NCBI GenBank assembly: GCA_002327905.1
Contig: DCUY01000067.1
Coordinates: 10,764 to 74,763 of the forward strand
Direction of reading: 5' to 3'
Length of the DNA stretch: 64,000 nt
From: a candidate division WOR-3 bacterium UBA2202
GTDB lineage: Bacteria; Hydrothermota; 32-111
This document shows positions 1-64,000 of this stretch, piece by piece. The notes below the pieces were generated by a model. The model ran no database searches and had not been told where the DNA came from. It worked only from the letters and a program-made list of their open reading frames with translations. The position numbers were made by a program, and so were the translations under genes. Within the stretch, counting starts at the first letter, position 1, and each line of letters begins with the position of its first letter.

Positions 1-19
1 TAACAAGTATCAAGGAGGA

Positions 20-229
20 ATGATGAAAGAGGATAAACTTGAAGACAAGATAAAGGAGATTGAAAATATTGTGAAGGAACTTAAAAGCGAGAATACGGAT
101 ATAGGAAAATCAATAGAGATGTATGAGAGAGGCATTAAGCTCATCAAAGAGGCTGAGGCTATAATCTCGACTTATGAAGAGAGAATAAAAAATATTCTTG
201 AGGAGAAAAATGATACAAAAGAATCTTGA
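20..229 (+). CDS. xseB: Exodeoxyribonuclease VII small subunit
   Basis: 69 aa acidic coiled-coil protein with an XseB-like core (IEMYERGIKLIKEAE). AGGAGG RBS at 13-19. Lies immediately upstream of ispA-dxs, as in the classical xseB-ispA-dxs operon. Confidence 0.7.
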   Translation: MMKEDKLEDKIKEIENIVKELKSENTDIGKSIEMYERGIKLIKEAEAIISTYEERIKNILEEKNDTKES

Positions 230-1106
230 TTTTGTTTTATCCGAAAAGAAGAAAAAAATAGACAAAGCTCTGACAAGAGTGCTAACAAAGAAAAAAGGAT
301 TCAACAAACCTCTTTATGATGCAATGCTGTACTCTGTTTCAGCTGGGGGAAAACGGTTAAGACCTGCCATTATGCTTCTTGTGGGAGGCGACCTATTTAA
401 TATGGACAAACATGAGGGTCTTATGCAGACTGCCTGTTCCATTGAGATGATTCACACATACTCTCTTATACACGACGACCTTCCCTCAATGGATGATGAC
501 GATTTCAGAAGAGGGCTTCCCACTCTTCATAAAAAGTATGATGAATCAGTGGCTATCCTTGCCGGAGACGCTCTTTTTTCTCTTGCGATAGAGACATTTG
601 CTAAAGCTGAAGGATTCAAGGATAAAGACAAGTTAAAAGGACTCTCTTTTTTGCTTGAGAACGTAGGAACGGAAGGAATGGTTGCAGGACAGTATGTCGA
701 TACTAAAATTGATAATTACAAGAGAAATTCTCTTGTTCTGAAATATATACATTTAAAAAAGACTGCGGCAATGATATCAGCATCATTTGCGCTTCCGGCT
801 CTTTTAAGCGGAGCAAAGAATGCCTGTTTTGAGAGGCTTGCAAAGCTGGGAACATCAGCGGGTTTATTGTTTCAGATTGCGGATGACATAATAGATGTAA
901 CACAGTCTTCTGAAGTTCTCGGAAAAACCGCAGGCAAAGACTTGAAGCAGAACAAGCTCACATTTGTATCTCTCTACGGACTCGAGAAGGCAAAACGGAT
1001 GGCAGTCAAAGAGGCGCAGACTGCTCGCAGACTGTCGGATGAAATAAATTTCAATACCCCATATATACCTGAACTAATTGAATATTTCCACAAAAGGATT
1101 AAATAA
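210..1106 (+). CDS. ispA: Polyprenyl diphosphate synthase (FPP/GGPP synthase family)
   Basis: Two Asp-rich motifs, LIHDDLPSMDDDDFRRG (first DDxxD) and FQIADDIID (second). Start moved from 198 to the ATG at 210, which follows a GAGGAG RBS. Conserved synteny with dxs. Confidence 0.85.
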   Translation: MIQKNLDFVLSEKKKKIDKALTRVLTKKKGFNKPLYDAMLYSVSAGGKRLRPAIMLLVGGDLFNMDKHEGLMQTACSIEMIHTYSLIHDDLPSMDDDDFRRGLPTLHKKYDESVAILAGDALFSLAIETFAKAEGFKDKDKLKGLSFLLENVGTEGMVAGQYVDTKIDNYKRNSLVLKYIHLKKTAAMISASFALPALLSGAKNACFERLAKLGTSAGLLFQIADDIIDVTQSSEVLGKTAGKDLKQNKLTFVSLYGLEKAKRMAVKEAQTARRLSDEINFNTPYIPELIEYFHKRIK

Positions 1107-1531
1107 TGGAGACAGTTAAAATTCTCGCACTGACAATGTTGAGCGGAACAATAGCTCAATCGATCAAGGTCTTTACATACTTTCTTCAGCATAAAAAATT
1201 CAATCTGAAAAGATTTTTTGAAACCGGGGGAATGCCGAGCTCGCACGCTTCTACAGCGGCGACTCTCACATTCTCTCTTGGCTTCTGGACAGGATTCAAT
1301 TCACCCATTTTCGCCTGCGCCGCATTCTTCGCCTTTGTCATAATGTATGATGCCGCAGGATTGAGAAGGGCCGCAGGAAAACAGGCCGCAGTTATAAACA
1401 AAATGATTGAAGAATTCAAGAATACTCACCAGTTTAAAGAGGAGAGGCTAATGGAGCTTCTCGGACACACTCCGCTTGAAGTATTCTTAGGCGCTCTGCT
1501 TGGCATTGTAATATCAGTTCTCTTTAAGTGA
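1106..1531 (+). CDS. Divergent PAP2 family membrane protein (DUF212-like acid phosphatase/haloperoxidase-related)
   Basis: 141 aa, hydrophobic. Motifs PSSHAS and YDAAGLRRAAGKQA are typical of the divergent PAP2 family. TAATG stop/start overlap with ispA. Confidence 0.6.
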   Translation: METVKILALTMLSGTIAQSIKVFTYFLQHKKFNLKRFFETGGMPSSHASTAATLTFSLGFWTGFNSPIFACAAFFAFVIMYDAAGLRRAAGKQAAVINKMIEEFKNTHQFKEERLMELLGHTPLEVFLGALLGIVISVLFK

Positions 1532-1537
1532 GGAAGA

Positions 1538-3418
1538 ATGGATAAAATTCTCGACAGAGTCAATTTCCCGAAAGATATAAAAGAACTCTCTATAAATCAA
1601 TTATATCAGCTTGCAAGCGAGATAAGGTATTTCATTATTGAGAACACCTCCAAGACTGGAGGCCATGTTGCGCCCTCTCTCGGTGCTGTGGAGCTGATTC
1701 TTGCAATGCATTATGTCTTTGATGCGCCGCGCGACAAAATGATATTCGATGTCGGTCATCAATCATACGCGCATAAAATAATCACAGGAAGAAAAGAGAG
1801 ATTCGGAACTCTCCGCACATTCAACGGAATAAGCGGATTCAACAATATTTTCGAAAGCGAATATGATGTTCTGACTGTAGGCCATGCGGGAACATCTCTC
1901 TCTGCGGCATTGGGAATAGCAGTTGCAAGGGATTTGAATAAAGATGATTTTCAGATTATATCTGTTATAGGAGACGGCTCTATGACAAACGGACTTGTTT
2001 ATGAAGCCCTTAACAATTTAGCGCATTACAGAAGCAAAATGATAATAATACTCAATGACAATAATATGTCCATCTCCGAAAATGTGGGTGGAATATCCCA
2101 GTATCTGAATAAACTTCAAACTGGTCCTGTTTACACAACAATAAAGAAGGACATGTGGGAGCTCATGGGAAGACTTCCGGACAAGATGGGGCATAAGACA
2201 AGAGACCTTGCCAGAAGAGTCAAAGAGTCCCTTAAGAATTTCTTCATTCCGACAATATTCTTTGAAGAGTTCGGACTTCGGTATCTGGGTCCGCTCAACG
2301 GACATAATCTGGAGGAATTGATTTCCACTTTGAAATACGCCAAGAATTATGACGGACCGATTCTCATACACGCAATCACGCAGAAAGGAAGAGGATATAT
2401 ACATGCGGAGAATGACCCGACGAAATTTCACGGACTCGGGAAATTCAATAAAGAGACAGGAAAGACCGAAGTATCGGAAAATGCAAAAGTGAAATATACA
2501 GATGTCTTCGGAAAGACGCTTGTAGAGCTTGCGAAGGAGAATGATAAAGTAGTGGCAATAACTGCGGCAATGCCCGATGGAACAGGATTGTCATACTTCA
2601 GAGATGAAATAAACGAAAGATTCTTCGATGTGGGAATTGCAGAGAGCCATGCTGTTGTGTTTGCGGCGGGTTTGTCCCTAACAGGAAAGAAACCTGTCTG
2701 CGCAATCTACTCGACATTCCTTCAGAGGTCGTATGACCAGTTGATTCACGATGCTTCGCTTATGAAAAGAAATATATTCTTTGTCCTCGACAGAGCAGGC
2801 ATAGTGGGCGATGACGGACCCACGCACCACGGGCTATTCGATATTTCATATCTTAGAACCGTGCCTGATATGGTGATAATGTCGCCGAAGGATGAGGACG
2901 AACTCAGAAGCATGATAAAACTCGGACTTGATTACAATGACGGACCAATAGCTTTGAGATATCCGAGAGGAGAAGGTTTGGGAATAGATATTTCAGGAAA
3001 AATAAAGGATATAAAACTCGGTGAGTCTGAAATTCTGATACGCGGAGAGAGGCTAATAATCTCTGCAATAGGCAATATGGTTTATCCTGCAATGAAGGCG
3101 GCTGAGATAATCAAAGAGAAATTCGGATTTATTCCGTCTGTTATTAATGCACGATTTGTCAAACCTTTGGATATTGATACTGTCATCTCTCTTGAAAATA
3201 ATCATACTGATATTTTGACTGTTGAGGAGAATATCCTGTCTGGAGGATACGGCGAGTATCTCTCAAGACTTCTTACGGAAAGGGGCTCAAAACTCAATGT
3301 CAGCAGTCTGGGAGTGGATGATGTGTTTGTTGAAGCCGGAAGTCAAAGTCTGTTGAGAGAGAGAATCGGATTGGACGCAAATGGTATAGCCAAAAGAGCA
3401 GGAGAATTGTTGAAATGA
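1538..3418 (+). CDS. dxs: 1-deoxy-D-xylulose-5-phosphate synthase
   Basis: 626 aa. N-terminal GGHVAPSLGAVELILAMHYVFDAPRDKMIFDVGHQSYAHKI is a TPP-binding Dxs signature, and the transketolase-like C-terminal domains are present. Confidence 0.95.
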   Translation: MDKILDRVNFPKDIKELSINQLYQLASEIRYFIIENTSKTGGHVAPSLGAVELILAMHYVFDAPRDKMIFDVGHQSYAHKIITGRKERFGTLRTFNGISGFNNIFESEYDVLTVGHAGTSLSAALGIAVARDLNKDDFQIISVIGDGSMTNGLVYEALNNLAHYRSKMIIILNDNNMSISENVGGISQYLNKLQTGPVYTTIKKDMWELMGRLPDKMGHKTRDLARRVKESLKNFFIPTIFFEEFGLRYLGPLNGHNLEELISTLKYAKNYDGPILIHAITQKGRGYIHAENDPTKFHGLGKFNKETGKTEVSENAKVKYTDVFGKTLVELAKENDKVVAITAAMPDGTGLSYFRDEINERFFDVGIAESHAVVFAAGLSLTGKKPVCAIYSTFLQRSYDQLIHDASLMKRNIFFVLDRAGIVGDDGPTHHGLFDISYLRTVPDMVIMSPKDEDELRSMIKLGLDYNDGPIALRYPRGEGLGIDISGKIKDIKLGESEILIRGERLIISAIGNMVYPAMKAAEIIKEKFGFIPSVINARFVKPLDIDTVISLENNHTDILTVEENILSGGYGEYLSRLLTERGSKLNVSSLGVDDVFVEAGSQSLLRERIGLDANGIAKRAGELLK

Positions 3419-6400
3419 ACATTTTATCAAAATTGTTTCCATCGTACAATCAGAGAAAAGTAAATGACCTGAAGAAGATAGTTGTTGAAATCAACAGCAA
3501 ATATGAAGATCTTCTTTCAAAGCAGGATGTCAATCCTTCGGCGATGACTTTGGAATTTAAGGAGAGACTGAAAAACGGAGAGACTCCTGATGACATAATA
3601 ATGGATGCTTTCGCTTTGGTTAAGTTTGTAATGAAGAGACTGAGCGATGAAAAATATGAATATGAAGAATCTGATATGAAATTCCGCTGGGAGATGGTAC
3701 CCTATGATGTTCAGATAGCCGGTTCATTGTCTCTTCACTACGGCAATATTGTGGAAATGGCAACAGGAGAGGGAAAGACCCTTGTGGCAGTCATGCCTCT
3801 TTATCTGAATTCACTTACAGGAGACGGCTCCTGCCTCGTAACAGTCAATGATTATCTTGCGCGCAGAGACAGGGCGTGGATGAAGCCTGTTTATGACAAA
3901 CTCGGAGTGACTGTCGGCATAATTCAAATGGGAATGGACCCTCCTGAAAGAAGATTTAATTACAACTGCGATATAACCTATGTGACAAACAATGAGTTCG
4001 GATTTGATTATTTGAGAGACAATATGGCTTATCAGAAATCCGAAAAAGTCCACAGGGATATGTTCAATTTTGCGATAATCGACGAAGTTGACTCTGTGCT
4101 TATAGATGAGGCGCGCACTCCTCTTATCATTTCAGGAATGCCTCTTGGAGGTTCGGATGAAAAACGCACTGAAATGCAGTATAAGTCGCTCTCTTCATCT
4201 GTCAATCAATTTGTCAGGAGCCAAAAAGAGATAATCAAGAATATTTATGATAAATCAAAGAGACTGTATGATGAAGGCAAATATGACGAAGCTGTTGTGG
4301 GATTTCTTACTGTCAAGCGCGGATTTCCGAAAATGAAAGAGATTGTCGCCACAATGCAGAATGCTGAGATTCTCTCCAAAATGGAGAGAATGGAGAATGT
4401 GCTTATCAGGGATAAGATGATACACACTCTTGATGCGGAGCTTTTGTATTCAATTGAGGAGAAGAGTAGCGCAGTTACTATAACGGACAAGGGAGAGGAT
4501 TACTTTGAAAAAGTGCATTCCGATGAAAACTTTTTCTCCACTCCGGAGCTTTCAATAGAGTTTAAAAAAATTGAAGATGAGACAGAGGATATTGAGGAGA
4601 GAGCCAAGAGAAAAGCTGAAATCATGCAGAATTACGCTGAAAGGTCAGAGTATATTCATGCTCTGCATCAGCTTTTGAAAGCGCACACTCTCTTTGAGAG
4701 AGATGTCGAATACATAGTTCAGAGCGGAAAGATAGTGATAGTCGACGAACATACAGGAAGATTGATGCCTAGCAGGAGATTCTCCGAAGGGCTTCACTCT
4801 GCAATAGAGGCAAAGGAGAATGTGTCTATACAGGAAGAGACAAAGACTCTTGCCACCATAACTCTTCAGAATCTTTTCAGAATGTTTTCCAAATTGTCAG
4901 GCATGACAGGAACTGCCGAAACAGAGGCGTCAGAATTCATGCATATATACAAACTGCCTGTCACTGTCATACCGACAAACAGACCTGTCATAAGAAATGA
5001 TTCCAATGACCTTCTGTTCATAAGGAAGGAAGAAAAGATAAAACACATAGTTGAAAAAATAGTAAAACTTCATAATGCGGGAGTGCCGCTTCTTGTGGGA
5101 ACAGCATCGGTTCAGTCAAGCGAATACCTTGATTCCACTTTGAAATTAAAAAAGGACATGGCTGGAAAACCGATAAAATACAACATACTCAATGCGAGGC
5201 ATCATGAGCAGGAGGCGAGGATAATCTCCGAAGCAGGAATGCAGGGGGCTATTACGATTGCCACAAACATGGCGGGAAGAGGAACGGACATTAAGCTCGG
5301 AAGCACCATAGAGATGCTTCCTGAAAGAAGCGCTCTTATACAGTCGCTTCATGTGAAGAATAATTTGAAAAAGAAAGCCGCTGTTATTTTGGAAGATAAA
5401 AAGAGCATGGAATTCATAACATACCTTTTAGAGAATGATTCATACCTGAAAGAGAAGTCAATCTATTTCAAAACAGGCTTGGAGGGCGGAGATGATTTGA
5501 TTTCTATTGCAGACGGTTATAGAGTGGGAGAGTTCTCGGATTGTTTTAAAATCACTATTCCCTCCCCTGCAAAAAAGAATCAAAGAAATGTGTGCATATC
5601 ATTTACGGAGACCGGAGACTGCTCTGAGTATGTTCCTGCGGGGCTCTTCGTATTGGGAACGGAAAAGCACGAATCCCGTCGGATTGACAGACAGCTCAGA
5701 GGAAGAAGCGGAAGACAGGGAGACCCCGGGGCATCCCTCTTCACAGTCTCTCTGGAAGATGATTTGATGAGAATATTCGGAAATGAAAAGATGAGTGATA
5801 TGATACGTCGTCTTGAATCTCTATCTTCGAAAGAGACTTCAATTTCACACAGACTTTTAACAACTTCGATTGAGAGCGCCCAGAAAAGAATTGAAAATCT
5901 GAATTTTGAAAGAAGAAAATACCTTCTTGAATACGATGATGTCATCAATAAGCAGAGAGAAATTGTCTATCAATTAAGAAATTTCTTTCTTGAGAGAAAG
6001 CCGCCATTGGAATTTATTGACAGAGGAACCTTCAGCCAAAATACCGCCGCTCTGAAAGAGAGGCTTCTTGAGGCGATAAAGACAGATGGAGATGCGGGCG
6101 TAAAGAGAGAACTTGAAAAGTTCTCCTCCTTTATGAATTCAGGAGAGATAGATATTTCTGGAGAGGAGGCTTCACGCACGGATTTTGAAGAGATTTTACA
6201 TAAAAGAATATCGGAAAAGTTCTCTTCAAATATGCAGGAAGTGAAGGATTACATACTTGAGAATATCCCGCCTATCGCTTCGGCTTTCATTGATTCGGAG
6301 ATTTTGGACAATACCCCTTTTGAAGAATGGGAATTTGACAGAATCAATGAATGGTTTTTGAATTATTTCAAAATCACTTTCAAAAGGACTGAGAATGAGA

Positions 6401-6900
6401 TAACAAAGAGAGAGTTTTCGGCTTTGGCTGAAAAGAGAGTTGAAGAGATGTTTACTGACAAGATGTCCCTCTTCACAAACAAAGATCTCCTTCTTTTCAA
6501 CATATGCAATATGTTCATTCTCTCCATAGACAAGCTGTGGATAGAGCAATTGTACGAACTTGATGCGATAAAGGAGGGAATTTCTCTCAGAGGATATGCG
6601 CAGAGAGACCCTCTTGTAGAATTCAAAAAAGAGGCATATCAGTTGTTTAATATACTTATGGACAGCATGTATAAAGATTTCTGCGAGAAGTTTTTCTCGG
6701 CAGTTCAGAATGCAAAAGTACAGCAGGATAAGCCCCGCAGAATTGATACTGTAAAAAGAGAGATATCGGCAAATTCGAGTGAAGATGAGGAAACAAAAAA
6801 GAAACCTGTTGTAAGAGAGGATAAAAAAATCGGAAGAAATGATCCGTGTTGGTGCGGAAGCGGAAAAAAATACAAGAACTGCCACGGCAGAAATGTATGA
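3415..6900 (+). CDS. secA: Preprotein translocase ATPase SecA (long form with insertions)
   Basis: Walker A MATGEGKT, VNDYLARRD, DEVDSVLIDEARTPLIISG, GRGTDIKLG and ESRRIDRQLRGRSGRQGDPG motifs. C-terminal zinc-binding tail CWCGSGKKYKNCHG. 1161 aa, with an enlarged preprotein-binding domain and an insertion in NBD2. Confidence 0.95.
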   Translation: MNILSKLFPSYNQRKVNDLKKIVVEINSKYEDLLSKQDVNPSAMTLEFKERLKNGETPDDIIMDAFALVKFVMKRLSDEKYEYEESDMKFRWEMVPYDVQIAGSLSLHYGNIVEMATGEGKTLVAVMPLYLNSLTGDGSCLVTVNDYLARRDRAWMKPVYDKLGVTVGIIQMGMDPPERRFNYNCDITYVTNNEFGFDYLRDNMAYQKSEKVHRDMFNFAIIDEVDSVLIDEARTPLIISGMPLGGSDEKRTEMQYKSLSSSVNQFVRSQKEIIKNIYDKSKRLYDEGKYDEAVVGFLTVKRGFPKMKEIVATMQNAEILSKMERMENVLIRDKMIHTLDAELLYSIEEKSSAVTITDKGEDYFEKVHSDENFFSTPELSIEFKKIEDETEDIEERAKRKAEIMQNYAERSEYIHALHQLLKAHTLFERDVEYIVQSGKIVIVDEHTGRLMPSRRFSEGLHSAIEAKENVSIQEETKTLATITLQNLFRMFSKLSGMTGTAETEASEFMHIYKLPVTVIPTNRPVIRNDSNDLLFIRKEEKIKHIVEKIVKLHNAGVPLLVGTASVQSSEYLDSTLKLKKDMAGKPIKYNILNARHHEQEARIISEAGMQGAITIATNMAGRGTDIKLGSTIEMLPERSALIQSLHVKNNLKKKAAVILEDKKSMEFITYLLENDSYLKEKSIYFKTGLEGGDDLISIADGYRVGEFSDCFKITIPSPAKKNQRNVCISFTETGDCSEYVPAGLFVLGTEKHESRRIDRQLRGRSGRQGDPGASLFTVSLEDDLMRIFGNEKMSDMIRRLESLSSKETSISHRLLTTSIESAQKRIENLNFERRKYLLEYDDVINKQREIVYQLRNFFLERKPPLEFIDRGTFSQNTAALKERLLEAIKTDGDAGVKRELEKFSSFMNSGEIDISGEEASRTDFEEILHKRISEKFSSNMQEVKDYILENIPPIASAFIDSEILDNTPFEEWEFDRINEWFLNYFKITFKRTENEITKREFSALAEKRVEEMFTDKMSLFTNKDLLLFNICNMFILSIDKLWIEQLYELDAIKEGISLRGYAQRDPLVEFKKEAYQLFNILMDSMYKDFCEKFFSAVQNAKVQQDKPRRIDTVKREISANSSEDEETKKKPVVREDKKIGRNDPCWCGSGKKYKNCHGRNV

Positions 6901-8864
6901 AAGATAAGAATGAAATAAAGAACAGAATTGATGAATTAAGAAGACTGATTGCCAAATATGATTACAATTACTATGTTCTTGACTCTCCGCTTGTTGAGGA
7001 CTATGAATATGACAATTTGTACAAAGAGTTGAAGATCCTTGAAGATGTGAACCCTGAGTTTGACTCGCAGGATTCCCCCACAAAAAGAGTCTCTGAGCAA
7101 AACATAGGCGGTTTTGAAAAATTCACCCACTCGCCGAGAATGTACTCACTTGACAATACATACAATGATAATGAACTTGAATCTTTCCACAAAAGAATAA
7201 CGAACGAACTGCATACCGGTTTTTCGTATTCCATAGAACCGAAGATAGACGGAGCGGCAATATCCATTATATACAGAGATTCTCTTTTTTTCAGGGCATT
7301 GACGAGAGGAGACGGAGAGACAGGCGACAATGCCACGGAGAATATCAGAACAATCAGAGACCTTCCATTGATGCTTAAGAAAAAAATCACAGGCGATATT
7401 ACAGTCAGAGGAGAGGTGTTCTTCACTAAGAAGAGATTTGAAAAATTATCGGAGACATACCCTTTTTCCAATGCGAGAAATGCCGCTTCAGGCACTCTCA
7501 AACTCTTAAATCCGAAAGAGGCATCCGTAAGAAGACTCTCCGTGCTGATTCACACTGTAGTCACGCCGATTGCTGAGACCCACATTGAAACTCTCGCGGC
7601 TCTTGAAGAGCTCGGACTGCCTGTAGTGAAGGTTCTTGCAGAAGCAAAGAATTTTTCTGAATTAATAAAAGCAAAAGACGATTTCGAGAAGAGCCGTTTT
7701 TCACTTCCCTATGAAACGGACGGAATAGTCGTGAAAGTGAATCAGCTTGAAAAGAGAGAGCAGATAGGATTCACAAACAAATCTCCAAAGTGGGCATTTG
7801 CATTCAAATACGCTCCAAAGAGAGCTGTAACTAAACTTGAATCAGTCTCCTTTCAGGTGGGCAGAACAGGAGTGATTACTCCAGTGGCGAATCTCTATCC
7901 GGTGGAAATCTCAGGCACAATTGTCAAAAGAGCCACTCTTCACAATTTTGAAGAGATTGACAGGCTCGGGCTCAAGATTTCAGACACTGTTGAAATAGAG
8001 AAGAGCGGAGAGATAATCCCCAAAGTGATAAAGGTTTTAAGGGAAAACAGAACAGGAACAGAGGAAGATATAAAGAGGCCTGTTCACTGCCCCTCATGCA
8101 ATGAAATGCTTGTAAAGTACGAAGATGAAGTCGCCATCAGATGCATAAATAAAAACTGCCCCGAACAGATAGAATTGTCGCTTATTCATTTTGCCTCCAA
8201 AGGCGCCATGAATATTGAAAATATGGGGCCTTCAATCATCAGCAGGCTTATAGAAAAAGGCCTTGTAAAATCCATATCCGATATATTCAATCTTAAAAAG
8301 GATGATTTGCTCACAATAGACAGAATAAAATCAAAGAGCGCCGAGAATCTCATCAATGCAATTAAAATCTCAAAGAGGCAGTCTCTTTCAAGATTTATAT
8401 ACTCACTTGGAATAAGGAATATCGGAGAATACGCTTCAATGCAACTTGCAGAGAAATATCATAATATCGATAATTTTATGAATGCTGAATATGATGATCT
8501 TATAACTGTCAAAAATATCGGAGACGAATCCGCCAAGGCAATAATACTATTCTTCTCAAATGAGAGCAATGTGCATGAGGTGCGCAAAATAATCAATTCA
8601 GGCTTGGTTTTTAATTCAAATAAGATTTCAAATTCCCTCAGCGGGGCATCTTTTGTGATAACAGGAACTCTGAAGGGATTTACCAGAGATGAAGCGCGCG
8701 AGTTTATTATTTCAAACGGAGGCACAGTTCAGAATGAAGTTTCCAAAAATACAATGTATCTTCTTGTAGGAGAGAAACCGGGGTCCAAAAAGGCAAAAGC
8801 CGAAAAACTTTCAGTAAAAATAATAAATGAAGATGAACTCAAGGAGATGGCAGGTACAAAATGA
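6897..8864 (+). CDS. ligA: NAD-dependent DNA ligase
   Basis: KIDG adenylation motif (EPKIDGAAISIIY), a Zn-finger Cys cluster (CPSCNEMLV...CINKNCPEQ), HhH repeats and a C-terminal BRCT (FVITGTL). Start reassigned to the ATG at 6897, which overlaps the secA stop as ATGA. The ORF-track start at 6846 is in frame but lies inside secA. Confidence 0.9.
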   Translation: MKDKNEIKNRIDELRRLIAKYDYNYYVLDSPLVEDYEYDNLYKELKILEDVNPEFDSQDSPTKRVSEQNIGGFEKFTHSPRMYSLDNTYNDNELESFHKRITNELHTGFSYSIEPKIDGAAISIIYRDSLFFRALTRGDGETGDNATENIRTIRDLPLMLKKKITGDITVRGEVFFTKKRFEKLSETYPFSNARNAASGTLKLLNPKEASVRRLSVLIHTVVTPIAETHIETLAALEELGLPVVKVLAEAKNFSELIKAKDDFEKSRFSLPYETDGIVVKVNQLEKREQIGFTNKSPKWAFAFKYAPKRAVTKLESVSFQVGRTGVITPVANLYPVEISGTIVKRATLHNFEEIDRLGLKISDTVEIEKSGEIIPKVIKVLRENRTGTEEDIKRPVHCPSCNEMLVKYEDEVAIRCINKNCPEQIELSLIHFASKGAMNIENMGPSIISRLIEKGLVKSISDIFNLKKDDLLTIDRIKSKSAENLINAIKISKRQSLSRFIYSLGIRNIGEYASMQLAEKYHNIDNFMNAEYDDLITVKNIGDESAKAIILFFSNESNVHEVRKIINSGLVFNSNKISNSLSGASFVITGTLKGFTRDEAREFIISNGGTVQNEVSKNTMYLLVGEKPGSKKAKAEKLSVKIINEDELKEMAGTK

Positions 8865-10198
8865 AAATTATTCTTTCAGGATACAATGTCGACAGAGACG
8901 CCTTAAAAGAAAGTTCTGCAACTCCGGAGACTATTTCAGCCGCATACGCAAGAATATCAAGGTCTGAAAAGACAATTCCAGAGCTTAGGCGCGAGGCGAG
9001 AGCGGATGTGGCAAAGGCAAGAGCGTCAAATGAAAAGATTGTCTTCGGTCTGGGCCATTCTTCAATAGCTGAACATGCCGTATTTAATTTTGACCTTATG
9101 GGAATTTCAAGAATTGCCATTGAATACATTCAAAGCCACAGAATCGCTTCTTATACTGAAAAATCACAGCGCTATGTCTCTCTGGCGAGCGGATACCATA
9201 TTCCCGAAGAGCTTGAATCGAACGGAAAACTGCAGAATGAATACAGAAAATTCTGCGATATGTGTTTTGACTCGTATTTCAAAGCACAGAAGGTTCTGTC
9301 TGAAAAGGATCTCAGCCGCACAAAGACCAATGAGGATGCGCGATATATGCTTCCACTCGCAACATACACTCAATGCGGACTCACAATAAACGGCAGATCT
9401 CTTGAATATCTTATATCGAACTTAAGGTCGCAAAACTCCGCAGAGCTTGAGAATATAGGGAAAATGATGTTATCTGAAATAGAGGGAATAGCTCCTTCAA
9501 TTATAAAATACACTTCCGGGCGTAATATATTCAAGAAAGAATCTGCTGTAATAAAGTATTCGTTTCCTAATGACAATCTTCAGATAATTTCATTCGATAA
9601 GAATCAGGAATCTTCAGTTATTTCAGCTCTGAAATTCAGAAAGCACGGAACTAAATTCAATGCAAGATTTAAGGCTGGAGATGAAGAAAAGGAAGAATTG
9701 AAGAGACTTCTGTTCTCTCTTAATGAGTTTGACAGAGTGCCCAGAGAATTTGAATTTCCAGAAATCACATTCATAGTATACTGCTCTGCCTCGTGTTTCG
9801 CTCAGCTGAAAAGGCACAGAATGTCAACTGTAATCCCGCAGTCATACTCTTACAGGGAGAAGCCTTTTATTCCCCACTCTTTCAGGAATACGCCTCTTGA
9901 AGAAATGCTTATAAATCTTCATAAAAAATCCGTATCATTAAGCCGTAAAATGGAGAGCATAAATCCTGACATTCTGCAGTACACGGCATTGAATGCATCA
10001 AAGAGGGCTGTTCTGGTGAAGATGAACTGCCGCGAACTATATCACTTTGTGAGATTAAGATCGGATAAACATGCTCAACTTGAAATTCGAGAAATATCCG
10101 ATAAACTTGCCTTTGAAGCAAACAGAATTTCTCCTGTTTTGTATTCCTACCTCTCGGGAAAAGACGAATTTAAAATATTAAAAGAGAAATCCGTCTAA
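8861..10198 (+). CDS. thyX: Flavin-dependent thymidylate synthase, tandem-domain form
   Basis: 445 aa. ThyX RHR-x7-S signature in the C-terminal half (LKRHRMSTVIPQS), and a second, degenerate copy in the N-terminal half (QSHRIASYTEKSQRY). ATGA overlap with ligA. Confidence 0.8.
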   Translation: MKIILSGYNVDRDALKESSATPETISAAYARISRSEKTIPELRREARADVAKARASNEKIVFGLGHSSIAEHAVFNFDLMGISRIAIEYIQSHRIASYTEKSQRYVSLASGYHIPEELESNGKLQNEYRKFCDMCFDSYFKAQKVLSEKDLSRTKTNEDARYMLPLATYTQCGLTINGRSLEYLISNLRSQNSAELENIGKMMLSEIEGIAPSIIKYTSGRNIFKKESAVIKYSFPNDNLQIISFDKNQESSVISALKFRKHGTKFNARFKAGDEEKEELKRLLFSLNEFDRVPREFEFPEITFIVYCSASCFAQLKRHRMSTVIPQSYSYREKPFIPHSFRNTPLEEMLINLHKKSVSLSRKMESINPDILQYTALNASKRAVLVKMNCRELYHFVRLRSDKHAQLEIREISDKLAFEANRISPVLYSYLSGKDEFKILKEKSV

Positions 10199-10617
10199 TC
10201 AATATAATTTATATTTTCTATTGTTGAATTTTGAATTTTCCACACACTGCCTTCCTTGAACATATAGTGAATCATTGTAGCTTCATTATCCTTGAATACT
10301 CCGCCTGATTTTCTTATTGTCTTTGTCTTCACTTTTATTTTTGCCGTATTGTCCGTTATCTCAAGCACTTCAATACTGAGTATTTCGGATTCCAAATCAT
10401 ACCCTTCAAACAATGTAGCGATAAGATTCTCTGTCGATTCGTACAGTCCGGACCCATCATTGTATATGGTGCTCATATACTGAGCGGCATCCTCTTTGTT
10501 CATTGCATCCATATTGGATATGATTGCGTTCTTAATTGACTGCTCTTCGGAATTTTCGGCGCACCCTGCAAGAATGACTGCGAGAAACATTAAAACAAAT
10601 AATAATTTCTTTCTCAT
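10195..10617 (-). CDS. Lipoprotein, NTF2/SnoaL-like fold suspected
   Basis: Signal peptide with a lipobox (LAGC). 140 aa. No catalytic motifs recognised. Confidence 0.45.
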   Translation of the reverse strand: MRKKLLFVLMFLAVILAGCAENSEEQSIKNAIISNMDAMNKEDAAQYMSTIYNDGSGLYESTENLIATLFEGYDLESEILSIEVLEITDNTAKIKVKTKTIRKSGGVFKDNEATMIHYMFKEGSVWKIQNSTIENINYID

Positions 10618-10629
10618 TTTCCCTCCTTT

Positions 10630-11838
10630 TTATATTTTAAAAATAAAATGAACCAGTATGGGGATTATCAGTATCGGCATAGAGGCGGGAATCAGAATCT
10701 TATATACTCTGCTCCATTCTGCGTGAAAATATTCCTTTGTAAGAGACAAGCAGAGATGGACTGGAGAAAGGAGCACGCCTGTAAATCCGGATGTGTAAAA
10801 AATCGCAAGCTTGGAAAAGTCAACAACTCCGTTTACTGATATGAATGCAACAAGTATTGGAAGAACTATTCCCACATACGCTTGATTTATTCCCGTCAGG
10901 AAACCGATTAAAAAGGGTATAAGTATGAGTATTGCATACATGGCGTAGCCTTCGCGAGGTATTAAACCGACTATTGCATTGAGGGATGAAGATTCATTAA
11001 GAAAATCCTTGAAGACCATCACTCCCACTATCAGAAGCATAGTATCCAATGAAAAACTCTTCCATAGAGACTTTAATTTCTCTTTTAATGATGTTCTCTG
11101 CAGAAGAAGATATGCAAACGCGACTGACATCACTATAACATCCTCTCTTATGGGAGTCGCGATAATGAGAATTATCATCAGGAGTATTGGAGAGACTGAC
11201 ATTGCCAGAGAAATTAGGCCTTTCCATGCATTCGGCTTGATAGTCTTATCTGTTTTGTTTTTAACTGAAGACAAGAAGACCATTCCTATCACTAATGCGA
11301 GAATTGTCAGATAGAATTGGTGAAACATAATGCTCTTTATGGATATCTGCAAAATAGAAGCAGTCAGAATCAATCCCGGATATAGAGGCCAAAAGTATTC
11401 CCATATATGCCTGAACCAGTAATTTATGAATGTCTTCTTTTCAGGAGAAAGATTCAGAGGTCCGCTCATTGATTCTATTATGGGAGCCGGAAGCATGGCT
11501 CCTCCGGGCATAGGCAGAAGGCCTATGAGCATCGGCGGAACAATTATCGCGTATTTGACATTTTTAAACAAGTGCGAGAGTCCAGCCACCATTCTGTCCA
11601 CCTGTCTCGCCTTCATCAAATATGAAAGAAGAAGAACACCGTAGACAATGACGGCTGTCTTTATTGTCATATAGGAAGAAAGGGACTTGGCCATCACGAC
11701 AGGTATGTCGTATTTTCTGCTGAAGAAGAGTAGCCCTATTGCAACTGATGCTGAAATCAGAGAGAGACCCATACTCACCTTGATCCTCAGCAGAAAGATT
11801 ATAAGAAGAATGACTGAAGCAAGTTTTAAAATAATCAT
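10630..11838 (-). CDS. Polytopic inner-membrane protein of unknown function (about 10-12 TM)
   Basis: 402 aa, highly hydrophobic throughout. Shares one nucleotide with the upstream SPFH gene, so the two are translationally coupled. Family not confidently recognised. Confidence 0.45.
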   Translation of the reverse strand: MIILKLASVILLIIFLLRIKVSMGLSLISASVAIGLLFFSRKYDIPVVMAKSLSSYMTIKTAVIVYGVLLLSYLMKARQVDRMVAGLSHLFKNVKYAIIVPPMLIGLLPMPGGAMLPAPIIESMSGPLNLSPEKKTFINYWFRHIWEYFWPLYPGLILTASILQISIKSIMFHQFYLTILALVIGMVFLSSVKNKTDKTIKPNAWKGLISLAMSVSPILLMIILIIATPIREDVIVMSVAFAYLLLQRTSLKEKLKSLWKSFSLDTMLLIVGVMVFKDFLNESSSLNAIVGLIPREGYAMYAILILIPFLIGFLTGINQAYVGIVLPILVAFISVNGVVDFSKLAIFYTSGFTGVLLSPVHLCLSLTKEYFHAEWSRVYKILIPASMPILIIPILVHFIFKI

Positions 11839-12743
11839 TACTGTCCGACATTGAGAAGAGGAGTCAGATTCTGGTCGAAAGGCATTATTACCACCTTTGT
11901 GTTATTTGAATTCAACACTTCCTTCAGATTCTGTATGTAGTACCACTGCAAATACTGTTTGTTTAGAGATTCGGATATTTTTTTCTGAGAGACTGCAATT
12001 CCCTCTGCTTCAATAAGTTTTCTCTCTTTCTCTCTCTGCTCCTTTTCTAAAACATAAACCATCTTCTGCGCATCCTGCTCCGCAGCTATTTTCTCGTCAA
12101 TCGCATTTTTTACCTTTTGAGGCAGATCTATATTCCTTAAAAGAACTTTATCGCATATAATGCCTTTTGCAGAAAAATTGTTATCCAGTTCTTCAAATAT
12201 GACATTGGTCAATTCCTCTCTCTTTAAAGAATATATTTCAGTCACATTGTACAGAACTGTGGCATTTCTTATGGCTGTCCTTATTGCCGGCCGCACAATC
12301 TTTTCCACATAATCCTGACCTATATTTTGGTAGACCTCGGCCGCTTTATCGCTTTTCAGCTGGTACCATACTGTTATATCAAGATTTATCTGAAGCCCGT
12401 CTTTTGTGAGGGATGTTATTCCATCATCTCCCTTTCTTACCCCCTCTTCCTGAGCCACTGACATTGTATAGTCTTGAGTCCTTACATTCATGGTCTTTAT
12501 CTCCACAAAAGGAAAGACAAAATGCAATCCGTTTGAAAGAACTTTTTTGTACACTCTGCCGAAAAGAACCTGCACACCCACTGACCCGGGCTGTACTATT
12601 CTGACAGTTGACGCAAGAAGCAATACTGCAATTATCACTGCCCCCCATGTCACCATCATTTTCTTGTTCATCGCAAATTTCGGATAATAGCGCGGAACCA
12701 AAACCAAGAGAGCTATTATTATAATTACTATCAGAAATCCCAT
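11838..12743 (-). CDS. SPFH/band-7 (prohibitin/HflC-like) membrane scaffold protein
   Basis: N-terminal TM helix followed by an SPFH core (GSVGVQVLFGRVYKKVLSNGLHFVFPFVEIKTMNVRTQ). C-terminal coiled coil rich in EQ and KER. Confidence 0.8.
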   Translation of the reverse strand: MGFLIVIIIIALLVLVPRYYPKFAMNKKMMVTWGAVIIAVLLLASTVRIVQPGSVGVQVLFGRVYKKVLSNGLHFVFPFVEIKTMNVRTQDYTMSVAQEEGVRKGDDGITSLTKDGLQINLDITVWYQLKSDKAAEVYQNIGQDYVEKIVRPAIRTAIRNATVLYNVTEIYSLKREELTNVIFEELDNNFSAKGIICDKVLLRNIDLPQKVKNAIDEKIAAEQDAQKMVYVLEKEQREKERKLIEAEGIAVSQKKISESLNKQYLQWYYIQNLKEVLNSNNTKVVIMPFDQNLTPLLNVGQ

Positions 12744-13349
12744 TTATTCCTCCTTGTTAAATTTTTTCAACACACAAGAAATATCATCGTACTTGAAGCC
12801 TTTTCTTGCAAAAAACGACACTCTCTTTTTTTCATCCGAATTCATAAACTTTTTTTTCAGCAATTCATTTATAATATCTCTCTCGTCATAGTCTTTCAGC
12901 CACTCCTCGATATTACGGATTTTCTCATCATCATTGAATTTCATTTTCATTTTGAAGAGTATTTCCATCTTTGAGTATTTTTTAGAATCGACGAGATATT
13001 CAAAATAATCCTTCATATATTTATCATCATTTAAGAAACCCATTTTTTTTATGTGCTCGATTAATTTTTTGGCGGCGGGTTTGTCCAGTTTTCTTTGATA
13101 CAATTTGTTATACAGCTCCTTCTCGGTATAATTTTTTTTTGAAAGAATATTCAGCAGATAATGTTTGTTTGATTCAAACAAATCCAGACTCTTTATTTTT
13201 TGAACAAATTCGTCGCTTATATCCATCCCATTAGTAATTTTCTCCTTCAGAAAGACATCTTCAAAGACGGAGAATGAGTATTCTCCGTCCAAAAAAATAT
13301 TTACTTTCAGCTTATTTTTCTTTGCTCTCTCTATTTTTGTTATCTTCAA
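12744..13349 (-). CDS. recX: RecA regulator RecX
   Basis: 201 aa basic helical protein. N-terminal [17 protein letters not shown] matches the RecX consensus. Lies directly downstream of recA. Confidence 0.6.
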
Positions 13350-14337
13350 TTGCTATTCCCATTGCTTTTCTTATTTTTCCTTCAATCTCATCAGCAACAT
13401 CTTTATTCTCTTTTAGAAACAGTCGGATATTCTCTCTTCCCTGTCCGAGCTTGTTGTTACCGTATGCATACCATGCTCCTGTCTTTTCAATTATATTTAA
13501 ATTGGAAGCCATATCCACAATTTCACCCTCTCTTGAGACTCCCTCTCCAAAATAAATAGAGACCTGAGCGCGCTTGAACGGCGGAGCGACTTTATTCTTT
13601 ACTACTTTGACCTCAATGATGTTTCCTATCTCTTCCTCTCCTGATTTAATTGATGTCACTCTCCTCACTTCCATTCTTATTGAAGAGTGGAATTTCAATG
13701 CAAGACCACCGGGAGTTGTCATAGGATTTCCGAATATGACTCCGATTTTGTATCTTATCTGATTTATAAAGACCACAGATGTCTTTGATCTGTTTATTAC
13801 TGCCGTCAGTTTTCTTAAGGCCTGCGACATGAGTCTCGCCTGAAGCCCCATGTGCGAATCTCCCATGTCTCCTTCTATTTCGGCCTTCGGAGTCAAAGCG
13901 GCGACAGAGTCGATGACAACAATATCCACACTGCCGCTTCTTACAAGCATTTCAGTAATCTCCAGAGCCTGCTCCCCTGTATCCGGCTGTGAAATATAAA
14001 GATTGTCAATGTCAACTCCGAGTTTCTGCGCATACTGCGGGTCAAGAGCATGTTCGGCATCAATGTATGCGGCTATGCCTCCGGCTTTCTGCGCCTGAGC
14101 GGCTATCTGAAGAGCGAGAGTTGTTTTTCCGCTTGCTTCAGCTCCGTAGATTTCCACAATTCTTCCCCTCGGAACTCCGCCGATGCCTAATGCCGCGTCA
14201 ATCGCAATAGAACCTGTGGAGATAATGTCTCCCGCCACATTCGGCCTCTCCCCCAATCTCATTACAGATCCTTTGCCATATTCTTTCTCGATCTGTTTGA
14301 GAGTGATTTCAAGTGATTTCATTTTGTTGTTATCCAT
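13312..14337 (-). CDS. recA: Recombinase RecA
   Basis: Walker [18 protein letters not shown]2 loop region [16 protein letters not shown], and overall RecA length and architecture. Confidence 0.95.
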
Positions 14338-14904
14338 CTATACCTCCTGATTTTTTTCGAATAAAGAAACATACTGCGGCCCGTTCTCTGAAAACCGCGA
14401 CTCATAAAGAGTTATTGAAGATATTTTATAAATCACAGAACCCGAGGAATCCGCTCTGCCTGAAACATACTCCTTCAAGGCGGATCCGCTCTCCTCATCC
14501 TTGATTCTTGCTATTGTTATATGAGGATTAAAGACTTTTCTGTCAAAATCTATATTTTTGTCTACAAGCCTTCCCCTTATGTCATTTGCCGTCTTCGCCA
14601 GTTCTTCCGTATTCACCAGAGCATAATAGAGAATTGAAGGAATATTATTCCTTGAAAAGAATGACATTCTGTCTCCGCGCACAGAAGATATTCCGAACGG
14701 CTGAGCCCTTATAATGCCTTCAAGGTTCGGAATCATTCTGTCCTCAACCTGCCCCAAGAATGCAATGGTTATATGCATGTTTTCAGGCTTCACCCAGCTG
14801 ATGCCCTGAAGCTGAAGATTGTTTTTCATTTTATGTTGCATCACCAAAAGTTCGTTTCTCAAATCTGTCGGAAGTTTGTATGCAATAAACAGACGTCTAC
14901 TCAT
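14338..14904 (-). CDS. thpR: RNA 2',3'-cyclic phosphodiesterase (2'-5' RNA ligase family)
   Basis: Two H-x-T-x motifs (HITIAFLG and HITIARI) in a 188 aa protein. Confidence 0.8.
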   Translation of the reverse strand: MSRRLFIAYKLPTDLRNELLVMQHKMKNNLQLQGISWVKPENMHITIAFLGQVEDRMIPNLEGIIRAQPFGISSVRGDRMSFFSRNNIPSILYYALVNTEELAKTANDIRGRLVDKNIDFDRKVFNPHITIARIKDEESGSALKEYVSGRADSSGSVIYKISSITLYESRFSENGPQYVSLFEKNQEV

Positions 14905-16090
14905 GTTGTACTCTCCTTAATAGGTTATATAAGGCTATTCCTGCGCTCTTCTCTCTGACAGAGTTCCTGTCTCCGGAGAATTCTTTTTTTACAGTCACAA
15001 TCTTTTCTTTATAGCAGGTCGAAATATATACAAGTCCTGTGCGCTTTTCTTTTGTCTCTCCATTTGGTCCTGCAATTCCTGTGACGGAGATTGATGCGTC
15101 AGTATTGAAGACACGGGTGACATTCATCGCCATTCTCTCTGAGACCTCTCTGCTCACTGCACCGTATTTTATAATGACCTTATCCTCAATCTTAAGAATC
15201 TTCTCTTTAATTTCATTTGAATAGGCTATAATTCCTCCTTTGAACACTCTGCTGCTTCCCGGAATATCTGTGAGCATTTTGCCTATCATGCCTCCGGTGC
15301 AGGATTCTGCAAGAGAGAGGGTCAATCTTTTTAATAAAAGAAGCTTCAGTAATTCCTCTTCAATTTTACAGCCGTACGGTATTACATTTTTCTCCGCAAA
15401 TTTTTCCTTTGCATATTCTATTAACTTCTTTTCTTTTGAAACGAGTGTGACACTTCCGTACGAAGGAAGGAAAGCAATTTTATCAATGTCAGTCTTAGTA
15501 AATTTTTCCGAAAGAGCGAGAAATATTTGCGACTCATACATGTCAAAGAGCTTCACTCTGTATTCCGCCTTTTTTCCTCTCAATCGCAGATTTTTCGAAA
15601 GTCTGTTCTTCATAATCCAGTCCGCCTCTTCAGGCACTCCGGGGAGAAGATAAATATCCGTGTTTTTCTCCTTGACAAACTGACATTGCGCAGTTCCTGA
15701 CAAATTCTCAATTATCACTGCTCCTTCAATTTTCTGAGATTGATGCGAAAGAAGATAATCCGATTTATTTTTCATTCTTCTCTCCGCAATTTTTCTCAAA
15801 CCGGGGTCATCCACAATTTTTCTTTTTAATGCCTTTGCAGTCCCTGCAATTGTCCTGTCGTCCGGAGTCGGGCCCAATCCTCCTGTCACGATTATCACAT
15901 TGGCTTTACAGATAAGCAATTTTAATGCTTCGGAAATCTCCTCTTCATTATCTCCGACCGAAATCTCCATTGAAACACGATAACCCATTTCAGTCAGCAT
16001 GCGCCCTATTGATGAAGCATTTGTATTTACAGTCATTCCTTTTAGAAGCTCATCTCCAACAGAGAGTATTGCGGCATTCAAAGTATCCAT
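14897..16090 (-). CDS. cinA: CinA family protein (MocF-like N domain + nicotinamide-nucleotide amidohydrolase PncC C domain)
   Basis: N-terminal AAILSVGDELLKG...IIVTGGLGPTPDD and C-terminal LSLAESCTGGMIGKMLTDIPGSS. Classical cinA-recA linkage. Confidence 0.85.
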   Translation of the reverse strand: MDTLNAAILSVGDELLKGMTVNTNASSIGRMLTEMGYRVSMEISVGDNEEEISEALKLLICKANVIIVTGGLGPTPDDRTIAGTAKALKRKIVDDPGLRKIAERRMKNKSDYLLSHQSQKIEGAVIIENLSGTAQCQFVKEKNTDIYLLPGVPEEADWIMKNRLSKNLRLRGKKAEYRVKLFDMYESQIFLALSEKFTKTDIDKIAFLPSYGSVTLVSKEKKLIEYAKEKFAEKNVIPYGCKIEEELLKLLLLKRLTLSLAESCTGGMIGKMLTDIPGSSRVFKGGIIAYSNEIKEKILKIEDKVIIKYGAVSREVSERMAMNVTRVFNTDASISVTGIAGPNGETKEKRTGLVYISTCYKEKIVTVKKEFSGDRNSVREKSAGIALYNLLRRVQHE

Positions 16091-16518
16091 ATTACAATCC
16101 TCAAAAGGGCATTTGCGGCAATTCCCGAGATAATGTCATCCATTATGATCCCTGCAGTCCCTTTAATGTTCTCTGATTTTCTTATGAAGAGAGGTTTCGC
16201 AATGTCCATATATCTGAAAAGAATAAACGCAGAGGCGAATATAAAAACCGAATGGGGCAAAAATAAAAGCGAAACAATCATTCCAATAAGCTCGTCCGCC
16301 ACAATTTTAGAATCATCTCCTTTGAAAGAACCCGCATACTCTATCGAAATGGAAGACAGAAGCAGAACATTTGAAAAGATCAGAAACATCTGAATATCGC
16401 CAAACCTCATAAAATAAGCAATGAGGCAGAAAAGGAGGGATACTATGGTTCCGCCGCCCTTAATATTGCCAATATAAAAACATGAAGCGATAATGTGATA
16501 TATTTTTTTAAAAATCAT
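16078..16518 (-). CDS. pgpA: Phosphatidylglycerophosphatase A
   Basis: 146 aa membrane protein. The N-terminal FYIGNIKGGGTIVSLL matches the PgpA family. Confidence 0.75.
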   Translation of the reverse strand: MIFKKIYHIIASCFYIGNIKGGGTIVSLLFCLIAYFMRFGDIQMFLIFSNVLLLSSISIEYAGSFKGDDSKIVADELIGMIVSLLFLPHSVFIFASAFILFRYMDIAKPLFIRKSENIKGTAGIIMDDIISGIAANALLRIVIWIL

Positions 16519-17246
16519 TTATACATCTCTGGAATTCTCTTCAATTCCCTGATGTCCTCTATCGAAAACAGATTTAAGTGGTTGAGAATGATTATTATCT
16601 TTTTTATTTTTCCATCTTTTATTCCTATTCCGGATACAAATGAAAGCAATTTTTCAGGAAGAAACGGCGGAATCTGTTTTATGTCAGTCTCTTTGAAGCG
16701 AGCAATTCCGACAAGATAATCCACATAGATTCCAACTCTGAGATCATCAATCTGAAGAATTATTATTGAACCGTCTTCTTTGCGGTCGTCTTTCATGCCG
16801 AATTTTTTTCTGAAATCAACAAGAGGAATAACTCCGTCCTTCATATTTGTTATTCCGAAAAACAGGTCGCTCTTCACTCCGACATCCAATGGCTTCTTAT
16901 ATTTTATTATCTGCCTCACAAAATCACTGTCAATTGCATATTCTTCATTCTTAAGAAGAAATGTCACAAACTCTTTTACCGAATCAGCATCCTCTTTTTT
17001 TTCTTGAGACTGATTCATGCGCCGAATATCGGCAATTTCAGATTTTACCTGCGACATTTCAATTTTCTTTTCTGCCTTCACCGGCTCCTTATGCTCAAGA
17101 TGCTCTGATTTCTCCTGTTTGGAAGCAATTTCAGGTTTGGACAGTTTCACTAAAGGTCCCTTTTCTTCAGACTTTTTAGGCTTGATCTTCTTGTCCGGTT
17201 TATCGTTCTGAAGAATATCCTGAAGGTCAATTTTCTTTTTCATCAT
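16515..17246 (-). CDS. CheW-like coupling protein with a Lys/Glu-rich N-terminal extension
   Basis: C-terminal CheW domain (EYAIDSDFVRQII...GVIPLVDFRKKFG...IIILQIDDLRVGIYVDYLVGIARF). The first ~90 aa are a K/E-rich low-complexity region. Confidence 0.75.
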   Translation of the reverse strand: MMKKKIDLQDILQNDKPDKKIKPKKSEEKGPLVKLSKPEIASKQEKSEHLEHKEPVKAEKKIEMSQVKSEIADIRRMNQSQEKKEDADSVKEFVTFLLKNEEYAIDSDFVRQIIKYKKPLDVGVKSDLFFGITNMKDGVIPLVDFRKKFGMKDDRKEDGSIIILQIDDLRVGIYVDYLVGIARFKETDIKQIPPFLPEKLLSFVSGIGIKDGKIKKIIIILNHLNLFSIEDIRELKRIPEMYK

Positions 17247-18072
17247 TTTCTCCGGTTAATTCTTTTAGCTTTTCTTCCGCTTTCTGAGCCCATCTGTTGT
17301 ATCTGTTCTTCTTTATAAGGTCATTAAGGGTCTTTATGCCCTTGTTTTCAAGGCCCGATTCAAAGAATGCTATTCCGAGATAATAATACGCCTCCATATG
17401 ATTGGGTCCGAGCTCAATGGTCTTGCGGAAGAATTTTATCGCGTCATCATACATCTCCCTGTCTCTATAAATAAGTCCAAGGTAAAAATTTGCATATATC
17501 AGCGACATTTTATCGTCAGTAGTCTTTAATACTGAAGTAAGATGCTCAATAGCCTCTCCAAATATTCCTTTTTTGAAACACACATATCCCAGATTGTTTT
17601 TTGCTATTGCATTATCAGGGTCAATCTGAAGAACCTTCTGAAATATTGACATCGCATCATCATACCTCTCCTTGTGAAGATATGCCCATCCCAAAAGCCC
17701 GAGAGATTTCACATCATTCGGGGCAAGACTCATTGCTTTTTCAAGTATTTCGACAGCATCATCATACTGCTCGTCAACCATGAAATTCCATCCCTTGTCT
17801 ATATATGTTGTCAAATCAACAGGAGAAATTTTCATTGACTGCACAAATGACTGCAGGCCCTCTTTGTTTATATTCGGATTCTTTATTCTCTTTGCCAGCT
17901 GTTTTATCCTCCCGTCAGCATGTTTTATAAAAGCATTCATTGATAAAATCTGCTTATAGACTTCCATAAGCTCGTTTTTTATATGCTCCTCTCCGTATTT
18001 TCCGGTATCAATTACACTCTCTATTCTGTCGAGATGAGCATCAATTTCCTTTTTTGCATCAGTCCATTTCAT
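17227..18072 (-). CDS. TPR repeat protein
   Basis: Multiple 34-aa repeats of the W-LG-Y / A---F---L---P-N type (LGWAYLHKERYDDAMSIFQKVLQIDPDN and others). Confidence 0.7.
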   Translation of the reverse strand: MKWTDAKKEIDAHLDRIESVIDTGKYGEEHIKNELMEVYKQILSMNAFIKHADGRIKQLAKRIKNPNINKEGLQSFVQSMKISPVDLTTYIDKGWNFMVDEQYDDAVEILEKAMSLAPNDVKSLGLLGWAYLHKERYDDAMSIFQKVLQIDPDNAIAKNNLGYVCFKKGIFGEAIEHLTSVLKTTDDKMSLIYANFYLGLIYRDREMYDDAIKFFRKTIELGPNHMEAYYYLGIAFFESGLENKGIKTLNDLIKKNRYNRWAQKAEEKLKELTGENDEKEN

Positions 18073-19102
18073 CTGTCAGCTCCTCTATCTTTTCAGAGAT
18101 TCTGTCTTTGTCCATTATAAAATCGACACTTCCCGTATCAATTGCGGCTTTCGGCATACCGAAGACTACTGATGAATCTTTTGATTCCGCTATGTTTGTT
18201 CCGCCCATTTTTTTTATTATGAAGACTCCTTCAGAGCCGTCCTTCCCCATTCCTGTCAAAATGACTCCTATAATTCTTTTTCTGAAGTATCTCACTGCGG
18301 AGAGCATCATTATGTCAGCCGCAGGTTTGACGGAATGGTACGGAGGGTCATCCGACAAATGTACAATTCCGCTTTCATCAAAAATCATGTGTTTGCCGCC
18401 CTGAGCGATAATACAGTCTCCGTTTTTCAAGCCGCAGTTTTCGTATGCTTCAAAAACATTCAAACCCGACATGGTGTTCAGTCTCTCGGAAAATGATTTT
18501 GTGAAACCGGCAGGCATGTGCTGGACAACTGCGACAGCAGCGTTCAGCTCCGGCTTTATGCGCGGTATTATCTCCATAAGGGATTTCGGTCCGCCCGTTG
18601 AAGATGCTACAGCGACAAGATTGACTGCATTTGTCTCCTGCTTTGCCTTGCCGCCCACCCTCTCGGCTACTGCAGAAGAAGATTGAAATAGTCTGCTGAT
18701 ATTTGATTTCAAAGCGCATTGCATTTTTTGAAGTATTTCATCCCTCTTCTCCGTGATGTCCAAAGATATTGAACCTGACGGTTTTTCCACTATATCAAAT
18801 GCTCCGAATTCAAGAGCTTTAAGAGCTATCTTGGAGCCTGCTTTTGAATACGCGCTCACTATGATTACAGGTACGGGCTTTATACGTAGAATCTGCTGAA
18901 GACTTATCAGTCCGTTTATCTTCGGCATTTCAATGTCAAGTGTCACAATATCAGGATCAAGAATCCTGAATTTTTCTATCGCCTCCGCTCCGTCTGCCGC
19001 TTCGCCCACTACCATGAATGCCTTGTCTGAATTGATTATGTCCTTCAATATCTGCCGCATCAACAATGAATCATCAACGACAAGAACTCTGTTGATTTTC
19101 AA
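18059..19102 (-). CDS. cheB: Chemotaxis response regulator protein-glutamate methylesterase
   Basis: N-terminal receiver (VLVVDDSLLMRQ...DIVTLDIEMPKINGL) and C-terminal methylesterase (VAVASSTGGPKSL...GMPKAAIDTG). Confidence 0.9.
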   Translation of the reverse strand: MKINRVLVVDDSLLMRQILKDIINSDKAFMVVGEAADGAEAIEKFRILDPDIVTLDIEMPKINGLISLQQILRIKPVPVIIVSAYSKAGSKIALKALEFGAFDIVEKPSGSISLDITEKRDEILQKMQCALKSNISRLFQSSSAVAERVGGKAKQETNAVNLVAVASSTGGPKSLMEIIPRIKPELNAAVAVVQHMPAGFTKSFSERLNTMSGLNVFEAYENCGLKNGDCIIAQGGKHMIFDESGIVHLSDDPPYHSVKPAADIMMLSAVRYFRKRIIGVILTGMGKDGSEGVFIIKKMGGTNIAESKDSSVVFGMPKAAIDTGSVDFIMDKDRISEKIEELTDEMD

Positions 19103-19578
19103 TATTGAATCTCCCCGAGTTTATATGATGTCACTTTAATCTTTCCTGTCTTAATTGTGAATTCGACCGACCTGCTGTAATCGCTCCCCGTGTCCTCAGC
19201 TGTCACAGGTATTCTGTTCTCTCTCAGCATTTTTTTTGCCATTTCAATATTTCTGTATCCTATTGATTCTTCAACATTTTTTATAAAAATGGAGAACATG
19301 TTGGCCCCTCCGACTACTTTTGCCTCCATTCTGTATTTTCTTGCTCCAAGCTGTTCCATCTCCATAATTAGATTGGACAGGCCAGTGTCGCAGTATTTGT
19401 ACGGATTAAAGAAAGCCTTGGAAAATACTTTGCTCGGCAGCATAAAATGTATCATTCCTCCTATTTTTTTTTCTCTGTCAAAGAGAGTTACCGCAACGCA
19501 GGAGCCGAGTCCTATCGTTTTAAGCACATCCTCTTCAAATGCTACATTGGCGTCAGCTATTCTGATGTTAATAATCAA
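19099..19578 (-). CDS. cheD: Chemoreceptor glutamine deamidase CheD
   Basis: 159 aa. The GLGSCVAVTLFD...GGMIHFMLPS signature matches CheD. Confidence 0.85.
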   Translation of the reverse strand: MIINIRIADANVAFEEDVLKTIGLGSCVAVTLFDREKKIGGMIHFMLPSKVFSKAFFNPYKYCDTGLSNLIMEMEQLGARKYRMEAKVVGGANMFSIFIKNVEESIGYRNIEMAKKMLRENRIPVTAEDTGSDYSRSVEFTIKTGKIKVTSYKLGEIQY

Positions 19579-20371
19579 TTTTTCTAAAGACCCTTTCCTT
19601 TCTGTTTATTGTTTCAAACATGTCTTTTACATAGCCCGTAAGAATTTCGACTTTTCCGAGGACAAGATATCCGTTCTGCTTCAATATTTTATGAAAGTTT
19701 GATATAATGCTCTCCTGAAAATCCTTTGAAAAATATATCAGAATGTTTCTGCATATTATCAAATCAAATTTCCCCATTGTAAGAAGGGAGTCGCTCTCCT
19801 TTATATCCATAATTATAAAATCCACATTTCTCTTTATATCTTCATCAAGAATGTAATGCTGTCCGCTCTTCTTAAAGTATCTCGCCACCTCAGAATGCTT
19901 CAGCTCCATAAAAGAGTAATCGCTGTAAATTCCTATTTTTGCCTTTTCAATGGCGTCTGCGTCAACATCTATCCCCACTATTTCATAATCTCCGTCAGAG
20001 TTTCTGAAAAAATTCTTCAGTATCATTGAAAGAGTATACGGCTCTTCTCCTGTGGAGCATCCTGCGCTTAAAATGCGCACCTTCTGATTTTTCCGCACAA
20101 TGTCTTTGAATATTACATCTCCAAGAAAATCAAATGTCTCTCTGTTTCTGAAAAATCTCGTCACATTTATTGTAAGAGTGTCTTTCAGCTTCATCATCTC
20201 AGCTTGATTGTACCGGAGATATTCAAGATACTCTCTGTAGCTCTTCTGGTCAGTATATCTCATTCTGACAGCTATTCTTCTCTTGAACGGCCTCTCTTTG
20301 TATAGGTTTCCGTCTATGCTGATATGCTTCTTTATATAATCAATAAGAAACTGATAATCATTGTCAACCAT
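19568..20371 (-). CDS. cheR: Chemotaxis protein methyltransferase CheR
   Basis: TRFFRNRETFDFL N-terminal helical domain, and the SAM-binding motif VRILSAGCSTGEEPYTLSMIL. Confidence 0.9.
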   Translation of the reverse strand: MVDNDYQFLIDYIKKHISIDGNLYKERPFKRRIAVRMRYTDQKSYREYLEYLRYNQAEMMKLKDTLTINVTRFFRNRETFDFLGDVIFKDIVRKNQKVRILSAGCSTGEEPYTLSMILKNFFRNSDGDYEIVGIDVDADAIEKAKIGIYSDYSFMELKHSEVARYFKKSGQHYILDEDIKRNVDFIIMDIKESDSLLTMGKFDLIICRNILIYFSKDFQESIISNFHKILKQNGYLVLGKVEILTGYVKDMFETINRKERVFRKIDY

Positions 20372-21962
20372 TTCTTACGGTCTCCAGAGTGCGTTTCAAA
20401 ATTTCATTGTCAGGCTGAAGTTCAAGAGCCTTTTCCCAATAAACCAAAGCATCCTGCTTTTTTCCCTTTCTATAGCGGAGATTTCCGATTTTATACAGTA
20501 TGTCAAAATCCGCTTTTCCGATATTGACTATGTCTTCAAGCACTTGTTCCGCCGCGTCAAAATTCTTTTCATTGAAATAATATTCCACTAAAGCTTTGAA
20601 AGGAACAGGGTCGGAATTTGAAGTCTCGACCGCTTTTTTAAACATACTCTCTGCGGACTCAATTTTTCCGCTTATTGTGTATATTTCTCCTAAATTGTAA
20701 TAAACCTGCCATATTGTATTGTCCTGTTTTATAAGTGAAAAGAGAATATTTGTAGCTTCGCTCACCATTCCGTTTTCAAAATATACAAGCGCAAGAAAAA
20801 ATGATGCGTATTTCAGGTTTTGGTCTATTTTTAACGCCATTTTAATTCTCTCTTCTGCCTCTGAGAAGAGATTCATTTTGAATGAGAGTATTCCATAATT
20901 AGCAAGAATCTTGGCATTCTCAGGTTCGATCTTCAAAGCTCTCTCATAAAATTCATCCGCCCTTTCGTAATTATTCAGCCTCTCATAAGTGAGAGCTATA
21001 TTGTTGAAAAGGGCGATATTTCCGATTCCAAGCTTCAAGAGCTCCTCAAAAGATTGAAGAGCCTTCTCATAGTCTTTCAATCTGAAGTAAATAAGCCCTA
21101 TATAGAAATATGCTTTGATATTGGTTTTGTCTATCTGTATTATATGCCTGAATTCCCGCAGAGCCTCTTCATACATTTCAGTCAGAAGAAATGCAAGCCC
21201 TAAATTGTGGTGCTCCTGCACTTTTGTCTGAATGTCTGTGGACATCTCTATCTGCTTCTCTTCTCCTGAATAAATGTATCCCACTTTCAGAAGAGTGTAT
21301 ATGGCCTTTCCCGTTTCATATCTTCCCAAAACTGATTTGTCAAAGATCTCTCTTATTGAGAGCCTGTTATTTACAAGAGAATAAATGTATCTCTCGTCAT
21401 CCTCCTGAAGAGTCTTCTCATCCTTTATGCTCGTCTTTACCAGAATGGTCTTCTCATTCGGAAGTTCTTTCTCAATTATCGACCACTCATCGATTTTTCT
21501 CGCCTCCTCAAGAAGTATATCATCCGCTTCAAGCTCCACAGTGATGGTTTCGGATACAGGCGGAATATCCGGTTCAAAATTGAAGAACCCGTCTTTCCAT
21601 GTCAGAAGAGTGAATATTGAATCTATTATTTGTTTTTTTATTCTGTCCACCAAAATATCAAGAGTTATGTATCCCATCTCTATAAGAAGGTCTCCAAGCC
21701 TTTTCAGCCCCTTCATCTCCTCTTGAGCCTCCAAAGCCTTCTCCAAATTCTCTTTTGAAATATCTCCGTACTTCACAAGCAGATTGCCAAGCCTCTCTTC
21801 CCTGTTTACTATTGAGCAGTAAATAATCTTTCCGTCCCTGAAGAAAATATCACCAAAATTCTTCTTGTCGGAAACACTCAAAACTCCGGTCTTCCTTCCT
21901 AAAGAAAGCAGTTGAATCACATCAGGAAGAGACGCCTCTTTGAGGTTTCCCCGTATGCTCAT
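20364..21962 (-). CDS. DUF4388-like N-terminal domain fused to a TPR-repeat array
   Basis: The N-terminal ~100 aa (GNLKEASLPDVIQLLSLGRKTGVLSV...GDIFFRDGKIIYCS...ERLGNLLVKYG) fit the DUF4388 pattern. The C-terminal half holds at least seven TPR motifs. Overlaps cheR and the upstream ATPase gene. Confidence 0.55.
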   Translation of the reverse strand: MSIRGNLKEASLPDVIQLLSLGRKTGVLSVSDKKNFGDIFFRDGKIIYCSIVNREERLGNLLVKYGDISKENLEKALEAQEEMKGLKRLGDLLIEMGYITLDILVDRIKKQIIDSIFTLLTWKDGFFNFEPDIPPVSETITVELEADDILLEEARKIDEWSIIEKELPNEKTILVKTSIKDEKTLQEDDERYIYSLVNNRLSIREIFDKSVLGRYETGKAIYTLLKVGYIYSGEEKQIEMSTDIQTKVQEHHNLGLAFLLTEMYEEALREFRHIIQIDKTNIKAYFYIGLIYFRLKDYEKALQSFEELLKLGIGNIALFNNIALTYERLNNYERADEFYERALKIEPENAKILANYGILSFKMNLFSEAEERIKMALKIDQNLKYASFFLALVYFENGMVSEATNILFSLIKQDNTIWQVYYNLGEIYTISGKIESAESMFKKAVETSNSDPVPFKALVEYYFNEKNFDAAEQVLEDIVNIGKADFDILYKIGNLRYRKGKKQDALVYWEKALELQPDNEILKRTLETVRNG

Positions 21963-23633
21963 TTACACCTCAAACTCGACATACAATCTGTCATGTTCGT
22001 TAACCCATTCCTTAATAAGCTTGGAAGTGTCATATTCGCTCTTTTTCCTTGAGGAGATTTTTTTTGATTCTGTCTGAGGAAATACTTTGTTGATTGCTTC
22101 AACTGTCGGTGCGCCGCCGGGAGAAAAAGATGCGAGCTCCGCAAATTTTTCATCAACGCTTGAAAGCGGAGTTTCTATGGCATCAAGCATATAATTCATC
22201 AGAAAATCATTTGTCTGAATACCTGCTCTTGCGAACATACTCTTGTAGACATTTTTTTTGATAAAAAGAGAGGTCGGCTGAATATTGTAGGATTGAAATT
22301 TATTAAGGAAATTCAACAGCTCTCTGTCATCAATGCTGAATTTTCTGTACATTGAAATCACTTTAGGCACATTATTCATAATAATATTTTTTAGGACAAG
22401 CTTGTTGGCTTTATTCTCAAAGAGTAAATCAAAATCATCTATCAAAATTATGCTGAGCTCATCCATATATTTCATGACATATGAATTGTTCACTGCTGAA
22501 TCGATATTGGTTTTGTCCAATAGAATGATTCTCTTATCCGAAAATCTGTTGCAGATGCTGTTTAAGAGATGCGTCTTTCCTGTTCCGTTTGTTCCTGTCA
22601 ATATAACTATTTTATCGGCATTTTCACTATTCAGTATTTCTGTTATTTTGTTGTATGCCGACCTGTTCGTCGCATCCGTTATGAAGGATTCATAATTCAT
22701 CGAAAGCTTTGTACTGCTTCTGAAAACTCTGAGGTATTTAATTTTATCTTTTAAAAATTCTATCTTTTCCCGCAGTTCAACCAGTCTGTCAGGGTCAAAA
22801 AGCATATCCTCTATCTCTCTTGATTCCTTCTTAAACTCCTTGACATTAAGAAGCCCGTATTCCTTATGGAGTTCAACAAGATTCTTCACCTTCTCCGTAT
22901 ATTCGGAGAACTCGCTCTTAATCAATGAAATGTCATTCACATTTATTATATTCTTTAGTCTCTCCACATTGAAGCCCTTCATCTCCCAAATATAGAGTTT
23001 TTCAATATACTCGTCTCTTTTTTCCCCCTCTCTCAGATTTTCCTGCACTCCGGCCTCTCTCTTTACTTCTCTTATAAAATCGGCAAAATCCTTGACCGGA
23101 TTCTCTTCCTTCTTTTCCGGGCTGAAGGTGAGATCAAAAAATTTCCCTGCCATCAGAGTGTTTTTTGTCCTTAAATCTATGGTTATATCCTCCAGACTTT
23201 TCTTTGTAGTGACCAGAAGATATGATGTTGAATGAAGATTGTTGATTATTTCGAGGATTATGTCATGAACAACAGTATTCTTCTCCACCTGCTCAAAATT
23301 TTCTATTATCAAAAGATTTGAATAGAGAAGGAATCTCTTATACTTCATCAAAGCATTGAATTTCATCATCTCAACCATCTCTTTAAGATCAATTCTGAAA
23401 ATATAAAAATCAGGAAATGCATTTGATATTGACTCTGCCATTTTGTCGGCAAATATTTCTCCAGACTGGTCATCAGAACGAACTACAATTACTCTTGAAG
23501 TCAATGTGCCTGTGCTTACTGCATAAGAGAGCTCGGATTTCAGAAAAGCATTTTCCGGAAGTTCAGTGTCGCCGCTGTGCTTCTGTCTGGTTCCGAATGT
23601 CTCCTGAAACTCCTTTATATCATTTTCATTCAT
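21963..23633 (-). CDS. Tandem DnaA/Hda-like AAA+ protein: N-terminal degenerate copy plus C-terminal intact ATPase module
   Basis: C-terminal module has Walker A ILTGTNGTGKTHLLNSICN, Walker B SIILIDDFDLLFENK and a sensor-like stretch, closely resembling the DnaA/Hda AAA+ core. N-terminal residues ~40-170 repeat the layout (FLLYSNLLIIENFEQV...YLLVTTKKSLEDI) but lack a P-loop. TGA/ATG junction with mglA. Confidence 0.5.
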   Translation of the reverse strand: MNENDIKEFQETFGTRQKHSGDTELPENAFLKSELSYAVSTGTLTSRVIVVRSDDQSGEIFADKMAESISNAFPDFYIFRIDLKEMVEMMKFNALMKYKRFLLYSNLLIIENFEQVEKNTVVHDIILEIINNLHSTSYLLVTTKKSLEDITIDLRTKNTLMAGKFFDLTFSPEKKEENPVKDFADFIREVKREAGVQENLREGEKRDEYIEKLYIWEMKGFNVERLKNIINVNDISLIKSEFSEYTEKVKNLVELHKEYGLLNVKEFKKESREIEDMLFDPDRLVELREKIEFLKDKIKYLRVFRSSTKLSMNYESFITDATNRSAYNKITEILNSENADKIVILTGTNGTGKTHLLNSICNRFSDKRIILLDKTNIDSAVNNSYVMKYMDELSIILIDDFDLLFENKANKLVLKNIIMNNVPKVISMYRKFSIDDRELLNFLNKFQSYNIQPTSLFIKKNVYKSMFARAGIQTNDFLMNYMLDAIETPLSSVDEKFAELASFSPGGAPTVEAINKVFPQTESKKISSRKKSEYDTSKLIKEWVNEHDRLYVEFEV

Positions 23634-24232
23634 CTTTTATTATCATACTTCCTTGTCAATTGCTTTATCACCGAAAACATCGCGTCTTTCAATGTCTCAA
23701 TCACCCCGGTTCCCTTTGTTGCAATAGCTTCAAAAGCCTTCCAATCGCTCCTTATCTGAAGAGCGCTCTTAATTACATTTGTGTCAACTGCATTCGGCAG
23801 GTCTCTCTTATTATACTGAATCACCAAAGGCATTGTCTCTATGCTGAATCCGTGCTCCTTAAGATTGATGGCAAGATTTTCAAAAGATTCTATGTTATCC
23901 TCCATTCTATCCGCCTGAGAATCCGCTACAAAGACAACTCCGTCAGCTCCCTGAAGAACAAGTTTTCTTGTAGAGTCGTAATATACCTGTCCGGGAACAG
24001 TATAGAGCTGAAATTTCGCATTGAAATTTCCTATTTTCCCCACATCAAATGGAAGAAAATCAAAGAAGAGCGTCCTGTCCATCTCAGTTGCAAGAGATGT
24101 CATTTCCCCTCTCTTTTCAATTGGAATTTTGCTGAAGATATACTGCAGGTTGGTTGTCTTGCCCGACCTTCCCGGTCCGTAGTAAACAACTTTGCAGATA
24201 ATCTCTTTTTTTGCGTAGTTTACCAATGACAT
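23630..24232 (-). CDS. mglA: MglA-family Ras-like small GTPase
   Basis: Near-collinear with Myxococcus MglA: KVVYYGPGRSGKTTNLQYIF (P-loop), TLFFDFLP (switch I), YTVPGQVYYDSTRKLVLQGADGVVFVADSQ (switch II, with intrinsic Arg and Gln), IQYNKRDLPNA (NKxD). Start set at MSLVNYAKKEI (24232) by alignment to MglA N-termini. The ORF-track start at 24268 is also possible. Confidence 0.9.
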   Translation of the reverse strand: MSLVNYAKKEIICKVVYYGPGRSGKTTNLQYIFSKIPIEKRGEMTSLATEMDRTLFFDFLPFDVGKIGNFNAKFQLYTVPGQVYYDSTRKLVLQGADGVVFVADSQADRMEDNIESFENLAINLKEHGFSIETMPLVIQYNKRDLPNAVDTNVIKSALQIRSDWKAFEAIATKGTGVIETLKDAMFSVIKQLTRKYDNKR

Positions 24233-24239
24233 AATTACC

Positions 24240-25343
24240 TCAATCTCTGAATGTGTTATTGAAAGCATCGCCTTCGTTTGACTCTATTCCTCTCAGTTTC
24301 AGCTTGAATTCGTCAACATTAGTTACTGACTGCAATGCGTCGTCATATGATATTATTCCTGACTTATATAAACGTATAATGGATTGATCAAAAGTGTGCA
24401 TCTGGTACTGCTGACCCTCTTCTATGGCTGACGGAATAAGAAGAGTCTTTATCGGGTCAAGAAGATAATCCTTTATTGTAGGGGTGTTAATCATCACTTC
24501 GGTGGCTGGCACCCTGCCCTTTCCGTCAACTCTCGGAAGAAGCCTCAATGAGAGAACTCCCACAAGAGTGGTCGCCAGCAAAACTCTTATATGTTGCTGT
24601 TGATGAGGAGGATAGAATGAAAGTATTCTGTTTATAGTCTCTGAAGCATTCAAAGTGTGCAGTGTTGACATCACAAGATGTCCCGTGTCAGCCGCTTTGA
24701 TTGCGACATCCATTGTATCCATATCTCGAATCTCTCCCATCAGAATAATGTCCGGATCCTGCCTCAGCACATGCTTTAAGGCATTTTCATAAGAGAATGT
24801 GTCATTTCCCACCTCTCTCTGCGAAATAACGGATTTTTTGTCTCTGAAGAGATACTCAATCGGGTCTTCAATCGTAATGATATTTCTGGCTGCATTTTCA
24901 TTTATGTATTCAATCATTGCCGCAAGAGTTGTTGATTTTCCGCTTCCGGTTGTTCCTGTGGTGAGTATCATTCCTCTCGGCCTCATAACGACCTCTTTTA
25001 ACACCGGAGGCAGATTGAGCTCGTCAATTGTCTTTGCGGATATGGGGATTGTGCGCATTGCAATCGCAACACTTCCCCTCTGAAGATAAACATTGACCCT
25101 GAATCTTGAAAGACCGGCGACTCCTATTGCAAAGTCTATTTCTTTTTTGGCAGTGAATTCATCCTGTTGCTCCTTATTCATAATCTTCAATGCAATCTTC
25201 CGCAATTCATCAGGACTCATCGGCTCGTCTTTTACAATGTTCAGCTTCCCGTCAATTCTAAGAATCGGAGGAGTGCCTGCCTTAAGATGCAGATCTGATG
25301 CTCCGTCCTTAACCATTTTTTCAAGCAATGATTTTAATTCCAT
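24240..25343 (-). CDS. pilT: Type IV pilus retraction ATPase PilT
   Basis: 367 aa. N-terminal GASDLHLKAGTPPILRIDGKL, Walker A GTTGSGKSTTL, Asp box and His box (TLHTLNASETINRIL). PilT-type length, with no long N-terminal domain. Confidence 0.9.
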   Translation of the reverse strand: MELKSLLEKMVKDGASDLHLKAGTPPILRIDGKLNIVKDEPMSPDELRKIALKIMNKEQQDEFTAKKEIDFAIGVAGLSRFRVNVYLQRGSVAIAMRTIPISAKTIDELNLPPVLKEVVMRPRGMILTTGTTGSGKSTTLAAMIEYINENAARNIITIEDPIEYLFRDKKSVISQREVGNDTFSYENALKHVLRQDPDIILMGEIRDMDTMDVAIKAADTGHLVMSTLHTLNASETINRILSFYPPHQQQHIRVLLATTLVGVLSLRLLPRVDGKGRVPATEVMINTPTIKDYLLDPIKTLLIPSAIEEGQQYQMHTFDQSIIRLYKSGIISYDDALQSVTNVDEFKLKLRGIESNEGDAFNNTFRD

Positions 25344-25353
25344 ATTCTCTCCT

Positions 25354-25914
25354 TTAATTTACCCTCTCTACATATTCGCCTGTTCTTGTGTCTATTTTAA
25401 TTTTATCTCCAAGCCCTATAAACAAAGGCACAGTGACTTTAAGTCCGGTTTCACAGACAGCAGGTTTGCTTCCTCCTGAAACAGTGTTTCCCTTTATGCC
25501 AGGTTCAGTCTCTGTTATTTCAAGTTCTACAAAAAACGGAACCTCTATGTCCATAACCCTCTGCTCCACAGAGAGAAGCATTACCTCCATGTTTTCTTTA
25601 AGATAATATTCCTTTCCCTGCAAAGCCGCTTCATCCATTGAAATCTGTTCGTATGTTTCAACATTCATAAAAACATATTCACCCTGCTCCTTGTAAAGAT
25701 ACTGATAAGGATTTCTCTCAAGCCTTATTTCGTCAAGGGATTTTCCAGAATTGAATGTGATTTCCACTACATTGTTGTTTTCAAGATTCCTCACTTTTGT
25801 TCTAACAAATGCACCGCCCTTACCGGGTTTCACATGCTGAAAATCCACGACAAGATACAATTTCCCTTCAACCGTAAATGCAAATCCTTTTCTGATGTCA
25901 GCTGTTGTTGCCAT
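25354..25914 (-). CDS. efp: Elongation factor P
   Basis: 186 aa. KPGKGGAFVRTKVRNL contains the conserved modified-Lys loop. Three OB-like domains. Confidence 0.9.
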   Translation of the reverse strand: MATTADIRKGFAFTVEGKLYLVVDFQHVKPGKGGAFVRTKVRNLENNNVVEITFNSGKSLDEIRLERNPYQYLYKEQGEYVFMNVETYEQISMDEAALQGKEYYLKENMEVMLLSVEQRVMDIEVPFFVELEITETEPGIKGNTVSGGSKPAVCETGLKVTVPLFIGLGDKIKIDTRTGEYVERVN

Positions 25915-25915
25915 C

Positions 25916-27565
25916 TTACCTCCGCTCTTTTTCTTTATCTTTTTCTTTTCTTTGGTTTATTATTTTAACCCAGTCATTGAAACTTGCTTTTGCAATGTAG
26001 GTTTGATCTCTCTTTGTCTCAGGCTTATCCTGTTTTTCGTCATGCTTCTCTTCTTCTCTCTCTTTAACAGTATTGTCTGAAGTCTTTGAATCTTCTTTTT
26101 TTTCTATTAATTTTGAATTTTCTTCTTTCTCTTCAGAAGCATTCTCCTGAACCTCGCTCTTTAAAATCTCGTCTTTCTCATCATCCTTCGTCTCTTCCCT
26201 CTCTGCCTCCTTTGCCTCTTCTTTTTCTATTTTAGAATCTTTTTGATTAAAATCATAATTGACTGCAGGAATCTCCTGCTTGGAAGTTTCGTCAAGTTTA
26301 TCAGCAAAATCGGAAGAAGGAGTTTCTGACATAGCAGTTCTGTCGGCGTATTTCTCCTCTGCGTCTTTGAATTCCTTTACCGTCATATCCTCTGATGACA
26401 GACTCTTATTGAGACGCTCAATGAATTCCGTCCGGCTTTTATTCTTCTTTTGCTCCTCTTCCTTGACAGTGTCAATATTGAATTCCTGTTTTGCTATTTC
26501 TTCATTTAAGAATCTAATCTTCTCTGCGTATTCCTCGCTCTCCGGATTATGTCTTAATAGCATTTGATATATCTCTATTGCCTTCTCGTATTTCTTCTGT
26601 TGAATATAAATCAATGCCATCTCTTTTGAATAAAAGAGCACTTTCTGCTTTCCCGGAAGGTCAAAAGGCACTACGGGTTTACCGCTGTCTGCCTCTTCCT
26701 TTTTCTTTGGTTTCGATATGTTGAAGTCCACTGAAGGATTTATGTACTTTGATTCATCAAGCATCTCTGTCTTTGATTCTTCTTTTGAGTCTTCCTTCAT
26801 CTTTTCTTTGGCTGTCTCTTTGATTTTCTCGGTGGATTCTTTTTTTTCTGCGGTCTTTTCTTCAGCAGTATGCTTCTCGGGGACCTTATTCTCTTTTGCT
26901 TCATCAGGTTTTGATTCTTTCGGATGTGATTCTTTTTCCTGTTTATTCTCTTTTTCCGCCTCTTTTATTTCAGATTCCTTTTTATCAGAATCGTCATCAA
27001 ATGTAATGAGGCTTGAGGAGTGCTGTATTATAAAATCATCAATATCGCGCCTCTCCTCTTTTGCGCTTTTAGGTTTATCATTCTCTTCTTCCTCCTTCTT
27101 CTTTTTCTTCAATTCCTCGCTTCTCTTTCTCTCCTTCTCCTGCTCATCAAGACGGCTCTTAAGAATTTTAACTTCCCTCTTTGCATTATCATTTGAAGGA
27201 TCAAGAAATAAAACATTATCGTAAAGTTTGTATGACTCTTCGAGATTTCCCTGGGTTTTTTTTATCTCCGCCAGAGAGAGAACGGCAGGAAGATTCTGAG
27301 GGTCCTTTGATATGACCTTTTCAAAAAGCTTTGAGGATTCATTGAAATTTCTTTTCTCTTTATAAGCCTTTGCCATAATAAGAAGAGCGGATAGATTGTC
27401 CGGAGCATACCTTAGCCCTTCCTTTATAACTTCAATGGTCTCATCTATCATTTCAAGTTTCAGATAGATATTGCCCAGTTTAATAAAAGCTTTGGACTTC
27501 GGATTCTTGGCAATCTCTTCCAATAATTCCTTAATCTCTTGTTCGAAACTGTTATATGAAGCCAA
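25916..27565 (-). CDS. TPR protein with long Lys/Glu-rich disordered regions
   Basis: N-terminal TPRs (LGNIYLKLEMIDETIEVIKEGLRYAPDN...). About 150 aa of K/E/D low complexity, then an internal TPR (ALIYIQQKKYEKAIEIYQMLLRHNPES), then another K/E-rich tail. No signal peptide. First gene of the long minus-strand operon. Confidence 0.6.
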   Translation of the reverse strand: MASYNSFEQEIKELLEEIAKNPKSKAFIKLGNIYLKLEMIDETIEVIKEGLRYAPDNLSALLIMAKAYKEKRNFNESSKLFEKVISKDPQNLPAVLSLAEIKKTQGNLEESYKLYDNVLFLDPSNDNAKREVKILKSRLDEQEKERKRSEELKKKKKEEEENDKPKSAKEERRDIDDFIIQHSSSLITFDDDSDKKESEIKEAEKENKQEKESHPKESKPDEAKENKVPEKHTAEEKTAEKKESTEKIKETAKEKMKEDSKEESKTEMLDESKYINPSVDFNISKPKKKEEADSGKPVVPFDLPGKQKVLFYSKEMALIYIQQKKYEKAIEIYQMLLRHNPESEEYAEKIRFLNEEIAKQEFNIDTVKEEEQKKNKSRTEFIERLNKSLSSEDMTVKEFKDAEEKYADRTAMSETPSSDFADKLDETSKQEIPAVNYDFNQKDSKIEKEEAKEAEREETKDDEKDEILKSEVQENASEEKEENSKLIEKKEDSKTSDNTVKEREEEKHDEKQDKPETKRDQTYIAKASFNDWVKIINQRKEKDKEKERR

Positions 27566-27601
27566 TATGCCTCCTGAGGTGTTTATAAGACATAATACTT
27601 T

Positions 27602-27630
27602 ATTATAATTAATTTTTTTTATAGTGTCAA
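27602..27630 (-). promoter_or_regulatory. Sigma-70-like promoter (TTGACA-17-TATAAT) for the long minus-strand operon
   Basis: The reverse complement reads TTGACA CTATAAAAAAAATTAAT TATAAT. The -10 element ends about 36 nt upstream of the ATG at 27565. Confidence 0.45.
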
Positions 27631-27711
27631 TAAGATAAAATAAGGTTATTTGTTGACAATTTTCATAAAAAAAACTTTTTTTTGATATTTTATATGCCGA
27701 AAAAACGGATT

Positions 27712-28338
27712 TTACAGCATTCCACCGATTATCACTTCAGGCACATGAGCCGAAACAGGCATCTCCAGCAGGTCTTGAACCACTCCGGCAATTGTTTTGA
27801 GAGGAACTGTCTTAAAAGATCCGGGACATACAATCGTACTGCAGATTCCTTTCGCCTTCCATTCCGAATTTATACTCTGGGTCAAACCCCTTAAAGCGAA
27901 CTTTGTCATGGAATATATTGATTTATTCGGAGCTCCTGTTATTGAACGGGTCGAACCAATATTGACAATGTATCCTGGTCTTCTTATAAGTTCAATCCCC
28001 TTTTGAGTCATAATAAAAGTGGCTTTTATATTAATATCAATAATTTTATTTACTTCATCTTCGGAATATTCCGTTATCTCTTTGAATTCTCCCACAATTC
28101 CTGCATTGTTTATAAGAACATCAAATCCGCCCCATTTCTTCATGATTCTGTCATAAAAGGACTCTATGTCTTTGGTCTTTGTGATATCTCCTTTGAATAA
28201 AAGAAGCCTTTCTTTCTCATCCGGTTTTAAGGTTCTGCTTATTCCTGCTACAGAGTATGAATCATTTTCTGAAAAATTCTGCAGAAGAGCAAGACCCAAT
28301 CCGTATGAAACTCCTGTTATTACTACAACTTTACTCAT
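27712..28338 (-). CDS. Short-chain dehydrogenase/reductase (SDR) family oxidoreductase
   Basis: VVVITGVSYGLGLAL Rossmann motif, NNAG, and the catalytic S...Y...K pattern (YSMTKFAL). Confidence 0.8.
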   Translation of the reverse strand: MSKVVVITGVSYGLGLALLQNFSENDSYSVAGISRTLKPDEKERLLLFKGDITKTKDIESFYDRIMKKWGGFDVLINNAGIVGEFKEITEYSEDEVNKIIDINIKATFIMTQKGIELIRRPGYIVNIGSTRSITGAPNKSIYSMTKFALRGLTQSINSEWKAKGICSTIVCPGSFKTVPLKTIAGVVQDLLEMPVSAHVPEVIIGGML

Positions 28339-29044
28339 GCTCCTGCTCCATTCTGTGAATCTTTTTTGTGAAGAGGAGCTGGCTTATTGAGTCAAGCTCT
28401 GTCCATGAATAATTTGCTATGTCTTCATAAAAGAGTTCAAAATCAATATCAAGTATCATGTGCACGAGAACATCCTCATACCACTGTTTGAAGTACCCCT
28501 TGTCTATAAAATCTTCAAGCTCTTTTTTCAGCTTGACAGCGGTATTCTTGTCAAGCTTTGTTATTCCCGCATATTCTCCGCTGTACTCGTCAAGCTCCTT
28601 GCTCATCACTACGACTTTCCCCTCGTCAATCTGAACATTATAGTCACCGTCTTTTTTTATTGAAGAATCCATAAATATGTGCGGCTTAGTCGGCTTTTTA
28701 ACAAGAATTTTTGCAAGCTCCTCGGAGAAGACTATGTCTCCGTTTATGACAACAGTCTCTTTGTTAAGAAGATTTCTTGCGAACCAGAGGGAGACAATGC
28801 TGTTTGTGAATTCATAAAACGGATTGCAAATAAAATTAATATCAGTGAATTTTTCCATGATTGATTCTTTTTTGAATCCCACCACTATTGTTATCTCCGC
28901 AGTTTTATCGTGCTTTCTTATCAGCCGCACGCATCTCTCCACAATAGTCTCCTGATTTCCAATATTGACAAGACATTTCGGGAAATTGTTTGTGAACGGC
29001 TTAAGCCTTGTTCCCATTCCTGCAGCAAGAATTATGTAATTCAT
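28331..29044 (-). CDS. LicC-like nucleotidyltransferase (phosphocholine/phosphonate cytidylyltransferase family)
   Basis: ILAAGMGTRLKPFT...PKCLV signature of sugar/phosphocholine nucleotidyltransferases, and LicC-like FICNPFYEFTNSIVSLWFA. Start trimmed to MNYIILAAG at 29044. The ORF-track start at 29071 would overlap the upstream gene. Confidence 0.6.
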   Translation of the reverse strand: MNYIILAAGMGTRLKPFTNNFPKCLVNIGNQETIVERCVRLIRKHDKTAEITIVVGFKKESIMEKFTDINFICNPFYEFTNSIVSLWFARNLLNKETVVINGDIVFSEELAKILVKKPTKPHIFMDSSIKKDGDYNVQIDEGKVVVMSKELDEYSGEYAGITKLDKNTAVKLKKELEDFIDKGYFKQWYEDVLVHMILDIDFELFYEDIANYSWTELDSISQLLFTKKIHRMEQEHE

Positions 29045-29054
29045 ATTTTTCTCC

Positions 29055-29606
29055 TTACCATAAAATGACACCGTATCTGTATAAATATTCCTTTATAGGA
29101 AACTCAATTTTTATTCCTACTTTCTTAAATGATTCAATCAGATTGCATCCCGTAGCTTCAAGCGGAATGCGCGCCTGATAAGGGTTTCTGCATTTGTCTG
29201 TTGCGCATCCGTTTTTGCAGAGCTTACAGCTTCCTCCAATGAATGAGACTCTTGTGGGAAGGTCATTGTCATATAAAACCTTCTCAAGATGCAGAAGAGC
29301 TTTGTGTATCATGTTTGTAGACTGCCTTCTCACATCTTCAAAATTGTCATCCTCAACTTTCATTTTGGTGAACACTATAAGAGCATTGCTGTAATCCTCT
29401 TTGATGATTTTCTCATAATTCAGATTGGGAATGCGGGGCGGGCAAGTCCACTTTTCATTGTAATGCGCGCAGTGGAAGCAGAGAAGCTTCACCTTCTCTT
29501 CAAAGACGAATATGTCCGTTTTGGCATATACGGCTTCAAGATCAGGATATGATTTTTTAAGCTCGTCCTTCAAGAGAGAGACTGTTTTATCTTGTTCTTT
29601 CTGCAC
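29055..29606 (-). CDS. Cys-rich predicted metal-binding protein (DUF2284-like)
   Basis: 183 aa with CFHCAHYNEKWTCPP and CKLCKNGCATDKCRNP Cys clusters. The W-CPP motif is reminiscent of DUF2284. Confidence 0.45.
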   Translation of the reverse strand: MQKEQDKTVSLLKDELKKSYPDLEAVYAKTDIFVFEEKVKLLCFHCAHYNEKWTCPPRIPNLNYEKIIKEDYSNALIVFTKMKVEDDNFEDVRRQSTNMIHKALLHLEKVLYDNDLPTRVSFIGGSCKLCKNGCATDKCRNPYQARIPLEATGCNLIESFKKVGIKIEFPIKEYLYRYGVILW

Positions 29607-29805
29607 ATGACCTCCATTTCATCTGATTTTACACTCCTAATAAATAATGTCAAGTAATTAGTTGTTTTCTCAAATCTATCCTCTTGATAATCTATTCTTC
29701 ACAAATTCATTTACTTCATCTTTAATTTTATCAACAGAATCGTTCCGCCGAATTTTTCAGCGATAGTGTCAGAAATAAAACAACAAAAGAGTAATAAACC
29801 TTCGT

Positions 29806-30195
29806 TCACTTCACTATTTCCATATAAACTTCATTTCTAACTTTTTCTTTGACATTCTTATCTAAAACTGAATCAAGATACATTTCAATAATTTCATCTG
29901 TTTTCGACTTGAGAGTTTCTAATTCTTGAAGAATTGATGCTAAGTAATTAAGATCAACTGGTATTTTTATATCCTTTATTCCAATATCAAGAAATACTCT
30001 TAAATATCTTGCTTCTTCTTCCGAAGAACACTCAACTATACTTTTACCGGAAATCAATTTCCATCCGAATAGATCTTTTTGAACAAATACTTCTCCATTC
30101 TTAGCAGGTAATTCAACTATTTTAAGATTACTAACTGGAAGAATTAATATTTTTTCTTTATAAAATTCACCTATTTTTTTCATTTTAACTCTCAT
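29806..30195 (-). CDS. Hypothetical protein
   Basis: 129 aa ORF with no recognisable motifs. Separated by ~200 bp from both neighbouring genes. Confidence 0.35.
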   Translation of the reverse strand: MRVKMKKIGEFYKEKILILPVSNLKIVELPAKNGEVFVQKDLFGWKLISGKSIVECSSEEEARYLRVFLDIGIKDIKIPVDLNYLASILQELETLKSKTDEIIEMYLDSVLDKNVKEKVRNEVYMEIVK

Positions 30196-30348
30196 TTAGT
30201 TTACGAATGATTGTGTCCTTAAGGATGCTGATGTCAACTCCATTTTTGTTTTTGTTCTTTTTCTTTTTGCTACTTAATATCTTAGACAAATTATAATACG
30301 AATCAATAAAATATTCAATATACTCTATCTTTGATCAGTTCAGAAGAT

Positions 30349-32823
30349 TTATATCTCCGACCAGTATCTGCCTGTCTTTGATTTAACTTTTAAAATGTCC
30401 TTAAATCCTTCAATGTCTGTCATTGTCTCTTCAAGCGCACTTCTGTATTTTTCCAAAGAATCCGATTTTATTTCAAATACAAGTTCGTCATGAATGGTTA
30501 AAAGCATCATTATGTCTTTTTTTCCTTTTATTTTTTCATAGACATTTTTTATGGCTATTTTAATTATATCCGCCGCTGTTCCCTGCACAGGCATATTGAC
30601 AGCGGCCCGCTCCGCCTGCTCCCTCACATTTTTGTTCGGGGAATTTATCTCCGGAATAGAGCGAGCCCTTTTGAAATATGTCACCGCGCTTCTTCTCTTC
30701 CGAGTATCCGCTTTTGTCCTTTCAATCCAATCCTTAACCTGCCTGTACTCCTCAAAATACGAATTGATGAATCTTTCCGCATCATGTCTGTTAATCTTCA
30801 GCTCCTGCGACAATCCGAACGGGGTCTTTCCGTAAAGAACTGAAAAATTGACTACTTTTGCTATTGAGCGCATATTTTCATTTATCATGTCTTCTTCCAC
30901 ATCAAATATATGCATGGCAGTCTGATTATGTATGTCTCTCCCCTCTTTAAACGCCTTCAAGAGATTTTCATCCTGCGACAATACTGCAAGAACTCTGAGT
31001 TCTATCTGGGAATAATCAATCGAAAGAAAAACATTCTCTTCATCCCTTACAGTAAATCCTCTTCTGATATCAGGAGGAACATTCTGCATATTCGGATTTC
31101 TTGAAGAGAATCTTCCTGTTGCGGCATAAGACTGTTCGAAAGTCGTGTGCACTATAGAATCATTCTTTGTGATGTTCAGTATAGGTTCTATGAACCCGCT
31201 AAGAAGCTTCGAAAACTCTCTATAGTAAAGAATTTCAGTAGCTATCGGATGTTCGCCCATAAGAGAATCCAAAACTTGAAAATCTGTCGAGTATCCTGTC
31301 TTTGTCTTCCTGCCGGATTTTATTTTTAGTTTGTCAAACAGCACTTCTCCCACCTGCTTCGGAGAATTGATATTGAACCTGCATCCGGCGAGAGCATAAA
31401 TATCATTCTCTTTTTCAATAAGACGCTTTGAAATTATATCTTTTTCCTTTTCAAAAAAAATCTTGTCCGTGTATATTCCGTTCTTCTCCATGTCGCATAT
31501 CGCCGGTATTATTGGAAGCTCTATTTTGCTGTAAATTTCATAATTTGGATCTTTTAGCATTTCATCTGCAAACCGCTCTCTGTATAATGAAAATTTTTCT
31601 GATAATTCCAGAAAATCATCTGACTGAAAATTCATTCCGGAGTATTCCTTCACTATCCTTTCAAGCCCTCCGTGACGCATTTGAATCTGTGAAAGAAGCG
31701 TGATGTCAAGTATTTCAGCTCTGCCGATAAGTTTGTGAAGAAGAGTCATTCCCTTAAGGTTGTTTGTTATGATTCTCCTTCCCGCCATCTTGTCAGTCAC
31801 GCTGTCTGTCAGGGATTTTGCATCTCCGAAATAAAAAACTCCTCCGGAGCTTAAAAATATCATTTCATCAAACAGAAAGACAATGAGGTCTCCCTTTTCT
31901 TTCAGCACATCTTCTATTGTTTCCGTCTTCTTCATATTCTCTGCTTCGTCCTGTATAACCGCCTCCTCCTGCATCAATGAGAAAAGTTCATATTTTTTGA
32001 AGAGGCTGTTCAAAACCTCCCTGTTCTCACTTTTCCGTTTCAGATCATCAATGTTTAAATTCAGAGGTGCGCTTCTGTTTATTGTGACAAGCTTTTTAAA
32101 GAGAATAATATCATCGCTTTTTTCTAATATTCGCGCCCGCATTTTTTCATTTGAAACTTTTTCCGGATTTTTAAGAAGGTCTTCTATTGAATCAACTTCC
32201 CTCAAAATCTTTTCAGCAGTTTTTGGACCGATGCCTTCTATTCCCGGAACAGCATCGACTGCATCTCCTATAAGAGCAAAATAATCCGTTATCTGCTCCT
32301 TTTTAATATTCAGCCTCTCCTCGATTGATTTCGTATTCAAAACAGGATAGGAATTATTCTCTTTTTTCGGATATAGTATGAATGTCTTTTCATCTATCAG
32401 CTGTCCCATATCCTTATCCGCAGTTACAATTAAAATTTCCTTGAATGAATCTCTGAAATCGGATGCAAGAGTGCCTATTACATCATCCGCTTCGTATCCT
32501 TCGCATGAAACTACGGGAATGCCCATATTGGATACAATTTCATACAGAGGATTTATCTGAGATATAAGTTCATCCGGAGTCTCCTGCCTCCCGGACTTAT
32601 AATCCTTGAATATGTCGTGCCTGAATGTCGGTTTCTTCACATCCACAGCGCACACTATGCTGGCATTGCCATGCTCTTTGCTTATTTCATTGAGAAACGA
32701 CGTCACTCCGAATATTGCAGATGTGTTGAATCCGTCTGAATTTCTGAGAGGATTTCTTATGAATGCAAAGAAAAATCTGTAAATCAGATTTGTGAGATCC
32801 ACAAGTATCAGCTTGTCAGGCAC
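30349..32823 (-). CDS. polA: DNA polymerase I (compact form)
   Basis: N-terminal 5'-3' exonuclease (LILVDLTNLIYRFFFAF...). C-terminal family-A polymerase motifs (RRSAVTYFKRA, QGTAADIIKIAI, HDELVFE). At 824 aa it is shorter than E. coli Pol I, so the proofreading domain is likely reduced. Confidence 0.9.
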   Translation of the reverse strand: MPDKLILVDLTNLIYRFFFAFIRNPLRNSDGFNTSAIFGVTSFLNEISKEHGNASIVCAVDVKKPTFRHDIFKDYKSGRQETPDELISQINPLYEIVSNMGIPVVSCEGYEADDVIGTLASDFRDSFKEILIVTADKDMGQLIDEKTFILYPKKENNSYPVLNTKSIEERLNIKKEQITDYFALIGDAVDAVPGIEGIGPKTAEKILREVDSIEDLLKNPEKVSNEKMRARILEKSDDIILFKKLVTINRSAPLNLNIDDLKRKSENREVLNSLFKKYELFSLMQEEAVIQDEAENMKKTETIEDVLKEKGDLIVFLFDEMIFLSSGGVFYFGDAKSLTDSVTDKMAGRRIITNNLKGMTLLHKLIGRAEILDITLLSQIQMRHGGLERIVKEYSGMNFQSDDFLELSEKFSLYRERFADEMLKDPNYEIYSKIELPIIPAICDMEKNGIYTDKIFFEKEKDIISKRLIEKENDIYALAGCRFNINSPKQVGEVLFDKLKIKSGRKTKTGYSTDFQVLDSLMGEHPIATEILYYREFSKLLSGFIEPILNITKNDSIVHTTFEQSYAATGRFSSRNPNMQNVPPDIRRGFTVRDEENVFLSIDYSQIELRVLAVLSQDENLLKAFKEGRDIHNQTAMHIFDVEEDMINENMRSIAKVVNFSVLYGKTPFGLSQELKINRHDAERFINSYFEEYRQVKDWIERTKADTRKRRSAVTYFKRARSIPEINSPNKNVREQAERAAVNMPVQGTAADIIKIAIKNVYEKIKGKKDIMMLLTIHDELVFEIKSDSLEKYRSALEETMTDIEGFKDILKVKSKTGRYWSEI

Positions 32824-33391
32824 GATACAATTTCTCCCTCTTGATTACCTCTATAACGGCTTCAGGAGTAAGATTTGCTAAGGTTTTCCCCTCTTTCACA
32901 AGAGTCCTGATGTATGTTGATGAAATTTCAATTACAGGATTATCTGCAAAAATACTGTTCCCAAAATATTTCAAATCAATTTTTTTCTCCTCCAATACTC
33001 TTCTGACAATAATAAAATCCGCGTAATCCTGCATATCTTCAAATCTGTGCCAGAGATTTATCTGCCGAGCCTCATCCTCTCCTATAATAAAATAAAGAGT
33101 GTCATTCGGATACTGTCTCTTCAATTCTCTCAAAGTATAAATCGTATATGACGGAAGAGGAAGCTTGCTTTCAATGTCGGATACAATGACATTCTGAATT
33201 CCGCGGAATGCAGAGAGAGCCATTTCAAGACGCACTCCGTACGGAGTGGAATATTCGTCCTTCAGCGGCTGTCTGTAGCATGGAACAACAACAGCTCTGT
33301 CAATTATATTTTTGTTCAGGAGATGCATCAGAGGCAGAATGTGTCCTATATGGACAGGGTCGAAACCTCCGCCTAAAATGCCTGTCTTCAT
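32816..33391 (-). CDS. nadD: Nicotinate-nucleotide adenylyltransferase
   Basis: GILGGGFDPVHIGH (H/TxGH motif), 191 aa. Confidence 0.85.
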   Translation of the reverse strand: MKTGILGGGFDPVHIGHILPLMHLLNKNIIDRAVVVPCYRQPLKDEYSTPYGVRLEMALSAFRGIQNVIVSDIESKLPLPSYTIYTLRELKRQYPNDTLYFIIGEDEARQINLWHRFEDMQDYADFIIVRRVLEEKKIDLKYFGNSIFADNPVIEISSTYIRTLVKEGKTLANLTPEAVIEVIKREKLYRA

Positions 33392-34134
33392 TATATGTTC
33401 TTTTTTATTTTATCCAGTATTTTCTTTGCTTTAGGATAATGTTTGCTTGTCTCGCTTATCTTATTGATATTCTTCTCTGCATCATCATATTTTTTAAGCT
33501 TCATTTCGGTATTAACCAAAGACATTATCAAAGCATCTCTGTACCCATCGGACAAGTTGTTAAGATCGACTGACAGATAATATATCTCCGCTGAAATGTA
33601 ATCTCTCTTTTTAAAATAGAAATCCCCTGTGTGCATCTTTTTCTCTTCAAGACGCGATATCAAGATTCTTGAGAGAGAATCGACTTCCTGCTTATTTTCG
33701 CTCTCAGGATATTTCTGAAGAAATTCACGCATTTCATTTATTGCATTTTTCGAAAGAGTCTGGTCAAACTGATATGACGGCGCGAGTTTATAATAGCACA
33801 GCGCAAGCTTGTAAGAAGCATCCTTTTTAAGATTATAATTCTTGTAATTGTCTCGGAAATATTCAAGCTCTACAATCGCTTCAGTGTATGACTTGGCATT
33901 GTAATATGCATCTGCTAAATAGTACTGCGCAGATTCGGTTCTTTTGTTGGCAGGATACGAGAAAATATATTTTTGGAAAAGGTCTATGGATTTTCCCCAT
34001 TTTTTTGCCTCATACTGCTCAAACGCTCTGTTATAAAGATCCTCTTCACTGACAGAACTCTCCTTCAATACAGTCTTTTTTGCGCAGGAAAATAAAACCA
34101 CAGTTAATAAAATAATAATGAGAATTTTTTTCAT
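33391..34134 (-). CDS. TPR lipoprotein, BamD/YfiO-like outer-membrane assembly factor candidate
   Basis: Lipoprotein signal (LFSCAKK). TPR-like repeats with the Y-Y and A-YY patterns of BamD. 247 aa. Confidence 0.45.
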   Translation of the reverse strand: MKKILIIILLTVVLFSCAKKTVLKESSVSEEDLYNRAFEQYEAKKWGKSIDLFQKYIFSYPANKRTESAQYYLADAYYNAKSYTEAIVELEYFRDNYKNYNLKKDASYKLALCYYKLAPSYQFDQTLSKNAINEMREFLQKYPESENKQEVDSLSRILISRLEEKKMHTGDFYFKKRDYISAEIYYLSVDLNNLSDGYRDALIMSLVNTEMKLKKYDDAEKNINKISETSKHYPKAKKILDKIKKNI

Positions 34135-35036
34135 TGCATTGTCCTTTTGAGTATCTCCTTTAATTTGTTATTCGCCTCTTCGTATGTGTCGCTTGAACCG
34201 TAAACCTTCACATCGCTGTATTCTATGACTTTCTTATAGTGATAAATGGCTTTTTCGTAATTATTCAAATCAAAATAAATGTTGCCTGCATACAAGTGGG
34301 CATCGTCTATGAGAGAGAGAGGGCTTGGATTGTCAATAAATTCAAGAAGCAGGTTGAGAGCTTCATCATAGTCCTTCTTTAGATATTTTTCTTTGGCAAT
34401 TGTGAACTTCATTTCTCCATAAGCTACTTTGAAATCCGTTTCCGGGTCTTGAGCATTTACGAATTCCGTAGATGCTCTCTCCGCATAAATCATTGCCGTA
34501 TCAAACTTCATTTCAGATTTGAATATATCTATAAGCATCCTGTATGTCTTAATCTTGTCGTGGGACGGAAGGGAGATGCTCATTGCATTAATCAGAAGCG
34601 GTTTTGCAGAGACGAAATCCTTATTGTCAAAATAATGTTTTCCAAGGTGATAAAATCCTATGTTAATGTCATATGAATTATTCAGTTCAAGAATTTTCTG
34701 CCAGTATTTTATAGCATTCGAAGTGTAGCCCTTCATGAAGTCTGTTGAAGCTATTATTGAATATGATTTTATGACTTCATTCCTTAGTGCAGGATTTTTA
34801 TCAAGAGCAATTACATAGTATGAATCTGCTATTGCGAGTTTTCTGAGTTCCTTGTATGCCTCTGCTATCTGAAGATAATTCTTGGCGCTCTTATTATTCA
34901 TTCCCTCAAGAAGGGATATAACTTCATAGTATTTTTTCTCCTGAAGCATTTTGTCTATATTTTTATTTCTGTCTGCAATTCCGCATCCGAATAAAAAAAG
35001 AGCAATTAAAACAACAGCTGTAATTCTGATTCTCAC
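34131..35036 (-). CDS. TPR repeat lipoprotein
   Basis: Lipobox LFGCG. Multiple TPR-like repeats. Confidence 0.55.
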   Translation of the reverse strand: MRIRITAVVLIALFLFGCGIADRNKNIDKMLQEKKYYEVISLLEGMNNKSAKNYLQIAEAYKELRKLAIADSYYVIALDKNPALRNEVIKSYSIIASTDFMKGYTSNAIKYWQKILELNNSYDINIGFYHLGKHYFDNKDFVSAKPLLINAMSISLPSHDKIKTYRMLIDIFKSEMKFDTAMIYAERASTEFVNAQDPETDFKVAYGEMKFTIAKEKYLKKDYDEALNLLLEFIDNPSPLSLIDDAHLYAGNIYFDLNNYEKAIYHYKKVIEYSDVKVYGSSDTYEEANNKLKEILKRTMQ

Positions 35037-35848
35037 AACTCTACCTTCTCTATGAATTTTGTTATGAGCTTTTTCAGAGTCAATTCAGCTCTCTTCGCAT
35101 TATTGACGACATATTCAAATGAAACCGGCTCCATGTGGTCAGGAAGCCCCATGTCTGTTATCACAGAGAATCCTGCTACAGGAATGCTCATGTGTTTTGC
35201 GACAAGAGCCTCAGGTACAGTTGACATGCCTACAGCATCCGCTCCCAGAGTTTTAATCATTCTGTATTCGGCCCCTGTCTCAAGACACGGACCCTGTATT
35301 GCGAGATAGACTCCTTTTCTTAAAGGAATACCTACTTCCAAAGCCGCCTGTTCGGCGATTTCCTGAAATTTCTTCGGATATACTTCATATCCGTCAGGGA
35401 ATCTCGGTCCCAATTCATCATAATTTTTCCCTCTCAAAGGATTTCCGGGAAGGAAGTTGATATGGTCGGTAATCAGCATCACCTCTCCGGCTTTGAAGAG
35501 CGGATTTATTCCTCCTGCCGCATTTGAGACTATAAGCAATTTGGCTCCCAATTGAAGCATCACTCTTACAGGAAAAGCTATTGTCTGAAAATCATAGCCC
35601 TCATAGAAATGGAATCTGCCCGCCATGGCTATAACTCTCTTTCCTGCGAGGTCTCCGTATATCAATTCGCCTGCGTGGCTCTCAACTGTTGATATGGGAA
35701 AATTCGGAATATCTTTGTATGAAAGTTTTGCCTTGACATTGATTATCTGGGCAAGCTCCGACATCCCTGTTCCGAGAATAATTGCTATCTCAGGATTTGC
35801 GAATCCTTTGCTCTTCAAGAATTCAGTTGTTTCTTTTATTTTCTCCAT
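35033..35848 (-). CDS. Purine nucleoside phosphorylase (PNP/MTAP family, PunA type)
   Basis: GRFHFYEGY, the PNP family I signature, plus VGMSTVPE. 271 aa. Confidence 0.85.
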   Translation of the reverse strand: MEKIKETTEFLKSKGFANPEIAIILGTGMSELAQIINVKAKLSYKDIPNFPISTVESHAGELIYGDLAGKRVIAMAGRFHFYEGYDFQTIAFPVRVMLQLGAKLLIVSNAAGGINPLFKAGEVMLITDHINFLPGNPLRGKNYDELGPRFPDGYEVYPKKFQEIAEQAALEVGIPLRKGVYLAIQGPCLETGAEYRMIKTLGADAVGMSTVPEALVAKHMSIPVAGFSVITDMGLPDHMEPVSFEYVVNNAKRAELTLKKLITKFIEKVEL

Positions 35849-36401
35849 CTTTTTCCTCTTCTTTTTTTATATGGTTAAACAATGCGCCGAGATTCATTAT
35901 ATTCTCAGGCGGCTCCTTTAAAATCTGGTTTATTTCATTCACTTCTATCTTGTGTTCATTTGTCTCCTGATCAAGCATTTTGATATATGAGTCAATAATT
36001 CCCTTGAATCTGGAAATAAAATTGTTTTTAAGTGTAATCAATGTCTTTATATCATTTCGCAGGTGAATCACTTCATTCTTTGCGGATTGGACAATGTTCT
36101 CAGCTTCAAGCATTGCATTCCTCTTGATGATTTCCGCTTCCTTCACTGAATTTGACTTCAAATCTGAAGTGGACCTCTGCGCTGAAGTCAGTGTATCCTG
36201 CAATGTCCTTTCAAGACTCTTGTACCTCTCCAGTTCATTGTGCAGAGACTCCATCTGGTCCCTGTAGGAGTTGTTCTCTCTAAGAACCTCCTCCATCTGC
36301 TCTGCTATCATTGAGAGAAAGGTCTCAACTTCGTGCTTGTCAAAGCCGTTAAATGACTTTTTGAACTCCTGTTTCCTGATATCAAGAGGAGTTATTTCCA
36401 T
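35823..36401 (-). CDS. DivIVA domain protein
   Basis: N-terminal ITPLDIRKQEFKKSFNGFDKHEVETFL is the DivIVA signature. Coiled coil follows. Confidence 0.75.
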   Translation of the reverse strand: MEITPLDIRKQEFKKSFNGFDKHEVETFLSMIAEQMEEVLRENNSYRDQMESLHNELERYKSLERTLQDTLTSAQRSTSDLKSNSVKEAEIIKRNAMLEAENIVQSAKNEVIHLRNDIKTLITLKNNFISRFKGIIDSYIKMLDQETNEHKIEVNEINQILKEPPENIMNLGALFNHIKKEEEKDGENKRNN

Positions 36402-36574
36402 TATTCCTCCTTATAAAGATAATTATTTATTATAATGAATTATTTTGATAAATCAAGAGAGAATTTAACACAATTATCTGAACAATCTTTCTTTCGCTAA
36501 ATTATTATTCAATAATACTATTGTTTTTTATGACTTTTTCAATATAATCAAGAAAAAGGAGGATAAAGAATCTT

Positions 36575-37615
36575 ATGAAAAAACAAATCCATTTACATAT
36601 ATCTATTTTGTTTTTTGCGCTTGTTTTGACAATTATATTCGGGAATATGCTTGAAACGCCGAGTGAAAAGATTCTTGAATTCTTTTATGGTAAATTATAT
36701 AAGATTTCCAAATTTGACGGAATCTCCTATGACGCCAATAATATGCCTCTAATTGATTATAAATCCTTCAAAGGAATTCATATAGGCAGAGTGTACAATC
36801 CTCTGGTTGTCGGATGGAAGACTAACGAGATTATTGATAAGAAGATTATTACACGGAAAGACACTTTGACAATTTTGAATTTTGCAGACAATCTTGTGCT
36901 TCAGGATTACGGATTTGAAGAGAATACTGGTCTATTAAAACATAATTATGGTTGGCCAAGATGCAATATAATCGACTATTATTATTCGTGCCTGAGTCAG
37001 GGAAGGGCATTACAGGTTATGCTTGCGGCATTCAAGCTCTCCGGAGATTCAATTTATCTCGCAAACGGAAAGAGATTGGTTATGGGTTTTTTCATTGACA
37101 TTGAAAATGACGGACTGCGTGAAGTTTTGGATGACTCAAGCTGGTGGTATGAAGAATTTGCAAGCAAATCAGTTCCTGTGCCGTTTGTACTCAATGGAAT
37201 GATAAGTTCTGTTTTATGCCTAAATGAATTTTATTCTGTTACAGGAGACACAAATGCATGGATTCTTTCAAAAAACGGATTTAATGCAATAGTAAAAAAA
37301 CTTCCGCAATTTGACAGAAACGGATATGCTTTTTATGACCTTTTGGGAAATGTATGCACCCCTTTGTATGAAAAATATACAATCTCTCTTTTAAAAGATC
37401 TTCAAAGAATTAAAGTTGACAGTACATTGGATTTTTATCAGACAAAGTGGGAAGAATACCAGAATAATACTATTTTTATTAAAAAGGTTTTAGACCAAAG
37501 ATCCAGAAGGTCTCTGGGAATGATTGCTGTTCAATTCATATCTGTATTTGCTATAGTTGAATTATTCGGAATGCTTTTCTTTTATATATTTTACAAGAGA
37601 CGGAAAAGAATTTAA
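36575..37615 (+). CDS. Membrane-anchored hypothetical protein (possible C5-epimerase-like toroid domain)
   Basis: N-terminal TM helix, 346 aa, C-terminal TM. The NYGWP...LNGMISS region is faintly reminiscent of glucuronyl C5-epimerase C-terminal domains. Weak. Confidence 0.35.
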   Translation: MKKQIHLHISILFFALVLTIIFGNMLETPSEKILEFFYGKLYKISKFDGISYDANNMPLIDYKSFKGIHIGRVYNPLVVGWKTNEIIDKKIITRKDTLTILNFADNLVLQDYGFEENTGLLKHNYGWPRCNIIDYYYSCLSQGRALQVMLAAFKLSGDSIYLANGKRLVMGFFIDIENDGLREVLDDSSWWYEEFASKSVPVPFVLNGMISSVLCLNEFYSVTGDTNAWILSKNGFNAIVKKLPQFDRNGYAFYDLLGNVCTPLYEKYTISLLKDLQRIKVDSTLDFYQTKWEEYQNNTIFIKKVLDQRSRRSLGMIAVQFISVFAIVELFGMLFFYIFYKRRKRI

Positions 37616-38925
37616 AACTCAATTTTATCCGGTCTTGGATTTTTCTTTGCCTCTCCCCACACAATGCTTATTGCTCTAAGTGACATGAGATTTTGAAGAA
37701 AATGCACCCAAAGAGAGCCCTCTCTTGTTAAAGAGAATCCATCCTTCTCCCTCTCTGCCCACCTTAAATATAAAAGAACTTTCATATAAAATGTAAAGTC
37801 TTTATCAGTATTTATTGAATACGATGAGTATGCAAGATTCCGCTTCATAGGAAAATAAGTATCATAGAGTCTCCAATAGAAATCATACAGCTTAGACATT
37901 TTCTTTGTGAAATTCACCCTTAATGCCACGGCATTTCCCTTTTTTCCCACTGACCTGATATATTCTTCAACAGAAAATGTATTCAAATCGAAATGAGTCT
38001 CATAATAAGAGCCGGAGCTTGCCCCGAATCCTATATATCTTTCTCTAGTCACAGAGGAATATCTCTTTGCCTCTTTTCCTTTTTTGAATGACCATACGGA
38101 ACATCTTTCATACCCTCCGTTCTCAAGAGAATCATATATCTGAAAATACATGTTTCTTCTTTTCATCACAGACGGGGATTTCACTCTCTTTATTCTTTTG
38201 AAATTCGATATTTCCGAATATGGGAATGTGAACAGCGGATAGGTCGTTATCTGGCTAGTTCCCAATGATAATGCCTTTTCTATATCATACTTCAATTGCG
38301 ATTTTGTCTCCTGCGGAAGAGCAAATAAAATATCTATGTTGACTGAATCAAAACCTGCTTTCATCACTTTGTCTATTGCTTTCTCAGCCTCTTTTGCAGT
38401 ATATTTTCTTCCTATGCTTTTAAGCAAATTGTCATCAAAACTCTGCGCCCCTATGCTTATTGAGGAGAATCCGGATTCTTTCAGAAGAGCTATCGATTCA
38501 TCAGTAATGTCATTCGGATTTGCCTCTATGCAAAAATCACCTGTTATGTCAAACCGTTCTTTTAGTGTTTTGACAATCTCATATATATTTTTTCCTGCAA
38601 GAAGAGGTGTGCCTCCTCCAAAATAGACAGAGGAGATTTTTTTACTTCCGAATCTTTCCGAATAGCTCTCAATCTCTTTTTTAAGCGCTTTCATGTATCT
38701 GTTAGAAGCATCTTTTTCGTATGGGATTCTGTTGTATGGGCAATACGGACATAAAGAGAGGCAGAAAGGAATATGCACGTACACACTTGTCTCTGCTATT
38801 CCCGACGACATTTGAGAATTGACTCTTCTGAATGTATAATCTGCTCCTCTTCCGCTCATTGCCTGTCTTACACCTCTCAAAAACTTTTCAGAGACTGATT
38901 CAATTGTATTTTTAAATAAATTCAT
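37612..38925 (-). CDS. Radical SAM enzyme, HemN/HemW (oxygen-independent coproporphyrinogen oxidase-like) family
   Basis: CLSLCPYCPY (CxxxCxxC) after VYVHIPF, and GGGTP glycine-rich SAM motif. Start trimmed to MNLFKN (38925), because the ORF-track start at 38991 would overlap the divergent promoter. Confidence 0.8.
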   Translation of the reverse strand: MNLFKNTIESVSEKFLRGVRQAMSGRGADYTFRRVNSQMSSGIAETSVYVHIPFCLSLCPYCPYNRIPYEKDASNRYMKALKKEIESYSERFGSKKISSVYFGGGTPLLAGKNIYEIVKTLKERFDITGDFCIEANPNDITDESIALLKESGFSSISIGAQSFDDNLLKSIGRKYTAKEAEKAIDKVMKAGFDSVNIDILFALPQETKSQLKYDIEKALSLGTSQITTYPLFTFPYSEISNFKRIKRVKSPSVMKRRNMYFQIYDSLENGGYERCSVWSFKKGKEAKRYSSVTRERYIGFGASSGSYYETHFDLNTFSVEEYIRSVGKKGNAVALRVNFTKKMSKLYDFYWRLYDTYFPMKRNLAYSSYSINTDKDFTFYMKVLLYLRWAEREKDGFSLTREGSLWVHFLQNLMSLRAISIVWGEAKKNPRPDKIEF

Positions 38926-38971
38926 AAAATATAGTTTACGTAAATAAACCGCAAAGTCAACAATTTTTATC

Positions 38972-38999
38972 TTGACCTTTGCCGAATTCAATGTATAAT
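38972..38999 (+). promoter_or_regulatory. Sigma-70-like promoter TTGACC-16-TGTATAAT (extended -10)
   Basis: TTGACC at 38972-38977 and TG-n-TATAAT at 38991-38999. Lies 21 nt upstream of an AAAGGAG RBS and the ATG at 39020. Confidence 0.45.
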
Positions 39000-39019
39000 T
39001 TTACTAAAAAGGAGATATT

Positions 39020-39715
39020 ATGAAAAAACTGATTTATTTAATGCTTTTATTTGCAGTAATCTTCGGATGCTCGCTTCTTCCTTCTGAAGACAGAATTCAG
39101 GGCGTCTACACCTATACGGGAATTTTTCTCTCTCAGAAACTCTTCTCTGACACTGCAAATATACTTGGCGGAGACACGGTTTTGACTGCGGGAATGATCA
39201 CTCTCAACTGGCAGACTCTCAATGCGATAGTGGGTGACAGAATAATAATTGAAAAATCAGTGGGAGATTCGCTTGGCTATGAACCTATAGATTCAGTGCC
39301 TGTAACCCAGACAGGAGCTTTTATTGATTCTATAATGTCGGGAAACACATACTATTACAAAGTATTTCTCAATAACAACGGCAAAAATACTCTTATGGAT
39401 GATTATACAATAGTCATTCCGAAACTGATAATAAATTCGCCTATGATTACTGATACAACCATCTCAGCCGATTCTTTTGACATAAAATTCTCTTCAATTG
39501 AGAATAATACAAAATACTCCATTAAACTTACAAATCTCAACGGAGATTCATTGTGGGCTGTGAAAGATGTGCAGGATACTTTCTATACCTTTACTCCGGG
39601 TCCGTATTTATCAGCAGGAGTCTATTCTCTGACAGTGACAACAATTGTTGTGGATGTTCTTAAAAGCCAGTCAATTGTTACAACTTCAGGCGTGACTCAA
39701 TTCTATGTAAAATAA
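39020..39715 (+). CDS. Lipoprotein of unknown function (beta-rich, possibly Ig/FN3-like repeats)
   Basis: Lipobox IFGCS, 231 aa, rich in T/S/Y/V. Confidence 0.45.
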   Translation: MKKLIYLMLLFAVIFGCSLLPSEDRIQGVYTYTGIFLSQKLFSDTANILGGDTVLTAGMITLNWQTLNAIVGDRIIIEKSVGDSLGYEPIDSVPVTQTGAFIDSIMSGNTYYYKVFLNNNGKNTLMDDYTIVIPKLIINSPMITDTTISADSFDIKFSSIENNTKYSIKLTNLNGDSLWAVKDVQDTFYTFTPGPYLSAGVYSLTVTTIVVDVLKSQSIVTTSGVTQFYVK

Positions 39716-39728
39716 AAAATTATCAAAC

Positions 39729-40967
39729 TTAAAGATGCGTTGTTTTACCGACGCATCTTGCATTTGTGCCTGCGATATACCCTGTTGAGAAGGCAAATTG
39801 AAGATTATATCCTCCGCAGTCTCCCGCTATATCAATAATCTCCCCTGCAAAGAAGAGATTCTTCACCAGTTTTGATTCCATGCTTTTGGGATTAATCTCA
39901 TCTGTAGCTATTCCGCCTACAGTAACCTGAGCCTCATCAAAATTGCCGTTCAATTTTACTTTTACCCTGCAGTCATTAAAAGCTCTAAAAATCTGCATTA
40001 TAGACTCTTTCTTTGTCTCTCCCACTTTCAAATCCGCATTTATTTTAATCTCTCTTATAATTATCTCCGAGAGAGAGGATGGAATTGATCCTGAAAATAT
40101 TTTTGATATCTTCTTCTCCCTGTCCTCGATTAGAGTATCATAAAACCGGTCAAAATCTCTAAATCTTCCGTTGAAAAAATCAATGGAAATAACTGCGGAT
40201 TCTTTTCCAGATACTGCGAGTCTGTTTGAAGCATCCATAACTGCCGGCCCAGAGAATCCATGATGAGTGAACAGCAGTGAACCGCTCTCTTTGAATACTC
40301 TTTTTCCTTCAATTTCAAGAGAGATGACAGATCTTAGAGTAACCCCGGACAGAGAGGCAAATCTTCCTTCCGTTTCATTAAATGATGTCAGTCCGGGTCT
40401 TAAAAAAGTCGGTCTATGCCCGAGTGATTCCGCAATTTTGTATCCTCCGCCACTGCCGAATCTCTTTGAATAGGACTTTCCGCCGGTGCAGATTATAACG
40501 GCTGACGATTGGAAGATTCCCGAGCTTGTCTTTATCTCATACAATCCGTCTGTTATTTTTACTTCTTCTGCTGTCGCTTTGCATATTATCTCGACATTAT
40601 TTTCAATCATCTTCTTTTTCAATGCCGACAAAATTGTTTTGCTTTTTTCTGTTAAAGGGTAATATCTTTCGCCTTCTTTTAAGAAAGGCACATTCAAATC
40701 ACTGAAAAATTCAATTAAATCATTATTTGAAAACCGCGCAAAAACATTTTTTACAAATAAATGATTACTACCCACATAATCATCTTCAGAGATTCTTTCA
40801 TTCGTGATATTGCATCTAAAATTTCCAGTTATAGGAAGTTTGCCACCAGCTTCTTCATTTTTGTCAAAGAGAACAACTGAAGCATTGTTTTCGGATGCAA
40901 ATATTGAGGAGAATATTCCGGCAGGGCCTCCTCCTATGACTGCAATGTCAAAAACGCTCTTCTTCAA
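39729..40967 (-). CDS. HI0933/YhiN-like FAD-dependent oxidoreductase
   Basis: VIGGGPAGIFSSIFASENNASVVLFDKNEEAGGK dinucleotide-binding motif. 412 aa. C-terminal GEIIDIAGDCGGYNLQFAFSTG is typical of the family. Confidence 0.8.
   Translation of the reverse strand: MKKSVFDIAVIGGGPAGIFSSIFASENNASVVLFDKNEEAGGKLPITGNFRCNITNERISEDDYVGSNHLFVKNVFARFSNNDLIEFFSDLNVPFLKEGERYYPLTEKSKTILSALKKKMIENNVEIICKATAEEVKITDGLYEIKTSSGIFQSSAVIICTGGKSYSKRFGSGGGYKIAESLGHRPTFLRPGLTSFNETEGRFASLSGVTLRSVISLEIEGKRVFKESGSLLFTHHGFSGPAVMDASNRLAVSGKESAVISIDFFNGRFRDFDRFYDTLIEDREKKISKIFSGSIPSSLSEIIIREIKINADLKVGETKKESIMQIFRAFNDCRVKVKLNGNFDEAQVTVGGIATDEINPKSMESKLVKNLFFAGEIIDIAGDCGGYNLQFAFSTGYIAGTNARCVGKTTHL
39732..39759. terminator. 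Candidate bidirectional hairpin between convergent genes
   Basis: 9-bp perfect stem AAGATGCGT / ACGCATCTT with a 10-nt loop. It overlaps the last codons of the minus-strand flavoprotein gene and sits 17 nt after the plus-strand stop. U-tracts are weak. Confidence 0.25.
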
Positions 40968-41574
40968 ATGATTTTAAGTAATGATTGATATTTAAATTTC
41001 TCAGCATCCATCCTCTGCCTTCTTCTATCAGTTCAAGAATTGAAAGAGACGCAGTATCCACCTGAAGCCTCCAAAAATATGGCTTATTGATATTCAGAAG
41101 CCCTGATATGAGAGGTTTGATTACAGCTCTGTGAGTCACTATCAAAACTCCGTTCTCTTCATCCCTGCATAATTCATTTGCGGCTTCAACGGTTCTTCTT
41201 CTGACTGAATCAAGAGTCTCCATGCCTTTCACATTTAGATTCTCAGGGTCATTGACCCAGATTTTCCACTCATCAGGGAATTTCTCTTTAATATCGGTTT
41301 TGTATCTGTTCTCCCAATCTCCGAGAAAAATATTATTGAATCTCTCATCAATATTTACTCTTATGTTTTTTCTCCTGCTTATTATTTCGGCTGTCTTTGA
41401 TGCTCTTATTAGCGGACTTGAGTAGATTCTGCTTATTTTTATTTTACAAAGAAAATGAGAGGCATCCTCAGCCTGCATCTTTCCCCTTTCAGTCAGCGGG
41501 AAATCAGTTCTTCCCCTGAATTTTCCGTCTTTATTTCCCTCGCTCTCTCCGTGGCGCAACAAATATAAAAGCAT
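40948..41574 (-). CDS. Histidine phosphatase family protein (phosphoglycerate mutase/CobC-like)
   Basis: LLRHGESEGN catalytic RHG motif. 208 aa. Confidence 0.75.
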   Translation of the reverse strand: MLLYLLRHGESEGNKDGKFRGRTDFPLTERGKMQAEDASHFLCKIKISRIYSSPLIRASKTAEIISRRKNIRVNIDERFNNIFLGDWENRYKTDIKEKFPDEWKIWVNDPENLNVKGMETLDSVRRRTVEAANELCRDEENGVLIVTHRAVIKPLISGLLNINKPYFWRLQVDTASLSILELIEEGRGWMLRNLNINHYLKSFEEERF

Positions 41575-43763
41575 CAGCTCTCCTTTTTTTGTTCCATAAA
41601 TGTCTGAAAATTGTACACTGAGGGCTTCACATAAAAACTCCCCAGCACATGCTTTCCGTAGCTCTTTGTGAGGATTCTTTCGTCAAGTATATAAATCTCT
41701 CCTTTGTCGTCATTCTTTCTTATAAGCCTCCCCATTCCCTGCTTGAGCCTTATTATTGCCTGAGGCAGAGTGTACTCTCTGAACGGGTTAATCTGATTCT
41801 CCTCCATCACCCTGCATCTTCTTCTGATTATCGGGTCATCAGGCACGGCAAACGGCATTTTTAAAATAACTATGATTTCCAAAAGGTCTCCGGGAAGGTC
41901 AACTCCCTCCCAAAACATATTGGTTCCGACTAAAATTGAAGCCTTCCTCTGCTTATGCATATGAAGCAGTTTGTCTCCATTCTCCTCCTTCTTCTGAAAC
42001 AAAAATCTTTTGTCATTGAATCTTTTTTTCAAAAAATCAATCTGTGCGTATGATGTCGCCAATATGAACATTCTTTTGTCGCTTGATGATAACACCTGTA
42101 TTATTTGGGATGCCTTCTCCATGAATCCGTCCGAGTTCGGATCATCCATACCATTGAAGCATATCACCTTCATCTGTTCTTCATAATTGAAAGAGGACTC
42201 GTATGAATTTTCAAAGTGCGCGCGTTTTGTCTGATTTATTCCTGTCTGCTTTTTGAACATTTCAAATGAATTTGAAGCAGTCAGAGTGGCGGATGTGAAG
42301 ATGAATGAAATATCTTCCCGCGAGAGCATCGCCTTTAAGAAAGGTTCTCCCGTATCTACTGGAAGTCCGTTTAAAATTATGTTTTTTCTGTTCGGAACAT
42401 ATTCATAGAAAAATGCATACTCTTCATTGTCAGCCTGTGAATTAACTGCAAAAGACTCAAAGAATCTGTTAGTTTTTTCAAATATGTATTTCAGAGTCTG
42501 ATAAATATCAAGCATCCTGAATTTCTCTTCTTTAAGAAGTTTTATTCCCCTGTCTGCATTATCCGATATCGCAAAAAGCTTCCCGCTTATAAGCCTCACT
42601 CTCTCTTCGGCGCCTCTGAATATTCTTGATGAATATTCATTTCTCTCCTTATTCTCCGTCTCTGCAATATCAAGTATAAACCTGTAAAGAATGTCAATTT
42701 CATCCGTAGCATCATTCATGGTTGAAAGAAGATTCTCAAAATAATTCACAGCATCTGTGGAGAGGTTTGACGACCTGATGAATTTCATTTGACCTCTGAA
42801 TGTGTGCGTGAAGTAATTCATTGTTTTTAGAACATACAAAAAATCAAATTTATATGAATAAATATCAGTTATGGCATTCTCCAGATTGTGCGCTTCGTCA
42901 AAGACTATACAGTCATATTCTCCGAGGAATTTATTTCCGAGTTCTGCATCTATAAGAGACAGATAATGATTTGTAAAGACTATCTGACTTGTCAATGCCT
43001 TCTCTTTCACCTTCAAATAATGGCATATGCCGCTAAACGGGCAGGTATTTTCAACACAGTATTCATTGTCACAGGTTATGTCTCCCCTATCAAGGTCATG
43101 ATGATACTTCAATTCGCTCAAGTCCCCTGAATTTGTAAAAAGCAGAAAACCTTCAAGAGCAAGCTTGGTCAAAGGAGAAAAATTGCTTATATTTTCATTG
43201 TACTTCATGAAACAAAAATAATTCCCTATGCCTTTTAACATTGATGCGGAGACTGATATTCCCGTATAATCCGATGCGGTTTCAAGGTCCTTGTCAAACA
43301 GTTGCATCTGCAGGTTCTTCGTATTGGTTGAAATCACAGCTCTCTTTGAATCTCCTAAATTCTTAATGAGAGGTATAAGATACGCAAGTGATTTGCCTGT
43401 TCCGGGAGGAGCCTCCGCAATAAGAATATTCTGACTGCCTATAGCCTCGTTGATATCATCCATCATATTGAGCTGTCCTCTCCTTTTTTCAAGGTCGAAA
43501 GTCAATTTTTTCGGATAAGTTATTTTAAAGGATGAATCTACTTTTTGAAAAAAATGTTTTTTTGAAAATTTCATCTCTTCGGAAATATAATCGGAAAAAG
43601 GCCCCGGAGTATAATTTAGAAGAAATGAATTCAGAAGAGAGTCATTATAATGGGATATTCTATCCTTAAAAGCCTTTTCGGAGAAATTGCCTGTTTTATC
43701 AAACAGAATGGCATTCTTTTCTTCTTCGGAGATTCTGGAAAAGAGAGAAGATTTCTTATCCAA
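41574..43763 (-). CDS. dinG: ATP-dependent DNA helicase, DinG/Rad3 (XPD) family
   Basis: Walker A APPGTGKSLAYL, DEAH box (FDEAHNLE), four-Cys Fe-S cluster insert (CDNEYCVENTCPFSGIC), and C-terminal helicase motifs. Confidence 0.8.
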   Translation of the reverse strand: MDKKSSLFSRISEEEKNAILFDKTGNFSEKAFKDRISHYNDSLLNSFLLNYTPGPFSDYISEEMKFSKKHFFQKVDSSFKITYPKKLTFDLEKRRGQLNMMDDINEAIGSQNILIAEAPPGTGKSLAYLIPLIKNLGDSKRAVISTNTKNLQMQLFDKDLETASDYTGISVSASMLKGIGNYFCFMKYNENISNFSPLTKLALEGFLLFTNSGDLSELKYHHDLDRGDITCDNEYCVENTCPFSGICHYLKVKEKALTSQIVFTNHYLSLIDAELGNKFLGEYDCIVFDEAHNLENAITDIYSYKFDFLYVLKTMNYFTHTFRGQMKFIRSSNLSTDAVNYFENLLSTMNDATDEIDILYRFILDIAETENKERNEYSSRIFRGAEERVRLISGKLFAISDNADRGIKLLKEEKFRMLDIYQTLKYIFEKTNRFFESFAVNSQADNEEYAFFYEYVPNRKNIILNGLPVDTGEPFLKAMLSREDISFIFTSATLTASNSFEMFKKQTGINQTKRAHFENSYESSFNYEEQMKVICFNGMDDPNSDGFMEKASQIIQVLSSSDKRMFILATSYAQIDFLKKRFNDKRFLFQKKEENGDKLLHMHKQRKASILVGTNMFWEGVDLPGDLLEIIVILKMPFAVPDDPIIRRRCRVMEENQINPFREYTLPQAIIRLKQGMGRLIRKNDDKGEIYILDERILTKSYGKHVLGSFYVKPSVYNFQTFMEQKKES

Positions 43764-45447
43764 CTGTTGCTTTCATTACCTCTTCTAAAGTTGTTATTCC
43801 CGCTTTAACTTTTATAAGCCCATCCTCTCTCAGCATCATAACTCCCTCTCGCCTCGCCTGCATTCTGAGTTCTTCCGTAGGAGCCTGCTTCACTATCATC
43901 TCTCTTAAAGTGTGGGTGAGAGGAAGAATCTCAAATATTCCGACTCGTCCCTTGTATCCTGTGTTTCCGCACTGCATGCAGCCCTTTCCAAGCATGAATT
44001 TTGCTCCGCGCATATACTCCGGATTTACTCCGTATCTTATAAGTTCGTCGTCAGAGACATCAACCTGAGTTCCGCAATGTTTGCACACTCTTCTTATAAG
44101 CCTCTGCGCCTCTATAAGAATAATGGCTGAAGCAACTTTATACGCCTCGATTCCCATGTCCTGAAGCCTTGAAATTGTGGCAATAGTGTCATTAGTGTGA
44201 AGAGTCGATAAGACAAGATGCCCTGTCAATGCCGCTTTTATTGCAATGTTTCCTGTTTCAAGGTCTCGTATCTCTCCCACCATGATTATATCCGGATCCT
44301 GCCTGAGAAATGCCTTCAATGCGGTTGAAAATGTATATCCAATGTTCTCCCTCACATTGACCTGATTTATTCCGATAAAATCATATTCTATAGGGTCCTC
44401 TGCAGTGGTTATATTGACATTCGGAGTATTCAATCTCGAAATCACAGAGTAAAGAGTGACTGTCTTTCCGCTTCCCGTGGGCCCTGTTACGAGTATAATT
44501 CCATTCGGCCTTTCAATAGACTCTATAAAATCATTGTATGCTTTTCTGCTAAGCCCTATGTCTTCAAGCTTCAGAAGAGATGACTTTTCGGCGATTCTCA
44601 TGCAAATCTTCTCTCCGTGCGCAGTCGGAAGAGTCGACACTCTTAGGTCAATCGATTTTTCGGCAACCTTCATTCCTATTCTTCCGTCCTGAGGGATCCT
44701 TCTCTCTGATATATTCAGCCCAGCCATTATCTTCAGTCTGGATGTGATTGCGGGACCCATTGTATATTGCGGACTCATCACTTCCTTCAATTCTCCATCA
44801 ACCCTGTATCTCACTCTCAATATTTTTTCAAACGGCTCTATATGTATGTCAGATGCGCCCTGCCTCACTGCCTCAACTATTATTCCGTTCACAAGCTTGA
44901 CAACCGGAGCGGCATCGACATCAATCAGCAACTGCTGAGCATCAGGCATCTTTTCTTCTTCAATAATCTCAATGTCTTCGTCGTTGATTCCCATTTCCAG
45001 CAATACATCAGCCATGGAACCCGCAACACCATAGTATTTTTCGATTGCCTGAGAAATAAGATTCTCGCTTGCCACCAAAGGCACCACATTATATCCTGTT
45101 GCGAATTTAATATCCTCTATAGTATAGACATCGACAGGATTCGCCATTGCAAGAAAGAGATTCTTGCCCTCTCTCCTTATAGGTATAACCTGAAATTTCT
45201 GAGCTATCTGGGGGGATATTGTCTTTAGAGTCATTGGTTCAATCTCAAGGGAATCAAATGAGACTACCCCCACATTGTACTGCTTTCCCAATGTATGGGA
45301 TATCTGTTCGTCAGTGACAAAATTCATCTGCACCAAAATACTGCCAAGCCTTCCGCCATTGTCTTTCTGCTCGGCGAGTGCGTGTTTCAGCTGATCCATA
45401 TTGATGAGTCCTTCATCAATCAGCATGTCTCCAAGTCGTTTCCACAT
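43756..45447 (-). CDS. pilB: Type IV pilus assembly ATPase PilB (GspE family)
   Basis: N-terminal T2SSE_N domain. Walker A GPTGSGKT, Asp and His boxes. Tetracysteine zinc motif CKHCG...CMQCGNTGYKGR. 563 aa. Confidence 0.9.
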   Translation of the reverse strand: MWKRLGDMLIDEGLINMDQLKHALAEQKDNGGRLGSILVQMNFVTDEQISHTLGKQYNVGVVSFDSLEIEPMTLKTISPQIAQKFQVIPIRREGKNLFLAMANPVDVYTIEDIKFATGYNVVPLVASENLISQAIEKYYGVAGSMADVLLEMGINDEDIEIIEEEKMPDAQQLLIDVDAAPVVKLVNGIIVEAVRQGASDIHIEPFEKILRVRYRVDGELKEVMSPQYTMGPAITSRLKIMAGLNISERRIPQDGRIGMKVAEKSIDLRVSTLPTAHGEKICMRIAEKSSLLKLEDIGLSRKAYNDFIESIERPNGIILVTGPTGSGKTVTLYSVISRLNTPNVNITTAEDPIEYDFIGINQVNVRENIGYTFSTALKAFLRQDPDIIMVGEIRDLETGNIAIKAALTGHLVLSTLHTNDTIATISRLQDMGIEAYKVASAIILIEAQRLIRRVCKHCGTQVDVSDDELIRYGVNPEYMRGAKFMLGKGCMQCGNTGYKGRVGIFEILPLTHTLREMIVKQAPTEELRMQARREGVMMLREDGLIKVKAGITTLEEVMKATVG

Positions 45448-45526
45448 ACATTCCCCCTTAGAGGTTAAAGAGTTATTTTATCAATTATATTCGTTTTAGT
45501 CAATAAGCAAATTTTTATCATATATA

Positions 45527-45554
45527 TTGACTGTTAAATACAATTATATATAAT
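45527..45554 (+). promoter_or_regulatory. Sigma-70-like promoter TTGACT-16-TATAAT upstream of leuC
   Basis: TTGACT at 45527-45532 and TATAAT at 45549-45554, followed by an AAAGGAG RBS at 45568-45574. Confidence 0.4.
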
Positions 45555-45578
45555 ATGTCAATAATAAAAGGAGACATA

Positions 45579-46826
45579 ATGCCTAAAACTATTATTGAAA
45601 AAATTTTTCAAAAACATTCCAAGGACAATGTAAAAGCGGGTGAAATAATCTGGCTTGAAATTGACCTCAAAACTGCAAGGGATTTCGGAGGAGCAAATGT
45701 AGTAAAGACATTGAATGGATGTTGCAAAGCAAATCCGATAAAAGACAAAGAAAACACCTACTTCACATTTGACACAAATGCTCCCGCCCGTGATATAGGT
45801 TATGCCACGAACCAGATGATAATCCGTGATTTTGCGGCAAAAGAGAATCTTAAAGTTTATGATGTTGATCAGGGAATAGGGTCACATATAGGCATAGAAC
45901 TCGGACAGGTTTATCCCGGAGTCACAGTTGTAGGAACGGACAGTCATCTCAATATAATGGGAGCAGTCTGCGCATTCGGCCAGGGAATGGGAGACCTTGA
46001 CATAGCATACATATTCAAGTCAGGCAGAACATGGTTTGAAGTTCCGCACACAATCAAACTCAATTTGAAGGGAAAATACAAATATCCGGTGACAGCAAAA
46101 GATGTGACTCTTTTTATACTTAAAAATCTTGGAGCATCCGGAGCATTGGGATGTGCAGTGGAAGTATACGGTGAAGCAATTGATTCAATGAAATTGCATG
46201 AGAGAATCACTCTTGCAAGCATGGCGACCGAGATGGGGGCGATCACAATACTTATTCCTGCCAATGACGAAATAATCGAATACACGAAGAAGCATTCCGG
46301 AAGAAACGACATAGTAAAAATCGAAGCTGATTCCGACGCTGTATATATAAAGGAGATAACATTAGACCTCAACGGACTCAAGCCTCAGATAGCGAATCCG
46401 CCGAAACCTGACAATGTATCAGATGTCTTTGCTGTTGAAGGCAAAAAAATCAATTCCGTATTTGTCGGGTCATGCACAAACGGACGAATAGAAGATATTA
46501 AGCAGGTGATTGACATTGTCAAAGGCAAAAGAATAAAAGAGGATGTAATGTTCAAAATAGTTCCCGCCACAAGAGAGGTGTATGGAGAGATGCTTAAAAA
46601 CGGATATCTCGAAATTCTTTTCAATTCCGGAATCATTGTATCAAATCCCGGATGCGGAGGCTGCGCAAGCGGACAGATAGGAATGACAGGGCCGAATGAA
46701 GTACAGTTGTCAACCTCAAACAGAAATTTCGCAGGAAAGCAGGGAAAGGGAGACACTTACATTGTCTCTCCTGTAGTGGCGGCATATTCTGCTCTTAAAG
46801 GCGTAATTTCCTATCCAAAGGAGTAA
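45579..46826 (+). CDS. leuC: Aconitase-family dehydratase large subunit (LeuC-type; 3-isopropylmalate/citramalate/homoaconitate dehydratase)
   Basis: Archaeal-type small LeuC with Fe-S ligand cysteines (GSCTNGR, PGCGGCASG). Start reassigned to the ATG at 45579, which follows the RBS. The ORF-track start at 45555 lies inside the -10 element. Confidence 0.8.
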   Translation: MPKTIIEKIFQKHSKDNVKAGEIIWLEIDLKTARDFGGANVVKTLNGCCKANPIKDKENTYFTFDTNAPARDIGYATNQMIIRDFAAKENLKVYDVDQGIGSHIGIELGQVYPGVTVVGTDSHLNIMGAVCAFGQGMGDLDIAYIFKSGRTWFEVPHTIKLNLKGKYKYPVTAKDVTLFILKNLGASGALGCAVEVYGEAIDSMKLHERITLASMATEMGAITILIPANDEIIEYTKKHSGRNDIVKIEADSDAVYIKEITLDLNGLKPQIANPPKPDNVSDVFAVEGKKINSVFVGSCTNGRIEDIKQVIDIVKGKRIKEDVMFKIVPATREVYGEMLKNGYLEILFNSGIIVSNPGCGGCASGQIGMTGPNEVQLSTSNRNFAGKQGKGDTYIVSPVVAAYSALKGVISYPKE

Positions 46827-46829
46827 AAA

Positions 46830-47342
46830 ATGGAAAAAATATTGAATGGCAGAATCTGGGTTATTGCTGATAAAGATGGAAAAAAAATCAATGATATAGA
46901 TACTGACATGATTTTTCACAACAGATACCTTGCAATAACGGATATTTCCAAAATGGGAGAATATTCCTTTGACAATCTCAAAGATTGGGAGGATTTTTCC
47001 AAAAAGGCAAAAAAAGGCGACATCCTTATAGTCGGAGAGAATTTCGGCGCAGGTTCTTCAAGACAGCAGGCAGTTGATTGCTTCATTTCATTGGGAATTC
47101 AGGCAATTGTGGGAGAATCCTTCGGAGCAATTTATAAAAGAAACGCAATCAATTCAGGAATACCTCTCATTGAAGCTGTCGGAATATTTTCAAATGGGAA
47201 ATTTTCTTCAGGAGAAGAAATCGAGCTGAATATTGTATCTGGAGAAATTAAAAATATTTCACAAAACAAGATTTTCAAAGCATCCCCATTGTCTAAAGTC
47301 GCCATGGATATCTACGAAGCAAAGGGTTTGATGAATCTTTGA
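46830..47342 (+). CDS. leuD: Aconitase-family dehydratase small subunit (LeuD-type)
   Basis: 170 aa swivel domain with GENFGAGSSRQQA. Confidence 0.75.
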   Translation: MEKILNGRIWVIADKDGKKINDIDTDMIFHNRYLAITDISKMGEYSFDNLKDWEDFSKKAKKGDILIVGENFGAGSSRQQAVDCFISLGIQAIVGESFGAIYKRNAINSGIPLIEAVGIFSNGKFSSGEEIELNIVSGEIKNISQNKIFKASPLSKVAMDIYEAKGLMNL

Positions 47343-48469
47343 TGAAAAAAAAAATTCTTTTTATTTTCGGAACAAGGCCGGAAGCGATAAAGCTTGCTCC
47401 TCTTATTATTCTTGGGAAGCAAAATAGAAATTTCAGAGTGTTCACATGCTCCACAGGTCAACACAAGGAGATGCTCTCACAGGTTATTGATTTTTTTTCT
47501 ATAAAGATTGACTATTCTCTCAGAGTAATGAAGCCAAATCAGTCACTCTCCTATCTCACAGGAGAAATCGCCAAAGGATTGGAAGATATTATTTCCGAAA
47601 CAAAGTTTGATTTAATCATCGTGCAGGGCGATACTACAACCGCATTTATCGGTTCTCTAATAGCCTTTTACCATAAAATTCCGATCGCCCATGTGGAGGC
47701 CGGACTAAGAACACATGACAAATACGCGCCTTTTCCGGAAGAATCCAACAGAGCAATGATTTCAAGAATCTCAGATTTCAATTTTACTCCCACGGTAGTT
47801 TCTCAAAAGAATCTGCTTAGAGAAAATATAGACTCAAAGAATATTTTTATTACAGGAAACACAGTAATTGATGCGCTCTTGCTGGGAAGAAAAATAATAA
47901 AATCAAAGACTTGGTCTAAAAAATTAAAAAAGGAGTTTGAGTATCTTCCTAAGAATAAAAGATTGATTCTTGTAACCGGACATAGAAGGGAGAGCTTCGG
48001 CCTGCCTTTTGAAAATATCTGCAATGCCATTAAAACAGTAGCAGAACAGAGAAAGGATATCCATATTATATATCCTGTTCATTTGAATCCAAATGTGAGA
48101 AAGCCGGTAATGAATATACTTGGAAATATTAATAATATCACGCTTATTGAACCTGTATCATACCCTGAAATGATTTACTTGATGGAATTTGCTGATGTGA
48201 TTCTAACGGACAGCGGAGGAGTTCAAGAGGAGGCGCCTTCTTTTTGCAAGCCTGTTTTCGTAATGAGAGATGTTACCGAAAGACCTGAAGGAATAACTGC
48301 CGGTGTTGCAAAACTTGTAGGATCCGACTCCAAGAAGATAGTTTCAAATATTATTAAAGTTTTAAATGATGATAAATATTACAAATCATTTTCATTAAGA
48401 AAGAATCCTTATGGAGACGGAAAAGCTTCTCTCAGAATTTTGAATATCTTTGAGGAAGTTTTAAGATGA
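47339..48469 (+). CDS. wecB: UDP-N-acetylglucosamine 2-epimerase (non-hydrolysing)
   Basis: KILFIFGTRPEAIKLAPLI N-terminus, HVEAGLRT, and DSGGVQEEAPSF motif. Confidence 0.9.
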   Translation: MMKKKILFIFGTRPEAIKLAPLIILGKQNRNFRVFTCSTGQHKEMLSQVIDFFSIKIDYSLRVMKPNQSLSYLTGEIAKGLEDIISETKFDLIIVQGDTTTAFIGSLIAFYHKIPIAHVEAGLRTHDKYAPFPEESNRAMISRISDFNFTPTVVSQKNLLRENIDSKNIFITGNTVIDALLLGRKIIKSKTWSKKLKKEFEYLPKNKRLILVTGHRRESFGLPFENICNAIKTVAEQRKDIHIIYPVHLNPNVRKPVMNILGNINNITLIEPVSYPEMIYLMEFADVILTDSGGVQEEAPSFCKPVFVMRDVTERPEGITAGVAKLVGSDSKKIVSNIIKVLNDDKYYKSFSLRKNPYGDGKASLRILNIFEEVLR

Positions 48470-49716
48470 ATATCGGACTTATCACACCTTGGTTTGAACG
48501 GGGAGCCGGCAATGTATCAATTCAGTATCACGAAGCTTTGTCAAAATCCAACAAAGTATTTATATATGCTCGAGGCGGAGCGCATTACGAGAAGAAAGAT
48601 GAAAAATGGAGTAAATTCAATGTCACTTACGGCTTAAGAATTCCTTCTTATGCGCGAGATCAAATTTCTTCGAAACATCTTTCGCGCTGGATTATAAATA
48701 ACAAGATTGATATATTGTTTTTTAATGAGCAAGTCTCCTGGGAGATTATTTTTTGGCTGAAGTTGAATATGCCAGAAATCAAGATCGGTGCATATATAGA
48801 TTACTATACTGAAGAGACACTTCTGCTTTTTGATATGTATGATTTTCTGATATGCAATACAAAAAAGCATTTTTCTGCCTTCAACTGGCATCCTCAGGCT
48901 TACTTTATACAGTGGGGAACATCAAAGAGCAATTTGAATTATAATGAAAATAATGTCGGTAAAAAGGCTCCTGTTTTCTTTCATTCTTCTGGATTGAATC
49001 CTCACAGGAAAGGAACTGATTTTCTTATAAGAGCATTCGACAAAATTGAAAATGAAGATGCAAAACTGATAATTCACTCTCAAAATGAATTATTATTTCA
49101 GGAGGATGACCTTAACAAAATCATCAACTCAAAAAACATTGAAATTATTGAAAAAACCATACCGCTTCCGGGGCTTTATAATTTAGGCGATGTTTATGTT
49201 TATCCCTCAAGACTTGAAGGCATCGGACTGACAATTGCAGAGGCTTTAATGTCTGGTTTGCCTGCGATTGTTCCAGATGCGGCTCCAATGAACGAGTTTG
49301 TTGAACATTTAAAAACAGGGTGGCTTGTAAAAATTGATAGATTTGTCGCAAGATATGACGGATATTATTGGCCGCAGTCTTTTGTTGATTTAGATTCATT
49401 AAAGAGTGGTATGGAATTTTTTATAAATAATTTTTCAGAAATGCGGAAATTCAAGAAAAACGCCAGAGTGTCAGCCGAGACATTTTTTGATTGGGAAAAA
49501 CAACATGATGCAGTAAATAAAGTTTTTGGGGAATCTAAAGTAAAAAGTCCCGAGAGCAGAACTGTTGACATGTGTAAAAAATATATTTTGAATAAAAATC
49601 AACAATTACCGGAAATAATGAAAATGGTTTTATCTAAAGCTCCGCTTCCTTCAGCTTTTAAGAATTTGATCTATTCATCCATATTGAAAAAAAAGTGGGA
49701 GAGCAAAATATCATAG
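48466..49716 (+). CDS. Glycosyltransferase, GT-B fold (GT4-like)
   Basis: EGIGLTIAEALMSGLPAIV donor-binding motif of GT4 enzymes. Confidence 0.7.
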   Translation: MNIGLITPWFERGAGNVSIQYHEALSKSNKVFIYARGGAHYEKKDEKWSKFNVTYGLRIPSYARDQISSKHLSRWIINNKIDILFFNEQVSWEIIFWLKLNMPEIKIGAYIDYYTEETLLLFDMYDFLICNTKKHFSAFNWHPQAYFIQWGTSKSNLNYNENNVGKKAPVFFHSSGLNPHRKGTDFLIRAFDKIENEDAKLIIHSQNELLFQEDDLNKIINSKNIEIIEKTIPLPGLYNLGDVYVYPSRLEGIGLTIAEALMSGLPAIVPDAAPMNEFVEHLKTGWLVKIDRFVARYDGYYWPQSFVDLDSLKSGMEFFINNFSEMRKFKKNARVSAETFFDWEKQHDAVNKVFGESKVKSPESRTVDMCKKYILNKNQQLPEIMKMVLSKAPLPSAFKNLIYSSILKKKWESKIS

Positions 49717-51129
49717 CCTGAGAATTCTTTTCAATCCCTGTTTTACAACTCCATCCAATTTAAAAATTAATATAACCAGAGTTGAAGAGACTGCCATTAA
49801 AAGTATTTTCATTACAATTACAAATAGACTGTTTTTCAATAATCCTGCGACTGCGCATATAGCAATTATTATAAGACCTATAAGAACTTTTTTTAAATTA
49901 TGATCAAATTTAATCTTCTTTGAAACCTCTCTGTAGGTCAGAATGTAGATTAAAAAAGTCGAAACTAAATTTGTAAGACTGACAATTCTATAATCAAAAT
50001 ATTTTAAAAGCGATAGATTTAAGAGAATGTTTAAAACTGCTCCTATTGATACAATACCTGTCAATACATATGTTTTTCTTATTATCATAAAATAAAATGT
50101 GTGAAAATAATAAAGAACATATAAAATATTTGAAACTGAAATTATTGGAATTACTATTATTGATTTCATATACTCCGCCGTAGCAAATACTGATATCATT
50201 TCCCCTGCAAATAAAGAGAGAAAAGCACCTACAAGAAAGCAAAAACCGGAAATTTTAAGGAAATATGAGCTGAATATAGCATCTTTTTCATTTGAGTTAT
50301 AATATATTTTCAGACTCTCCACTCCCCATACAAGAGAGAATGGCGTTAATATCAGAATATTAAGAAGTGTGCCGATTCTGTTTCCCAAAGAGTACAGTCC
50401 CGCTTCATATCCGCCTCTTATATTCGTTATTATGATCCTGTCTGACATATTTACAAACCACATTGACAAGCCTGAAATCACTATCGGAGCACCCAATATA
50501 AATATTTCTTTGATTATTGTTTTGTCCCATATCAGAGAAAATTCCGGCAATAACATGATTGTTGAAAGTATAAATACCACTCCCTTTGCCAAAAACATAC
50601 CAAGAAAAGCTCCTTCAATACGCATATTCATCACAACTATCAGAAAATAAGTAAATATTAAAGTCAATGCTGAAGCTAAAACTGAAAAAAATGCAAATAT
50701 TTTTGATTTTTCTTTTGCCCTGAATATATTCAAAGGCACTTCAATTAAGGATTCCGAAATCGCTGACAAAATAATGATTGTGAATATTCGAGTAGAATCT
50801 ATTCCTATCAGCCATTTTATAAGATTGGCGCAAAAAATCATTGAAATTGCTCCCACCAGCAATGTTACTGAAAGGGAATATGCATAAGTTAGAAAAATAA
50901 TCTTTTGCCGCTTTCCAGAATCTTCCATATATAATTTTAGCATAGCTGCAGGGCCGCCACCTTTCATTATGATGCTTAGAACGGTATAAAGTGTTAACCC
51001 GGCCGAAAATATCCCAAACTCCTCAACTGTCATGTGTCTGGTGTATAGAGGGACCAAAAGAATCGCTATAGATCGGGAAATTATATTCCCAATTCCAAAG
51101 ATTGCAGATTGCTTAATTATTCTGTTCAT
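49711..51129 (-). CDS. wzx: Polysaccharide flippase (Wzx/MOP superfamily)
   Basis: 472 aa with about 12-14 TM. N-terminal KQSAIFGIGNIISRSIAILLVPLYTR is typical of Wzx/RfbX. Confidence 0.65.
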   Translation of the reverse strand: MNRIIKQSAIFGIGNIISRSIAILLVPLYTRHMTVEEFGIFSAGLTLYTVLSIIMKGGGPAAMLKLYMEDSGKRQKIIFLTYAYSLSVTLLVGAISMIFCANLIKWLIGIDSTRIFTIIILSAISESLIEVPLNIFRAKEKSKIFAFFSVLASALTLIFTYFLIVVMNMRIEGAFLGMFLAKGVVFILSTIMLLPEFSLIWDKTIIKEIFILGAPIVISGLSMWFVNMSDRIIITNIRGGYEAGLYSLGNRIGTLLNILILTPFSLVWGVESLKIYYNSNEKDAIFSSYFLKISGFCFLVGAFLSLFAGEMISVFATAEYMKSIIVIPIISVSNILYVLYYFHTFYFMIIRKTYVLTGIVSIGAVLNILLNLSLLKYFDYRIVSLTNLVSTFLIYILTYREVSKKIKFDHNLKKVLIGLIIIAICAVAGLLKNSLFVIVMKILLMAVSSTLVILIFKLDGVVKQGLKRILRL

Positions 51130-52507
51130 ACGGGATTGCCGTCTTGCTTGAATTATAATTTACCAAAATTGCAAAAATTATTCCTATTATGAGGTTGAAC
51201 CTGTAAATATACATGGCACTTGAAGAAATGCTTATTACGAGATAATTTAGCATTGAAACAATCAATGCAAAAACAATGTAATTTTCTCTATCATAAATCA
51301 AGATTCTTACAGCTTTAACGGAAAGAGTGAAAAATATGAGAAGAAGGGAAAAAAGTCCTATTAAGCCCATTTTATAAACGATTATTACATATGAATTATC
51401 AATTACTTCCTTTTGGAGACCGGTATTCTTTTGAAATACAGGAGCTCCGATTCCTGCTCCCATAAATGAGTCATCTGTGACCATTTTCATGACTTCTTTG
51501 AAATCCTCCTGTCTCACTCCCAAAGCTCTGTCATCCGATATTCTCTCGCTGGACATCGTGTTCATTCTTTCTCTGAGAAGCTTGAATATATTAAAATATT
51601 TGTTCATAAAAATCAATGATCCAGTAGCAAACACAGTAAGAATAACTATTGCAATAATTATTTTTTGAAAGGTATTCCTATTGAAACCGAGAGAAAATAA
51701 GAAATATCCAAATCCCAAAATTATATCTGCAAAAAGAATGAGCCATAAACTCCTTTGAAGAGACAAAAGAGCAAGAATTATCCCTATAATGCATATTGCA
51801 ATACGCACTGCTCTGCTCATCACACTCTGTTTAATAAATAATGAAAAAAAGGCAAGAGGAAATGCAAACAATCCTATATTTGCCTGCTGTGTCACAACTC
51901 TCTTAAAATCAAAATGCACAAAATTATAATAATATCTAAGGCAATATTCAATAAAAATAATTGCTGTAGCGAGAAAAATCACTTTTTCGTATTTTTTTGC
52001 AAGCAGAATATTATCACTTTCATCATTTAACAACAAAACCATTACATAGAGTGACTGATAAAAATATTCTCTGACAAGCCATTCGGATTTATACCCTTTC
52101 AAATAACCCATAATTGTAAAGATTATCAAAATTCCTTCAAAGAGAATGAAACTCACAGGCAGATAATTTATCCTATTTTTGATATTATTGTAATTTAATG
52201 TGTTTTTAACTAACAAATAGACCAGCAAAAGTATAAACCCTCCGATTATATGATAATCATTAATTCCTATGGATACCGGAGGTGAAGCATAATTACTCAA
52301 TGGAAAAATCAGAATTGCGAACATAAACAGCAGAAGCATATTCTTTACTATCAGGTACAAATATAAAACAATAAAAACTGCAACAATAAATAATGCTAAT
52401 AACAATAGAGTTTTGCCGAATAAAAAATAAGAGAGAATGAGAAGTCCCGCTAAAACCATCAGACAGAAAATTTCAAAAATTCGATTTCTTTTCAGACCAT
52501 TAAGCAT
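51113..52507 (-). CDS. Polytopic membrane protein, Wzy/O-antigen ligase-like polymerase candidate
   Basis: 464 aa, more than 10 TM, with a larger loop near the C-terminal third. Context within a Wzx/Wzz locus. Confidence 0.45.
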   Translation of the reverse strand: MLNGLKRNRIFEIFCLMVLAGLLILSYFLFGKTLLLLALFIVAVFIVLYLYLIVKNMLLLFMFAILIFPLSNYASPPVSIGINDYHIIGGFILLLVYLLVKNTLNYNNIKNRINYLPVSFILFEGILIIFTIMGYLKGYKSEWLVREYFYQSLYVMVLLLNDESDNILLAKKYEKVIFLATAIIFIEYCLRYYYNFVHFDFKRVVTQQANIGLFAFPLAFFSLFIKQSVMSRAVRIAICIIGIILALLSLQRSLWLILFADIILGFGYFLFSLGFNRNTFQKIIIAIVILTVFATGSLIFMNKYFNIFKLLRERMNTMSSERISDDRALGVRQEDFKEVMKMVTDDSFMGAGIGAPVFQKNTGLQKEVIDNSYVIIVYKMGLIGLFSLLLIFFTLSVKAVRILIYDRENYIVFALIVSMLNYLVISISSSAMYIYRFNLIIGIIFAILVNYNSSKTAIPYEQNN

Positions 52508-53576
52508 TTGAAGGTTTTGACTCTTTATAGATTGAATAAATCATAGAAAGTATCAGACCCAAGAATAATCCCAGAATAATTCCATCCCTCTTTTTAGGGA
52601 AAATATGAGTTTCAGGAATCTCGCCCCTATCAATTATATATATTGAAGGAACTGTATTTTTTTCATTAAGGACAGCCTTTTCAAGCTCGGCTTTTACTGT
52701 AGTATATAGATTTATTGAAATATCGGATTGAATTTTTAAAGCTATATACTCCTTGATCTTTGAGGGAAGCTTTGCCAATGAAATTTGATTTGATGATGAT
52801 ACGCTGTTGTAAAGACTGTCAATAACTGCCTCTGTTATCTTTGATTCTCTGTCAAACTGTTCGTATAATGATTTGTCATTTAACACTATTAAAGCTTTTT
52901 CTTTATTGATAAGTTGATTGGTCAATTCCTGCTTTAAAGGCATTACAATATTTGTGTAATATGATTCATATTCAATTTGCGGATATACAAGATTTTCTCT
53001 ATTTTGAAAGGATTTCAAACTGTCAAGGCGGGACTCCATTACACTTAAAAGCTCTCTTTCTCTTACTTCGAGATACTTGCGGTAATTTCTGGCGAGAAAA
53101 ATTTCACTCTCTTTATAAAATGAATCTATAACCTCAAGATATGAATTAGTAAGCAGAGTTGCAAACTCAGGGTCATTATCAACAGCGCTTAGCAGAATCA
53201 ATCCGTCTTTTAAGGGACTCACCGCAATATTTTCTTTAAGCCAGCCATATGCCATAAAGTTTTTCTTTATCTTCTTTTTCTCCATAAGAGAAGTCTTTTT
53301 GATAATATTATCCATAATGAAACGGGTTTGAATAAGGTTTTCAATATAAATTTTGGAATTTCCCGAACTCGTTCCGGAAATCAATCCTTTCAGCAAATCA
53401 ATTTCACCTGTGTTTGTAGAAGAATTGACAATGTAAAATGAACCTGTTGATTTATACTTTTTAGGCAAAGTAAGAGTCAGCAACAATCCCATAACAGCGC
53501 ATCCTATAGAGATAATTATTATGAACCGAAGTTGTTTTTTTAAAATTCGATAAATTTGTTCGAAAGTATAATTCAC
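52500..53576 (-). CDS. Polysaccharide chain-length determinant (Wzz/PCP family) protein
   Basis: N-terminal TM, a large coiled-coil periplasmic region, and a C-terminal TM (ILGLFLGLILSMIY). Confidence 0.55.
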   Translation of the reverse strand: MNYTFEQIYRILKKQLRFIIIISIGCAVMGLLLTLTLPKKYKSTGSFYIVNSSTNTGEIDLLKGLISGTSSGNSKIYIENLIQTRFIMDNIIKKTSLMEKKKIKKNFMAYGWLKENIAVSPLKDGLILLSAVDNDPEFATLLTNSYLEVIDSFYKESEIFLARNYRKYLEVRERELLSVMESRLDSLKSFQNRENLVYPQIEYESYYTNIVMPLKQELTNQLINKEKALIVLNDKSLYEQFDRESKITEAVIDSLYNSVSSSNQISLAKLPSKIKEYIALKIQSDISINLYTTVKAELEKAVLNEKNTVPSIYIIDRGEIPETHIFPKKRDGIILGLFLGLILSMIYSIYKESKPSNA

Positions 53577-53586
53577 ATTTCACCCC

Positions 53587-54456
53587 TTAAAAATTAATTA
53601 TTCTGTTCACTAACAAAGCAGTTAGTGTGGTGGCTATTATTGACAGAACCGTATTGAAATCTCTTATGTAAGCAAGGTAATTTGCCGGAATATAGATTTC
53701 ATCTCCGGGAAGAATTTGGCTTGAACTATTTTTGTATTTGCCGTTAGCTCCTTTGACCTTTATGCCGATGAAAGAACCGTAATGGGTTATTCCTCCGCAC
53801 ATTGCTATATACTCTCTCACCTTCAAATTCGGATTATAGGAGAGAACCTTTGGACTTTTGACTTCACCTGTAACAAATACCACATCTTTGTAAATAAAAA
53901 TATAATCTCCAAGCCTTACATAATCATCCAGTGATTTATTCTCCACAACAGAACCGTTTCTGACAAGTATTGAATCACTTGATATATTTATTCCTGAAGG
54001 AAACTCACTTAAAAGCAATTTGTATGTTTTGTTGATTTCAAAGCGTCTGTATGATATTTGATCTCCAAAATCTATATATACTCTTTCTTTGATATTCAGT
54101 AGCTCAATCTCTACATCTTTTACTACAAGAACATTTTGATATGACAAAAGAATACTCTGCTTCAATTCCTCCATAGTCTTTCCTGCAACATTTACTTTTT
54201 CAAAGGCGACAATATCTGCTTGTTGTTCGGTTGTTTGATTGAAATTTCCTTCAAATACATTTGAAACAGAGTTTTGTTTCAGTTTGTAAAGAAAAATATT
54301 ACCGTTTTTATTCACAGAGGTATTGAATTCAAGACCTTCAAAGTCTGAAAGTATAGTGATTCTGAGTTCATCGCCTATTGAAAGGTAAAAATCCTCTCCA
54401 TAGCAAATAAAACCGAAAATCATAATGCTTAAAATTAAAGATAGCCTTTTTTTCAT
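53587..54456 (-). CDS. Periplasmic polysaccharide export protein (Wza/SLBB-like) candidate
   Basis: Signal peptide. 289 aa. GDEIYIP and VFVTGEVKSPKVLSY SLBB-like beta-grasp motifs. No long C-terminal helix. Confidence 0.45.
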   Translation of the reverse strand: MKKRLSLILSIMIFGFICYGEDFYLSIGDELRITILSDFEGLEFNTSVNKNGNIFLYKLKQNSVSNVFEGNFNQTTEQQADIVAFEKVNVAGKTMEELKQSILLSYQNVLVVKDVEIELLNIKERVYIDFGDQISYRRFEINKTYKLLLSEFPSGINISSDSILVRNGSVVENKSLDDYVRLGDYIFIYKDVVFVTGEVKSPKVLSYNPNLKVREYIAMCGGITHYGSFIGIKVKGANGKYKNSSSQILPGDEIYIPANYLAYIRDFNTVLSIIATTLTALLVNRIINF

Positions 54457-54578
54457 TCATTCTCCTATTTTTAGTCTTTAAGTATAAAACAAATGGATAT
54501 TTTGTCAATAATATTGTTGAACATCGCCATCGGCAGATTTATCATTGCTTTTTGCTACAGATGTTTTATAATTAACAG

Positions 54579-56909
54579 ATGTTTATAAAAGTTATTTTCA
54601 TTCTCCTCTCTATCTTTCAATTCAATCATTTATGCGGAGAAAGCATCAAAATCGGCTGGTATTCAGACAGTGATGCAGAATATCTGAAAATGGCAACCGG
54701 TGTACTTCCGAATAAATATGGGTTTATTGACCCTTATCACAAATATTACAATTTATTTCTCAACTATTCCGTATTCAATTATTATGACAATTTTGAAAAT
54801 GTGGATTTACTTAAAACTACGGCTGTTCTGAATCTGGATTCTACATTGGTTTCTGATAAAAAATTCATAGCTGACTTGCCGCGCTATTCGGCTCTCTCAA
54901 GACTTTTATTCGTCTTTCCTCAAAAATCATCTTTCCCCGACACTTTCACATTTGATATTTATATTGCTTTTAAAGATGGGGCTGTGAAATCAGACACCAG
55001 CTCAATAAAAAAATTCTCATTCACCGGAAGAGATAACAGCTATCCTGTTTATTCTTTTCTCTCTTCTTATTCAACTGATACTTCATACTTCTATTCTGAA
55101 TTTAATTTCAATGACAAAGAGCTTTTTCATTCTATTAAAAATCCGTATGTATATAAACTTGCCGACATAGTAGGATTCTCTTTTCGAAAAGCAGAAAGAG
55201 ACTCTTGGCTTGTTGTAAAAATAATCTTCTCAAAAGATAAAAAAGATAGAGAGCTCCTAATATGCTCAGATACTTCAGCTTATAAGAATCTTCCGAAAAA
55301 CTCATTAAGTGAAGGCATTGTGCTGACGCTTGACGGGTATATCTCTGCAAATTATATAGATTTTAAGAAGATGGATTTTCAAGAAATGTATGAATCAGAC
55401 ATTTTAATTTCAAATCCTTATTATCTTTCACTTTCAGATACTCTTTTTAAGTGTTTTGATTTTAATATCAAAAAACTGCTAAAAGTTGTTGGGAAACAAG
55501 AACTTGATTCAATTACTGATATAATTTTTTATGCAAGAAACAGTGATATTGCAGATGTCTCATTCTCATACGATAATGCGTATTCGCTCTCTGCAATGAA
55601 ATCAATTGTTGACAGGATCTTGTCCTATAAAAACAAAAATATCTGGGGATTCTACACTGCAGATGAAGTTGAGAGATCCGAAGTATATAATCATGACAGG
55701 TGGATGCACTCTTATGCTGTCAAAAGCTATCCTTCAAATAGAATTTTAAAAAAAGATAAAAATACAGTAAAATTTCTTCAGAATGAAATAAGAAAATATA
55801 TCAAATCAAAGGGAAAGATGCCTTTTACTTTATCCACAATACATTTTTATACTGAAAAAGGGGGCATGATTTCAGATTATGATTCTTCTTTTTCCATTTC
55901 AACAGACTCTTTTATATTTTATGATGATTATTCTTACACAAACTCATTTGTCAACAACTTCTTAAAGTTAGAAAAATTATCGGATTCTCTCTCTCTTAAA
56001 ATACTATATGTCGGAGATGCATATTCTGCTCCAAGCAAACAATCTTTAAGTTTTAATAAAATGAAATGGCGGTTTTTCACTCCTCTTATAATGGGAGCTG
56101 ACGGTATGCTTTTCTTCTCTTACTCTTCAAGAAAAGTCTCATCTTTTAGTCAGTTGCTTGCGGACACGAATAAAATGAATATCGGATACTTCTCAAAATT
56201 CATATATGAAAACGGGATTATAGACTGCTTGCCTGACGCGGAGTTCTTTGTTATTCCTACAGGAAAATATCTCGACAGAATTTCTTCAGTTTTTTCTGAC
56301 AGTGTCGGCAATATTTTTATTATGTATTTTGGAAGAAATTTGAACACTCCTCTGCGCGAAGACGGAAATTTCAGAAATATGCTCTTCAACGAAGAAGATG
56401 AGGATATCAGAGAAGTAAAGAAACTTATGAAAAACAATAATTGCTTTGTCTCCGACATTACTCCATATCTTGATGAATCTCTTAATATAATTTCAGATGA
56501 ATCTGTCAGGAGTTTTTATGGAGCAGAGTCATGCGATTCTTCTGATATTTGTAAAATTCTTAATTCTAATTCATTCAATCTTTTGGTATCCGATTATGAT
56601 GTTAAAATTATAAATATATCCACTGCTGATGTCTCAAAATTTAACACTGTTTACTCAAAAGATACAATTTTTATCACAATTGCTGACCCTCAGGTTCTAT
56701 CTGAAGCATCTCTTTCAATATCATATTTGGATAGTAATCTGAAATTGGTGAGAAATAATTTAATTTATAGTTCTAAAGGTGCTCAAAATAAATGGATCAG
56801 ATACTCTAATAAAATTCCATTGAAAAATGGCATTAACTCTTCGAGCGGTCTTGTAATTAAATATATCAATGTTTGGGGAGAACGAAAATCCGAACGTGTT
56901 CATCTATAA
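54579..56909 (+). CDS. Large secreted hypothetical protein (776 aa)
   Basis: N-terminal signal-like hydrophobic segment. Rich in S/Y/F/N. No recognisable catalytic motifs. Confidence 0.4.
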   Translation: MFIKVIFILLSIFQFNHLCGESIKIGWYSDSDAEYLKMATGVLPNKYGFIDPYHKYYNLFLNYSVFNYYDNFENVDLLKTTAVLNLDSTLVSDKKFIADLPRYSALSRLLFVFPQKSSFPDTFTFDIYIAFKDGAVKSDTSSIKKFSFTGRDNSYPVYSFLSSYSTDTSYFYSEFNFNDKELFHSIKNPYVYKLADIVGFSFRKAERDSWLVVKIIFSKDKKDRELLICSDTSAYKNLPKNSLSEGIVLTLDGYISANYIDFKKMDFQEMYESDILISNPYYLSLSDTLFKCFDFNIKKLLKVVGKQELDSITDIIFYARNSDIADVSFSYDNAYSLSAMKSIVDRILSYKNKNIWGFYTADEVERSEVYNHDRWMHSYAVKSYPSNRILKKDKNTVKFLQNEIRKYIKSKGKMPFTLSTIHFYTEKGGMISDYDSSFSISTDSFIFYDDYSYTNSFVNNFLKLEKLSDSLSLKILYVGDAYSAPSKQSLSFNKMKWRFFTPLIMGADGMLFFSYSSRKVSSFSQLLADTNKMNIGYFSKFIYENGIIDCLPDAEFFVIPTGKYLDRISSVFSDSVGNIFIMYFGRNLNTPLREDGNFRNMLFNEEDEDIREVKKLMKNNNCFVSDITPYLDESLNIISDESVRSFYGAESCDSSDICKILNSNSFNLLVSDYDVKIINISTADVSKFNTVYSKDTIFITIADPQVLSEASLSISYLDSNLKLVRNNLIYSSKGAQNKWIRYSNKIPLKNGINSSSGLVIKYINVWGERKSERVHL

Positions 56910-56968
56910 GTATCTTAAATTATTTGGAAGATTCTTGACAAAACTCAATTTATATTTAATATTGACTT

Positions 56969-58555
56969 ATGCAATTAATTGAAACTGGAGTTTTCAAAAA
57001 AGCAGAGGATGAAAAGTATGAAGCCTTATACAAAGGTATTCCATTTAAATTGGGGGTTTCTTCCGAACATTTTTCCACTTGGCTCTTTTCATCTCTTGAA
57101 AAAAGAAAAATTGATGAGATCGCAAGAGAAATATCCGGTGTATATTTTATATGTGTGAGAGATAAAAGAAAGAATGAAATATATATTTTAATTGATAATG
57201 CCTCGCTTTTTAAAGTTTATTATGGAAATAATTTTTTTTCAGACAGCATCCTTCAAATTGCAAAACAAGAAGGATTGACATCTGCAAATGTCAATCGTGA
57301 AAAGATTCTTGAATATATCCGTTTCGGAGGTTTCTTCCCGCCTGATACTCTCTTTGACAATATAAAGCAGTTGTCAGGGGATGAGATTCTCTTTGTCAAC
57401 AGGGAAAAGGAATTCAAAATACTAAAAAAAGAAGAATCCGTCTCTTGCATTGAATTTGAAGATTTTTTCGACGAACTCGAAATATCTCTAAATAATTCAA
57501 AAATAAGCTGTGACCTTACAGGAGGAATGGATTCAAGACTATTGGCAGTTGCATTAAATTTTCACAAAATGGATTTATCTCTATTCACTGCCTCAAGTCA
57601 AATTAAAAAAGAATCATCCATTGCAAAAAAAATTTCTGACATTTTAGGGATAGAGCATCTGGAAATTGAAAACACTCTGTCGGATCCGGATTTTGAGCTG
57701 AAATCATCCGATATTTTGTCCGAAGGACTTGTAAATACTATAAATATGCACAGAAATATTCAGGTGGCTGATTTTAGAAAAAGACACGGTTTCAACCTGA
57801 TTTTCAATGGAAACGGAGGGGCTCTATATAAAGAAATATACATGATGCACGAGTTCCCTTTTTATACAATAGGCAAATTGGATGCCGCAAGGACTTACAG
57901 AATGAGAATTGAACCTGTAAAATTTCAATTTGATATACTTGAAAAAAACATGTCTGCATTAAAAGACGAAGTTGATGAATCTGTTATCTCAAAAATAAAG
58001 AGTGTGCTTTTGTCTAAAAAATCCGACTCTTTAATGAATATTTGGTATAAACTGGAACTTCCTGCTGTAACTGGAGCTCTATCATCAACCATCACAAATA
58101 ATTATTATGATGTTTATTCCCCATTCTTGGAGTATTCTCTTTTCTTATATTCTATAAGACAAAATGTGAGTGAGAAGGTATTTGATATGTGGCACAGAAA
58201 GCTAATTACAAAATATAATCGCAGAGTCGCCCGCCTCAGCACTACAAATGATGTCACATCCTCTTCTGAGTATCGCTATATGGCTAAGGACGAATTTATC
58301 ACTATTTATAACAGAGGATACAGATTGTTGAGAAAGATCTCTCAGAAAACTTTGAGAAAGACTCTTTTTCTGGGAAATTCTCTGTCTGATTCATATTATT
58401 CAAATGTAAGGAATTCAAAGTATGTGCGGGAAAATCTTCAGCTTTTGGTTGATATCGGAATTTTAAAAAAGAATATTGATATTAACTATATAAGCAACAA
58501 CACTTTGGGAAACTTAGTTTCGATTTCGTATTTTCTTCAGGAAATAGATAAATAA
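56969..58555 (+). CDS. Asparagine synthetase-like PP-loop amidotransferase lacking the N-terminal glutaminase Cys
   Basis: CDLTGGMDSRLLAV resembles the AsnB PP-loop SGGLDSS. There is no Cys2 (sequence begins MQLIE). 528 aa. Confidence 0.55.
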   Translation: MQLIETGVFKKAEDEKYEALYKGIPFKLGVSSEHFSTWLFSSLEKRKIDEIAREISGVYFICVRDKRKNEIYILIDNASLFKVYYGNNFFSDSILQIAKQEGLTSANVNREKILEYIRFGGFFPPDTLFDNIKQLSGDEILFVNREKEFKILKKEESVSCIEFEDFFDELEISLNNSKISCDLTGGMDSRLLAVALNFHKMDLSLFTASSQIKKESSIAKKISDILGIEHLEIENTLSDPDFELKSSDILSEGLVNTINMHRNIQVADFRKRHGFNLIFNGNGGALYKEIYMMHEFPFYTIGKLDAARTYRMRIEPVKFQFDILEKNMSALKDEVDESVISKIKSVLLSKKSDSLMNIWYKLELPAVTGALSSTITNNYYDVYSPFLEYSLFLYSIRQNVSEKVFDMWHRKLITKYNRRVARLSTTNDVTSSSEYRYMAKDEFITIYNRGYRLLRKISQKTLRKTLFLGNSLSDSYYSNVRNSKYVRENLQLLVDIGILKKNIDINYISNNTLGNLVSISYFLQEIDK

Positions 58556-58633
58556 ATTTAATACTCCCCGTTATGCAATCTTTCATATTTCCTCTCCACT
58601 TGACATTGCCTTAAATCCTGATATTATACTTAT

Positions 58634-59779
58634 ATGTTGAACAAAGAGACAATACTCAATGAACTTATCAGCATATCCATTTTGATAAGCTCAAAATCCT
58701 CTTTAAATGACCTTCTTGACACTGTTTTGCTGAAAGCAAGAGAAATAACGAATTCGGATGCAGGGTCGCTGTACCTTAAAGAGGGAAATCGCCTGATATT
58801 CCTGATAACGCAGAATGATACTCTAAAAGATATAAATAAAAATTTCAAATCATACCCGATATATATTGACAAGCATTCTATAGCCGGTTACGCCGCTTTT
58901 ACAGGAGATATAATCAGAATAGACGATGTTTACAACATCCCCAAGGAGTATCCTTTTTCTTTCAATATTGAATTTGACCAAAACAATAATTATAAATCGA
59001 CATCTATGCTGACTATACCGATGAAGGATAATGAAAAAGAGGTCATAGGAGTTCTCCAGCTTATAAATGCCAAAGATAAAGATAACGAGACAGTCAGCTA
59101 TTCCGATGAAATTGAAAAAATAGTAGAGTCTTTCGCATCAATCGCCGCAGTGGCAATAAAAAATGTTCAGCTCAAGGACAGCATCAAAAGAGCTCATCTT
59201 GAGACAATTTACAGATTATCTGTTGCAGCAGAATACAAAGATACTGATACGGGAAGCCACATTAAAAGAATGAGCAAGTATTCGGAGATTATTGCAAGAA
59301 AAATGGGATTTGACAAAAATTACTGCGAACTCATTCTATATGCAAGCCCTCTTCATGACATAGGAAAGCTCGGCATTCCCGATGCAATTCTCACAAAACC
59401 CGCAAAACTCGACCCTGACGAGTGGGAGATGATGAAAAAACACACTGCAATGGGATACGAAATTCTAAAGGATTCTTCAGAGCATCTTATTAAATTTGCG
59501 GCATCAATCGCTTTGACTCATCATGAGAGATATGACGGGAACGGATATCCCAACAGACTCAAAGGAGACAATATCCCGATTGAAGGAAGAATTGTCTCTC
59601 TTGCGGATGTCTTTGACGCTCTTGCCACTAAAAGACCTTATAAGGAGCCTTGGCCACTGGACAAGATAATTGATTTGATTCAGGTGGAGAGAGACAAACA
59701 GTTTGACGCAAAGGTCATAGATGCTTTTCTTGACAGTCTTGATGAAGTTCTTGAAGTTCAGAGACGCCTTTCAGAATAA
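58634..59779 (+). CDS. GAF domain-containing HD-GYP c-di-GMP phosphodiesterase
   Basis: N-terminal GAF (SDAGSLYLKE...GVLQLINAK). C-terminal HD domain (LHDIGKLGIP) with HHERYDGNGYP, the GYP signature. Confidence 0.85.
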   Translation: MLNKETILNELISISILISSKSSLNDLLDTVLLKAREITNSDAGSLYLKEGNRLIFLITQNDTLKDINKNFKSYPIYIDKHSIAGYAAFTGDIIRIDDVYNIPKEYPFSFNIEFDQNNNYKSTSMLTIPMKDNEKEVIGVLQLINAKDKDNETVSYSDEIEKIVESFASIAAVAIKNVQLKDSIKRAHLETIYRLSVAAEYKDTDTGSHIKRMSKYSEIIARKMGFDKNYCELILYASPLHDIGKLGIPDAILTKPAKLDPDEWEMMKKHTAMGYEILKDSSEHLIKFAASIALTHHERYDGNGYPNRLKGDNIPIEGRIVSLADVFDALATKRPYKEPWPLDKIIDLIQVERDKQFDAKVIDAFLDSLDEVLEVQRRLSE

Positions 59780-60872
59780 TCAGATATTCAAGCGCAGACT
59801 TTATTTTTTTTGATTCATATTCCCAATTATACTTTTCCTTAATCAAAGAAATTGCATTATCGCTCATTCTTGCAGAATCTTTTGCAGTCAAGTTATTTAT
59901 TCTGCTCACAGCATCTTCAACACTGCTCACATTGAAACCATTCTCATAATCTTTCACAAAAGAAACAAGACCTTTTTGAATTATTACTGGGATTCCGGAG
60001 AGCATATAATCAAACTGCTTTACCGATATATTCCGTCTGAATTTTTTATTCGGCTTCATCATCACAAGCCCGATATCCATTGATGGTAAAATCTTCATCA
60101 GGTCGTCATAAGGAGTCAATCCGTGATAAATAAGGTTTGAATTTTTCTTTAGAGCCTCTTCAAGATAATCATTCTCCATCTTAGTGTAGGTTCTTCCGAA
60201 TAAGTGGAGTTTTGAATTTTTCAAACGGCTCGCAATTTCAACAAGCTCTTTCAATCCTCTTTCAAAATAAATTCCACCCGCATAGACCAGATTCAATTCC
60301 GATTCACTCTTTACATGCCTCTTGATTTCAGTAAATTCCGGAAAATTATAAATTGCAGTTATCCTCAAATTCATCATGTCCCCATACTTCTTTTCAAGAA
60401 ATCCGTCAGCCACGAACAGCCAGTCAAAAAGAGGCAGAAGAAGCATTTCGGAGAACATCAGAAAGAGACTCAACAGAGGAAGAAAGAGAATGGGGATTTT
60501 TTTAGAAATCAGAATCTGGCTGGGATAATCCTCATGCATGTCAAAAATATATATGTTGCTTCCTGCAAACACTCTTAGAAGCAATATTGCATAAATAAGC
60601 TCAAAATCATGAAAAATGACAATGGAGTTTTTTTCTCTCAGCAGACGCCTAACTATGCGAAGAATCATTTTTATTCTTGAGAGTTTACTCTCTTCCGATT
60701 TAATCGCCTCTATATTTATTGCAGAAGTGAATTCTTTCGGTATTTTATCTTCCGAACAGAGCAATGTCACATCATAATCATTCAAGAGAGAACAAATCTC
60801 CTTATGATAGATTCTATGGTCATCAGCCCTGTGCAGTGTAGTAGCGGCGAAGAGTTTTATTTTTTTCTTCAA
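59715..60872 (-). CDS. Glycosyltransferase (GT-B, GT4-like)
   Basis: 385 aa. C-terminal half has a GT1/GT4 donor-binding pattern (GLTPYDDLMKILPSMDIGLVMMKP...SGIPVII). Confidence 0.55.
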   Translation of the reverse strand: MKKKIKLFAATTLHRADDHRIYHKEICSLLNDYDVTLLCSEDKIPKEFTSAINIEAIKSEESKLSRIKMILRIVRRLLREKNSIVIFHDFELIYAILLLRVFAGSNIYIFDMHEDYPSQILISKKIPILFLPLLSLFLMFSEMLLLPLFDWLFVADGFLEKKYGDMMNLRITAIYNFPEFTEIKRHVKSESELNLVYAGGIYFERGLKELVEIASRLKNSKLHLFGRTYTKMENDYLEEALKKNSNLIYHGLTPYDDLMKILPSMDIGLVMMKPNKKFRRNISVKQFDYMLSGIPVIIQKGLVSFVKDYENGFNVSSVEDAVSRINNLTAKDSARMSDNAISLIKEKYNWEYESKKIKSALEYLIILKGVSELQELHQDCQEKHL

Positions 60873-61129
60873 ATATTCATTTTCAAGCTTGCTAATTTTG
60901 CTGAAACACCTTTTACAGCAGAGAGTTTGTTATATAATTCCTTTGCTTTTTTGTCCGAACCGGACAGTTCAATCATTACAAGGCCGCATTCTGAGCATAC
61001 ATTCTCTACTCCGTCATGAATTCCAAGTCTTGTCTTTATAATACATCCGTATTCCGTTAAGAGCTTTTGCACTGTAATGGCGGATTTGCTCCTGTTGCTT
61101 ACAAGTATCAGAATAACATTTTTTTTCAT
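60869..61129 (-). CDS. Small ACT/NikR-C-like regulatory protein (resembles the TM1266 / 'iron-only hydrogenase system regulator' family)
   Basis: 86 aa. The pattern NVILILV...VQKLLTEYGCIIKTRLGI...VMIELSG...KLSAVKGVSAKLASL matches the family consensus of ~85-aa ACT-like proteins. Confidence 0.4.
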   Translation of the reverse strand: MKKNVILILVSNRSKSAITVQKLLTEYGCIIKTRLGIHDGVENVCSECGLVMIELSGSDKKAKELYNKLSAVKGVSAKLASLKMNI

Positions 61130-61138
61130 CTTGTCCTC

Positions 61139-62551
61139 CTATATTTTAAAATTTTCGTCAGGTTTCAACATTTTAATTCCTTCTTTGCAATATAATCTTA
61201 TATCAGTTTTACAGCTCTTGTCAAGGCAAAGAATATTCCCCTCTCCTTTCAACACGGGATATCCTGAAAATTCCTCTGCCATGTCCTTAATACACATATT
61301 CTTCATTCCATTTATTTTTGAAAGTGAAATCATCTCTTCAAGCATCCCGTCGTATTCGCAAAATGTATTTCTATCAAGAGAAGAAGGATGAAAAATAGTC
61401 GTCATTACTCCGGATGTATTTTTAATCTCTTCAGCAATTATTTCAGGCGGATAATTTTCATTTTTTTTTTCCGAGACCATTGCGCTGTCCATAAATGAAG
61501 CAGGAAATTCAAGAGGTCCTCCGGAGATTAATCTGTACGGTTTTGAGAAACCGTTTGAAAATCCTATTTTTCCGCGCATGCCTACGGAAAAGTCCGCTTC
61601 AATCTTCATCTCTTTCAAAGTTTCGGCTATCTCTTTATTCACAGGAAAGAGATAATGAAATCTTGAATACAAAGCTCCTTTTTTTATTGAAGAGAATCTT
61701 TTTATTTCCCTCTTGATTTTATCTTTTTTTCTTCCCGATTCATAGGTAAGATGCACTCCGGACTCGGAATCTAAAGGGAGATTGTTTATTATCCTTTTTG
61801 ATTCTGCAAGAGAGTATCTGTTTGTAAATATATCCTTCTTTTCCGCAAAGACAAAATAAACAGCAGAAAGATTGTTCTTTTCCGCAATTTCATTTATTTC
61901 ATTCAATCTATCCCACGGATCGCTTTTTTGATTCTTTCTTATTTTCAAATATTCAGAAGCGATTTTATTCTTAAAAATCAAACTTAGAAAAGGATATAGA
62001 ATATCCTTGCGTTTTTTAAAATATCTTACTCTGTCAAAATCGAATGTCGGCAAAAAATATGACTCTTTCATCTCTATTCTTTCTGCAAATAAAGAATTCT
62101 TTTTTAAGACGATCTCTTTCAATTCAGATGCAAAATCCGTCAAAAGATATTCAGAGAAAGGATATCTTCTGAATTTTTGATATTTGAAATAATTTTTCTT
62201 TTCTTCAAACTGAAATTTGTTGTACATAGCTGACAGAACAAATGATATTATGTCAAACGAAAGTATTAATGCGTCTCCTTTACTTAAAAAGAGGCTGTTT
62301 GAGCCATTTGCTTCAATTCTGTTCGGAAGAAAATATTTGCCTCTGATTTCAATTTTTTCAATAATCCCTGCATACATCTTCTCATCTCTGACTATGAATA
62401 TACCTCCCCTTCTGATATCAGACAGACTATCCACATATTCCACTTTTGTGCCCGCATCTGATTTTGCAATTCCTGTGTGCATAAAAATATTCTCTACAGC
62501 CGATTCAAATTCCAAATTCGATAGTCTTGAAGAATTAATGAATGAAATCAT
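61139..62551 (-). CDS. Hypothetical protein, possibly polysaccharide deacetylase-like
   Basis: 470 aa. TFDFD is reminiscent of the CE4 TFDDG motif. Context is the EPS locus. Confidence 0.3.
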   Translation of the reverse strand: MISFINSSRLSNLEFESAVENIFMHTGIAKSDAGTKVEYVDSLSDIRRGGIFIVRDEKMYAGIIEKIEIRGKYFLPNRIEANGSNSLFLSKGDALILSFDIISFVLSAMYNKFQFEEKKNYFKYQKFRRYPFSEYLLTDFASELKEIVLKKNSLFAERIEMKESYFLPTFDFDRVRYFKKRKDILYPFLSLIFKNKIASEYLKIRKNQKSDPWDRLNEINEIAEKNNLSAVYFVFAEKKDIFTNRYSLAESKRIINNLPLDSESGVHLTYESGRKKDKIKREIKRFSSIKKGALYSRFHYLFPVNKEIAETLKEMKIEADFSVGMRGKIGFSNGFSKPYRLISGGPLEFPASFMDSAMVSEKKNENYPPEIIAEEIKNTSGVMTTIFHPSSLDRNTFCEYDGMLEEMISLSKINGMKNMCIKDMAEEFSGYPVLKGEGNILCLDKSCKTDIRLYCKEGIKMLKPDENFKI

Positions 62552-63410
62552 AAAACCCGGAAATGTTAAAATAGCTCTTTATTTTTGGATTGAACATTGA
62601 CTTATACATTGAAATTCTCTTTGTATTCGCTCCGTGAAAATCAATTGCATATTCACCCAGCGCACCGCTCTTCAAAACAGAATATATCAGAAGTGCAGTG
62701 TCTTTACCGCATATATTGTATGTGTAGGCGGTTTTATTCTCTTTATCAAGAAGAAAAACAACAGAAGCGCTGTCATTTGAGAAGCATTTCAGCATATCAT
62801 TCTTTTTAAGAGATTCCATAAAAACTTTATATTCTTTTTTTGATGCAGGAGGGTTGTTATTATAAGCGTTTTTTAGCATATTATAATTTGCTTCAAAATC
62901 GCAGTTTTCCGTGTATTTTTTCAGTTCTTTATTTCTTATCATTCTGTCAACTGAATCCAGAGTTTTGTCCCCGTATTCAAGGATATATGTATATTTTAGG
63001 GATACTTTCGCGCCGCTCCACGCATAATGCCTTGAATCATCAAATTCAGGCGACTGAGAGGCGGAAAAATAAGAGAAGCGGCTTTTTAAAAACCTTATAT
63101 AATCACCCACAGCGGATTCATAAAATCTGAACTTCTCTCTCTCCCCTTCAGGAGGATTATTAAATAAAATATTAAAATAAGGAGTGAAGGGGGGATTCAA
63201 GAATATTTTAAAGAAACCTCTCTTTATGACATTCGCAGGAAATAAGGCAATTGGACCGTTTTTCCCAACTATTGAATAAATTTCTATGTTTTTGATTTTT
63301 TCAAGGGAGGAGATATAATCGGGACTCACAAAAACATTTCTGAATTTGAATTTTCCAATTAGTTTTGCATATTCTGCACAGCTTATTCTCTCTATTTTAT
63401 TCTGATACAT
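62535..63410 (-). CDS. Hypothetical protein, FemAB/GNAT-like fold suspected
   Basis: 291 aa. The size and composition resemble the FemAB-related proteins seen in exopolysaccharide loci. Weak. Confidence 0.3.
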   Translation of the reverse strand: MYQNKIERISCAEYAKLIGKFKFRNVFVSPDYISSLEKIKNIEIYSIVGKNGPIALFPANVIKRGFFKIFLNPPFTPYFNILFNNPPEGEREKFRFYESAVGDYIRFLKSRFSYFSASQSPEFDDSRHYAWSGAKVSLKYTYILEYGDKTLDSVDRMIRNKELKKYTENCDFEANYNMLKNAYNNNPPASKKEYKVFMESLKKNDMLKCFSNDSASVVFLLDKENKTAYTYNICGKDTALLIYSVLKSGALGEYAIDFHGANTKRISMYKSMFNPKIKSYFNISGFYDFIH

Positions 63411-63720
63411 ATATATATTGTTTTATTTTATTAAAAGTGTTCTCTTTTATTCCGTTTATTTTCATCAATTCTTCTGGATTTTCAAAGGAGCCGTTTTTTA
63501 TTCTAAAATCCAGAATGTCATTCGCTTTCTTTTCTCCGATTCCCGGTATTTTCATCAATTCTTCTAAAGTTGCCGTATTCAAATTTATATATACTCTTTC
63601 CTTTTTCACAGGAGTTTCAAATCCTTTTATTCCGTTCTCAACTTTAGCATTGATGAAATACATTGTCAGTGACAACGCAGTGACTATCACAGTGAAAAGC
63701 AAATACACTTTATCTTTCAT
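63397..63720 (-). CDS. comEA: ComEA-like helix-hairpin-helix DNA-binding protein
   Basis: N-terminal TM. INLNTATLEELMKIPGIGEKKANDILDFRIKNGSFENPEELMKINGI is the classic ComEA tandem HhH. Confidence 0.75.
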   Translation of the reverse strand: MKDKVYLLFTVIVTALSLTMYFINAKVENGIKGFETPVKKERVYINLNTATLEELMKIPGIGEKKANDILDFRIKNGSFENPEELMKINGIKENTFNKIKQYIYVSE

Positions 63721-64000
63721 TTATTGTCTCTATTAAAACATCCGCCACATCAGCAAGACTCGCCTTTGAACATTTATCTGGAGTATCCTCCGGTGTGTGC
63801 CAATAAGCATAGTTCATATCAATTATATCTACGCATCTGAAGCCCTTTGCATTAAGAGCTATATGGTCATCATCAACAAAATAACCTATCTCTGATTTGA
63901 ATGTCTTCTTTTTGAGCTTTTCCGCATTTCCGAATATTTTTTCATTCAGGTCAGAATTGGCGATCTCCGAATTTCCTTCTTTGTATATCATAAGGTCTTT
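63710..64000 (-). CDS. M28 family peptidase, 3' fragment (gene continues beyond the window end)
   Basis: WHTPEDT is the M28 HxxxDT-type metal-ligand motif. The ORF is open to the window edge. Confidence 0.5.
   Translation of the reverse strand, partial: KDLMIYKEGNSEIANSDLNEKIFGNAEKLKKKTFKSEIGYFVDDDHIALNAKGFRCVDIIDMNYAYWHTPEDTPDKCSKASLADVADVLIETINER

Follow-up and report, generated by a model that had tools for sequence, protein, structure and literature searches.

A minus-strand gene string at positions 16515-25343 of the window (the whole 64-kb stretch of DNA analysed) places an MglA-type GTPase among genes for pilus retraction and chemosensory adaptation, which raises the question of whether it is a control system in its own right or one part of a larger system. 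The initial annotation described a pilT-linked MglA module with a CheA-less Che set and unusual partners instead of MglB, and proposed it as a candidate for the control of polarity and twitching. All the genes that it named were recovered on the minus strand using Pfam and NCBIfam, as follows:

24240..25343, minus strand: PilT/PilU-family type IVa pilus retraction ATPase (TIGR01420, 462 bits versus a cut-off of 319; T2SSE)
23630..24232, minus strand: group-1 MglA small GTPase, 200 aa (sequence matches to solved MglA structures)
21963-23633, minus strand: AAA+ protein, 556 aa (Pfam/NCBIfam, PDB match, AF2 model)
20364..21962, minus strand: PATAN (DUF4388)-TPR protein (DUF4388, E 2e-36, aa 1-161; many TPR models, aa about 245-525)
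19568..20371, minus strand: CheR protein-glutamate methyltransferase (Pfam CheR, E 6e-51; CheR_N and SAM domain; SAGCSTGEEPYT and ICRNILIYF)
19099..19578, minus strand: CheD deamidase/methylesterase (Pfam CheD, E 2e-31; PDB 2f9z, E 3e-29)
18059..19102, minus strand: CheB methylesterase (Pfam REC and methylesterase; PRK00742, 358 bits versus a cut-off of 293)
17227..18072, minus strand: TPR protein, 281 aa, with an N-terminal coiled segment (Pfam)
16515..17246, minus strand: CheW-like coupling protein (Pfam CheW, E 7e-22, aa 92-228), with a Lys/Glu-rich N-terminal extension of ~90 aa

These genes are tightly packed. From mglA to cinA, neighbouring genes abut or overlap by 4-20 nt, and the string, which is preceded by efp, continues without a break into the housekeeping genes pgpA, cinA, ligT, recA and recX. 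Since efp, pgpA, cinA, ligT and recA belong to the same overlapping string, tight packing is weak evidence of a functional link; operon membership in WOR-3 alone is likewise weak, and our argument therefore rests on comparisons across clades and phyla. Two further features lie upstream:

27602..27630, minus strand: sigma-70-type promoter-like site (TTGACA-17-TATAAT, 12/12; consensus match only)
25916..27565, minus strand: TPR0, a 549-aa TPR protein (Pfam) with TPRs at the N terminus and, after them, a long low-complexity region rich in Lys/Glu

The promoter-like site sits in the sole sizeable intergenic gap upstream of the string and is a candidate operon start. The position of TPR0 is conserved in loci L005-L021, and the gene keeps its synteny with the module across the whole of the window's clade; its membership of the module is uncertain.

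The assignment of the GTPase to the MglA type was confirmed by matches to the MglA structures of M. xanthus (6h17, 5ymx; E 2e-70) and T. thermophilus (3t12; E 2e-66). The mglA ORF reaches 24268 (23630-24268), and its true start is almost certainly M13 (24232), because this choice yields 200 aa, the length found in relatives, and a 7-nt gap behind pilT. The protein keeps the P-loop GPGRSGKT (G19, G21), common to 107 of the best 120 MglA matches, together with the intrinsic Arg (DRT), TVPGQ and NKRD; G21, R53 (the arginine finger) and Q82 are retained in all module MglAs. Judged from these residues, it is a canonical, hydrolysis-competent group-1 MglA. CheR, CheD and CheB are also predicted to be catalytically intact: the Thr-Cys-His catalytic positions of CheD align with those of T. 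maritima CheD, GLGSC and HxMLP are conserved, and CheB contains the Ser/His/Asp triad and an intact receiver (DD, D in LDIEMP, S, K).

We scanned the ORFs of at least 90 aa across the 64 kb with Pfam, minus two at the far right end (63397-63720 and 63710-63991) and with six called genes taken from precomputed Pfam. None of the scanned ORFs contained Robl_LC7, the Hpt/HATPase domains of CheA, MCPsignal or a stand-alone receiver, and phmmer searches of the window with Roadblock, CheA, CheC and MCP proteins of related loci found nothing. The 10 kb past the high-coordinate end of the window were likewise devoid of Roadblock/MglB, CheA, CheY and MCP. The reported absence of a roadblock-fold ORF from the window was thus borne out, as was the local lack of CheA, CheY and an MCP across the 64 kb (by the Pfam scan and, for CheA and MCP, by phmmer); no cheA adjoins the string within ~16 kb to one side or ~48 kb to the other.

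We then compared the neighbourhoods of MglA orthologues, and found that the gene string is conserved: across WOR-3, TA06 and Stahlbacteria-like lineages, >20 genomes, counted at species level, have the same order with differing flanks. In the window's clade, 12 such genomes share the order TPR0-EFP-PilT-MglA-AAA-PATAN/TPR-CheR-CheD-CheB-TPR-CheW. Four TA06-like genomes have other flanks and are without CheW (one is complete from PilT to TPR, and three are cut by contig ends), and in five genomes of a deeper WOR-3 sister clade accC and thiE are inserted behind pilT, and the cluster carries an ExeA-CheW-MCP-CheW extension, which starts with an ExeA-like ATPase and whose first CheW is orthologous to that of the window. 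In the MCPs of the module, the signalling tip is canonical and the methylation helices are of the EEQMASMEE type. In every WOR-3/TA06 locus the AAA+ gene lies directly behind mglA with a 4-nt overlap, and in all loci compared the PATAN-TPR gene follows immediately (8/8 MglA homologues looked up have both genes in this order). Wherever a WOR-3/TA06 locus extends far enough, pilT is found upstream of mglA. The two genes are immediate neighbours in the window's clade; in the other two clades, a single small DUF2273 gene, or accC and thiE, lie between them. The 281-aa TPR gene is a conserved member: of the loci long enough to include its position, L065 alone lacks it, the cluster there stopping at cheB. 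In L046 and L066 the gene comes after cheW, and elsewhere after cheB. In about 25 WOR-3/TA06 loci, taken with 10 kb on either side, no CheA, CheY or Roadblock gene was found.

A different picture emerged from four Gemmatimonadota-type loci. In three of them (L046, L065 and L066) the order is CheY-CheA-CheC-TPR900-PATAN/TPR-TPR/Robl-Robl-Robl-MglA-AAA-PATAN/TPR-CheR-CheD-CheB, with CheW ahead of CheY-CheA-CheC in L065 and L066, and with CheW genes and the TPR gene after CheB in L046 and L066. The fourth, L060, keeps the CheY...PATAN/TPR part without CheR, CheD and CheB. All four have two or three Roadblock/LC7 genes directly before the MglA/AAA+/PATAN-TPR core. TPR0 resembles the TPR-Roadblock proteins of these loci only weakly, at the level of the TPRs, and is without the Roadblock part. 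Two elements of the initial annotation thus do not stand. The AAA+ and PATAN-TPR proteins coexist with Roadblock proteins, as additional conserved partners that do not stand in for MglB; and 'CheA-less' does not describe the system, since the orthologous core is flanked by CheY-CheA-CheC in 3/4 of these loci and the cluster runs on into CheW-MCP-CheW in the sister WOR-3 clade. Gene order across these lineages indicates that the string is a real, conserved operon and not a chance juxtaposition, and that the lack of CheA is probably a local, derived state, the window holding a split version of a larger supercluster. We consider it reasonably probable, from homology and gene linkage, that this locus is the form taken in the WOR-3 lineage by a conserved 'Che-Mgl' supercluster in which a chemosensory pathway acts on the MglA polarity switch and thereby steers type IV pili. 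The window operon would then be half of a chemosensory-to-GTPase system rather than a system devoid of MglB, CheA, CheY and a receptor. Because G21, the arginine finger and Q82 are intact in MglA, as is the phospho-acceptor in CheB, we expect a GAP and a kinase to be encoded at other sites in the genome, and assume that cheA, cheY, mglB and an MCP are present there. The claim that the system is not a described one agrees with our literature search, which found no paper describing the gene string, and the operon is apparently undescribed; the neighbourhood link of MglA/MglB with PATAN itself is already published (PMC4316618; Makarova 2006 as cited there).

A reading closer to the initial one is a CheA- and MglB-independent system, in which the DnaA-like ATPase and the PATAN-TPR protein of WOR-3 lineages have taken over the regulation of MglA, as GAP, GEF or timer, and an array or a non-MCP substrate is the target of CheR, CheD and CheB, with output to MglA bypassing CheA-CheY. 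The uniform lack of CheA, CheY and Roadblock in the WOR-3/TA06 loci and the window, the 4-nt mglA-AAA+ overlap, and the sister clade's cluster, which has an MCP, two CheW and adaptation enzymes yet no CheA, are consistent with this. However, the AAA+ and PATAN-TPR genes accompany two to three Roadblock genes and CheA, CheY and CheC in Gemmatimonadota clusters and so are not substitutes by origin, the CheB receiver retains all phospho-acceptor residues, and the CheA/CheW-binding tip of the MCPs is canonical. Moreover, MglA retains G21, which co-occurs with MglB in surveyed genomes, where loss of MglB accompanies S/A21 (PMC3983030), and neither a GAP-like nor a Roadblock-like fold was seen in the AF2 model of the AAA+ protein or its Foldseek matches. 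We therefore regard this independence as rather unlikely.

It is likewise unlikely that an MglA/AAA+/PATAN-TPR polarity unit fortuitously lies, in a compact, gene-dense genome, beside remnant Che adaptation genes with which it does not cooperate and which serve an unrelated chemosensory pathway encoded elsewhere. The unrelated housekeeping genes with the same overlaps, the Mgl core without Che enzymes in L060, and two loci (L063 and L064) in which MCP-CheW adjoins pgpA-cinA-recA without the Mgl part would fit such an arrangement. However, three WOR-3/TA06 clades that differ in their flanks and three Gemmatimonadota-type loci all retain the PATAN/TPR-CheR-CheD-CheB junction, and in the latter loci the Mgl core has Che genes to either side. 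Without selection for co-expression, such a pattern would hardly arise.

The AAA+ protein was resolved into the following parts:

23124..23633, minus strand: N-terminal half, aa 1-170, AAA-type alpha/beta core (AF2 pLDDT about 85-90)
22719..23024, minus strand: middle helical domain, aa 204-305 (KLYVWEMKGFNV...LHKEYGLLN...EIE..LFDPD)
22074..22706, minus strand: C-terminal DnaA/Hda-type module and lid, aa 310-520 (Walker A GTNGTGKTH, Walker B LIDDFD)
21966..22070, minus strand: disordered C-terminal tail (pLDDT <50), ending in conserved ...EW.N..DRLYVEFE

The description of this protein as tandem DnaA-like held at the level of the fold, as the AF2 model contains two AAA-type alpha/beta cores and its top Foldseek matches are the tandem-AAA protein p97, but not by sequence: Walker A is lost from the N-terminal half in the window's lineage, and only aa 305-508 match DnaA (PDB 2z4r, E 3e-15), with matches to Hda TIGR03420 and Bac_DnaA below or near cut-offs. 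In orthologues from L008, L022-L027, L025 and L046, the N-terminal half has GxGKS/T and a Bac_DnaA match, and distant orthologues give two good Bac_DnaA matches. The middle domain, rod-like and the most conserved part of the protein, is without a Pfam family, and a fold search with it returned generic helical repeats only. A looser tail motif, W...R[LM]..[ED], is retained in all lineages in our alignments, and the C-terminal peptide is a candidate short linear docking motif. That the protein is a replication-related DnaA/Hda paralogue tying the cell cycle or DNA transactions, rather than pili, to MglA is very improbable, since, despite the resemblance of aa 305-508 to DnaA domain III and Hda, the names 'DnaA/Hda family protein' (source annotation) and 'chromosomal replication initiation ATPase DnaA' (JGI), and the downstream recA, recX and cinA, it has no match to DnaA domain I or the DNA-binding domain IV, equivalog scores lie far below cut-off (Hda 54 versus 195; DnaA 37 versus 344), the N-terminal ATPase site is degenerate in the window copy, its gene, unlike recA and cinA, stays linked to mglA and PATAN-TPR across phyla, and its archaeal relatives pair with a TPR protein and not with replication genes.

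The PATAN-TPR protein is a candidate adaptor joining the pilus motor to MglA. PATAN, the output domain of cyanobacterial Tfp chemosensory systems, binds PilB1/PilC (bioRxiv 10.1101/2021.06.11.447907). In the window protein, the alpha-helical insertion of PATAN contains the following:

21630..21794, minus strand: two MshEN-type c-di-GMP motifs (aa 57-80, RLGNLLVKYGDISKENLEKALEAQ; aa 88-111, RLGDLLIEMGYITLDILVDRIKKQ)

These tandem motifs, as defined in PMC5013675, scored 45 bits with NF053729 (cut-off 38), are conserved among PATAN-TPR orthologues, and lie in a region matching solved c-di-GMP-binding domains of PilF (6f8l, E 2e-8) and MshE (5htl, E 1e-5). The insertion is a putative c-di-GMP-binding site.

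Under the supercluster reading, an MCP/CheW array, whose MCP lies in the cluster in sister lineages but is not local here, would sense a signal and be adapted by CheR, CheB and CheD. CheA, clustered in Gemmatimonadota and here presumably encoded elsewhere, would phosphorylate CheB and a CheY-type regulator acting on the MglA/Roadblock-GAP switch, as Frz does in Myxococcus. SgmX and Bd2492 are TPR proteins engaged by MglA-GTP, and MglA-GTP at one pole may similarly engage the TPR surfaces of PATAN-TPR and other TPR proteins; MglA uses TPR effectors for type IV pili (PMC7519303, PMC7668184, PMC3983030). PATAN would then engage the PilB/PilC motor against PilT, by a contact already demonstrated with cyanobacterial PATAN, and decide the pole of pilus extension or retraction, a step that c-di-GMP may modulate. 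The AAA+ protein may be a nucleotide-dependent scaffold or spacer for assembling or positioning the complex, docking via its middle domain and/or C-terminal peptide. In the window's lineage, the CheY-CheA-CheC/TPR/Roadblock half and the MCP-CheW2 tail would have been lost or moved. The reading that we favour is that type IV pilus polarity is under chemosensory control resembling that of Frz/MglAB, with new components and with PATAN carrying a c-di-GMP-type motif, and the proposed control of pilus polarity is plausible. PilT is absent from the Gemmatimonadota clusters, and the pilus link is therefore direct only in WOR-3/TA06; as CheC/CheD-containing pathways are typical of flagellar classes, the output could be other than pili. 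A likely target machine, which we treat as context only, lies 18 kb from the string:

43756..45447, minus strand: PilB-type pilus extension ATPase with an MshEN N-domain (T2SSE, E 2e-134, and MshEN)

Along with PilB, the window also encodes DivIVA and an HD-GYP protein.

The module lies within one unbroken gene string on the minus strand, which runs from about 27.6 kb to 11.8 kb. The string from PilT to the CheW-like protein named in the initial annotation is real, all of its genes being identified by Pfam or NCBIfam models at the minus-strand coordinates listed here.

Genes of the string (Pfam/NCBIfam assignments)
25916-27565, minus: TPR protein of 549 aa (TPR0)
25354-25914, minus: EF-P
24240-25343, minus: PilT (TIGR01420, 462.5 bits; cut-off, 319.1)
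23630-24268, minus: small GTPase MglA
21963-23633, minus: AAA+ protein of 556 aa
20364-21962, minus: DUF4388 (PATAN) and TPR protein (PATAN-TPR)
19568-20371, minus: CheR
19099-19578, minus: CheD
18059-19102, minus: CheB (REC and methylesterase)
17227-18072, minus: TPR protein of 281 aa
16515-17246, minus: CheW-like protein
downstream of the CheW-like gene, minus: PgpA, CinA, LigT, RecA, RecX and a Band-7 protein

The score above the TIGR01420 cut-off places PilT among the PilT/PilU retraction ATPases. From mglA onward, each gene either adjoins the next directly or shares 4-20 nt with it. Ahead of TPR0, the sequence at 27630-27602 agrees with the sigma-70 consensus at 12/12 positions; judged by consensus match, this is the only good promoter-like site. 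The operon structure alone says little about a functional link, since equally tight packing runs into plain housekeeping genes.

The residues of the GTPase mark it as a canonical group-1 MglA. With its true start at M13 it has 200 aa, the same length as its relatives, and it matched the MglA structures of Myxococcus xanthus (E = 2e-70) and T. thermophilus (E = 2e-66), spanning residues 1-192. The P-loop GPGRSGKT (G19, G21), which has the group-1 form GxxxxGKT with Gly21, was found in the window and in every module MglA. Using the group-1 definition of PMC4316618 (arginine finger, TVPGQ), we found the intrinsic arginine finger beside the G2 threonine (TEMDRTLFFDF, DRT) and the G3 motif YTVPGQ, and NKRD was also present. 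Because G21, R53 and Q82 are retained, this MglA should cycle and need a GAP; in the survey of Milner et al., G21 accompanies the presence of MglB and S/A21 its loss (PMC3983030).

The Pfam and NCBIfam matches of CheW and of the adaptation enzymes CheR, CheB and CheD point to a Che pathway with its catalytic residues in place. CheD aligned with T. maritima CheD (2f9z), including the catalytic Cys and His, CheB retains all phospho-acceptor residues of the receiver and the triad, and CheR retains the SAM motifs. Pfam searches found no Roadblock/LC7 protein, CheA, MCP or stand-alone CheY among the ORFs of at least 90 aa in the 64-kb window; the scan covered all such ORFs except 63397-63720 and 63710-63991 at the extreme right end, and six called genes were covered by precomputed Pfam results. 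Likewise, phmmer searches with the Roadblock-, CheA- and MCP-type proteins of related loci found nothing in the window, and the same proteins were not found in a further 10 kb past its high-coordinate end, where a neighboring cheA might have lain. The local absence of these genes, as claimed initially, was thus confirmed.

We considered and rejected several candidates for a hidden MglB. TPR0 has only N-terminal, TPR-level similarity (19% identity) to the TPR-Roadblock proteins of Gemmatimonadota, the remainder being Lys/Glu-rich low complexity; the 129-aa ORF at 29806-30195 (minus) has no Pfam match and lies outside the conserved module; and the structural model of the AAA+ protein holds only AAA-type cores and helices.

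Roadblock proteins, CheA and CheY were found in a Gemmatimonadales locus (L046), where the genes are arranged as follows.

Gene order of the Gemmatimonadales locus L046
1: CheY, CheA (Hpt, P2, dimerisation, HATPase and CheW domains), CheC/X
2: TPR protein of about 900 aa, PATAN-TPR
3: TPR-Roadblock protein, Robl_LC7, Robl_LC7
4: MglA, tandem DnaA-like AAA+, PATAN-TPR
5: CheR, CheD, CheB, CheW genes, TPR

Two more MglA homologues (L065 and L066) were chosen from the 60%-identity tier, their context not being known beforehand. Both lie in the same supercluster with an extra CheW in front, and one of them occurs on dozens of metagenome contigs. A complete Gemmatimonadota genome (L060) keeps the order CheY-TPR-PATAN-Robl x3-MglA-AAA-PATAN/TPR, with the Che enzymes absent. 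A Robl_LC7 GAP lies within about four genes of mglA in L046, L060, L065 and L066, and none does so in the window. CheA is part of the cluster in L046, L065 and L066, whereas neither the window nor any WOR-3/TA06 locus has it; an MCPsignal receptor is absent from the window and is part of the cluster in L022, L023, L024, L026 and L061 (deeper WOR-3 genomes, clade C below). Consequently, although the gene string itself stands, the interpretation first placed on it is only partly supported: the AAA+ and PATAN-TPR proteins had been taken as partners instead of MglB, but in every full cluster seen both occur alongside two or three Roadblock proteins, and the lack of CheA and of an MCP is no property of the system, given the CheA of L046, L065 and L066 and the MCP of clade C. 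The CheA-less and MCP-less condition is a derived, split state of the WOR-3 lineages. We consider it probable that the locus is a version of this Che-Mgl supercluster, in which a chemosensory pathway controls the MglA polarity switch for type IV pili.

For both MglA and the AAA+ protein, the top matches were to MAGs of candidate division WOR-3, TA06 and Stahlbacteria-like lineages and to unclassified ones. When an AAA+ profile was run against GTDB species, each represented by one genome, 50 loci were obtained, and mapping of the window proteins onto them distinguished three module-bearing clades.

Module-bearing clades
Clade A (the clade of the window), 12 species-level genomes: TPR0-EFP-PilT-MglA-AAA-PATAN/TPR-CheR-CheD-CheB-TPR-CheW-PgpA
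Clade B (TA06-like), 4 genomes: PilT-DUF2273-MglA-AAA-PATAN/TPR-CheR-CheD-CheB-TPR in one complete locus, the other three being cut by contig ends; unrelated flanks
Clade C (deeper WOR-3), 5 genomes: PilT-AccC-ThiE-MglA-AAA-PATAN/TPR-CheR-CheD-CheB-TPR-ExeA-like ATPase-CheW-MCP-CheW

In clade C, the MCP is a receptor that crosses the membrane several times; its signalling tip is canonical, and its methylation helices are of the EEQMASMEE type. In another lineage (L063 and L064), an MCP-CheW pair without the Mgl part lies beside pgpA-cinA-ligT-recA. From these two arrangements, it follows that the receptor was part of the ancestral cluster and was lost locally in the clade of the window. A search with homologues of the clade C MCP did not find the MCP of this clade and gave only three specific matches, two of them MCP-CheW beside pgpA-cinA-recA in another lineage; the overly rapid evolution of the family accounts for this small yield.

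In the WOR-3/TA06 lineages, the surroundings of the module lack Roadblock, CheA and CheY genes, as would be expected if these lineages had undergone a rewiring that is truly independent of CheA and MglB. We regard such a rewiring as improbable: the conserved G21 and the intact CheB receiver predict that a GAP and a kinase are encoded elsewhere in the genome, away from the locus. An extended form of the idea is that AAA+ and PATAN-TPR are the obligatory, hitherto unrecognised core of a GPGRSGKT MglA subfamily hard-wired to the chemosensory pathway, and that in WOR-3/TA06 the MglB-GAP/CheA-CheY logic gave way to ATPase cycling by the AAA+ protein, with PATAN sensing c-di-GMP. If this were true, no histidine kinase would stand between the receptor array and the small GTPase; we consider it unlikely.

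A merely fortuitous neighborhood, with which tight packing among housekeeping genes would be compatible, is also unlikely. When the neighborhoods of MglA relatives were compared, as had been proposed, the AAA+ gene and then the PATAN-TPR gene followed mglA in 8/8 homologues with context retrieved. Moreover, the P-loop GPGRSGKT was present in 107/120 of the closest MglA sequences, the Myxococcus counterpart being GPGLCGKT. By this P-loop and these invariant neighbors, the GPGRSGKT sequences define an MglA subfamily with partners of its own.

Several further observations were made at these loci. In clade C, an ExeA/MshM-like AAA_22 ATPase is encoded between the TPR gene and cheW (L022:10813-11619, L061:16897-17709 and counterparts in L023, L024 and L026), and accC and thiE lie between pilT and mglA in the same five loci. 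Two conserved small proteins without Pfam matches flank MCP-CheW in L063 (9537-9962 and 12256-12630) and also in L064, the 124-aa one resembling a degenerate CheW. In one WOR-3 lineage (L005/L006:1331-5714), pilMNO, an unknown gene, pilQ and a small receiver protein gene lie just upstream of TPR0-efp-pilT-mglA, an arrangement that adds weight to the pilus context of the module.

The AAA+ protein had been described as tandem DnaA-like, which proved correct because both halves of distant orthologues match Bac_DnaA strongly. In the AlphaFold model (pLDDT 79.8), residues 1-170 form a first AAA-type core from which the Walker A motif is gone. A disordered linker connects this core to a helical domain (aa 204-305), after which come a second AAA+ module with lid and a disordered tail that closes with a conserved peptide; a Foldseek search with this model retrieved tandem-AAA proteins such as p97. 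The second module (aa 305-508) belongs to the initiator clade and resembles domain III of DnaA (PDB 2z4r, E = 3e-15), with which its Walker A (GKTHLL), Walker B (LIDD) and lid align. In contrast to DnaA and Hda, the protein has a tandem architecture with an inserted rod-like helical domain, lacks DnaA domains I and IV (no Bac_DnaA_C match in Pfam), scores well below the equivalog cut-offs (37 against 344 for TIGR00362, DnaA; 54 against 195 for TIGR03420, Hda) and has a fixed genomic partnership with MglA and PATAN-TPR; a replication-related role, for which the likeness to domain III might speak, is very improbable.

The most conserved parts of the AAA+ protein are the rod-like middle domain and the C-terminal peptide, a pattern suggesting that the role kept through evolution is docking and not catalysis. 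We rejected the idea that the C-terminal ...LYVEFE is a CheR/CheB-tethering pentapeptide (xWxxF-like), since the exact peptide is restricted to the clade of the window. Only the looser motif W...R[LM]..[ED] persists across AAA+ lineages, and the peptide is a candidate generic docking motif. No Pfam model covers the middle domain (window 22719-23024, minus; roughly 100 aa), for which loci L031-L044 and proteins P0152, P0161 and P0198 are further examples. In an exhaustive profile search, it was found in 5-17 tandem repeats within proteins of 1000-3000 aa, and as a single copy fused to a DnaA-type AAA+ and DUF835 in DHVE2/Thermoplasmata archaea. This exposes an unnamed helical repeat domain common to giant bacterial proteins and archaeal AAA+/DUF835 proteins. 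The archaeal gene adjoins a convergent TPR gene of ~700 aa wherever the contig covers the neighbor, so that the AAA+-TPR partnership may be older than its association with MglA. In L031, the one locus scanned, this TPR protein also has helix-hairpin-helix and Zn-ribbon domains.

PATAN-TPR matched DUF4388 at aa 4-161 (E = 2e-36), and its PATAN domain carries an alpha-helical insertion. Its C-terminal part consists of TPR repeats, and no Response_reg match was found in Pfam, so that it is not of the PATAN-REC type. Following the definition in PMC5013675, we identified two MshEN-type c-di-GMP motifs in the insertion (aa 57-80 and 88-111; window 21630-21794, minus), with a spacer of 7 residues instead of 5 and two conservative deviations. 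The insertion exceeds the cut-off of NF053729 and matches the solved c-di-GMP-binding domains of PilF (6f8l) and MshE (5htl), and the motifs are kept in all module-linked PATAN-TPR orthologues. PATAN-TPR is thus a putative c-di-GMP receptor of the MshEN type, as far as motifs can tell.

Under the supercluster reading, CheR, CheB and CheD would adapt a receptor/CheW array that signals through CheA-CheY to an MglA/Roadblock switch, as Frz does in Myxococcus; MglA-GTP would then recruit TPR-containing effectors. PATAN-TPR may connect this switch with the extension motor PilB/PilC, opposing PilT, with c-di-GMP as an additional input, and the AAA+ protein might serve as a nucleotide-dependent scaffold.

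The link of Frz to MglA/MglB in Myxococcus is established genetically, although its genes are dispersed over the genome and debate continues about the molecular interface. Compared with the M. xanthus set of Frz, MglA/MglB(/RomR-RomX) and SgmX (and FrzS) for type IV pili, the group-1 catalytic residues of MglA are identical here. In both, CheR and CheB belong to a Che pathway, the likely effectors of MglA are TPR proteins, and the machines under control are type IV pilus ATPases; in the Gemmatimonadota relatives, Roadblock GAP-type proteins adjoin mglA as well. However, frz, mglBA, sgmX and pilT are unlinked in Myxococcus, whereas they have their counterparts in one fused cluster here, and CheD (in relatives also CheC), the DnaA-like AAA+ and PATAN-TPR are invariant partners here and not in Myxococcus. 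Neither RomR/RomX, FrzZ, FrzS nor a CheA-CheY fusion was seen, and the window has no MglB. The window, having neither CheA nor a receptor, does not contain a Frz-type system (FrzE CheA-CheY fusion, cytoplasmic FrzCD, CheR-TPR FrzF, FrzZ/FrzX). Unlike FrzF, its CheR is not fused to TPR repeats, the TPR proteins being separate genes, and unlike FrzCD, the MCPs of the relatives are multi-pass membrane proteins.

[quoted passage not shown] These clusters contain CheA and MCP and lack MglA, and their PATAN is fused to a receiver domain; since it is fused to TPR repeats here, control would come through protein binding (perhaps of MglA), possibly with c-di-GMP, and not through phosphorylation. The MglA-Bd2492(TPR)-RomR hub of Bdellovibrio bacteriovorus likewise has mglA without adjacent mglB and a TPR partner for polar type IV pili (PMC3983030). 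However, its MglB loss is explained by S21 of an MglA thought to be GTP-locked, whereas the window MglA has G21, R53 and Q82; the Bdellovibrio locus also lacks Che enzymes and an AAA+ partner.

A subset of group-1 MglA is coupled to two MglB (1:2), with occasional PATAN genes nearby (Wuichet & Sogaard-Andersen 2014; PMC4316618); MglA/MglB-PATAN neighborhoods are also credited to Makarova et al. 2006 in that paper, which already recorded group-1 MglA in Gemmatimonadetes. In the text of these surveys, the group-1 neighborhoods are described as 'varying widely', and Che enzymes, CheA/CheY/CheC, PilT and DnaA-like AAA+ are not mentioned as conserved neighbors. The literature searched contained no description of MglA linked with a full Che set, PilT and a DnaA-like AAA+, in agreement with the initial view that the system had not been described. 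WOR-3 is uncultured, and nothing relevant on its motility genes was found in the same literature. Chemosensory MglA control of type IV pili is of a known kind; what is new is the invariant extra components and the unusually explicit genomic wiring. That Che and Mgl are fused into a single cluster in at least two or three FCB-group phyla is independent evidence, from evolution, for an old and widespread coupling of Che to MglA, and the AAA+ protein and PATAN-TPR, with its c-di-GMP-type motifs, are candidates for the missing Che-MglA interface and the link to the pilus motor.

Elsewhere in the window, a PilB with an MshEN domain (43756-45447, minus) and a homologue of the polar scaffold DivIVA (35823-36401, minus) are encoded 10-20 kb upstream of the module. 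A GAF and HD-GYP protein (58634-59779, plus) is a putative c-di-GMP phosphodiesterase, and the clade C locus L061 has a comparable GAF-GAF-HD-GYP gene close to the module. ThyX (8861-10198, plus; 445 aa) has two Thy1 stretches, an apparent internal duplication, and SecA (3415-6900, plus) is unusually long (1161 aa), with large insertions in its DEAD and P-loop domains. ORFs without Pfam matches were found at 51113-52507 (minus, 464 aa), 54579-56909 (plus, 776 aa), 39020-39715 (plus, 231 aa) and 29806-30195 (minus, 129 aa), the 464-aa and 776-aa ORFs lying within a polysaccharide-export/glycosyltransferase region.

What the first reader, a model, noticed from the sequence alone, without database searches (positions are those of the whole stretch)
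16515..20371. Che adaptation enzymes and a CheW-like adaptor without kinase, receptor or CheY
CheR, CheD and CheB imply a methyl-accepting substrate, yet no MCP, CheA or CheY is encoded nearby. The CheW-like protein has a ~90-aa Lys/Glu-rich N-terminal extension, and a TPR protein is intercalated. The methylation target may be non-canonical, or the set may act on a receptor encoded elsewhere. CheB's own receiver domain would need a phosphodonor.
Basis: partly seen in the sequence, partly recalled or inferred. Interest (0 to 1): 0.6.

Follow-up and report, generated by a model that had tools for sequence, protein, structure and literature searches.

The report
Pilus-linked Che adaptation gene block
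In an uncultured WOR-3 (Stahlbacteria) bacterium, intact chemotaxis adaptation enzymes (CheR, CheD, CheB) and an unusual tethered CheW lie in a conserved gene block with the pilus retraction motor PilT and the polarity switch MglA. Their receptor and kinase are not encoded nearby, and the rest of the genome could not be searched.

Summary
Window 16515-20371 (minus strand) encodes CheR, CheD, CheB (receiver plus methylesterase), a 281-aa TPR protein and a 243-aa CheW-like protein. The CheW-like protein has a ~89-aa disordered Lys/Glu-rich N-terminal extension.

No MCP, CheA or stand-alone CheY was found in the 64-kb window or in ~20 kb of further contig flanks. None was found within about 10 kb (less on short contigs) of the orthologous cluster in the other lineages examined.

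The che genes are the downstream half of a contiguous block: pilT, mglA (true orthologue), a lineage-specific tandem AAA+ ATPase, a PATAN(DUF4388)-TPR protein, cheR, cheD, cheB, a TPR gene and cheW. This order is invariant in six sequenced lineages of phylum WOR-3; the one relative placed by GTDB is class 32-111.

- The enzymes keep all catalytic residues and are under strong purifying selection. CheB's receiver is as conserved as its catalytic domain.
- CheB's nearest relatives are F1-type, and there cheA sits next to cheB.
- The CheW domain folds as CheW but has changed hallmark receptor-contact residues.

Most likely this is the adaptation and scaffold part of an F1-derived chemosensory pathway recruited to MglA and type IV pilus control, with receptor and kinase encoded elsewhere. 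Whether they exist genome-wide could not be tested, so a truly kinase-less system is not excluded.

The parts
27602..27630 (-). Sigma-70-type promoter-like site (TTGACA-17-TATAAT, 12 of 12) in the 147-bp gap upstream of the gene run
   Evidence: It is the only 12/12 match in 9.5-29 kb. Every downstream gene junction is at most 12 nt or overlapping. This is a consensus match only and function is not shown.
25916..27565 (-). 549-aa TPR protein with long Lys/Glu-rich low-complexity regions; first gene of the run
   Evidence: Pfam TPR hits. A TPR protein of 474-575 aa is present upstream of efp in all lineages.
25354..25914 (-). efp (elongation factor P); a housekeeping gene embedded in the run
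   Evidence: Pfam EFP_N, EFP and Elong-fact-P_C.
24240..25343 (-). pilT, type IVa pilus retraction ATPase
   Evidence: NCBIfam TIGR01420 pilT_fam 462.5 bits against a cutoff of 319. Pfam T2SSE 2.3e-50. 81-96% identical among lineages.
23630..24232 (-). mglA, Ras-like polarity GTPase (true start probably Met13 of the listed ORF)
   Evidence: phmmer against PDB: M. xanthus MglA 6h17 E=2.7e-70 and T. thermophilus MglA 3t12 E=1.5e-66. The match starts at ORF residue 13, and the alignment shows DRTLFFDF and TVPGQ conserved. Orthologues are 199-201 aa.
21963..23633 (-). 556-aa lineage-specific tandem AAA+ (DnaA/Hda-like) ATPase. The N-terminal AAA-like half is degenerate, a conserved helical module follows, the C-terminal half has intact Walker A and B, and the C-tail DRLYVEFE is conserved.
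   Evidence: Close full-length homologues (40-100% id) include only WOR-3/Stahlbacteria among named sources (alignment A3). AF2 model pLDDT 78. Foldseek top hits are tandem-AAA p97/Cdc48. NCBIfam Hda 1.9e-14, below cutoff. Profile search results.
20364..21962 (-). PATAN (DUF4388) domain plus about 8 TPR repeats. The PATAN insert carries MshEN-like c-di-GMP-binding motifs.
   Evidence: Pfam DUF4388 2.1e-36 at residues 4-161, plus TPR families. NCBIfam NF053729 c-di-GMP motif 45.2 bits against a cutoff of 38 at residues 57-111. 59-87% identical among lineages.
19568..20371 (-). cheR, protein-glutamate O-methyltransferase
   Evidence: Pfam CheR and CheR_N. The SAM-binding STGEEPYT, DVD and CRNILIYF motifs are conserved in six lineages and align with E. 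coli CheR. The beta-subdomain loop is short.
19099..19578 (-). cheD, chemoreceptor glutamine deamidase
   Evidence: Pfam CheD 2.2e-31. The best NCBIfam model is the Thermotoga-type CheD. GLGSC(V/C) and GG(M/L)IH(F/Y)MLP are conserved in six lineages. These are read as the catalytic Cys and His by comparison with T. maritima CheD from my own knowledge.
18059..19102 (-). cheB, receiver plus methylesterase
   Evidence: NCBIfam NF001965 357.6 bits against a cutoff of 293. The alignment with E. coli CheB shows receiver D10, D11, D56 and K109 and catalytic S164, H190 and D286 conserved in six lineages. Mean pairwise identity is 67.6% for the receiver and 63.6% for the catalytic domain.
17227..18072 (-). 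281-aa TPR protein between cheB and cheW, overlapping both
   Evidence: Pfam TPR families. Present at this position in all lineages, 59-81% identical.
16515..17246 (-). CheW-like protein. It has a conserved N-terminal MKKKIDLx[DES] peptide, a ~75-aa disordered K/E-rich linker, a complete CheW double barrel (residues ~90-228) and a conserved C-tail [IVL]PExY[KR].
   Evidence: Alignments A1, A2 and A4. AF2 pLDDT is 80-94 for residues 90-243 and below 50 for 13-86. Foldseek top hits are CheW of E. coli, Thermoanaerobacter and Thermotoga, E 3e-12 to 1e-8, TM(target) 0.75-0.82. Close homologues number only 19 clusters; the few with a taxon name are Stahlbacteria/WOR-3.
10195..16518 (-). Downstream genes of the same tightly packed run: pgpA, cinA, ligT, recA, recX, an SPFH/Band7 gene, a DUF401 gene and a 140-aa ORF. 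They are housekeeping genes and probably not functionally part of the module.
   Evidence: Pfam. Junctions are at most 12 nt or overlapping. The order through the Band7 gene recurs in all six lineages, and DUF401 wherever the locus reaches that far.
43756..45447 (-). pilB, type IVa pilus extension ATPase with an N-terminal MshEN c-di-GMP-binding domain. It lies 18 kb from pilT and is a probable target of the PATAN protein.
   Evidence: NCBIfam TIGR02538 682 bits against a cutoff of 676, and NF053729 71 bits. Pfam T2SSE plus MshEN.

Best explanation
The five genes are the adaptation and scaffold part of an F1-derived chemosensory pathway. In this WOR-3 lineage (the one GTDB-placed relative is class 32-111) the pathway has become physically joined to a type IV pilus polarity module: pilT, mglA, a tandem AAA+ ATPase and a PATAN-TPR protein.

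Proposed working (inferred):
- CheR methylates, CheD deamidates and phospho-CheB demethylates an MCP-type coiled-coil receptor encoded elsewhere in the ~1.4-2 Mb genome.
- A kinase encoded elsewhere phosphorylates CheB's receiver and an output regulator. It would be CheA, or a receptor-kinase fusion.
- The divergent CheW-like protein joins the receptor array. Through its tethered N-terminal peptide and conserved C-terminal tail it recruits the TPR proteins and/or the adaptation enzymes.
- The PATAN-TPR protein, possibly tuned by c-di-GMP, and MglA pass the signal to PilB and PilT to set pilus activity or cell polarity. This is analogous to Frz acting on MglA in Myxococcus and to PATAN regulators acting on PilB in cyanobacteria.

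Shown: gene identities, intact catalytic residues, purifying selection, invariant gene order in six lineages, F1 affinity, the CheW fold with altered contact residues, and absence of partners nearby.

Inferred: the existence and location of receptor and kinase, every protein-protein contact, and the pilus output.
For: - Identities and intact active sites.
- Purifying selection: pN is 0.06-0.25 while pS is 0.6-0.78 (saturated) for cheR, cheD, cheB and cheW, similar to efp and ligT. CheB's receiver is as conserved as its catalytic domain.
- Gene order: pilT-mglA-AAA-PATAN/TPR-cheR-cheD-cheB-TPR-cheW is identical in six lineages, down to 42-50% identity of the fastest-evolving members.
- Nine consecutive motility or signalling genes, with overlapping or abutting junctions and one strong promoter-like site upstream.
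- mglA is a true orthologue. pilT and pilB reach curated cut-offs.
- In Synechocystis the PATAN domain is the output domain that binds the PilB N-terminal domain and PilC, and MglA/MglB genes often neighbour PATAN genes (bioRxiv 10.1101/2021.06.11.447907).
- In Myxococcus the Frz chemosensory system acts on the MglA module (PMC3441718).
- CheB's nearest non-WOR-3 relatives (45-49% id) come from Thermococcales, Synergistota, Clostridia and Methanocella. Two of these contexts were inspected: a flagellar operon and an archaeal-type CheF operon. I read both as F1-type from my own knowledge of that class. In both, cheA directly follows cheB. The ancestor therefore had a CheA, and the present arrangement is a rearrangement.
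- The pilus machinery and mglB are also not nearby, so this genome scatters functional partners.
- No local methylation motif exists, so the substrate must be elsewhere.
Against: - No MCP, CheA or CheY has been seen in any sequence of this lineage available here. That is about 84 kb around the window plus roughly 10 kb on each side in the other lineages.
- The CheW-like domain has replaced hallmark contacts. E. coli I33 (T. maritima V27, a receptor contact) is an invariant Ser. The NLRG motif (R62-G63), present in all three solved CheW types, is N-x-K-[DS]-G. E38 is Gln (PMC3828127; PMC13098124). It may therefore not bind a canonical receptor-CheA pair.
- The same conserved run also contains efp, pgpA, cinA, recA and recX. 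Conserved adjacency in this lineage does not by itself prove functional coupling.
- No CheC, CheX or CheY accompanies CheD as in typical F1 systems.
Confidence: 0.5

Rival explanations
1. This is an ordinary split chemotaxis system, and its adjacency to pilT and mglA is incidental. CheR, CheD, CheB and CheW serve a conventional pathway, for example a flagellar F1-type one. Its cheA, cheY and mcp genes lie at another locus. The che genes sit beside pilT and mglA only because this small genome keeps long syntenic runs of unrelated genes.
For: - The same invariant run contains clearly unrelated housekeeping genes: efp, pgpA, cinA, ligT, recA and recX.
- The enzymes are closest to F1 CheB proteins found in flagellar and archaellar operons.
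- mcp genes are commonly scattered in genomes (general knowledge).
Against: - Nine motility or signalling genes are contiguous.
- PATAN proteins are known partners of Che-type systems and of PilB.
- Two TPR proteins and a lineage-specific AAA+ co-vary with the che genes.
- The CheW is atypical rather than a standard F1 CheW.
- No flagellar gene occurs in about 84 kb.
- The only cultured WOR-3 isolate has pili and showed no motility, and neither WOR-3 genome paper mentions flagella. That isolate belongs to a different class.
Confidence: 0.2
2. The system has no CheA kinase and no canonical MCP. The lineage has lost cheA and canonical mcp genes. Reversible glutamate methylation and deamidation by CheR, CheB and CheD then act on a non-MCP protein. 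The CheW-like protein is a tethered adaptor for that target within the MglA-pilus module. CheB would be phosphorylated by a non-CheA kinase or not at all.
For: - No partner is seen in any available sequence of the lineage.
- The CheW receptor-contact residues are remodelled, and the extension with its conserved terminal peptides is unique.
- CheA directly follows CheB in the two outgroup operons inspected but is missing here.
Against: - No methylation consensus occurs in any cluster protein or anywhere in the 64-kb window.
- All three enzymes keep their canonical catalytic motifs; CheR's basic N-terminal stretch (KRRIAVRMR) is my own reading of the sequence.
- CheB's receiver phosphorylation residues are invariant, and the domain is as conserved as the catalytic domain.
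- Only a small part of each genome was visible.
Confidence: 0.12
3. The partner is a receptor-kinase fusion of the MAC type, or another histidine kinase. A methyl-accepting coiled-coil protein fused to a histidine kinase, encoded elsewhere, would supply both the methylation substrate and the phosphodonor. That would explain the lack of cheA. The divergent CheW would help such proteins form arrays.
For: - MAC1 and MAC2 categories pair receptor-kinase fusions with CheB and CheR functions.
- A rare divergent CheW class co-occurs with MAC1 (bioRxiv 10.1101/2022.05.07.491037).
- The CheW here is divergent.
Against: - No MAC-like protein was seen in any locus.
- MAC systems are uncharacterised.
- The enzymes here resemble F1 proteins, and CheD is not a described MAC component.
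- This could not be tested.
Confidence: 0.1
4. The che genes are a decaying remnant of a lost chemotaxis system and no longer function.
For: There are no partners nearby, and the genomes are small (1.4-2.0 Mb).
Against: - All reading frames are intact in six lineages.
- Catalytic residues are invariant.
- pN is far below the saturated pS.
- Conservation is comparable to housekeeping genes.
Confidence: 0.03

Closest known systems
[quoted passage not shown]
   Same: A Che-type pathway with CheR, CheB and CheW-like proteins is tied to MglA and to polar PilB and PilT. TPR modules are involved (my own knowledge: FrzF is a CheR-TPR fusion; abstract: SgmX is a TPR effector of MglA). Frz has a divergent second CheW, FrzB (my own knowledge).
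   Different: - Frz belongs to the ACF class (PMC3441718) and, by my own knowledge of the frz operon, encodes its receptor FrzCD and kinase FrzE in one operon with FrzA, FrzB, FrzF and FrzG. It is not adjacent to mglA.
- Here the enzymes are F1-like, CheD is present, no receptor or kinase is in the cluster, the TPR is a separate protein, and no mglB or romR is nearby.
- The lineage is WOR-3, not Myxococcota, so any coupling would be independent.
Cyanobacterial Tax/Pil chemosensory systems with PatA-type (PATAN-REC) response regulators
   Same: A PATAN (DUF4388) domain protein is encoded with Che-type genes and controls type IV pili. In Synechocystis the PATAN domain binds the PilB N-terminal domain and PilC.
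   Different: - There PATAN is fused to a receiver and is phosphorylated by a CheA encoded in the same operon, together with the MCP and CheW.
- Here PATAN is fused to TPR repeats with no receiver, and no CheA or MCP is in the cluster.
- The adaptation enzymes CheR, CheB and CheD are present.
F1-class chemotaxis systems (Firmicutes, Thermotogae, Archaea)
   Same: CheB is 45-49% identical to F1-type CheB. CheD best matches the Thermotoga-type model. CheR has the short beta-subdomain loop.
   Different: - F1 operons carry cheA, cheY, cheC and cheW next to cheB and cheD and sit in flagellar or archaellar contexts.
- Here cheA, cheY and cheC are absent, and the neighbours are pilT, mglA and the PATAN gene.
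MAC1/MAC2 systems (methyl-accepting coiled-coil kinase fusions with CheB and CheR functions)
   Same: These are Che adaptation functions that operate without a CheA. A rare divergent CheW class is associated with them.
   Different: No MAC protein is seen here, CheD is present, and the enzymes are separate F1-like proteins. MAC systems are themselves uncharacterised.
CheR-TPR fusion methyltransferases (e.g. FrzF, WspC)
   Same: TPR repeats are associated with the adaptation enzymes of non-flagellar chemosensory pathways (PMC3447774, abstract seen).
   Different: The TPR is a separate 281-aa protein between cheB and cheW rather than a C-terminal fusion to CheR. Homology of its TPR to those fusions was not tested.

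Membership tests
Chemosensory (Che) pathway, complete | A CheA histidine kinase (Hpt, dimerisation, HATPase_c and P5 domains) | tested here: inconclusive
   Absent from the window, the contig flanks and about 10 kb on each side of six orthologous clusters. The rest of the genome could not be searched.
Chemosensory (Che) pathway, complete | At least one MCP with the MCPsignal domain and methylation heptads | tested here: inconclusive
   There is no MCPsignal hit and no tblastn hit. The methylation consensus occurs 0 times in any frame of the window. Genome-wide presence was not testable.
Chemosensory (Che) pathway, complete | A CheY-type single-domain response regulator | tested here: inconclusive
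   The only receiver domain in 267 kb of lineage sequence is that of CheB.
CheB methylesterase | The Ser-His-Asp catalytic triad and receiver residues equivalent to D10, D11, D56 and K109 | tested here: met
   The alignment with E. coli CheB shows all of them conserved in six lineages. NCBIfam NF001965 scores above its cutoff.
CheR methyltransferase | An N-terminal helical domain plus a SAM-binding fold with the conserved motifs | tested here: met
   Pfam CheR_N and CheR. The motifs align with E. coli CheR in six lineages.
CheD deamidase | The CheD fold with a catalytic Cys-His pair | tested here: met
   Pfam CheD 2.2e-31. The Cys of GLGSC and the His of IH(F/Y)MLP are invariant. Assignment of the catalytic roles comes from my own knowledge of T. 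maritima CheD.
CheW coupling protein (canonical) | Two five-stranded beta-barrels (the CheW fold) | tested here: met
   The AF2 model has 10 strands at pLDDT 80-94. Foldseek hits solved CheW structures at E 3e-12 with TM(target) 0.75-0.82.
CheW coupling protein (canonical) | Conserved receptor and kinase contact residues: a hydrophobic residue at E. coli I33, and the NLRG motif (R62, G63) | tested here: not met
   I33 is an invariant Ser, R62 is Lys, G63 is Asp or Ser, and E38 is Gln in all 16 family members. V36, I39, G57, N60 and P67 are kept (residue lists from PMC13098124 and PMC3828127). A one-residue register shift at K-D-G cannot be excluded.
CheW coupling protein (canonical) | A single-domain protein of about 150-170 aa | tested here: not met
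   The protein is 239-251 aa, with an 86-94-aa disordered extension bearing a conserved N-terminal peptide.
MglA polarity GTPase | Sequence orthology to MglA, including Thr in the PM3 motif (TxxGQ) and the intrinsic Arg | tested here: met
   E=2.7e-70 to M. xanthus MglA. The alignment shows DRTLFFDF and TVPGQ conserved.
MglA/MglB module | A cognate Roadblock/LC7 GAP (MglB) encoded with mglA | tested here: not met
   No Robl_LC7 protein occurs among ORFs of at least 130 aa in the window or in the called genes of the orthologous loci. It may be encoded elsewhere.
PatA-type (PATAN-REC) regulators | A PATAN domain fused to a receiver domain | tested here: not met
   PATAN (DUF4388, 2.1e-36) is fused to TPR repeats, and there is no receiver.
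Tfp-class chemosensory system (Pil-Chp type) | A ChpA-like multi-Hpt CheA, PilJ-type MCP, PilG/PilH and PilI in one cluster | tested here: not met
   None of these is in the cluster, and CheB is F1-like.

The most novel reading that the evidence does not exclude
This WOR-3 lineage (class 32-111 for the one GTDB-placed relative) has no CheA and no canonical MCP at all. An F1-derived CheR/CheD/CheB set and a tethered, re-specified CheW would then form a kinase-independent, methylation-based regulator. It would act on a non-MCP or receptor-kinase-fusion target to steer MglA, PilT and PilB. That would be chemotaxis-style adaptation chemistry rewired into a pilus polarity switch, independently of Myxococcus Frz.
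Probability: 0.13. Interest if true: 0.8.

Novelty: new variant of a known kind. Interest (0 to 1): 0.4.

Why it matters
Chemosensory pathways that steer type IV pili are known from Proteobacteria, cyanobacteria and Myxococcus. This block would be an independent, F1-derived example in a barely cultured phylum.

- It physically links adaptation enzymes, an atypical tethered CheW, a PATAN-TPR protein, MglA and PilT.
- It offers a compact set of candidate protein-protein contacts: conserved terminal peptides and TPR domains.
- It offers a new AAA+ component to test.
- If the genomes truly lack CheA and MCPs, it would show CheR/CheB/CheD chemistry working outside the canonical receptor-kinase array. 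That would be a significant surprise for the field.

If the partners are simply elsewhere, it is a modest but useful extension of known diversity.

Tried and rejected
- **Genome-wide partner search.** The single genome-contig scan used an alignment that included two canonical CheWs. No WOR-3 genome was retrieved and no further scan was allowed.
- **Metagenome scan** with a family-only alignment. It returned five loci, all with the same cluster and no new partners.
- **Literature.** KEGG numbers for cheA, mcp, cheW, cheR, cheB and cheD, and the words chemotaxis and pili, are absent from the WOR-3 genome papers and their supplements.
- **Local methylation targets.** The TPR, KE-rich, PATAN and AAA proteins were considered and rejected, because no consensus heptad exists.
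- **AAA556 as a substitute kinase.** Rejected. It has AAA+ folds and no HATPase_c or His-kinase features.
- **The small GTPase as a generic Arf-like protein.** Rejected in favour of true MglA.
- **CheW as a truncated FrzB-like protein.** Rejected, because the model shows the full double barrel.
- **dN/dS ratios.** Synonymous sites are saturated, so only the statement that pN is far below pS is used.

Full report
**Observation**

The finding's coordinates match five minus-strand ORFs exactly.
- cheR, 19568-20371
- cheD, 19099-19578
- cheB, 18059-19102
- a 281-aa TPR gene, 17227-18072
- a 243-aa CheW-like gene, 16515-17246

The Pfam matches are unambiguous: CheR 5.5e-51, CheD 2.2e-31, CheB_methylest 1.2e-53 with Response_reg 8.1e-24, and CheW 7.2e-22 at residues 92-228.

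The N-terminal extension of the CheW-like protein is real.
- It is 86-94 aa in six lineages.
- It contains 17-39% K+R and 14-24% D+E.
- It is predicted disordered, with pLDDT below 50 for residues 13-86.

**Absence of partners nearby**

Every ORF of at least 130 aa in the 64-kb window was scanned with Pfam. None has an MCPsignal domain, a CheA architecture or a stand-alone receiver.

The source is an 88.5-kb JGI metagenome contig, and the same organism is NCBI MAG GCA_003543575.1. The stretches beyond the window carry glycosyltransferases on one side. On the other side, read from a near-identical ENA contig, they carry thrS, infC, rpmI, rplT, zapA and rny.

tblastn used E. coli CheA, Tar, Tap, CheY and CheZ, a Thermodesulfovibrionales MCP, and F1-type and archaeal CheA, CheC, CheY and CheF. 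The targets were 267 kb of the window plus orthologous loci. It hit only the CheW domain (through CheA-P5), CheR and the CheB receiver.

Upstream on the same strand, with junctions of -20 to +10 nt, lie four genes.
- pilT: TIGR01420, 462 bits against a cutoff of 319.
- A true mglA: E=2.7e-70 to M. xanthus MglA, with the match beginning at Met13 of the listed ORF.
- A 556-aa P-loop protein.
- A PATAN(DUF4388)-TPR protein.

Further upstream are efp and a 549-aa TPR protein. In the 147-bp gap before it lies the only 12/12 sigma-70 consensus in 9.5-29 kb. Downstream of cheW follow pgpA, cinA, ligT, recA, recX, an SPFH gene and a DUF401 gene.

The order from TPR-efp-pilT-mglA-AAA-PATAN/TPR-cheR-cheD-cheB-TPR-cheW-pgpA through recA-recX-Band7 is identical in six lineages. 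Protein identities fall to 42-50% for the fastest-evolving members and stay at 75-96% for RecA and PilT.

One of these genomes, GCA_020721805.1, is GTDB p__WOR-3 c__32-111. It is 1.70 Mb and 96.7% complete. Named homologues are Candidatus Stahlbacteria or candidate division WOR-3.

**State of the che genes**

- The alignment with E. coli CheB shows the receiver residues (D10, D11, D56, K109) and the catalytic Ser, His and Asp conserved in all six lineages.
- The CheR SAM-binding motifs and the CheD Cys and His motifs are likewise invariant.
- Non-synonymous differences are few (pN 0.06-0.25) while synonymous sites are saturated (pS 0.6-0.78), as for the neighbouring housekeeping genes.
- CheB's receiver (67.6% mean identity) is at least as conserved as its catalytic domain (63.6%).

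These genes are functional, and a phosphodonor for CheB is expected.

**Ancestry**

Among CheB homologues, 23 clusters (58-100% id; the named ones are WOR-3/Stahlbacteria) are followed by a gap. The next proteins are 45-49% identical and come from Thermococcales, Synergistota, Clostridia and Methanocella.

Two of the closest outgroup contexts are a flagellar operon (flhA, flhF, flhG, PilZ genes, cheB, cheA, cheC, cheD, sigD) and an archaeal one (cheF, cheY, cheB, cheA, three cheC, cheD, cheR). I read these as F1-type from my own knowledge of that class. CheD best matches the Thermotoga-type model.

The module is therefore F1-derived. In the two outgroup operons inspected cheA sits directly beside cheB, but here it does not.

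**The CheW-like protein**

Close homologues number only 19 clusters. The next hits are canonical 168-171-aa CheWs at 30% identity, one from a Thermodesulfovibrionales MAG where it lies next to an MCP.

The family shares four features.
- A conserved N-terminal peptide, MKKKIDLx[DES].
- A variable ~75-aa K/E/P-rich linker.
- The CheW domain.
- A conserved C-terminal tail, E[LMI][KR]x[IVL]PExY[KR].

The domain is modelled confidently as a complete double barrel. Its best structural matches are solved CheW proteins.

It departs from solved CheWs at hallmark positions.
- The receptor-contact residue I33 of E. coli (V27 of T. maritima) is an invariant Ser.
- The NLRG motif (R62-G63), shared by the E. 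coli, Thermotoga and Thermoanaerobacter proteins, is N-x-K-[DS]-G.
- E38 is Gln.

The contact lists come from PMC13098124. Conservation of G57 and G63 in both F1 and F7, and of R62 and E38 in F7, comes from PMC3828127. V36, I39, G57, N60 and P67 are retained.

**Local methylation targets**

The consensus [ASTG][ASTG]xx[EQ][EQ]xx[ASTG][ASTG] gives four matches in Tar, at positions fitting its known methylation region (my own knowledge). It does not occur in any cluster protein of four lineages or in any reading frame of the window.

**Other module members**

*The 556-aa protein.* Its full-length relatives come, where named, from WOR-3/Stahlbacteria (27 homologues).
- The model shows two AAA+-type domains. 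The first lacks a Walker A motif. The second has GTGKTHLLN and LIDDFD.
- A conserved helical module joins them.
- Foldseek recovers tandem-AAA proteins.
- A profile search finds 570-870-aa tandem DnaA-like proteins in WOR-3 and TA06.
- It also finds the ~100-aa helical module repeated up to 14 times in very long proteins.

*The PATAN-TPR protein.* Its PATAN insert matches the MshE-type c-di-GMP-binding motif above the curated cutoff, as does the N-terminus of PilB at 43756-45447. The second motif copy survives a strict pattern in four of six lineages.

**Interpretation**

PATAN domains are the output domains of cyanobacterial chemosensory regulators and bind PilB and PilC. MglA and MglB genes often neighbour PATAN genes. 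In Myxococcus the Frz chemosensory system drives the MglA polarity module that positions PilB and PilT.

Nine consecutive motility or signalling genes, invariant across the lineage, therefore most plausibly form one module. In it an F1-derived adaptation set and a re-specified, tethered CheW are coupled to MglA, PATAN and pilus control.

The three enzymes have only MCP-type coiled coils as known substrates, and none is local. A receptor, and a kinase for CheB, are therefore expected elsewhere in the genome.

pilC, pilM-Q, the pilin gene and mglB are also absent from ~84 kb, and pilB is 18 kb from pilT. This shows that the genome scatters obligatory partners.

A tether role for the conserved terminal peptides is a hypothesis only. 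It is analogous to the receptor pentapeptide that docks CheR and CheB, or to C-terminal ligands of TPR domains.

**Caveats and rivals**

- The same syntenic run includes unrelated housekeeping genes, so adjacency alone is not proof. The system could be an ordinary split chemotaxis pathway.
- The partner could be a receptor-kinase fusion of the MAC type, with which a rare divergent CheW class co-occurs.
- The lineage could truly lack CheA and MCPs.

I could not decide among these.
- The metagenome scan added nothing new.
- The WOR-3 literature and supplements say nothing about chemotaxis genes.

**Verdict**

- The thing is a new variant of a known kind: a chemosensory module linked to type IV pilus and MglA control.
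- It is of moderate interest.
- There is a roughly one-in-eight chance that it is a genuinely kinase-less methylation system.

Noticed in passing
window 23630-24232 (-): mglA has no Roadblock/LC7 (mglB) gene beside it. None occurs among ORFs of at least 130 aa in the window or in the called genes of the orthologous loci. mglA is instead flanked by pilT and a tandem AAA+ gene.
   Followed up: partly
window 20364-21962 (-), residues 57-111; and 43756-45447 (-), residues 4-56: The PATAN-TPR protein and PilB both match the MshE-type c-di-GMP-binding motif model NF053729 above its cutoff (45 and 71 bits). The motif is two tandem 24-residue repeats, RLGxx[LVI][LVI]xxGx[LVI]...Q. The second repeat is kept in 4 of 6 lineages, which suggests c-di-GMP input to the module.
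   Followed up: partly
window 21963-23633 (-): The ~100-aa conserved helical module (residues ~195-300) of the tandem AAA+ protein recurs up to 11-14 times in 1200-3090-aa proteins, for example a Thermoplasmata DUF835 protein. It also occurs in 570-870-aa tandem DnaA-like proteins of WOR-3 and TA06. It has no Pfam family.
   Followed up: partly
window 27602-27630 (-): A perfect TTGACA-17-TATAAT site lies in the only sizeable intergenic gap upstream of a 19-gene run (27565 down to 10195). All junctions in the run are at most 12 nt or overlapping, and recA and recX overlap by 38 nt.
   Followed up: partly
window 16515-23633 (-) and orthologues: All four non-enzyme module proteins keep conserved extreme C-termini across six lineages: CheW ..[IVL]PExY[KR], AAA+ ..DRLYVEF[EK]x, TPR281 ..NE[KE]EN and PATAN-TPR ..TV[KR]NG. 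These could be ligands for the TPR domains.
   Followed up: no
window 8861-10198 (+): The ThyX gene encodes 445 aa with two Thy1 domain stretches, apparently a fused double ThyX.
   Followed up: no
window 3415-6900 (+): SecA is 1161 aa. Its DEAD-like domain match spans residues 5-508 against a 290-position profile, which implies a large insertion.
   Followed up: no
window 51113-62551: A polysaccharide biosynthesis and export locus contains several large ORFs with no Pfam match or only a sub-threshold one: 464 aa at 51113-52507, 776 aa at 54579-56909, 528 aa at 56969-58555 and 470 aa at 61139-62551.
   Followed up: no
L008 / L009 (Thermodesulfovibrionales MAGs): The nearest canonical CheW outside the family sits in a CheA-less cluster: MCP(CZB)-CheW-HDOD-hybrid HK-Hpt-REC-HDOD. 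This is another case of CheW and an MCP paired with a non-CheA kinase.
   Followed up: no

Follow-up and report, generated by a model that had tools for sequence, protein, structure and literature searches.

The window, the whole 64,000-nucleotide stretch of DNA analysed here, holds at 20364-21962 on the minus strand an exact ORF of 532 aa with an ATG start, in agreement with the earlier note. Public data contain an identical protein as well as 40 full-length homologues, and the gene is therefore real. It is part of a tight gene run with the following members (evidence in brackets):

24240..25343, minus strand: pilT, type IVa pilus retraction ATPase, head of the run (TIGR01420, 462 bits against a cut-off of 319)
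23630..24232, minus strand: mglA (phmmer; listed ORF 23630..24268)
21963..23633, minus strand: DnaA/Hda-like AAA+ ATPase of 556 aa, directly upstream of the PATAN-TPR gene (Pfam Bac_DnaA, NCBIfam Hda)
20364..21962, minus strand: PATAN-TPR gene, 532 aa, comprising PATAN with alpha-clip, a winged-helix-like domain and eight TPR repeats
19568..20371, minus strand: cheR, directly downstream (Pfam CheR, CheR_N)
19099-19578, minus strand: cheD (Pfam)
18059-19102, minus strand: cheB (Pfam)
17227-18072, minus strand: TPR protein of 281 aa (Pfam)
16515-17246, minus strand: cheW (Pfam)

The TAA stop codon of the AAA+ gene is followed without spacer by the ATG of the PATAN-TPR gene, and the ATG of cheR overlaps the end of the latter by 8 nt. 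CheR is encoded in the window as a separate ORF of 267 aa without TPRs. The neighbouring GTPase was confirmed as a genuine MglA by phmmer, in which M. xanthus MglA (6h17) was matched at E=2.7e-70 and T. thermophilus MglA (3t12) at 1.5e-66. The alignment begins at residue 13 of the listed ORF, and M13 is probably the true start. Also encoded in the window are a GAF-HD-GYP protein, which is intact, and a PilB whose MshEN domain is canonical; cyclic-di-GMP signalling and a pilus motor are therefore both present. A tblastn search of the window for mglB gave no result, and no cheA or receptor gene was found near the cluster in the window.

Domain architecture of the PATAN-TPR protein

The 532-aa protein was modelled with AF2 (pLDDT 88.8). 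Foldseek searches with the full model returned TPR proteins only, and a separate model of the N-terminal part was therefore built. The following parts were delimited:

21465..21962, minus strand: PATAN (DUF4388) domain, residues 1-166 (PF14332, E=2.1e-36, and secondary structure of the models)
21624..21803, minus strand: alpha-clip insertion, residues 54-113, a four-helix MshEN_N-like unit with a putative cyclic-di-GMP site (NF053729, phmmer, Foldseek)
21243..21464, minus strand: small alpha/beta winged-helix-like domain, residues 167-240 (AF2 elements)
20367..21242, minus strand: TPR superhelix, residues 241-532 (Pfam TPR_1, TPR_2, TPR_8; AF2)

Pfam PF14332 (DUF4388, now PatA_N/PATAN) matched residues 4-161 with 125.1 bits against a cut-off of 25 and over the whole profile (positions 1-122). 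The domain call of the earlier note, DUF4388 joined to TPRs, was correct. The length of about 100 aa that it gave for the N-terminal domain has to be revised: the PATAN match spans about 160 aa, because a helical insertion of about 55 aa (residues 57-111) lies inside it. According to the models, the domain is built of strands 3-6, 26-31, 36-42, 45-51 and 126-131 and helices 12-21 and 146-166, with the alpha-clip interrupting this order. Invariant residues of the PATAN part are G5, D14, Q17, G26, L28, G44, W122, G125, F129 and D158. A receiver or a PilZ domain had been named beforehand as the identity that would speak against DUF4388. A search of the first 245 residues at a threshold as lax as E<=10 gave no match to either family, and neither fold, including that of the PilZ cyclic-di-GMP receptors, was found among the 50 Foldseek PDB matches listed, so that the DUF4388 assignment was retained.

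The winged-helix-like domain consists of strand 172-176, helices 188-196, 203-209 and 214-227, and strand 230-235 (AF2); no Pfam family matched residues 167-240. The same stretch is conserved beside the PATAN domain of P0054 and P0122, relatives that lack TPRs, and in the PATAN paralogue of locus L001 that has no clip.

The TPR part (pLDDT >90) forms eight helix pairs at 241-531, which from residue 282 on repeat strictly every 34 residues, and a capping helix. Pfam TPR families matched from about residue 244 to 530, and Foldseek aligned the array with an 8-repeat consensus TPR and with the OGT TPR domain (E=3e-15). The remaining 400 aa had been described as TPRs; their nature was recognised correctly, the array itself being shorter (about 290 aa, eight repeats plus cap) since residues 167-240 form a separate domain.

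The alpha-clip and its putative cyclic-di-GMP motif

The most informative feature of the protein, absent from the earlier note, is an MshEN_N-type cyclic-di-GMP motif inside the PATAN domain. An optional alpha-helical 'alpha-clip' consisting of two helical hairpins is ascribed to PATAN domains by Makarova et al. 2006, as cited in bioRxiv 10.1101/2021.06.11.447907. The models of the 532-aa protein contain these two hairpins as helices 58-64, 70-82, 89-95 and 101-120, placed between strands 45-51 and 126-131. This stretch matched NCBIfam NF053729 with 45.2 bits (cut-off 38), and phmmer aligned it with PilF (6f8l), MshE (5htl) and PilB (5tsg). In Foldseek, the predicted model of the clip was superimposed on MshE with bound c-di-GMP (5htl_B) at an rmsd of 1.0 A over 57 columns (40% identity, probability 1.00), and on PilF-GSPIIB with c-di-GMP (9gl5_A) at 0.9 A over 57 columns (probability 1.00). 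The predicted fold is thus the four-helix bundle of MshEN_N.

The MshEN_N consensus is a 53-residue unit of two tandem 24-residue motifs, RLGxx(L/V/I)(L/V/I)xxG(L/V/I)(L/V/I)xxxxLxxxLxxQ, separated by five residues (PMC5013675). Both motifs are present in the window protein:

21723..21794, minus strand: motif 1, R57-Q80, RLGNLLVKYGDISKENLEKALEAQ
21630..21701, minus strand: motif 2, R88-Q111, RLGDLLIEMGYITLDILVDRIKKQ

Motif 1 fits the consensus of PMC5013675 except at position 11, where Asp replaces a hydrophobic residue. In motif 2, positions 11 and 21 are Y and I. The spacer differs from that of MshEN_N; it is 7 residues long in the window protein and 5-8, mostly 6, in the orthologues. Positions R1, G3, L6, L17 and Q24 of motif 1 are conserved in 82/82 unique orthologues. 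The same set gave for motif 2 R or K at position 1 in 81/82 (R in 56, K in 25), G3 in 82/82, L17 in 79/82 and Q24 in 82/82. Positions 1 and 24 of the two motifs are the polar ones that contact the ligand in this type of unit.

Pfam MshEN PF05157 had no match at E<=10 to residues 1-245 or to the isolated clip, and the c-di-GMP assignment therefore rests on NF053729, the sequence matches to PDB entries and the fold fit. The PF05157 model extends over the T2SSE_N1 half as well, and the window protein lacks this half.

Among the 148 best PATAN representatives, the double motif is retained by just 49; in the Gemmatimonadaceae cluster L001, the clip is missing altogether from the PATAN paralogue. 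The tandem RLG...Q motif is common to the clip and to the MshEN_N receptors V. cholerae MshE, T. thermophilus PilF and Bdellovibrio Bd2402 (PMC5013675). The last of these (REC-MshEN_N-unknown domain) demonstrates that an MshEN_N unit outside an ATPase can bind c-di-GMP. In contrast to MshEN_N of the secretion ATPases, where the unit is N-terminal, that of the window protein is inserted in PATAN, and its role as a receptor is putative. Some motif-bearing proteins do not bind c-di-GMP (PMC5013675). Judged by motif and predicted fold, the alpha-clip most likely binds one cyclic-di-GMP molecule.

Family spread, conserved gene order and function

A word-indexed homologue search with residues 1-245 returned four proteins only, and the exhaustive search of representatives 11,383 relatives. 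At least 534 loci of the species-representative genome collection encode a relative, among them loci of Gemmatimonadota, WOR-3 and TA06. There are further PATAN-TPR proteins, for example P0137 with 1069 aa. The fusion can therefore not be called unusual, as had been suggested. Protein P0123, listed as DnaA plus PATAN, was considered as a fusion of the partner genes and rejected as a gene-call or frameshift artefact, because the sequence is a low-complexity run-through from the AAA+ end into the PATAN-TPR start. A roadblock/MglB-like nature of the PATAN core was rejected at the level of sequence profiles, because hhalign of the clip-less paralogue family against MglB and a 157-aa roadblock-like family gave a probability of 0.3%; in the same comparison, MglB against the 157-aa protein was weakly positive (E=1.6e-4).

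Gene order was counted in 80 fetched species-level loci, with the informative loci as denominators; the loci belong mostly to one phylum, and the counts are therefore not independent events. The DnaA-like AAA+ gene is directly upstream in 72/74 loci, mostly with a 4-nt overlap or no spacer, and cheR directly downstream in 70/77. An mglA gene lies within 4 kb upstream (<=4 kb) in 63/67 loci; other neighbours are mglB (47/61), cheA (33/40) and cheD (71/76). The gene order is common to TA06, WOR-3, Edwardsbacteria and Gemmatimonadota, and the cheD-cheB-TPR-cheW order of the window (16515..19578) recurs in the TA06 and Gemmatimonadota loci. In Gemmatimonadaceae, a 268-aa TPR protein whose C-terminal half appears roadblock-like by eye is encoded beside mglB. 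A Gemmatimonas MAG (L036) is among the genomes that carry the cluster. One Cloacimonetes genome has a PATAN-TPR-cheR-cheD block only, with no AAA+ gene beside it and no mglA within 10 kb. At least 4 of the 80 loci (L009, L068, L078, L084) have no cheR, cheD or cheB after the gene; three of these keep the AAA+ gene directly upstream. PATAN genes close to mglA/mglB have been reported before (PMC4316618; bioRxiv 10.1101/2021.06.11.447907). The PATAN-TPR gene is a fixed part of a multi-phylum cluster joining MglA, an unusual ATPase and chemotaxis-type enzymes, and this conserved synteny supports a functional link of the protein to MglA.

We favour, with moderate confidence, a role as a cyclic-di-GMP-responsive cytoplasmic scaffold or adaptor of three modules within a conserved polarity module of chemosensory (Che) proteins, MglA and type IV pili. 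Among the nearest counterparts are the PatA-type PATAN-REC regulators (cyanobacterial PixG, PixE, LsiR, TaxP/PilG-like and PatA), which have the same PF14332 PATAN with alpha-clip and act in chemotaxis-like systems steering type IV pili. Unlike these, the window protein has no receiver (no Response_reg match) and therefore cannot be a phospho-acceptor; it carries the winged-helix-like domain and eight TPRs instead, and its gene adjoins mglA and the AAA+ gene.

Direct binding of MglA in its GTP state through the TPR array, as in SgmX, with MglA-GTP recruiting or unmasking PATAN at the pole, corresponds to the effector reading of the earlier note and is put forward tentatively. SgmX binds MglA-GTP by three C-terminal TPRs (PMC7668184), and Bd2492 occurs in complex with MglA (PMC3983030). 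SgmX (M. xanthus), Bd2492 (B. bacteriovorus) and the window protein have in common their TPRs and a genetic connection with MglA and type IV pili; at the pole, Bd2492 has a c-di-GMP receptor as an additional binding partner (PMC3983030, PMC7668184, PMC7519303). The pairing of TPR protein and c-di-GMP receptor at the Bdellovibrio pole would be found here on one polypeptide, the receptor being putative. The neighbouring GTPase is a true MglA, encoded nearby in most loci. This support is drawn from the gene neighbourhood, however, in which the AAA+ gene and cheR are closer than mglA, and in the Cloacimonetes genome the gene occurs away from mglA. Other TPR proteins of the cluster, such as those of 281 aa and 268 aa described above, are equally eligible. 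Moreover, SgmX and Bd2492 are all-TPR proteins encoded with tamAB-like genes (PMC3983030) and not adjoining mglA, whereas the window protein has PATAN and a winged-helix-like domain before its TPRs and lies in an mglA-AAA+-che operon; no TamAB genes were found among the neighbours of the PATAN-TPR gene in the window or in the TA06 and Gemmatimonadota loci. MglA is a candidate contact; as partners, CheR and the AAA+ protein have an equal claim.

For CheR, a somewhat doubtful reading takes the protein as a cyclic-di-GMP-dependent regulator of receptor methylation, with a TPR array used as in the CheR-TPR enzymes FrzF and WspC and the alpha-clip exerting control as MapZ does on CheR1. The TPR domain of FrzF governs site-specific methylation (PMC2535941), CheR-TPR fusions are a mark of non-flagellar chemosensory pathways (PMC3447774), and MapZ connects c-di-GMP with CheR1 (PMC6370697). 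As in FrzF and WspC, a TPR array here accompanies CheR in a non-flagellar chemosensory cluster; the difference is that the array and the methyltransferase are two polypeptides here, the array being joined to PATAN and its gene lying upstream of cheR. The TPR-less CheR of the window, the overlap of the two genes and the retention of cheR and cheD in Cloacimonetes, where mglA and the AAA+ gene are missing, agree with such a role. It does not account for the loci devoid of cheR, cheD and cheB, and leaves the near-invariant linkage to the AAA+ gene and mglA unexplained.

That linkage is the tightest of all for the AAA+ gene and survives in loci that have lost cheR; even the run-through P0123 has the two genes abutting. 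The protein might accordingly serve chiefly as partner, adaptor or substrate of the ATPase, with mglA and the che genes as mere operon neighbours. We consider this unlikely. The AAA+ protein is poorly conserved (21% identity between TA06 and Gemmatimonadota) and absent beside the Cloacimonetes gene, and no motility function is known for such an ATPase, so that this reading explains little alone. A generic TPR scaffold in a meaningless neighbourhood, with a purely structural clip, is already disfavoured and very improbable: TPR proteins are common and some of the motif residues occupy hydrophobic core positions, but in several phyla the genes stand in the same order at 30-37% protein identity, and the solvent-facing Arg and Gln are invariant here yet variable in other PATAN proteins.

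In the favoured reading as a cyclic-di-GMP-responsive scaffold, PATAN with its MshEN_N-type alpha-clip would take up one cyclic-di-GMP and form the first module, the small winged-helix-like domain the second, and the eight-repeat TPR superhelix, as a dock for protein partners, the third. The TPR and/or PATAN parts would tether MglA, the adjacent DnaA-like AAA+ ATPase and the Che adaptation enzymes. PATAN may touch the pilus motor, by analogy to Synechocystis, where a PATAN domain binds PilB1 and PilC (bioRxiv 10.1101/2021.06.11.447907). By these contacts, the chemosensory state and the cyclic-di-GMP level would bias where or when type IV pili are active.

A further possibility, suggested by weak Foldseek matches to NPRL2/Npr2, is that the PATAN core may be a longin-like platform contacting the small GTPase itself. 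It is also conceivable, and rather unlikely in our estimate, that the PATAN-TPR protein and the DnaA-like AAA+ ATPase together are the physical coupler by which the chemosensory array and cyclic di-GMP act on the MglA/MglB switch and on pilus placement in Gemmatimonadota, WOR-3, TA06 and related phyla. If so, the alpha-clips of PATAN domains would generally serve for cyclic-di-GMP reception, a setting not recognised until now.

The PATAN-TPR protein is a real but uncharacterised adaptor. To our knowledge, Myxococcus, with its dispersed genes, is the only case in which a chemosensory route to the MglA polarity switch has been elucidated. Here a single operon, conserved in several phyla, offers a defined parts list for reconstitution, with CheA, CheW, CheR/D/B, MglA, MglB, roadblock paralogues, the AAA+ ATPase and two PATAN proteins as candidate parts. 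Should the alpha-clip not bind cyclic di-GMP, the PATAN-TPR protein would stay an ordinary uncharacterised scaffold. If it binds, it would represent a new receptor context, possibly also for other PATAN proteins with the double motif, and would explain on a single polypeptide the pairing of TPR protein and c-di-GMP receptor at the Bdellovibrio pole.

Domain architecture of the PATAN-TPR protein

The gene at 20364-21962 (-) was listed among the ORFs of the window as a 532-aa reading frame with an ATG start. A Pfam profile search matched PF14332 (DUF4388, now PatA_N or PATAN) to residues 4-161 (E=2.1e-36; score 125 bits, cut-off 25 bits), covering all 122 positions of the profile, and TPR families to residues ~244 to 530, in agreement with the earlier note, in which both parts had been read from the sequence alone. 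Public data contained one identical protein plus another 40 homologues of full length (525-546 aa), each with PF14332 and TPRs; by name they belong to candidate division TA06 (67% identity), WOR-3, Cloacimonetes and Gemmatimonadetes. These matches and homologues show that the gene is real, as is its composition of two parts. The bacterium from which the window comes is probably of the TA06/WOR-3 type.

AlphaFold2, given 44 sequences, produced a confident model (mean pLDDT 88.8); residues 1-245, modelled separately, reached a pTM of 0.81.

Parts of the predicted model
Residues 1-166: PATAN core; strands 3-6, 26-31, 36-42, 45-51 and 126-131; helices 12-21 and 146-166
Residues 58-120: α-clip, a four-helix insertion inside the PATAN core
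Residues 167-240: small winged-helix-like α/β domain, without any Pfam match
Residues 241-531: TPR part, eight helix pairs repeating strictly every 34 residues, closed by a capping helix

Foldseek with the whole model retrieved TPR superhelices only (8-repeat consensus TPR and OGT TPR domain, E ~1e-15). In the model the TPR part spans ~290 aa instead of the 400 aa claimed before. Neither a receiver nor a PilZ family was found on the N-terminal 245 aa by profile search, even at E<=10, and neither fold occurred among the 50 PDB matches listed for the N-terminal model, so that the DUF4388 reading of this region stood. Lacking the receiver domain of PatA-type response regulators, the protein does not belong to that class; it is neither a PilZ protein nor a CheR-TPR fusion, and it is not demonstrably a member of the family of SgmX and Bd2492, TPR proteins known to bind MglA, from which it differs in architecture and synteny.

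The fusion had been called unusual. It is not unusual in itself, since PATAN is joined elsewhere to varied C-terminal parts, including longer TPR arrays, CarboxypepD_reg-like domains and up to 5-6 tandem PATAN copies. Five or six PATAN stretches were detected by phmmer in three metagenomic proteins of 1455-1492 aa (P0125-P0127); Pfam, run on P0125 alone of these, gave four DUF4388 stretches. A metagenomic 392-aa protein annotated with Bac_DnaA and PATAN (P0123) was rejected as a true fusion; it reads as a frameshifted run-through from the end of the AAA+ gene into the start of the PATAN-TPR gene and is probably a gene-call artefact.

The α-clip and cyclic di-GMP

Judged by its sequence, the α-clip is a near-consensus MshEN_N unit, which was overlooked in the earlier note. 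Motif 1 (R57-Q80, RLGNLLVKYGDISKENLEKALEAQ) and motif 2 (R88-Q111, RLGDLLIEMGYITLDILVDRIKKQ) both fit the 24-residue motif RLGxx(L/V/I)(L/V/I)xxG(L/V/I)(L/V/I)xxxxLxxxLxxQ, each copy of which binds half of one cyclic-di-GMP molecule in V. cholerae MshE (PMC5013675). NCBIfam NF053729 ("cyclic di-GMP-binding domain, MshE-related") matched residues 57-111 with 45.2 bits (cut-off 38), and phmmer against PDB sequences retrieved T. thermophilus PilF (1.8e-7), MshE-N (1.7e-5) and Geobacter PilB (2.1e-5), aligned to residues 54-113. In Foldseek, the N-terminal model fitted c-di-GMP-bound MshE best (5htl_B; 57 columns, rmsd 1.0 Å, 40% identity, prob 1.00), followed by the PilF GSPIIB domain with c-di-GMP (0.9 Å). 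Conservation among orthologues points the same way, to a putative c-di-GMP site of the MshEN_N type.

Motif conservation over 82 unique orthologues
Position 1 (Arg): motif 1, R 82/82; motif 2, R 56/82 and K 25/82
Position 3 (Gly): motif 1, 82/82; motif 2, 82/82
Position 17 (Leu): motif 1, 82/82; motif 2, 79/82
Position 24 (Gln): motif 1, 82/82; motif 2, 82/82

The pattern is not a general property of PATAN, because the double [RK]hG…Q motif is kept in just 49 of the 148 PATAN representatives with the highest scores and a PATAN paralogue in a Gemmatimonadaceae cluster (L001) lacks the α-clip entirely. Two points count against the assignment: Pfam PF05157 did not match, and the spacer between the motifs has 7 residues versus 5 in MshEN_N. 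The α-clip carries most, not all, of the defining sequence features, and the protein is best classified as a PATAN family member with an MshEN_N-type unit.

The α-clip was likened to the PilB N-terminus in earlier work (bioRxiv 10.1101/2021.06.11.447907); the idea of a cyclic-di-GMP site in it was not found in the searchable literature. The closest precedent is Bd2402, a protein with the listed architecture REC-MshEN_N-unknown, for which c-di-GMP binding has been shown. Cyclic-di-GMP signalling is plausible in the organism, since two relevant genes lie in the window:

43756-45447 (-): PilB, type IV pilus extension ATPase; N-terminal canonical MshEN double motif with 5-residue spacer, closely resembling the α-clip
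58634-59779 (+): GAF-HD-GYP protein, candidate cyclic-di-GMP phosphodiesterase; HD and HHE..DG.GYP motifs intact

Gene neighbourhood

The gene lies in a tight (-) run: TPR-rich 549-aa protein → EF-P → PilT → MglA → 556-aa DnaA/Hda-like AAA+ → PATAN-TPR → CheR → CheD → CheB → 281-aa TPR protein → CheW.

25916-27565 (-): TPR-rich 549-aa protein, head of the EF-P-pilT-mglA run
23630-24268 (-): mglA as listed, beginning 12 codons 5' of the homology to solved MglA structures
21963-23633 (-): AAA+ ATPase, between mglA and the PATAN-TPR gene; Walker A motif GTNGTGKT

The PATAN-TPR gene is coupled to both neighbours: the AAA+ stop codon TAA abuts its ATG without a spacer, and the cheR ATG overlaps its last codons by 8 nt. 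By its similarity to M. xanthus MglA (E=2.7e-70, alignment beginning at ORF residue 13), the GTPase is identified as a genuine MglA. Translation of mglA probably begins at the ATG at 24232; the gap between pilT and this start is 7 nt. No mglB was detected within the window, and PDB sequences yielded no relative of the AAA+ protein; we know of no role for an initiator-clade AAA+ protein in a motility or polarity operon. The Gemmatimonadaceae version has 638 aa and two Bac_DnaA-like matches. In the 549-aa protein, N-terminal and central TPRs are separated by long Lys/Glu-rich low-complexity stretches; a TA06 locus (L005) has a 489-aa protein without Pfam hit in its place. Elsewhere in the window, SecA (3415-6900 (+), 1161 aa) has ~200-aa insertions in its DEAD domain, and its P-loop domain also contains extra residues. 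A tandem duplication is suggested for a ThyX-type thymidylate synthase ORF (8861-10198 (+), 445 aa) by its two Thy1 stretches.

At least 534 related loci were obtained from a one-genome-per-species collection. Synteny was analyzed on the best 80, mostly from Gemmatimonadota, with WOR-3, Edwardsbacteria, Stahlbacteria and others.

Neighbours of the PATAN-TPR gene (tblastn synteny table; only loci with sufficient flanking sequence enter the denominators; one phylum supplies most of the counts, which are not independent events)
AAA+ gene, directly upstream: 72/74
mglA, upstream within 4 kb: 63/67
mglB, upstream: 47/61
cheA, upstream within 10 kb: 33/40
cheR, directly downstream: 70/77
cheD, downstream: 71/76

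The order in Gemmatimonadaceae is CheA → CheC/X → 895-aa protein → clip-less PATAN → TPR protein → MglB → 157-aa protein → MglA → AAA+ → PATAN-TPR → CheR → CheD → CheB → CheW → CheW → TPR protein. Positions 5019-7468 of L001 hold the clip-less PATAN paralogue (277 aa), the TPR protein (268 aa; C-terminal half roadblock-like, judged by eye), MglB and the 157-aa protein, which its hhalign match to MglB (E=1.6e-4) identifies as a roadblock paralogue. The gene order is old, as it is shared with TA06 at 33-37% protein identity. PATAN genes close to mglA/mglB are on record (PMC4316618); no description of the conserved Che-MglAB-AAA+-PATAN-TPR cluster was found in the searchable literature.

Possible function

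The earlier proposal of a direct, SgmX-like MglA-GTP effector acting through its TPRs is plausible. Its one support is the gene neighbourhood, in which other TPR proteins are equally good candidates. A cyclic-di-GMP-dependent regulator of CheR, as a split form of the CheR-TPR arrangement of FrzF and WspC (PMC2535941, PMC3447774) with MapZ-like logic (PMC6370697), is rather unlikely: the cheR overlap and a Cloacimonetes genome in which PATAN-TPR-cheR-cheD is all that remains of the cluster favour it, but the AAA+/mglA linkage is left unexplained. In at least four loci cheR, cheD and cheB are missing beside the PATAN-TPR gene; in three of these the AAA+ gene lies immediately upstream, and two have both mglA and AAA+. 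That the protein serves the AAA+ ATPase only would fit the tightest linkage of all, but has no known mechanism and is less probable still. A neighbourhood without meaning is unlikely, given that synteny extends across phyla and that polar residues of the motifs are invariant.

In cyanobacterial PatA-type regulators, the PATAN domain binds PilB1 and PilC, two proteins of the pilus motor (bioRxiv 10.1101/2021.06.11.447907). The identity of the domains, the conservation of the motifs, the coupling of the genes and their synteny are observed. The best-supported reading, in which all contacts and ligand binding are our deduction, is that of a scaffold: the PATAN-TPR protein would join the MglA switch and the neighbouring AAA+ protein to the pilus motor, the Che adaptation enzymes or both, and to cyclic di-GMP, which the α-clip would sense.
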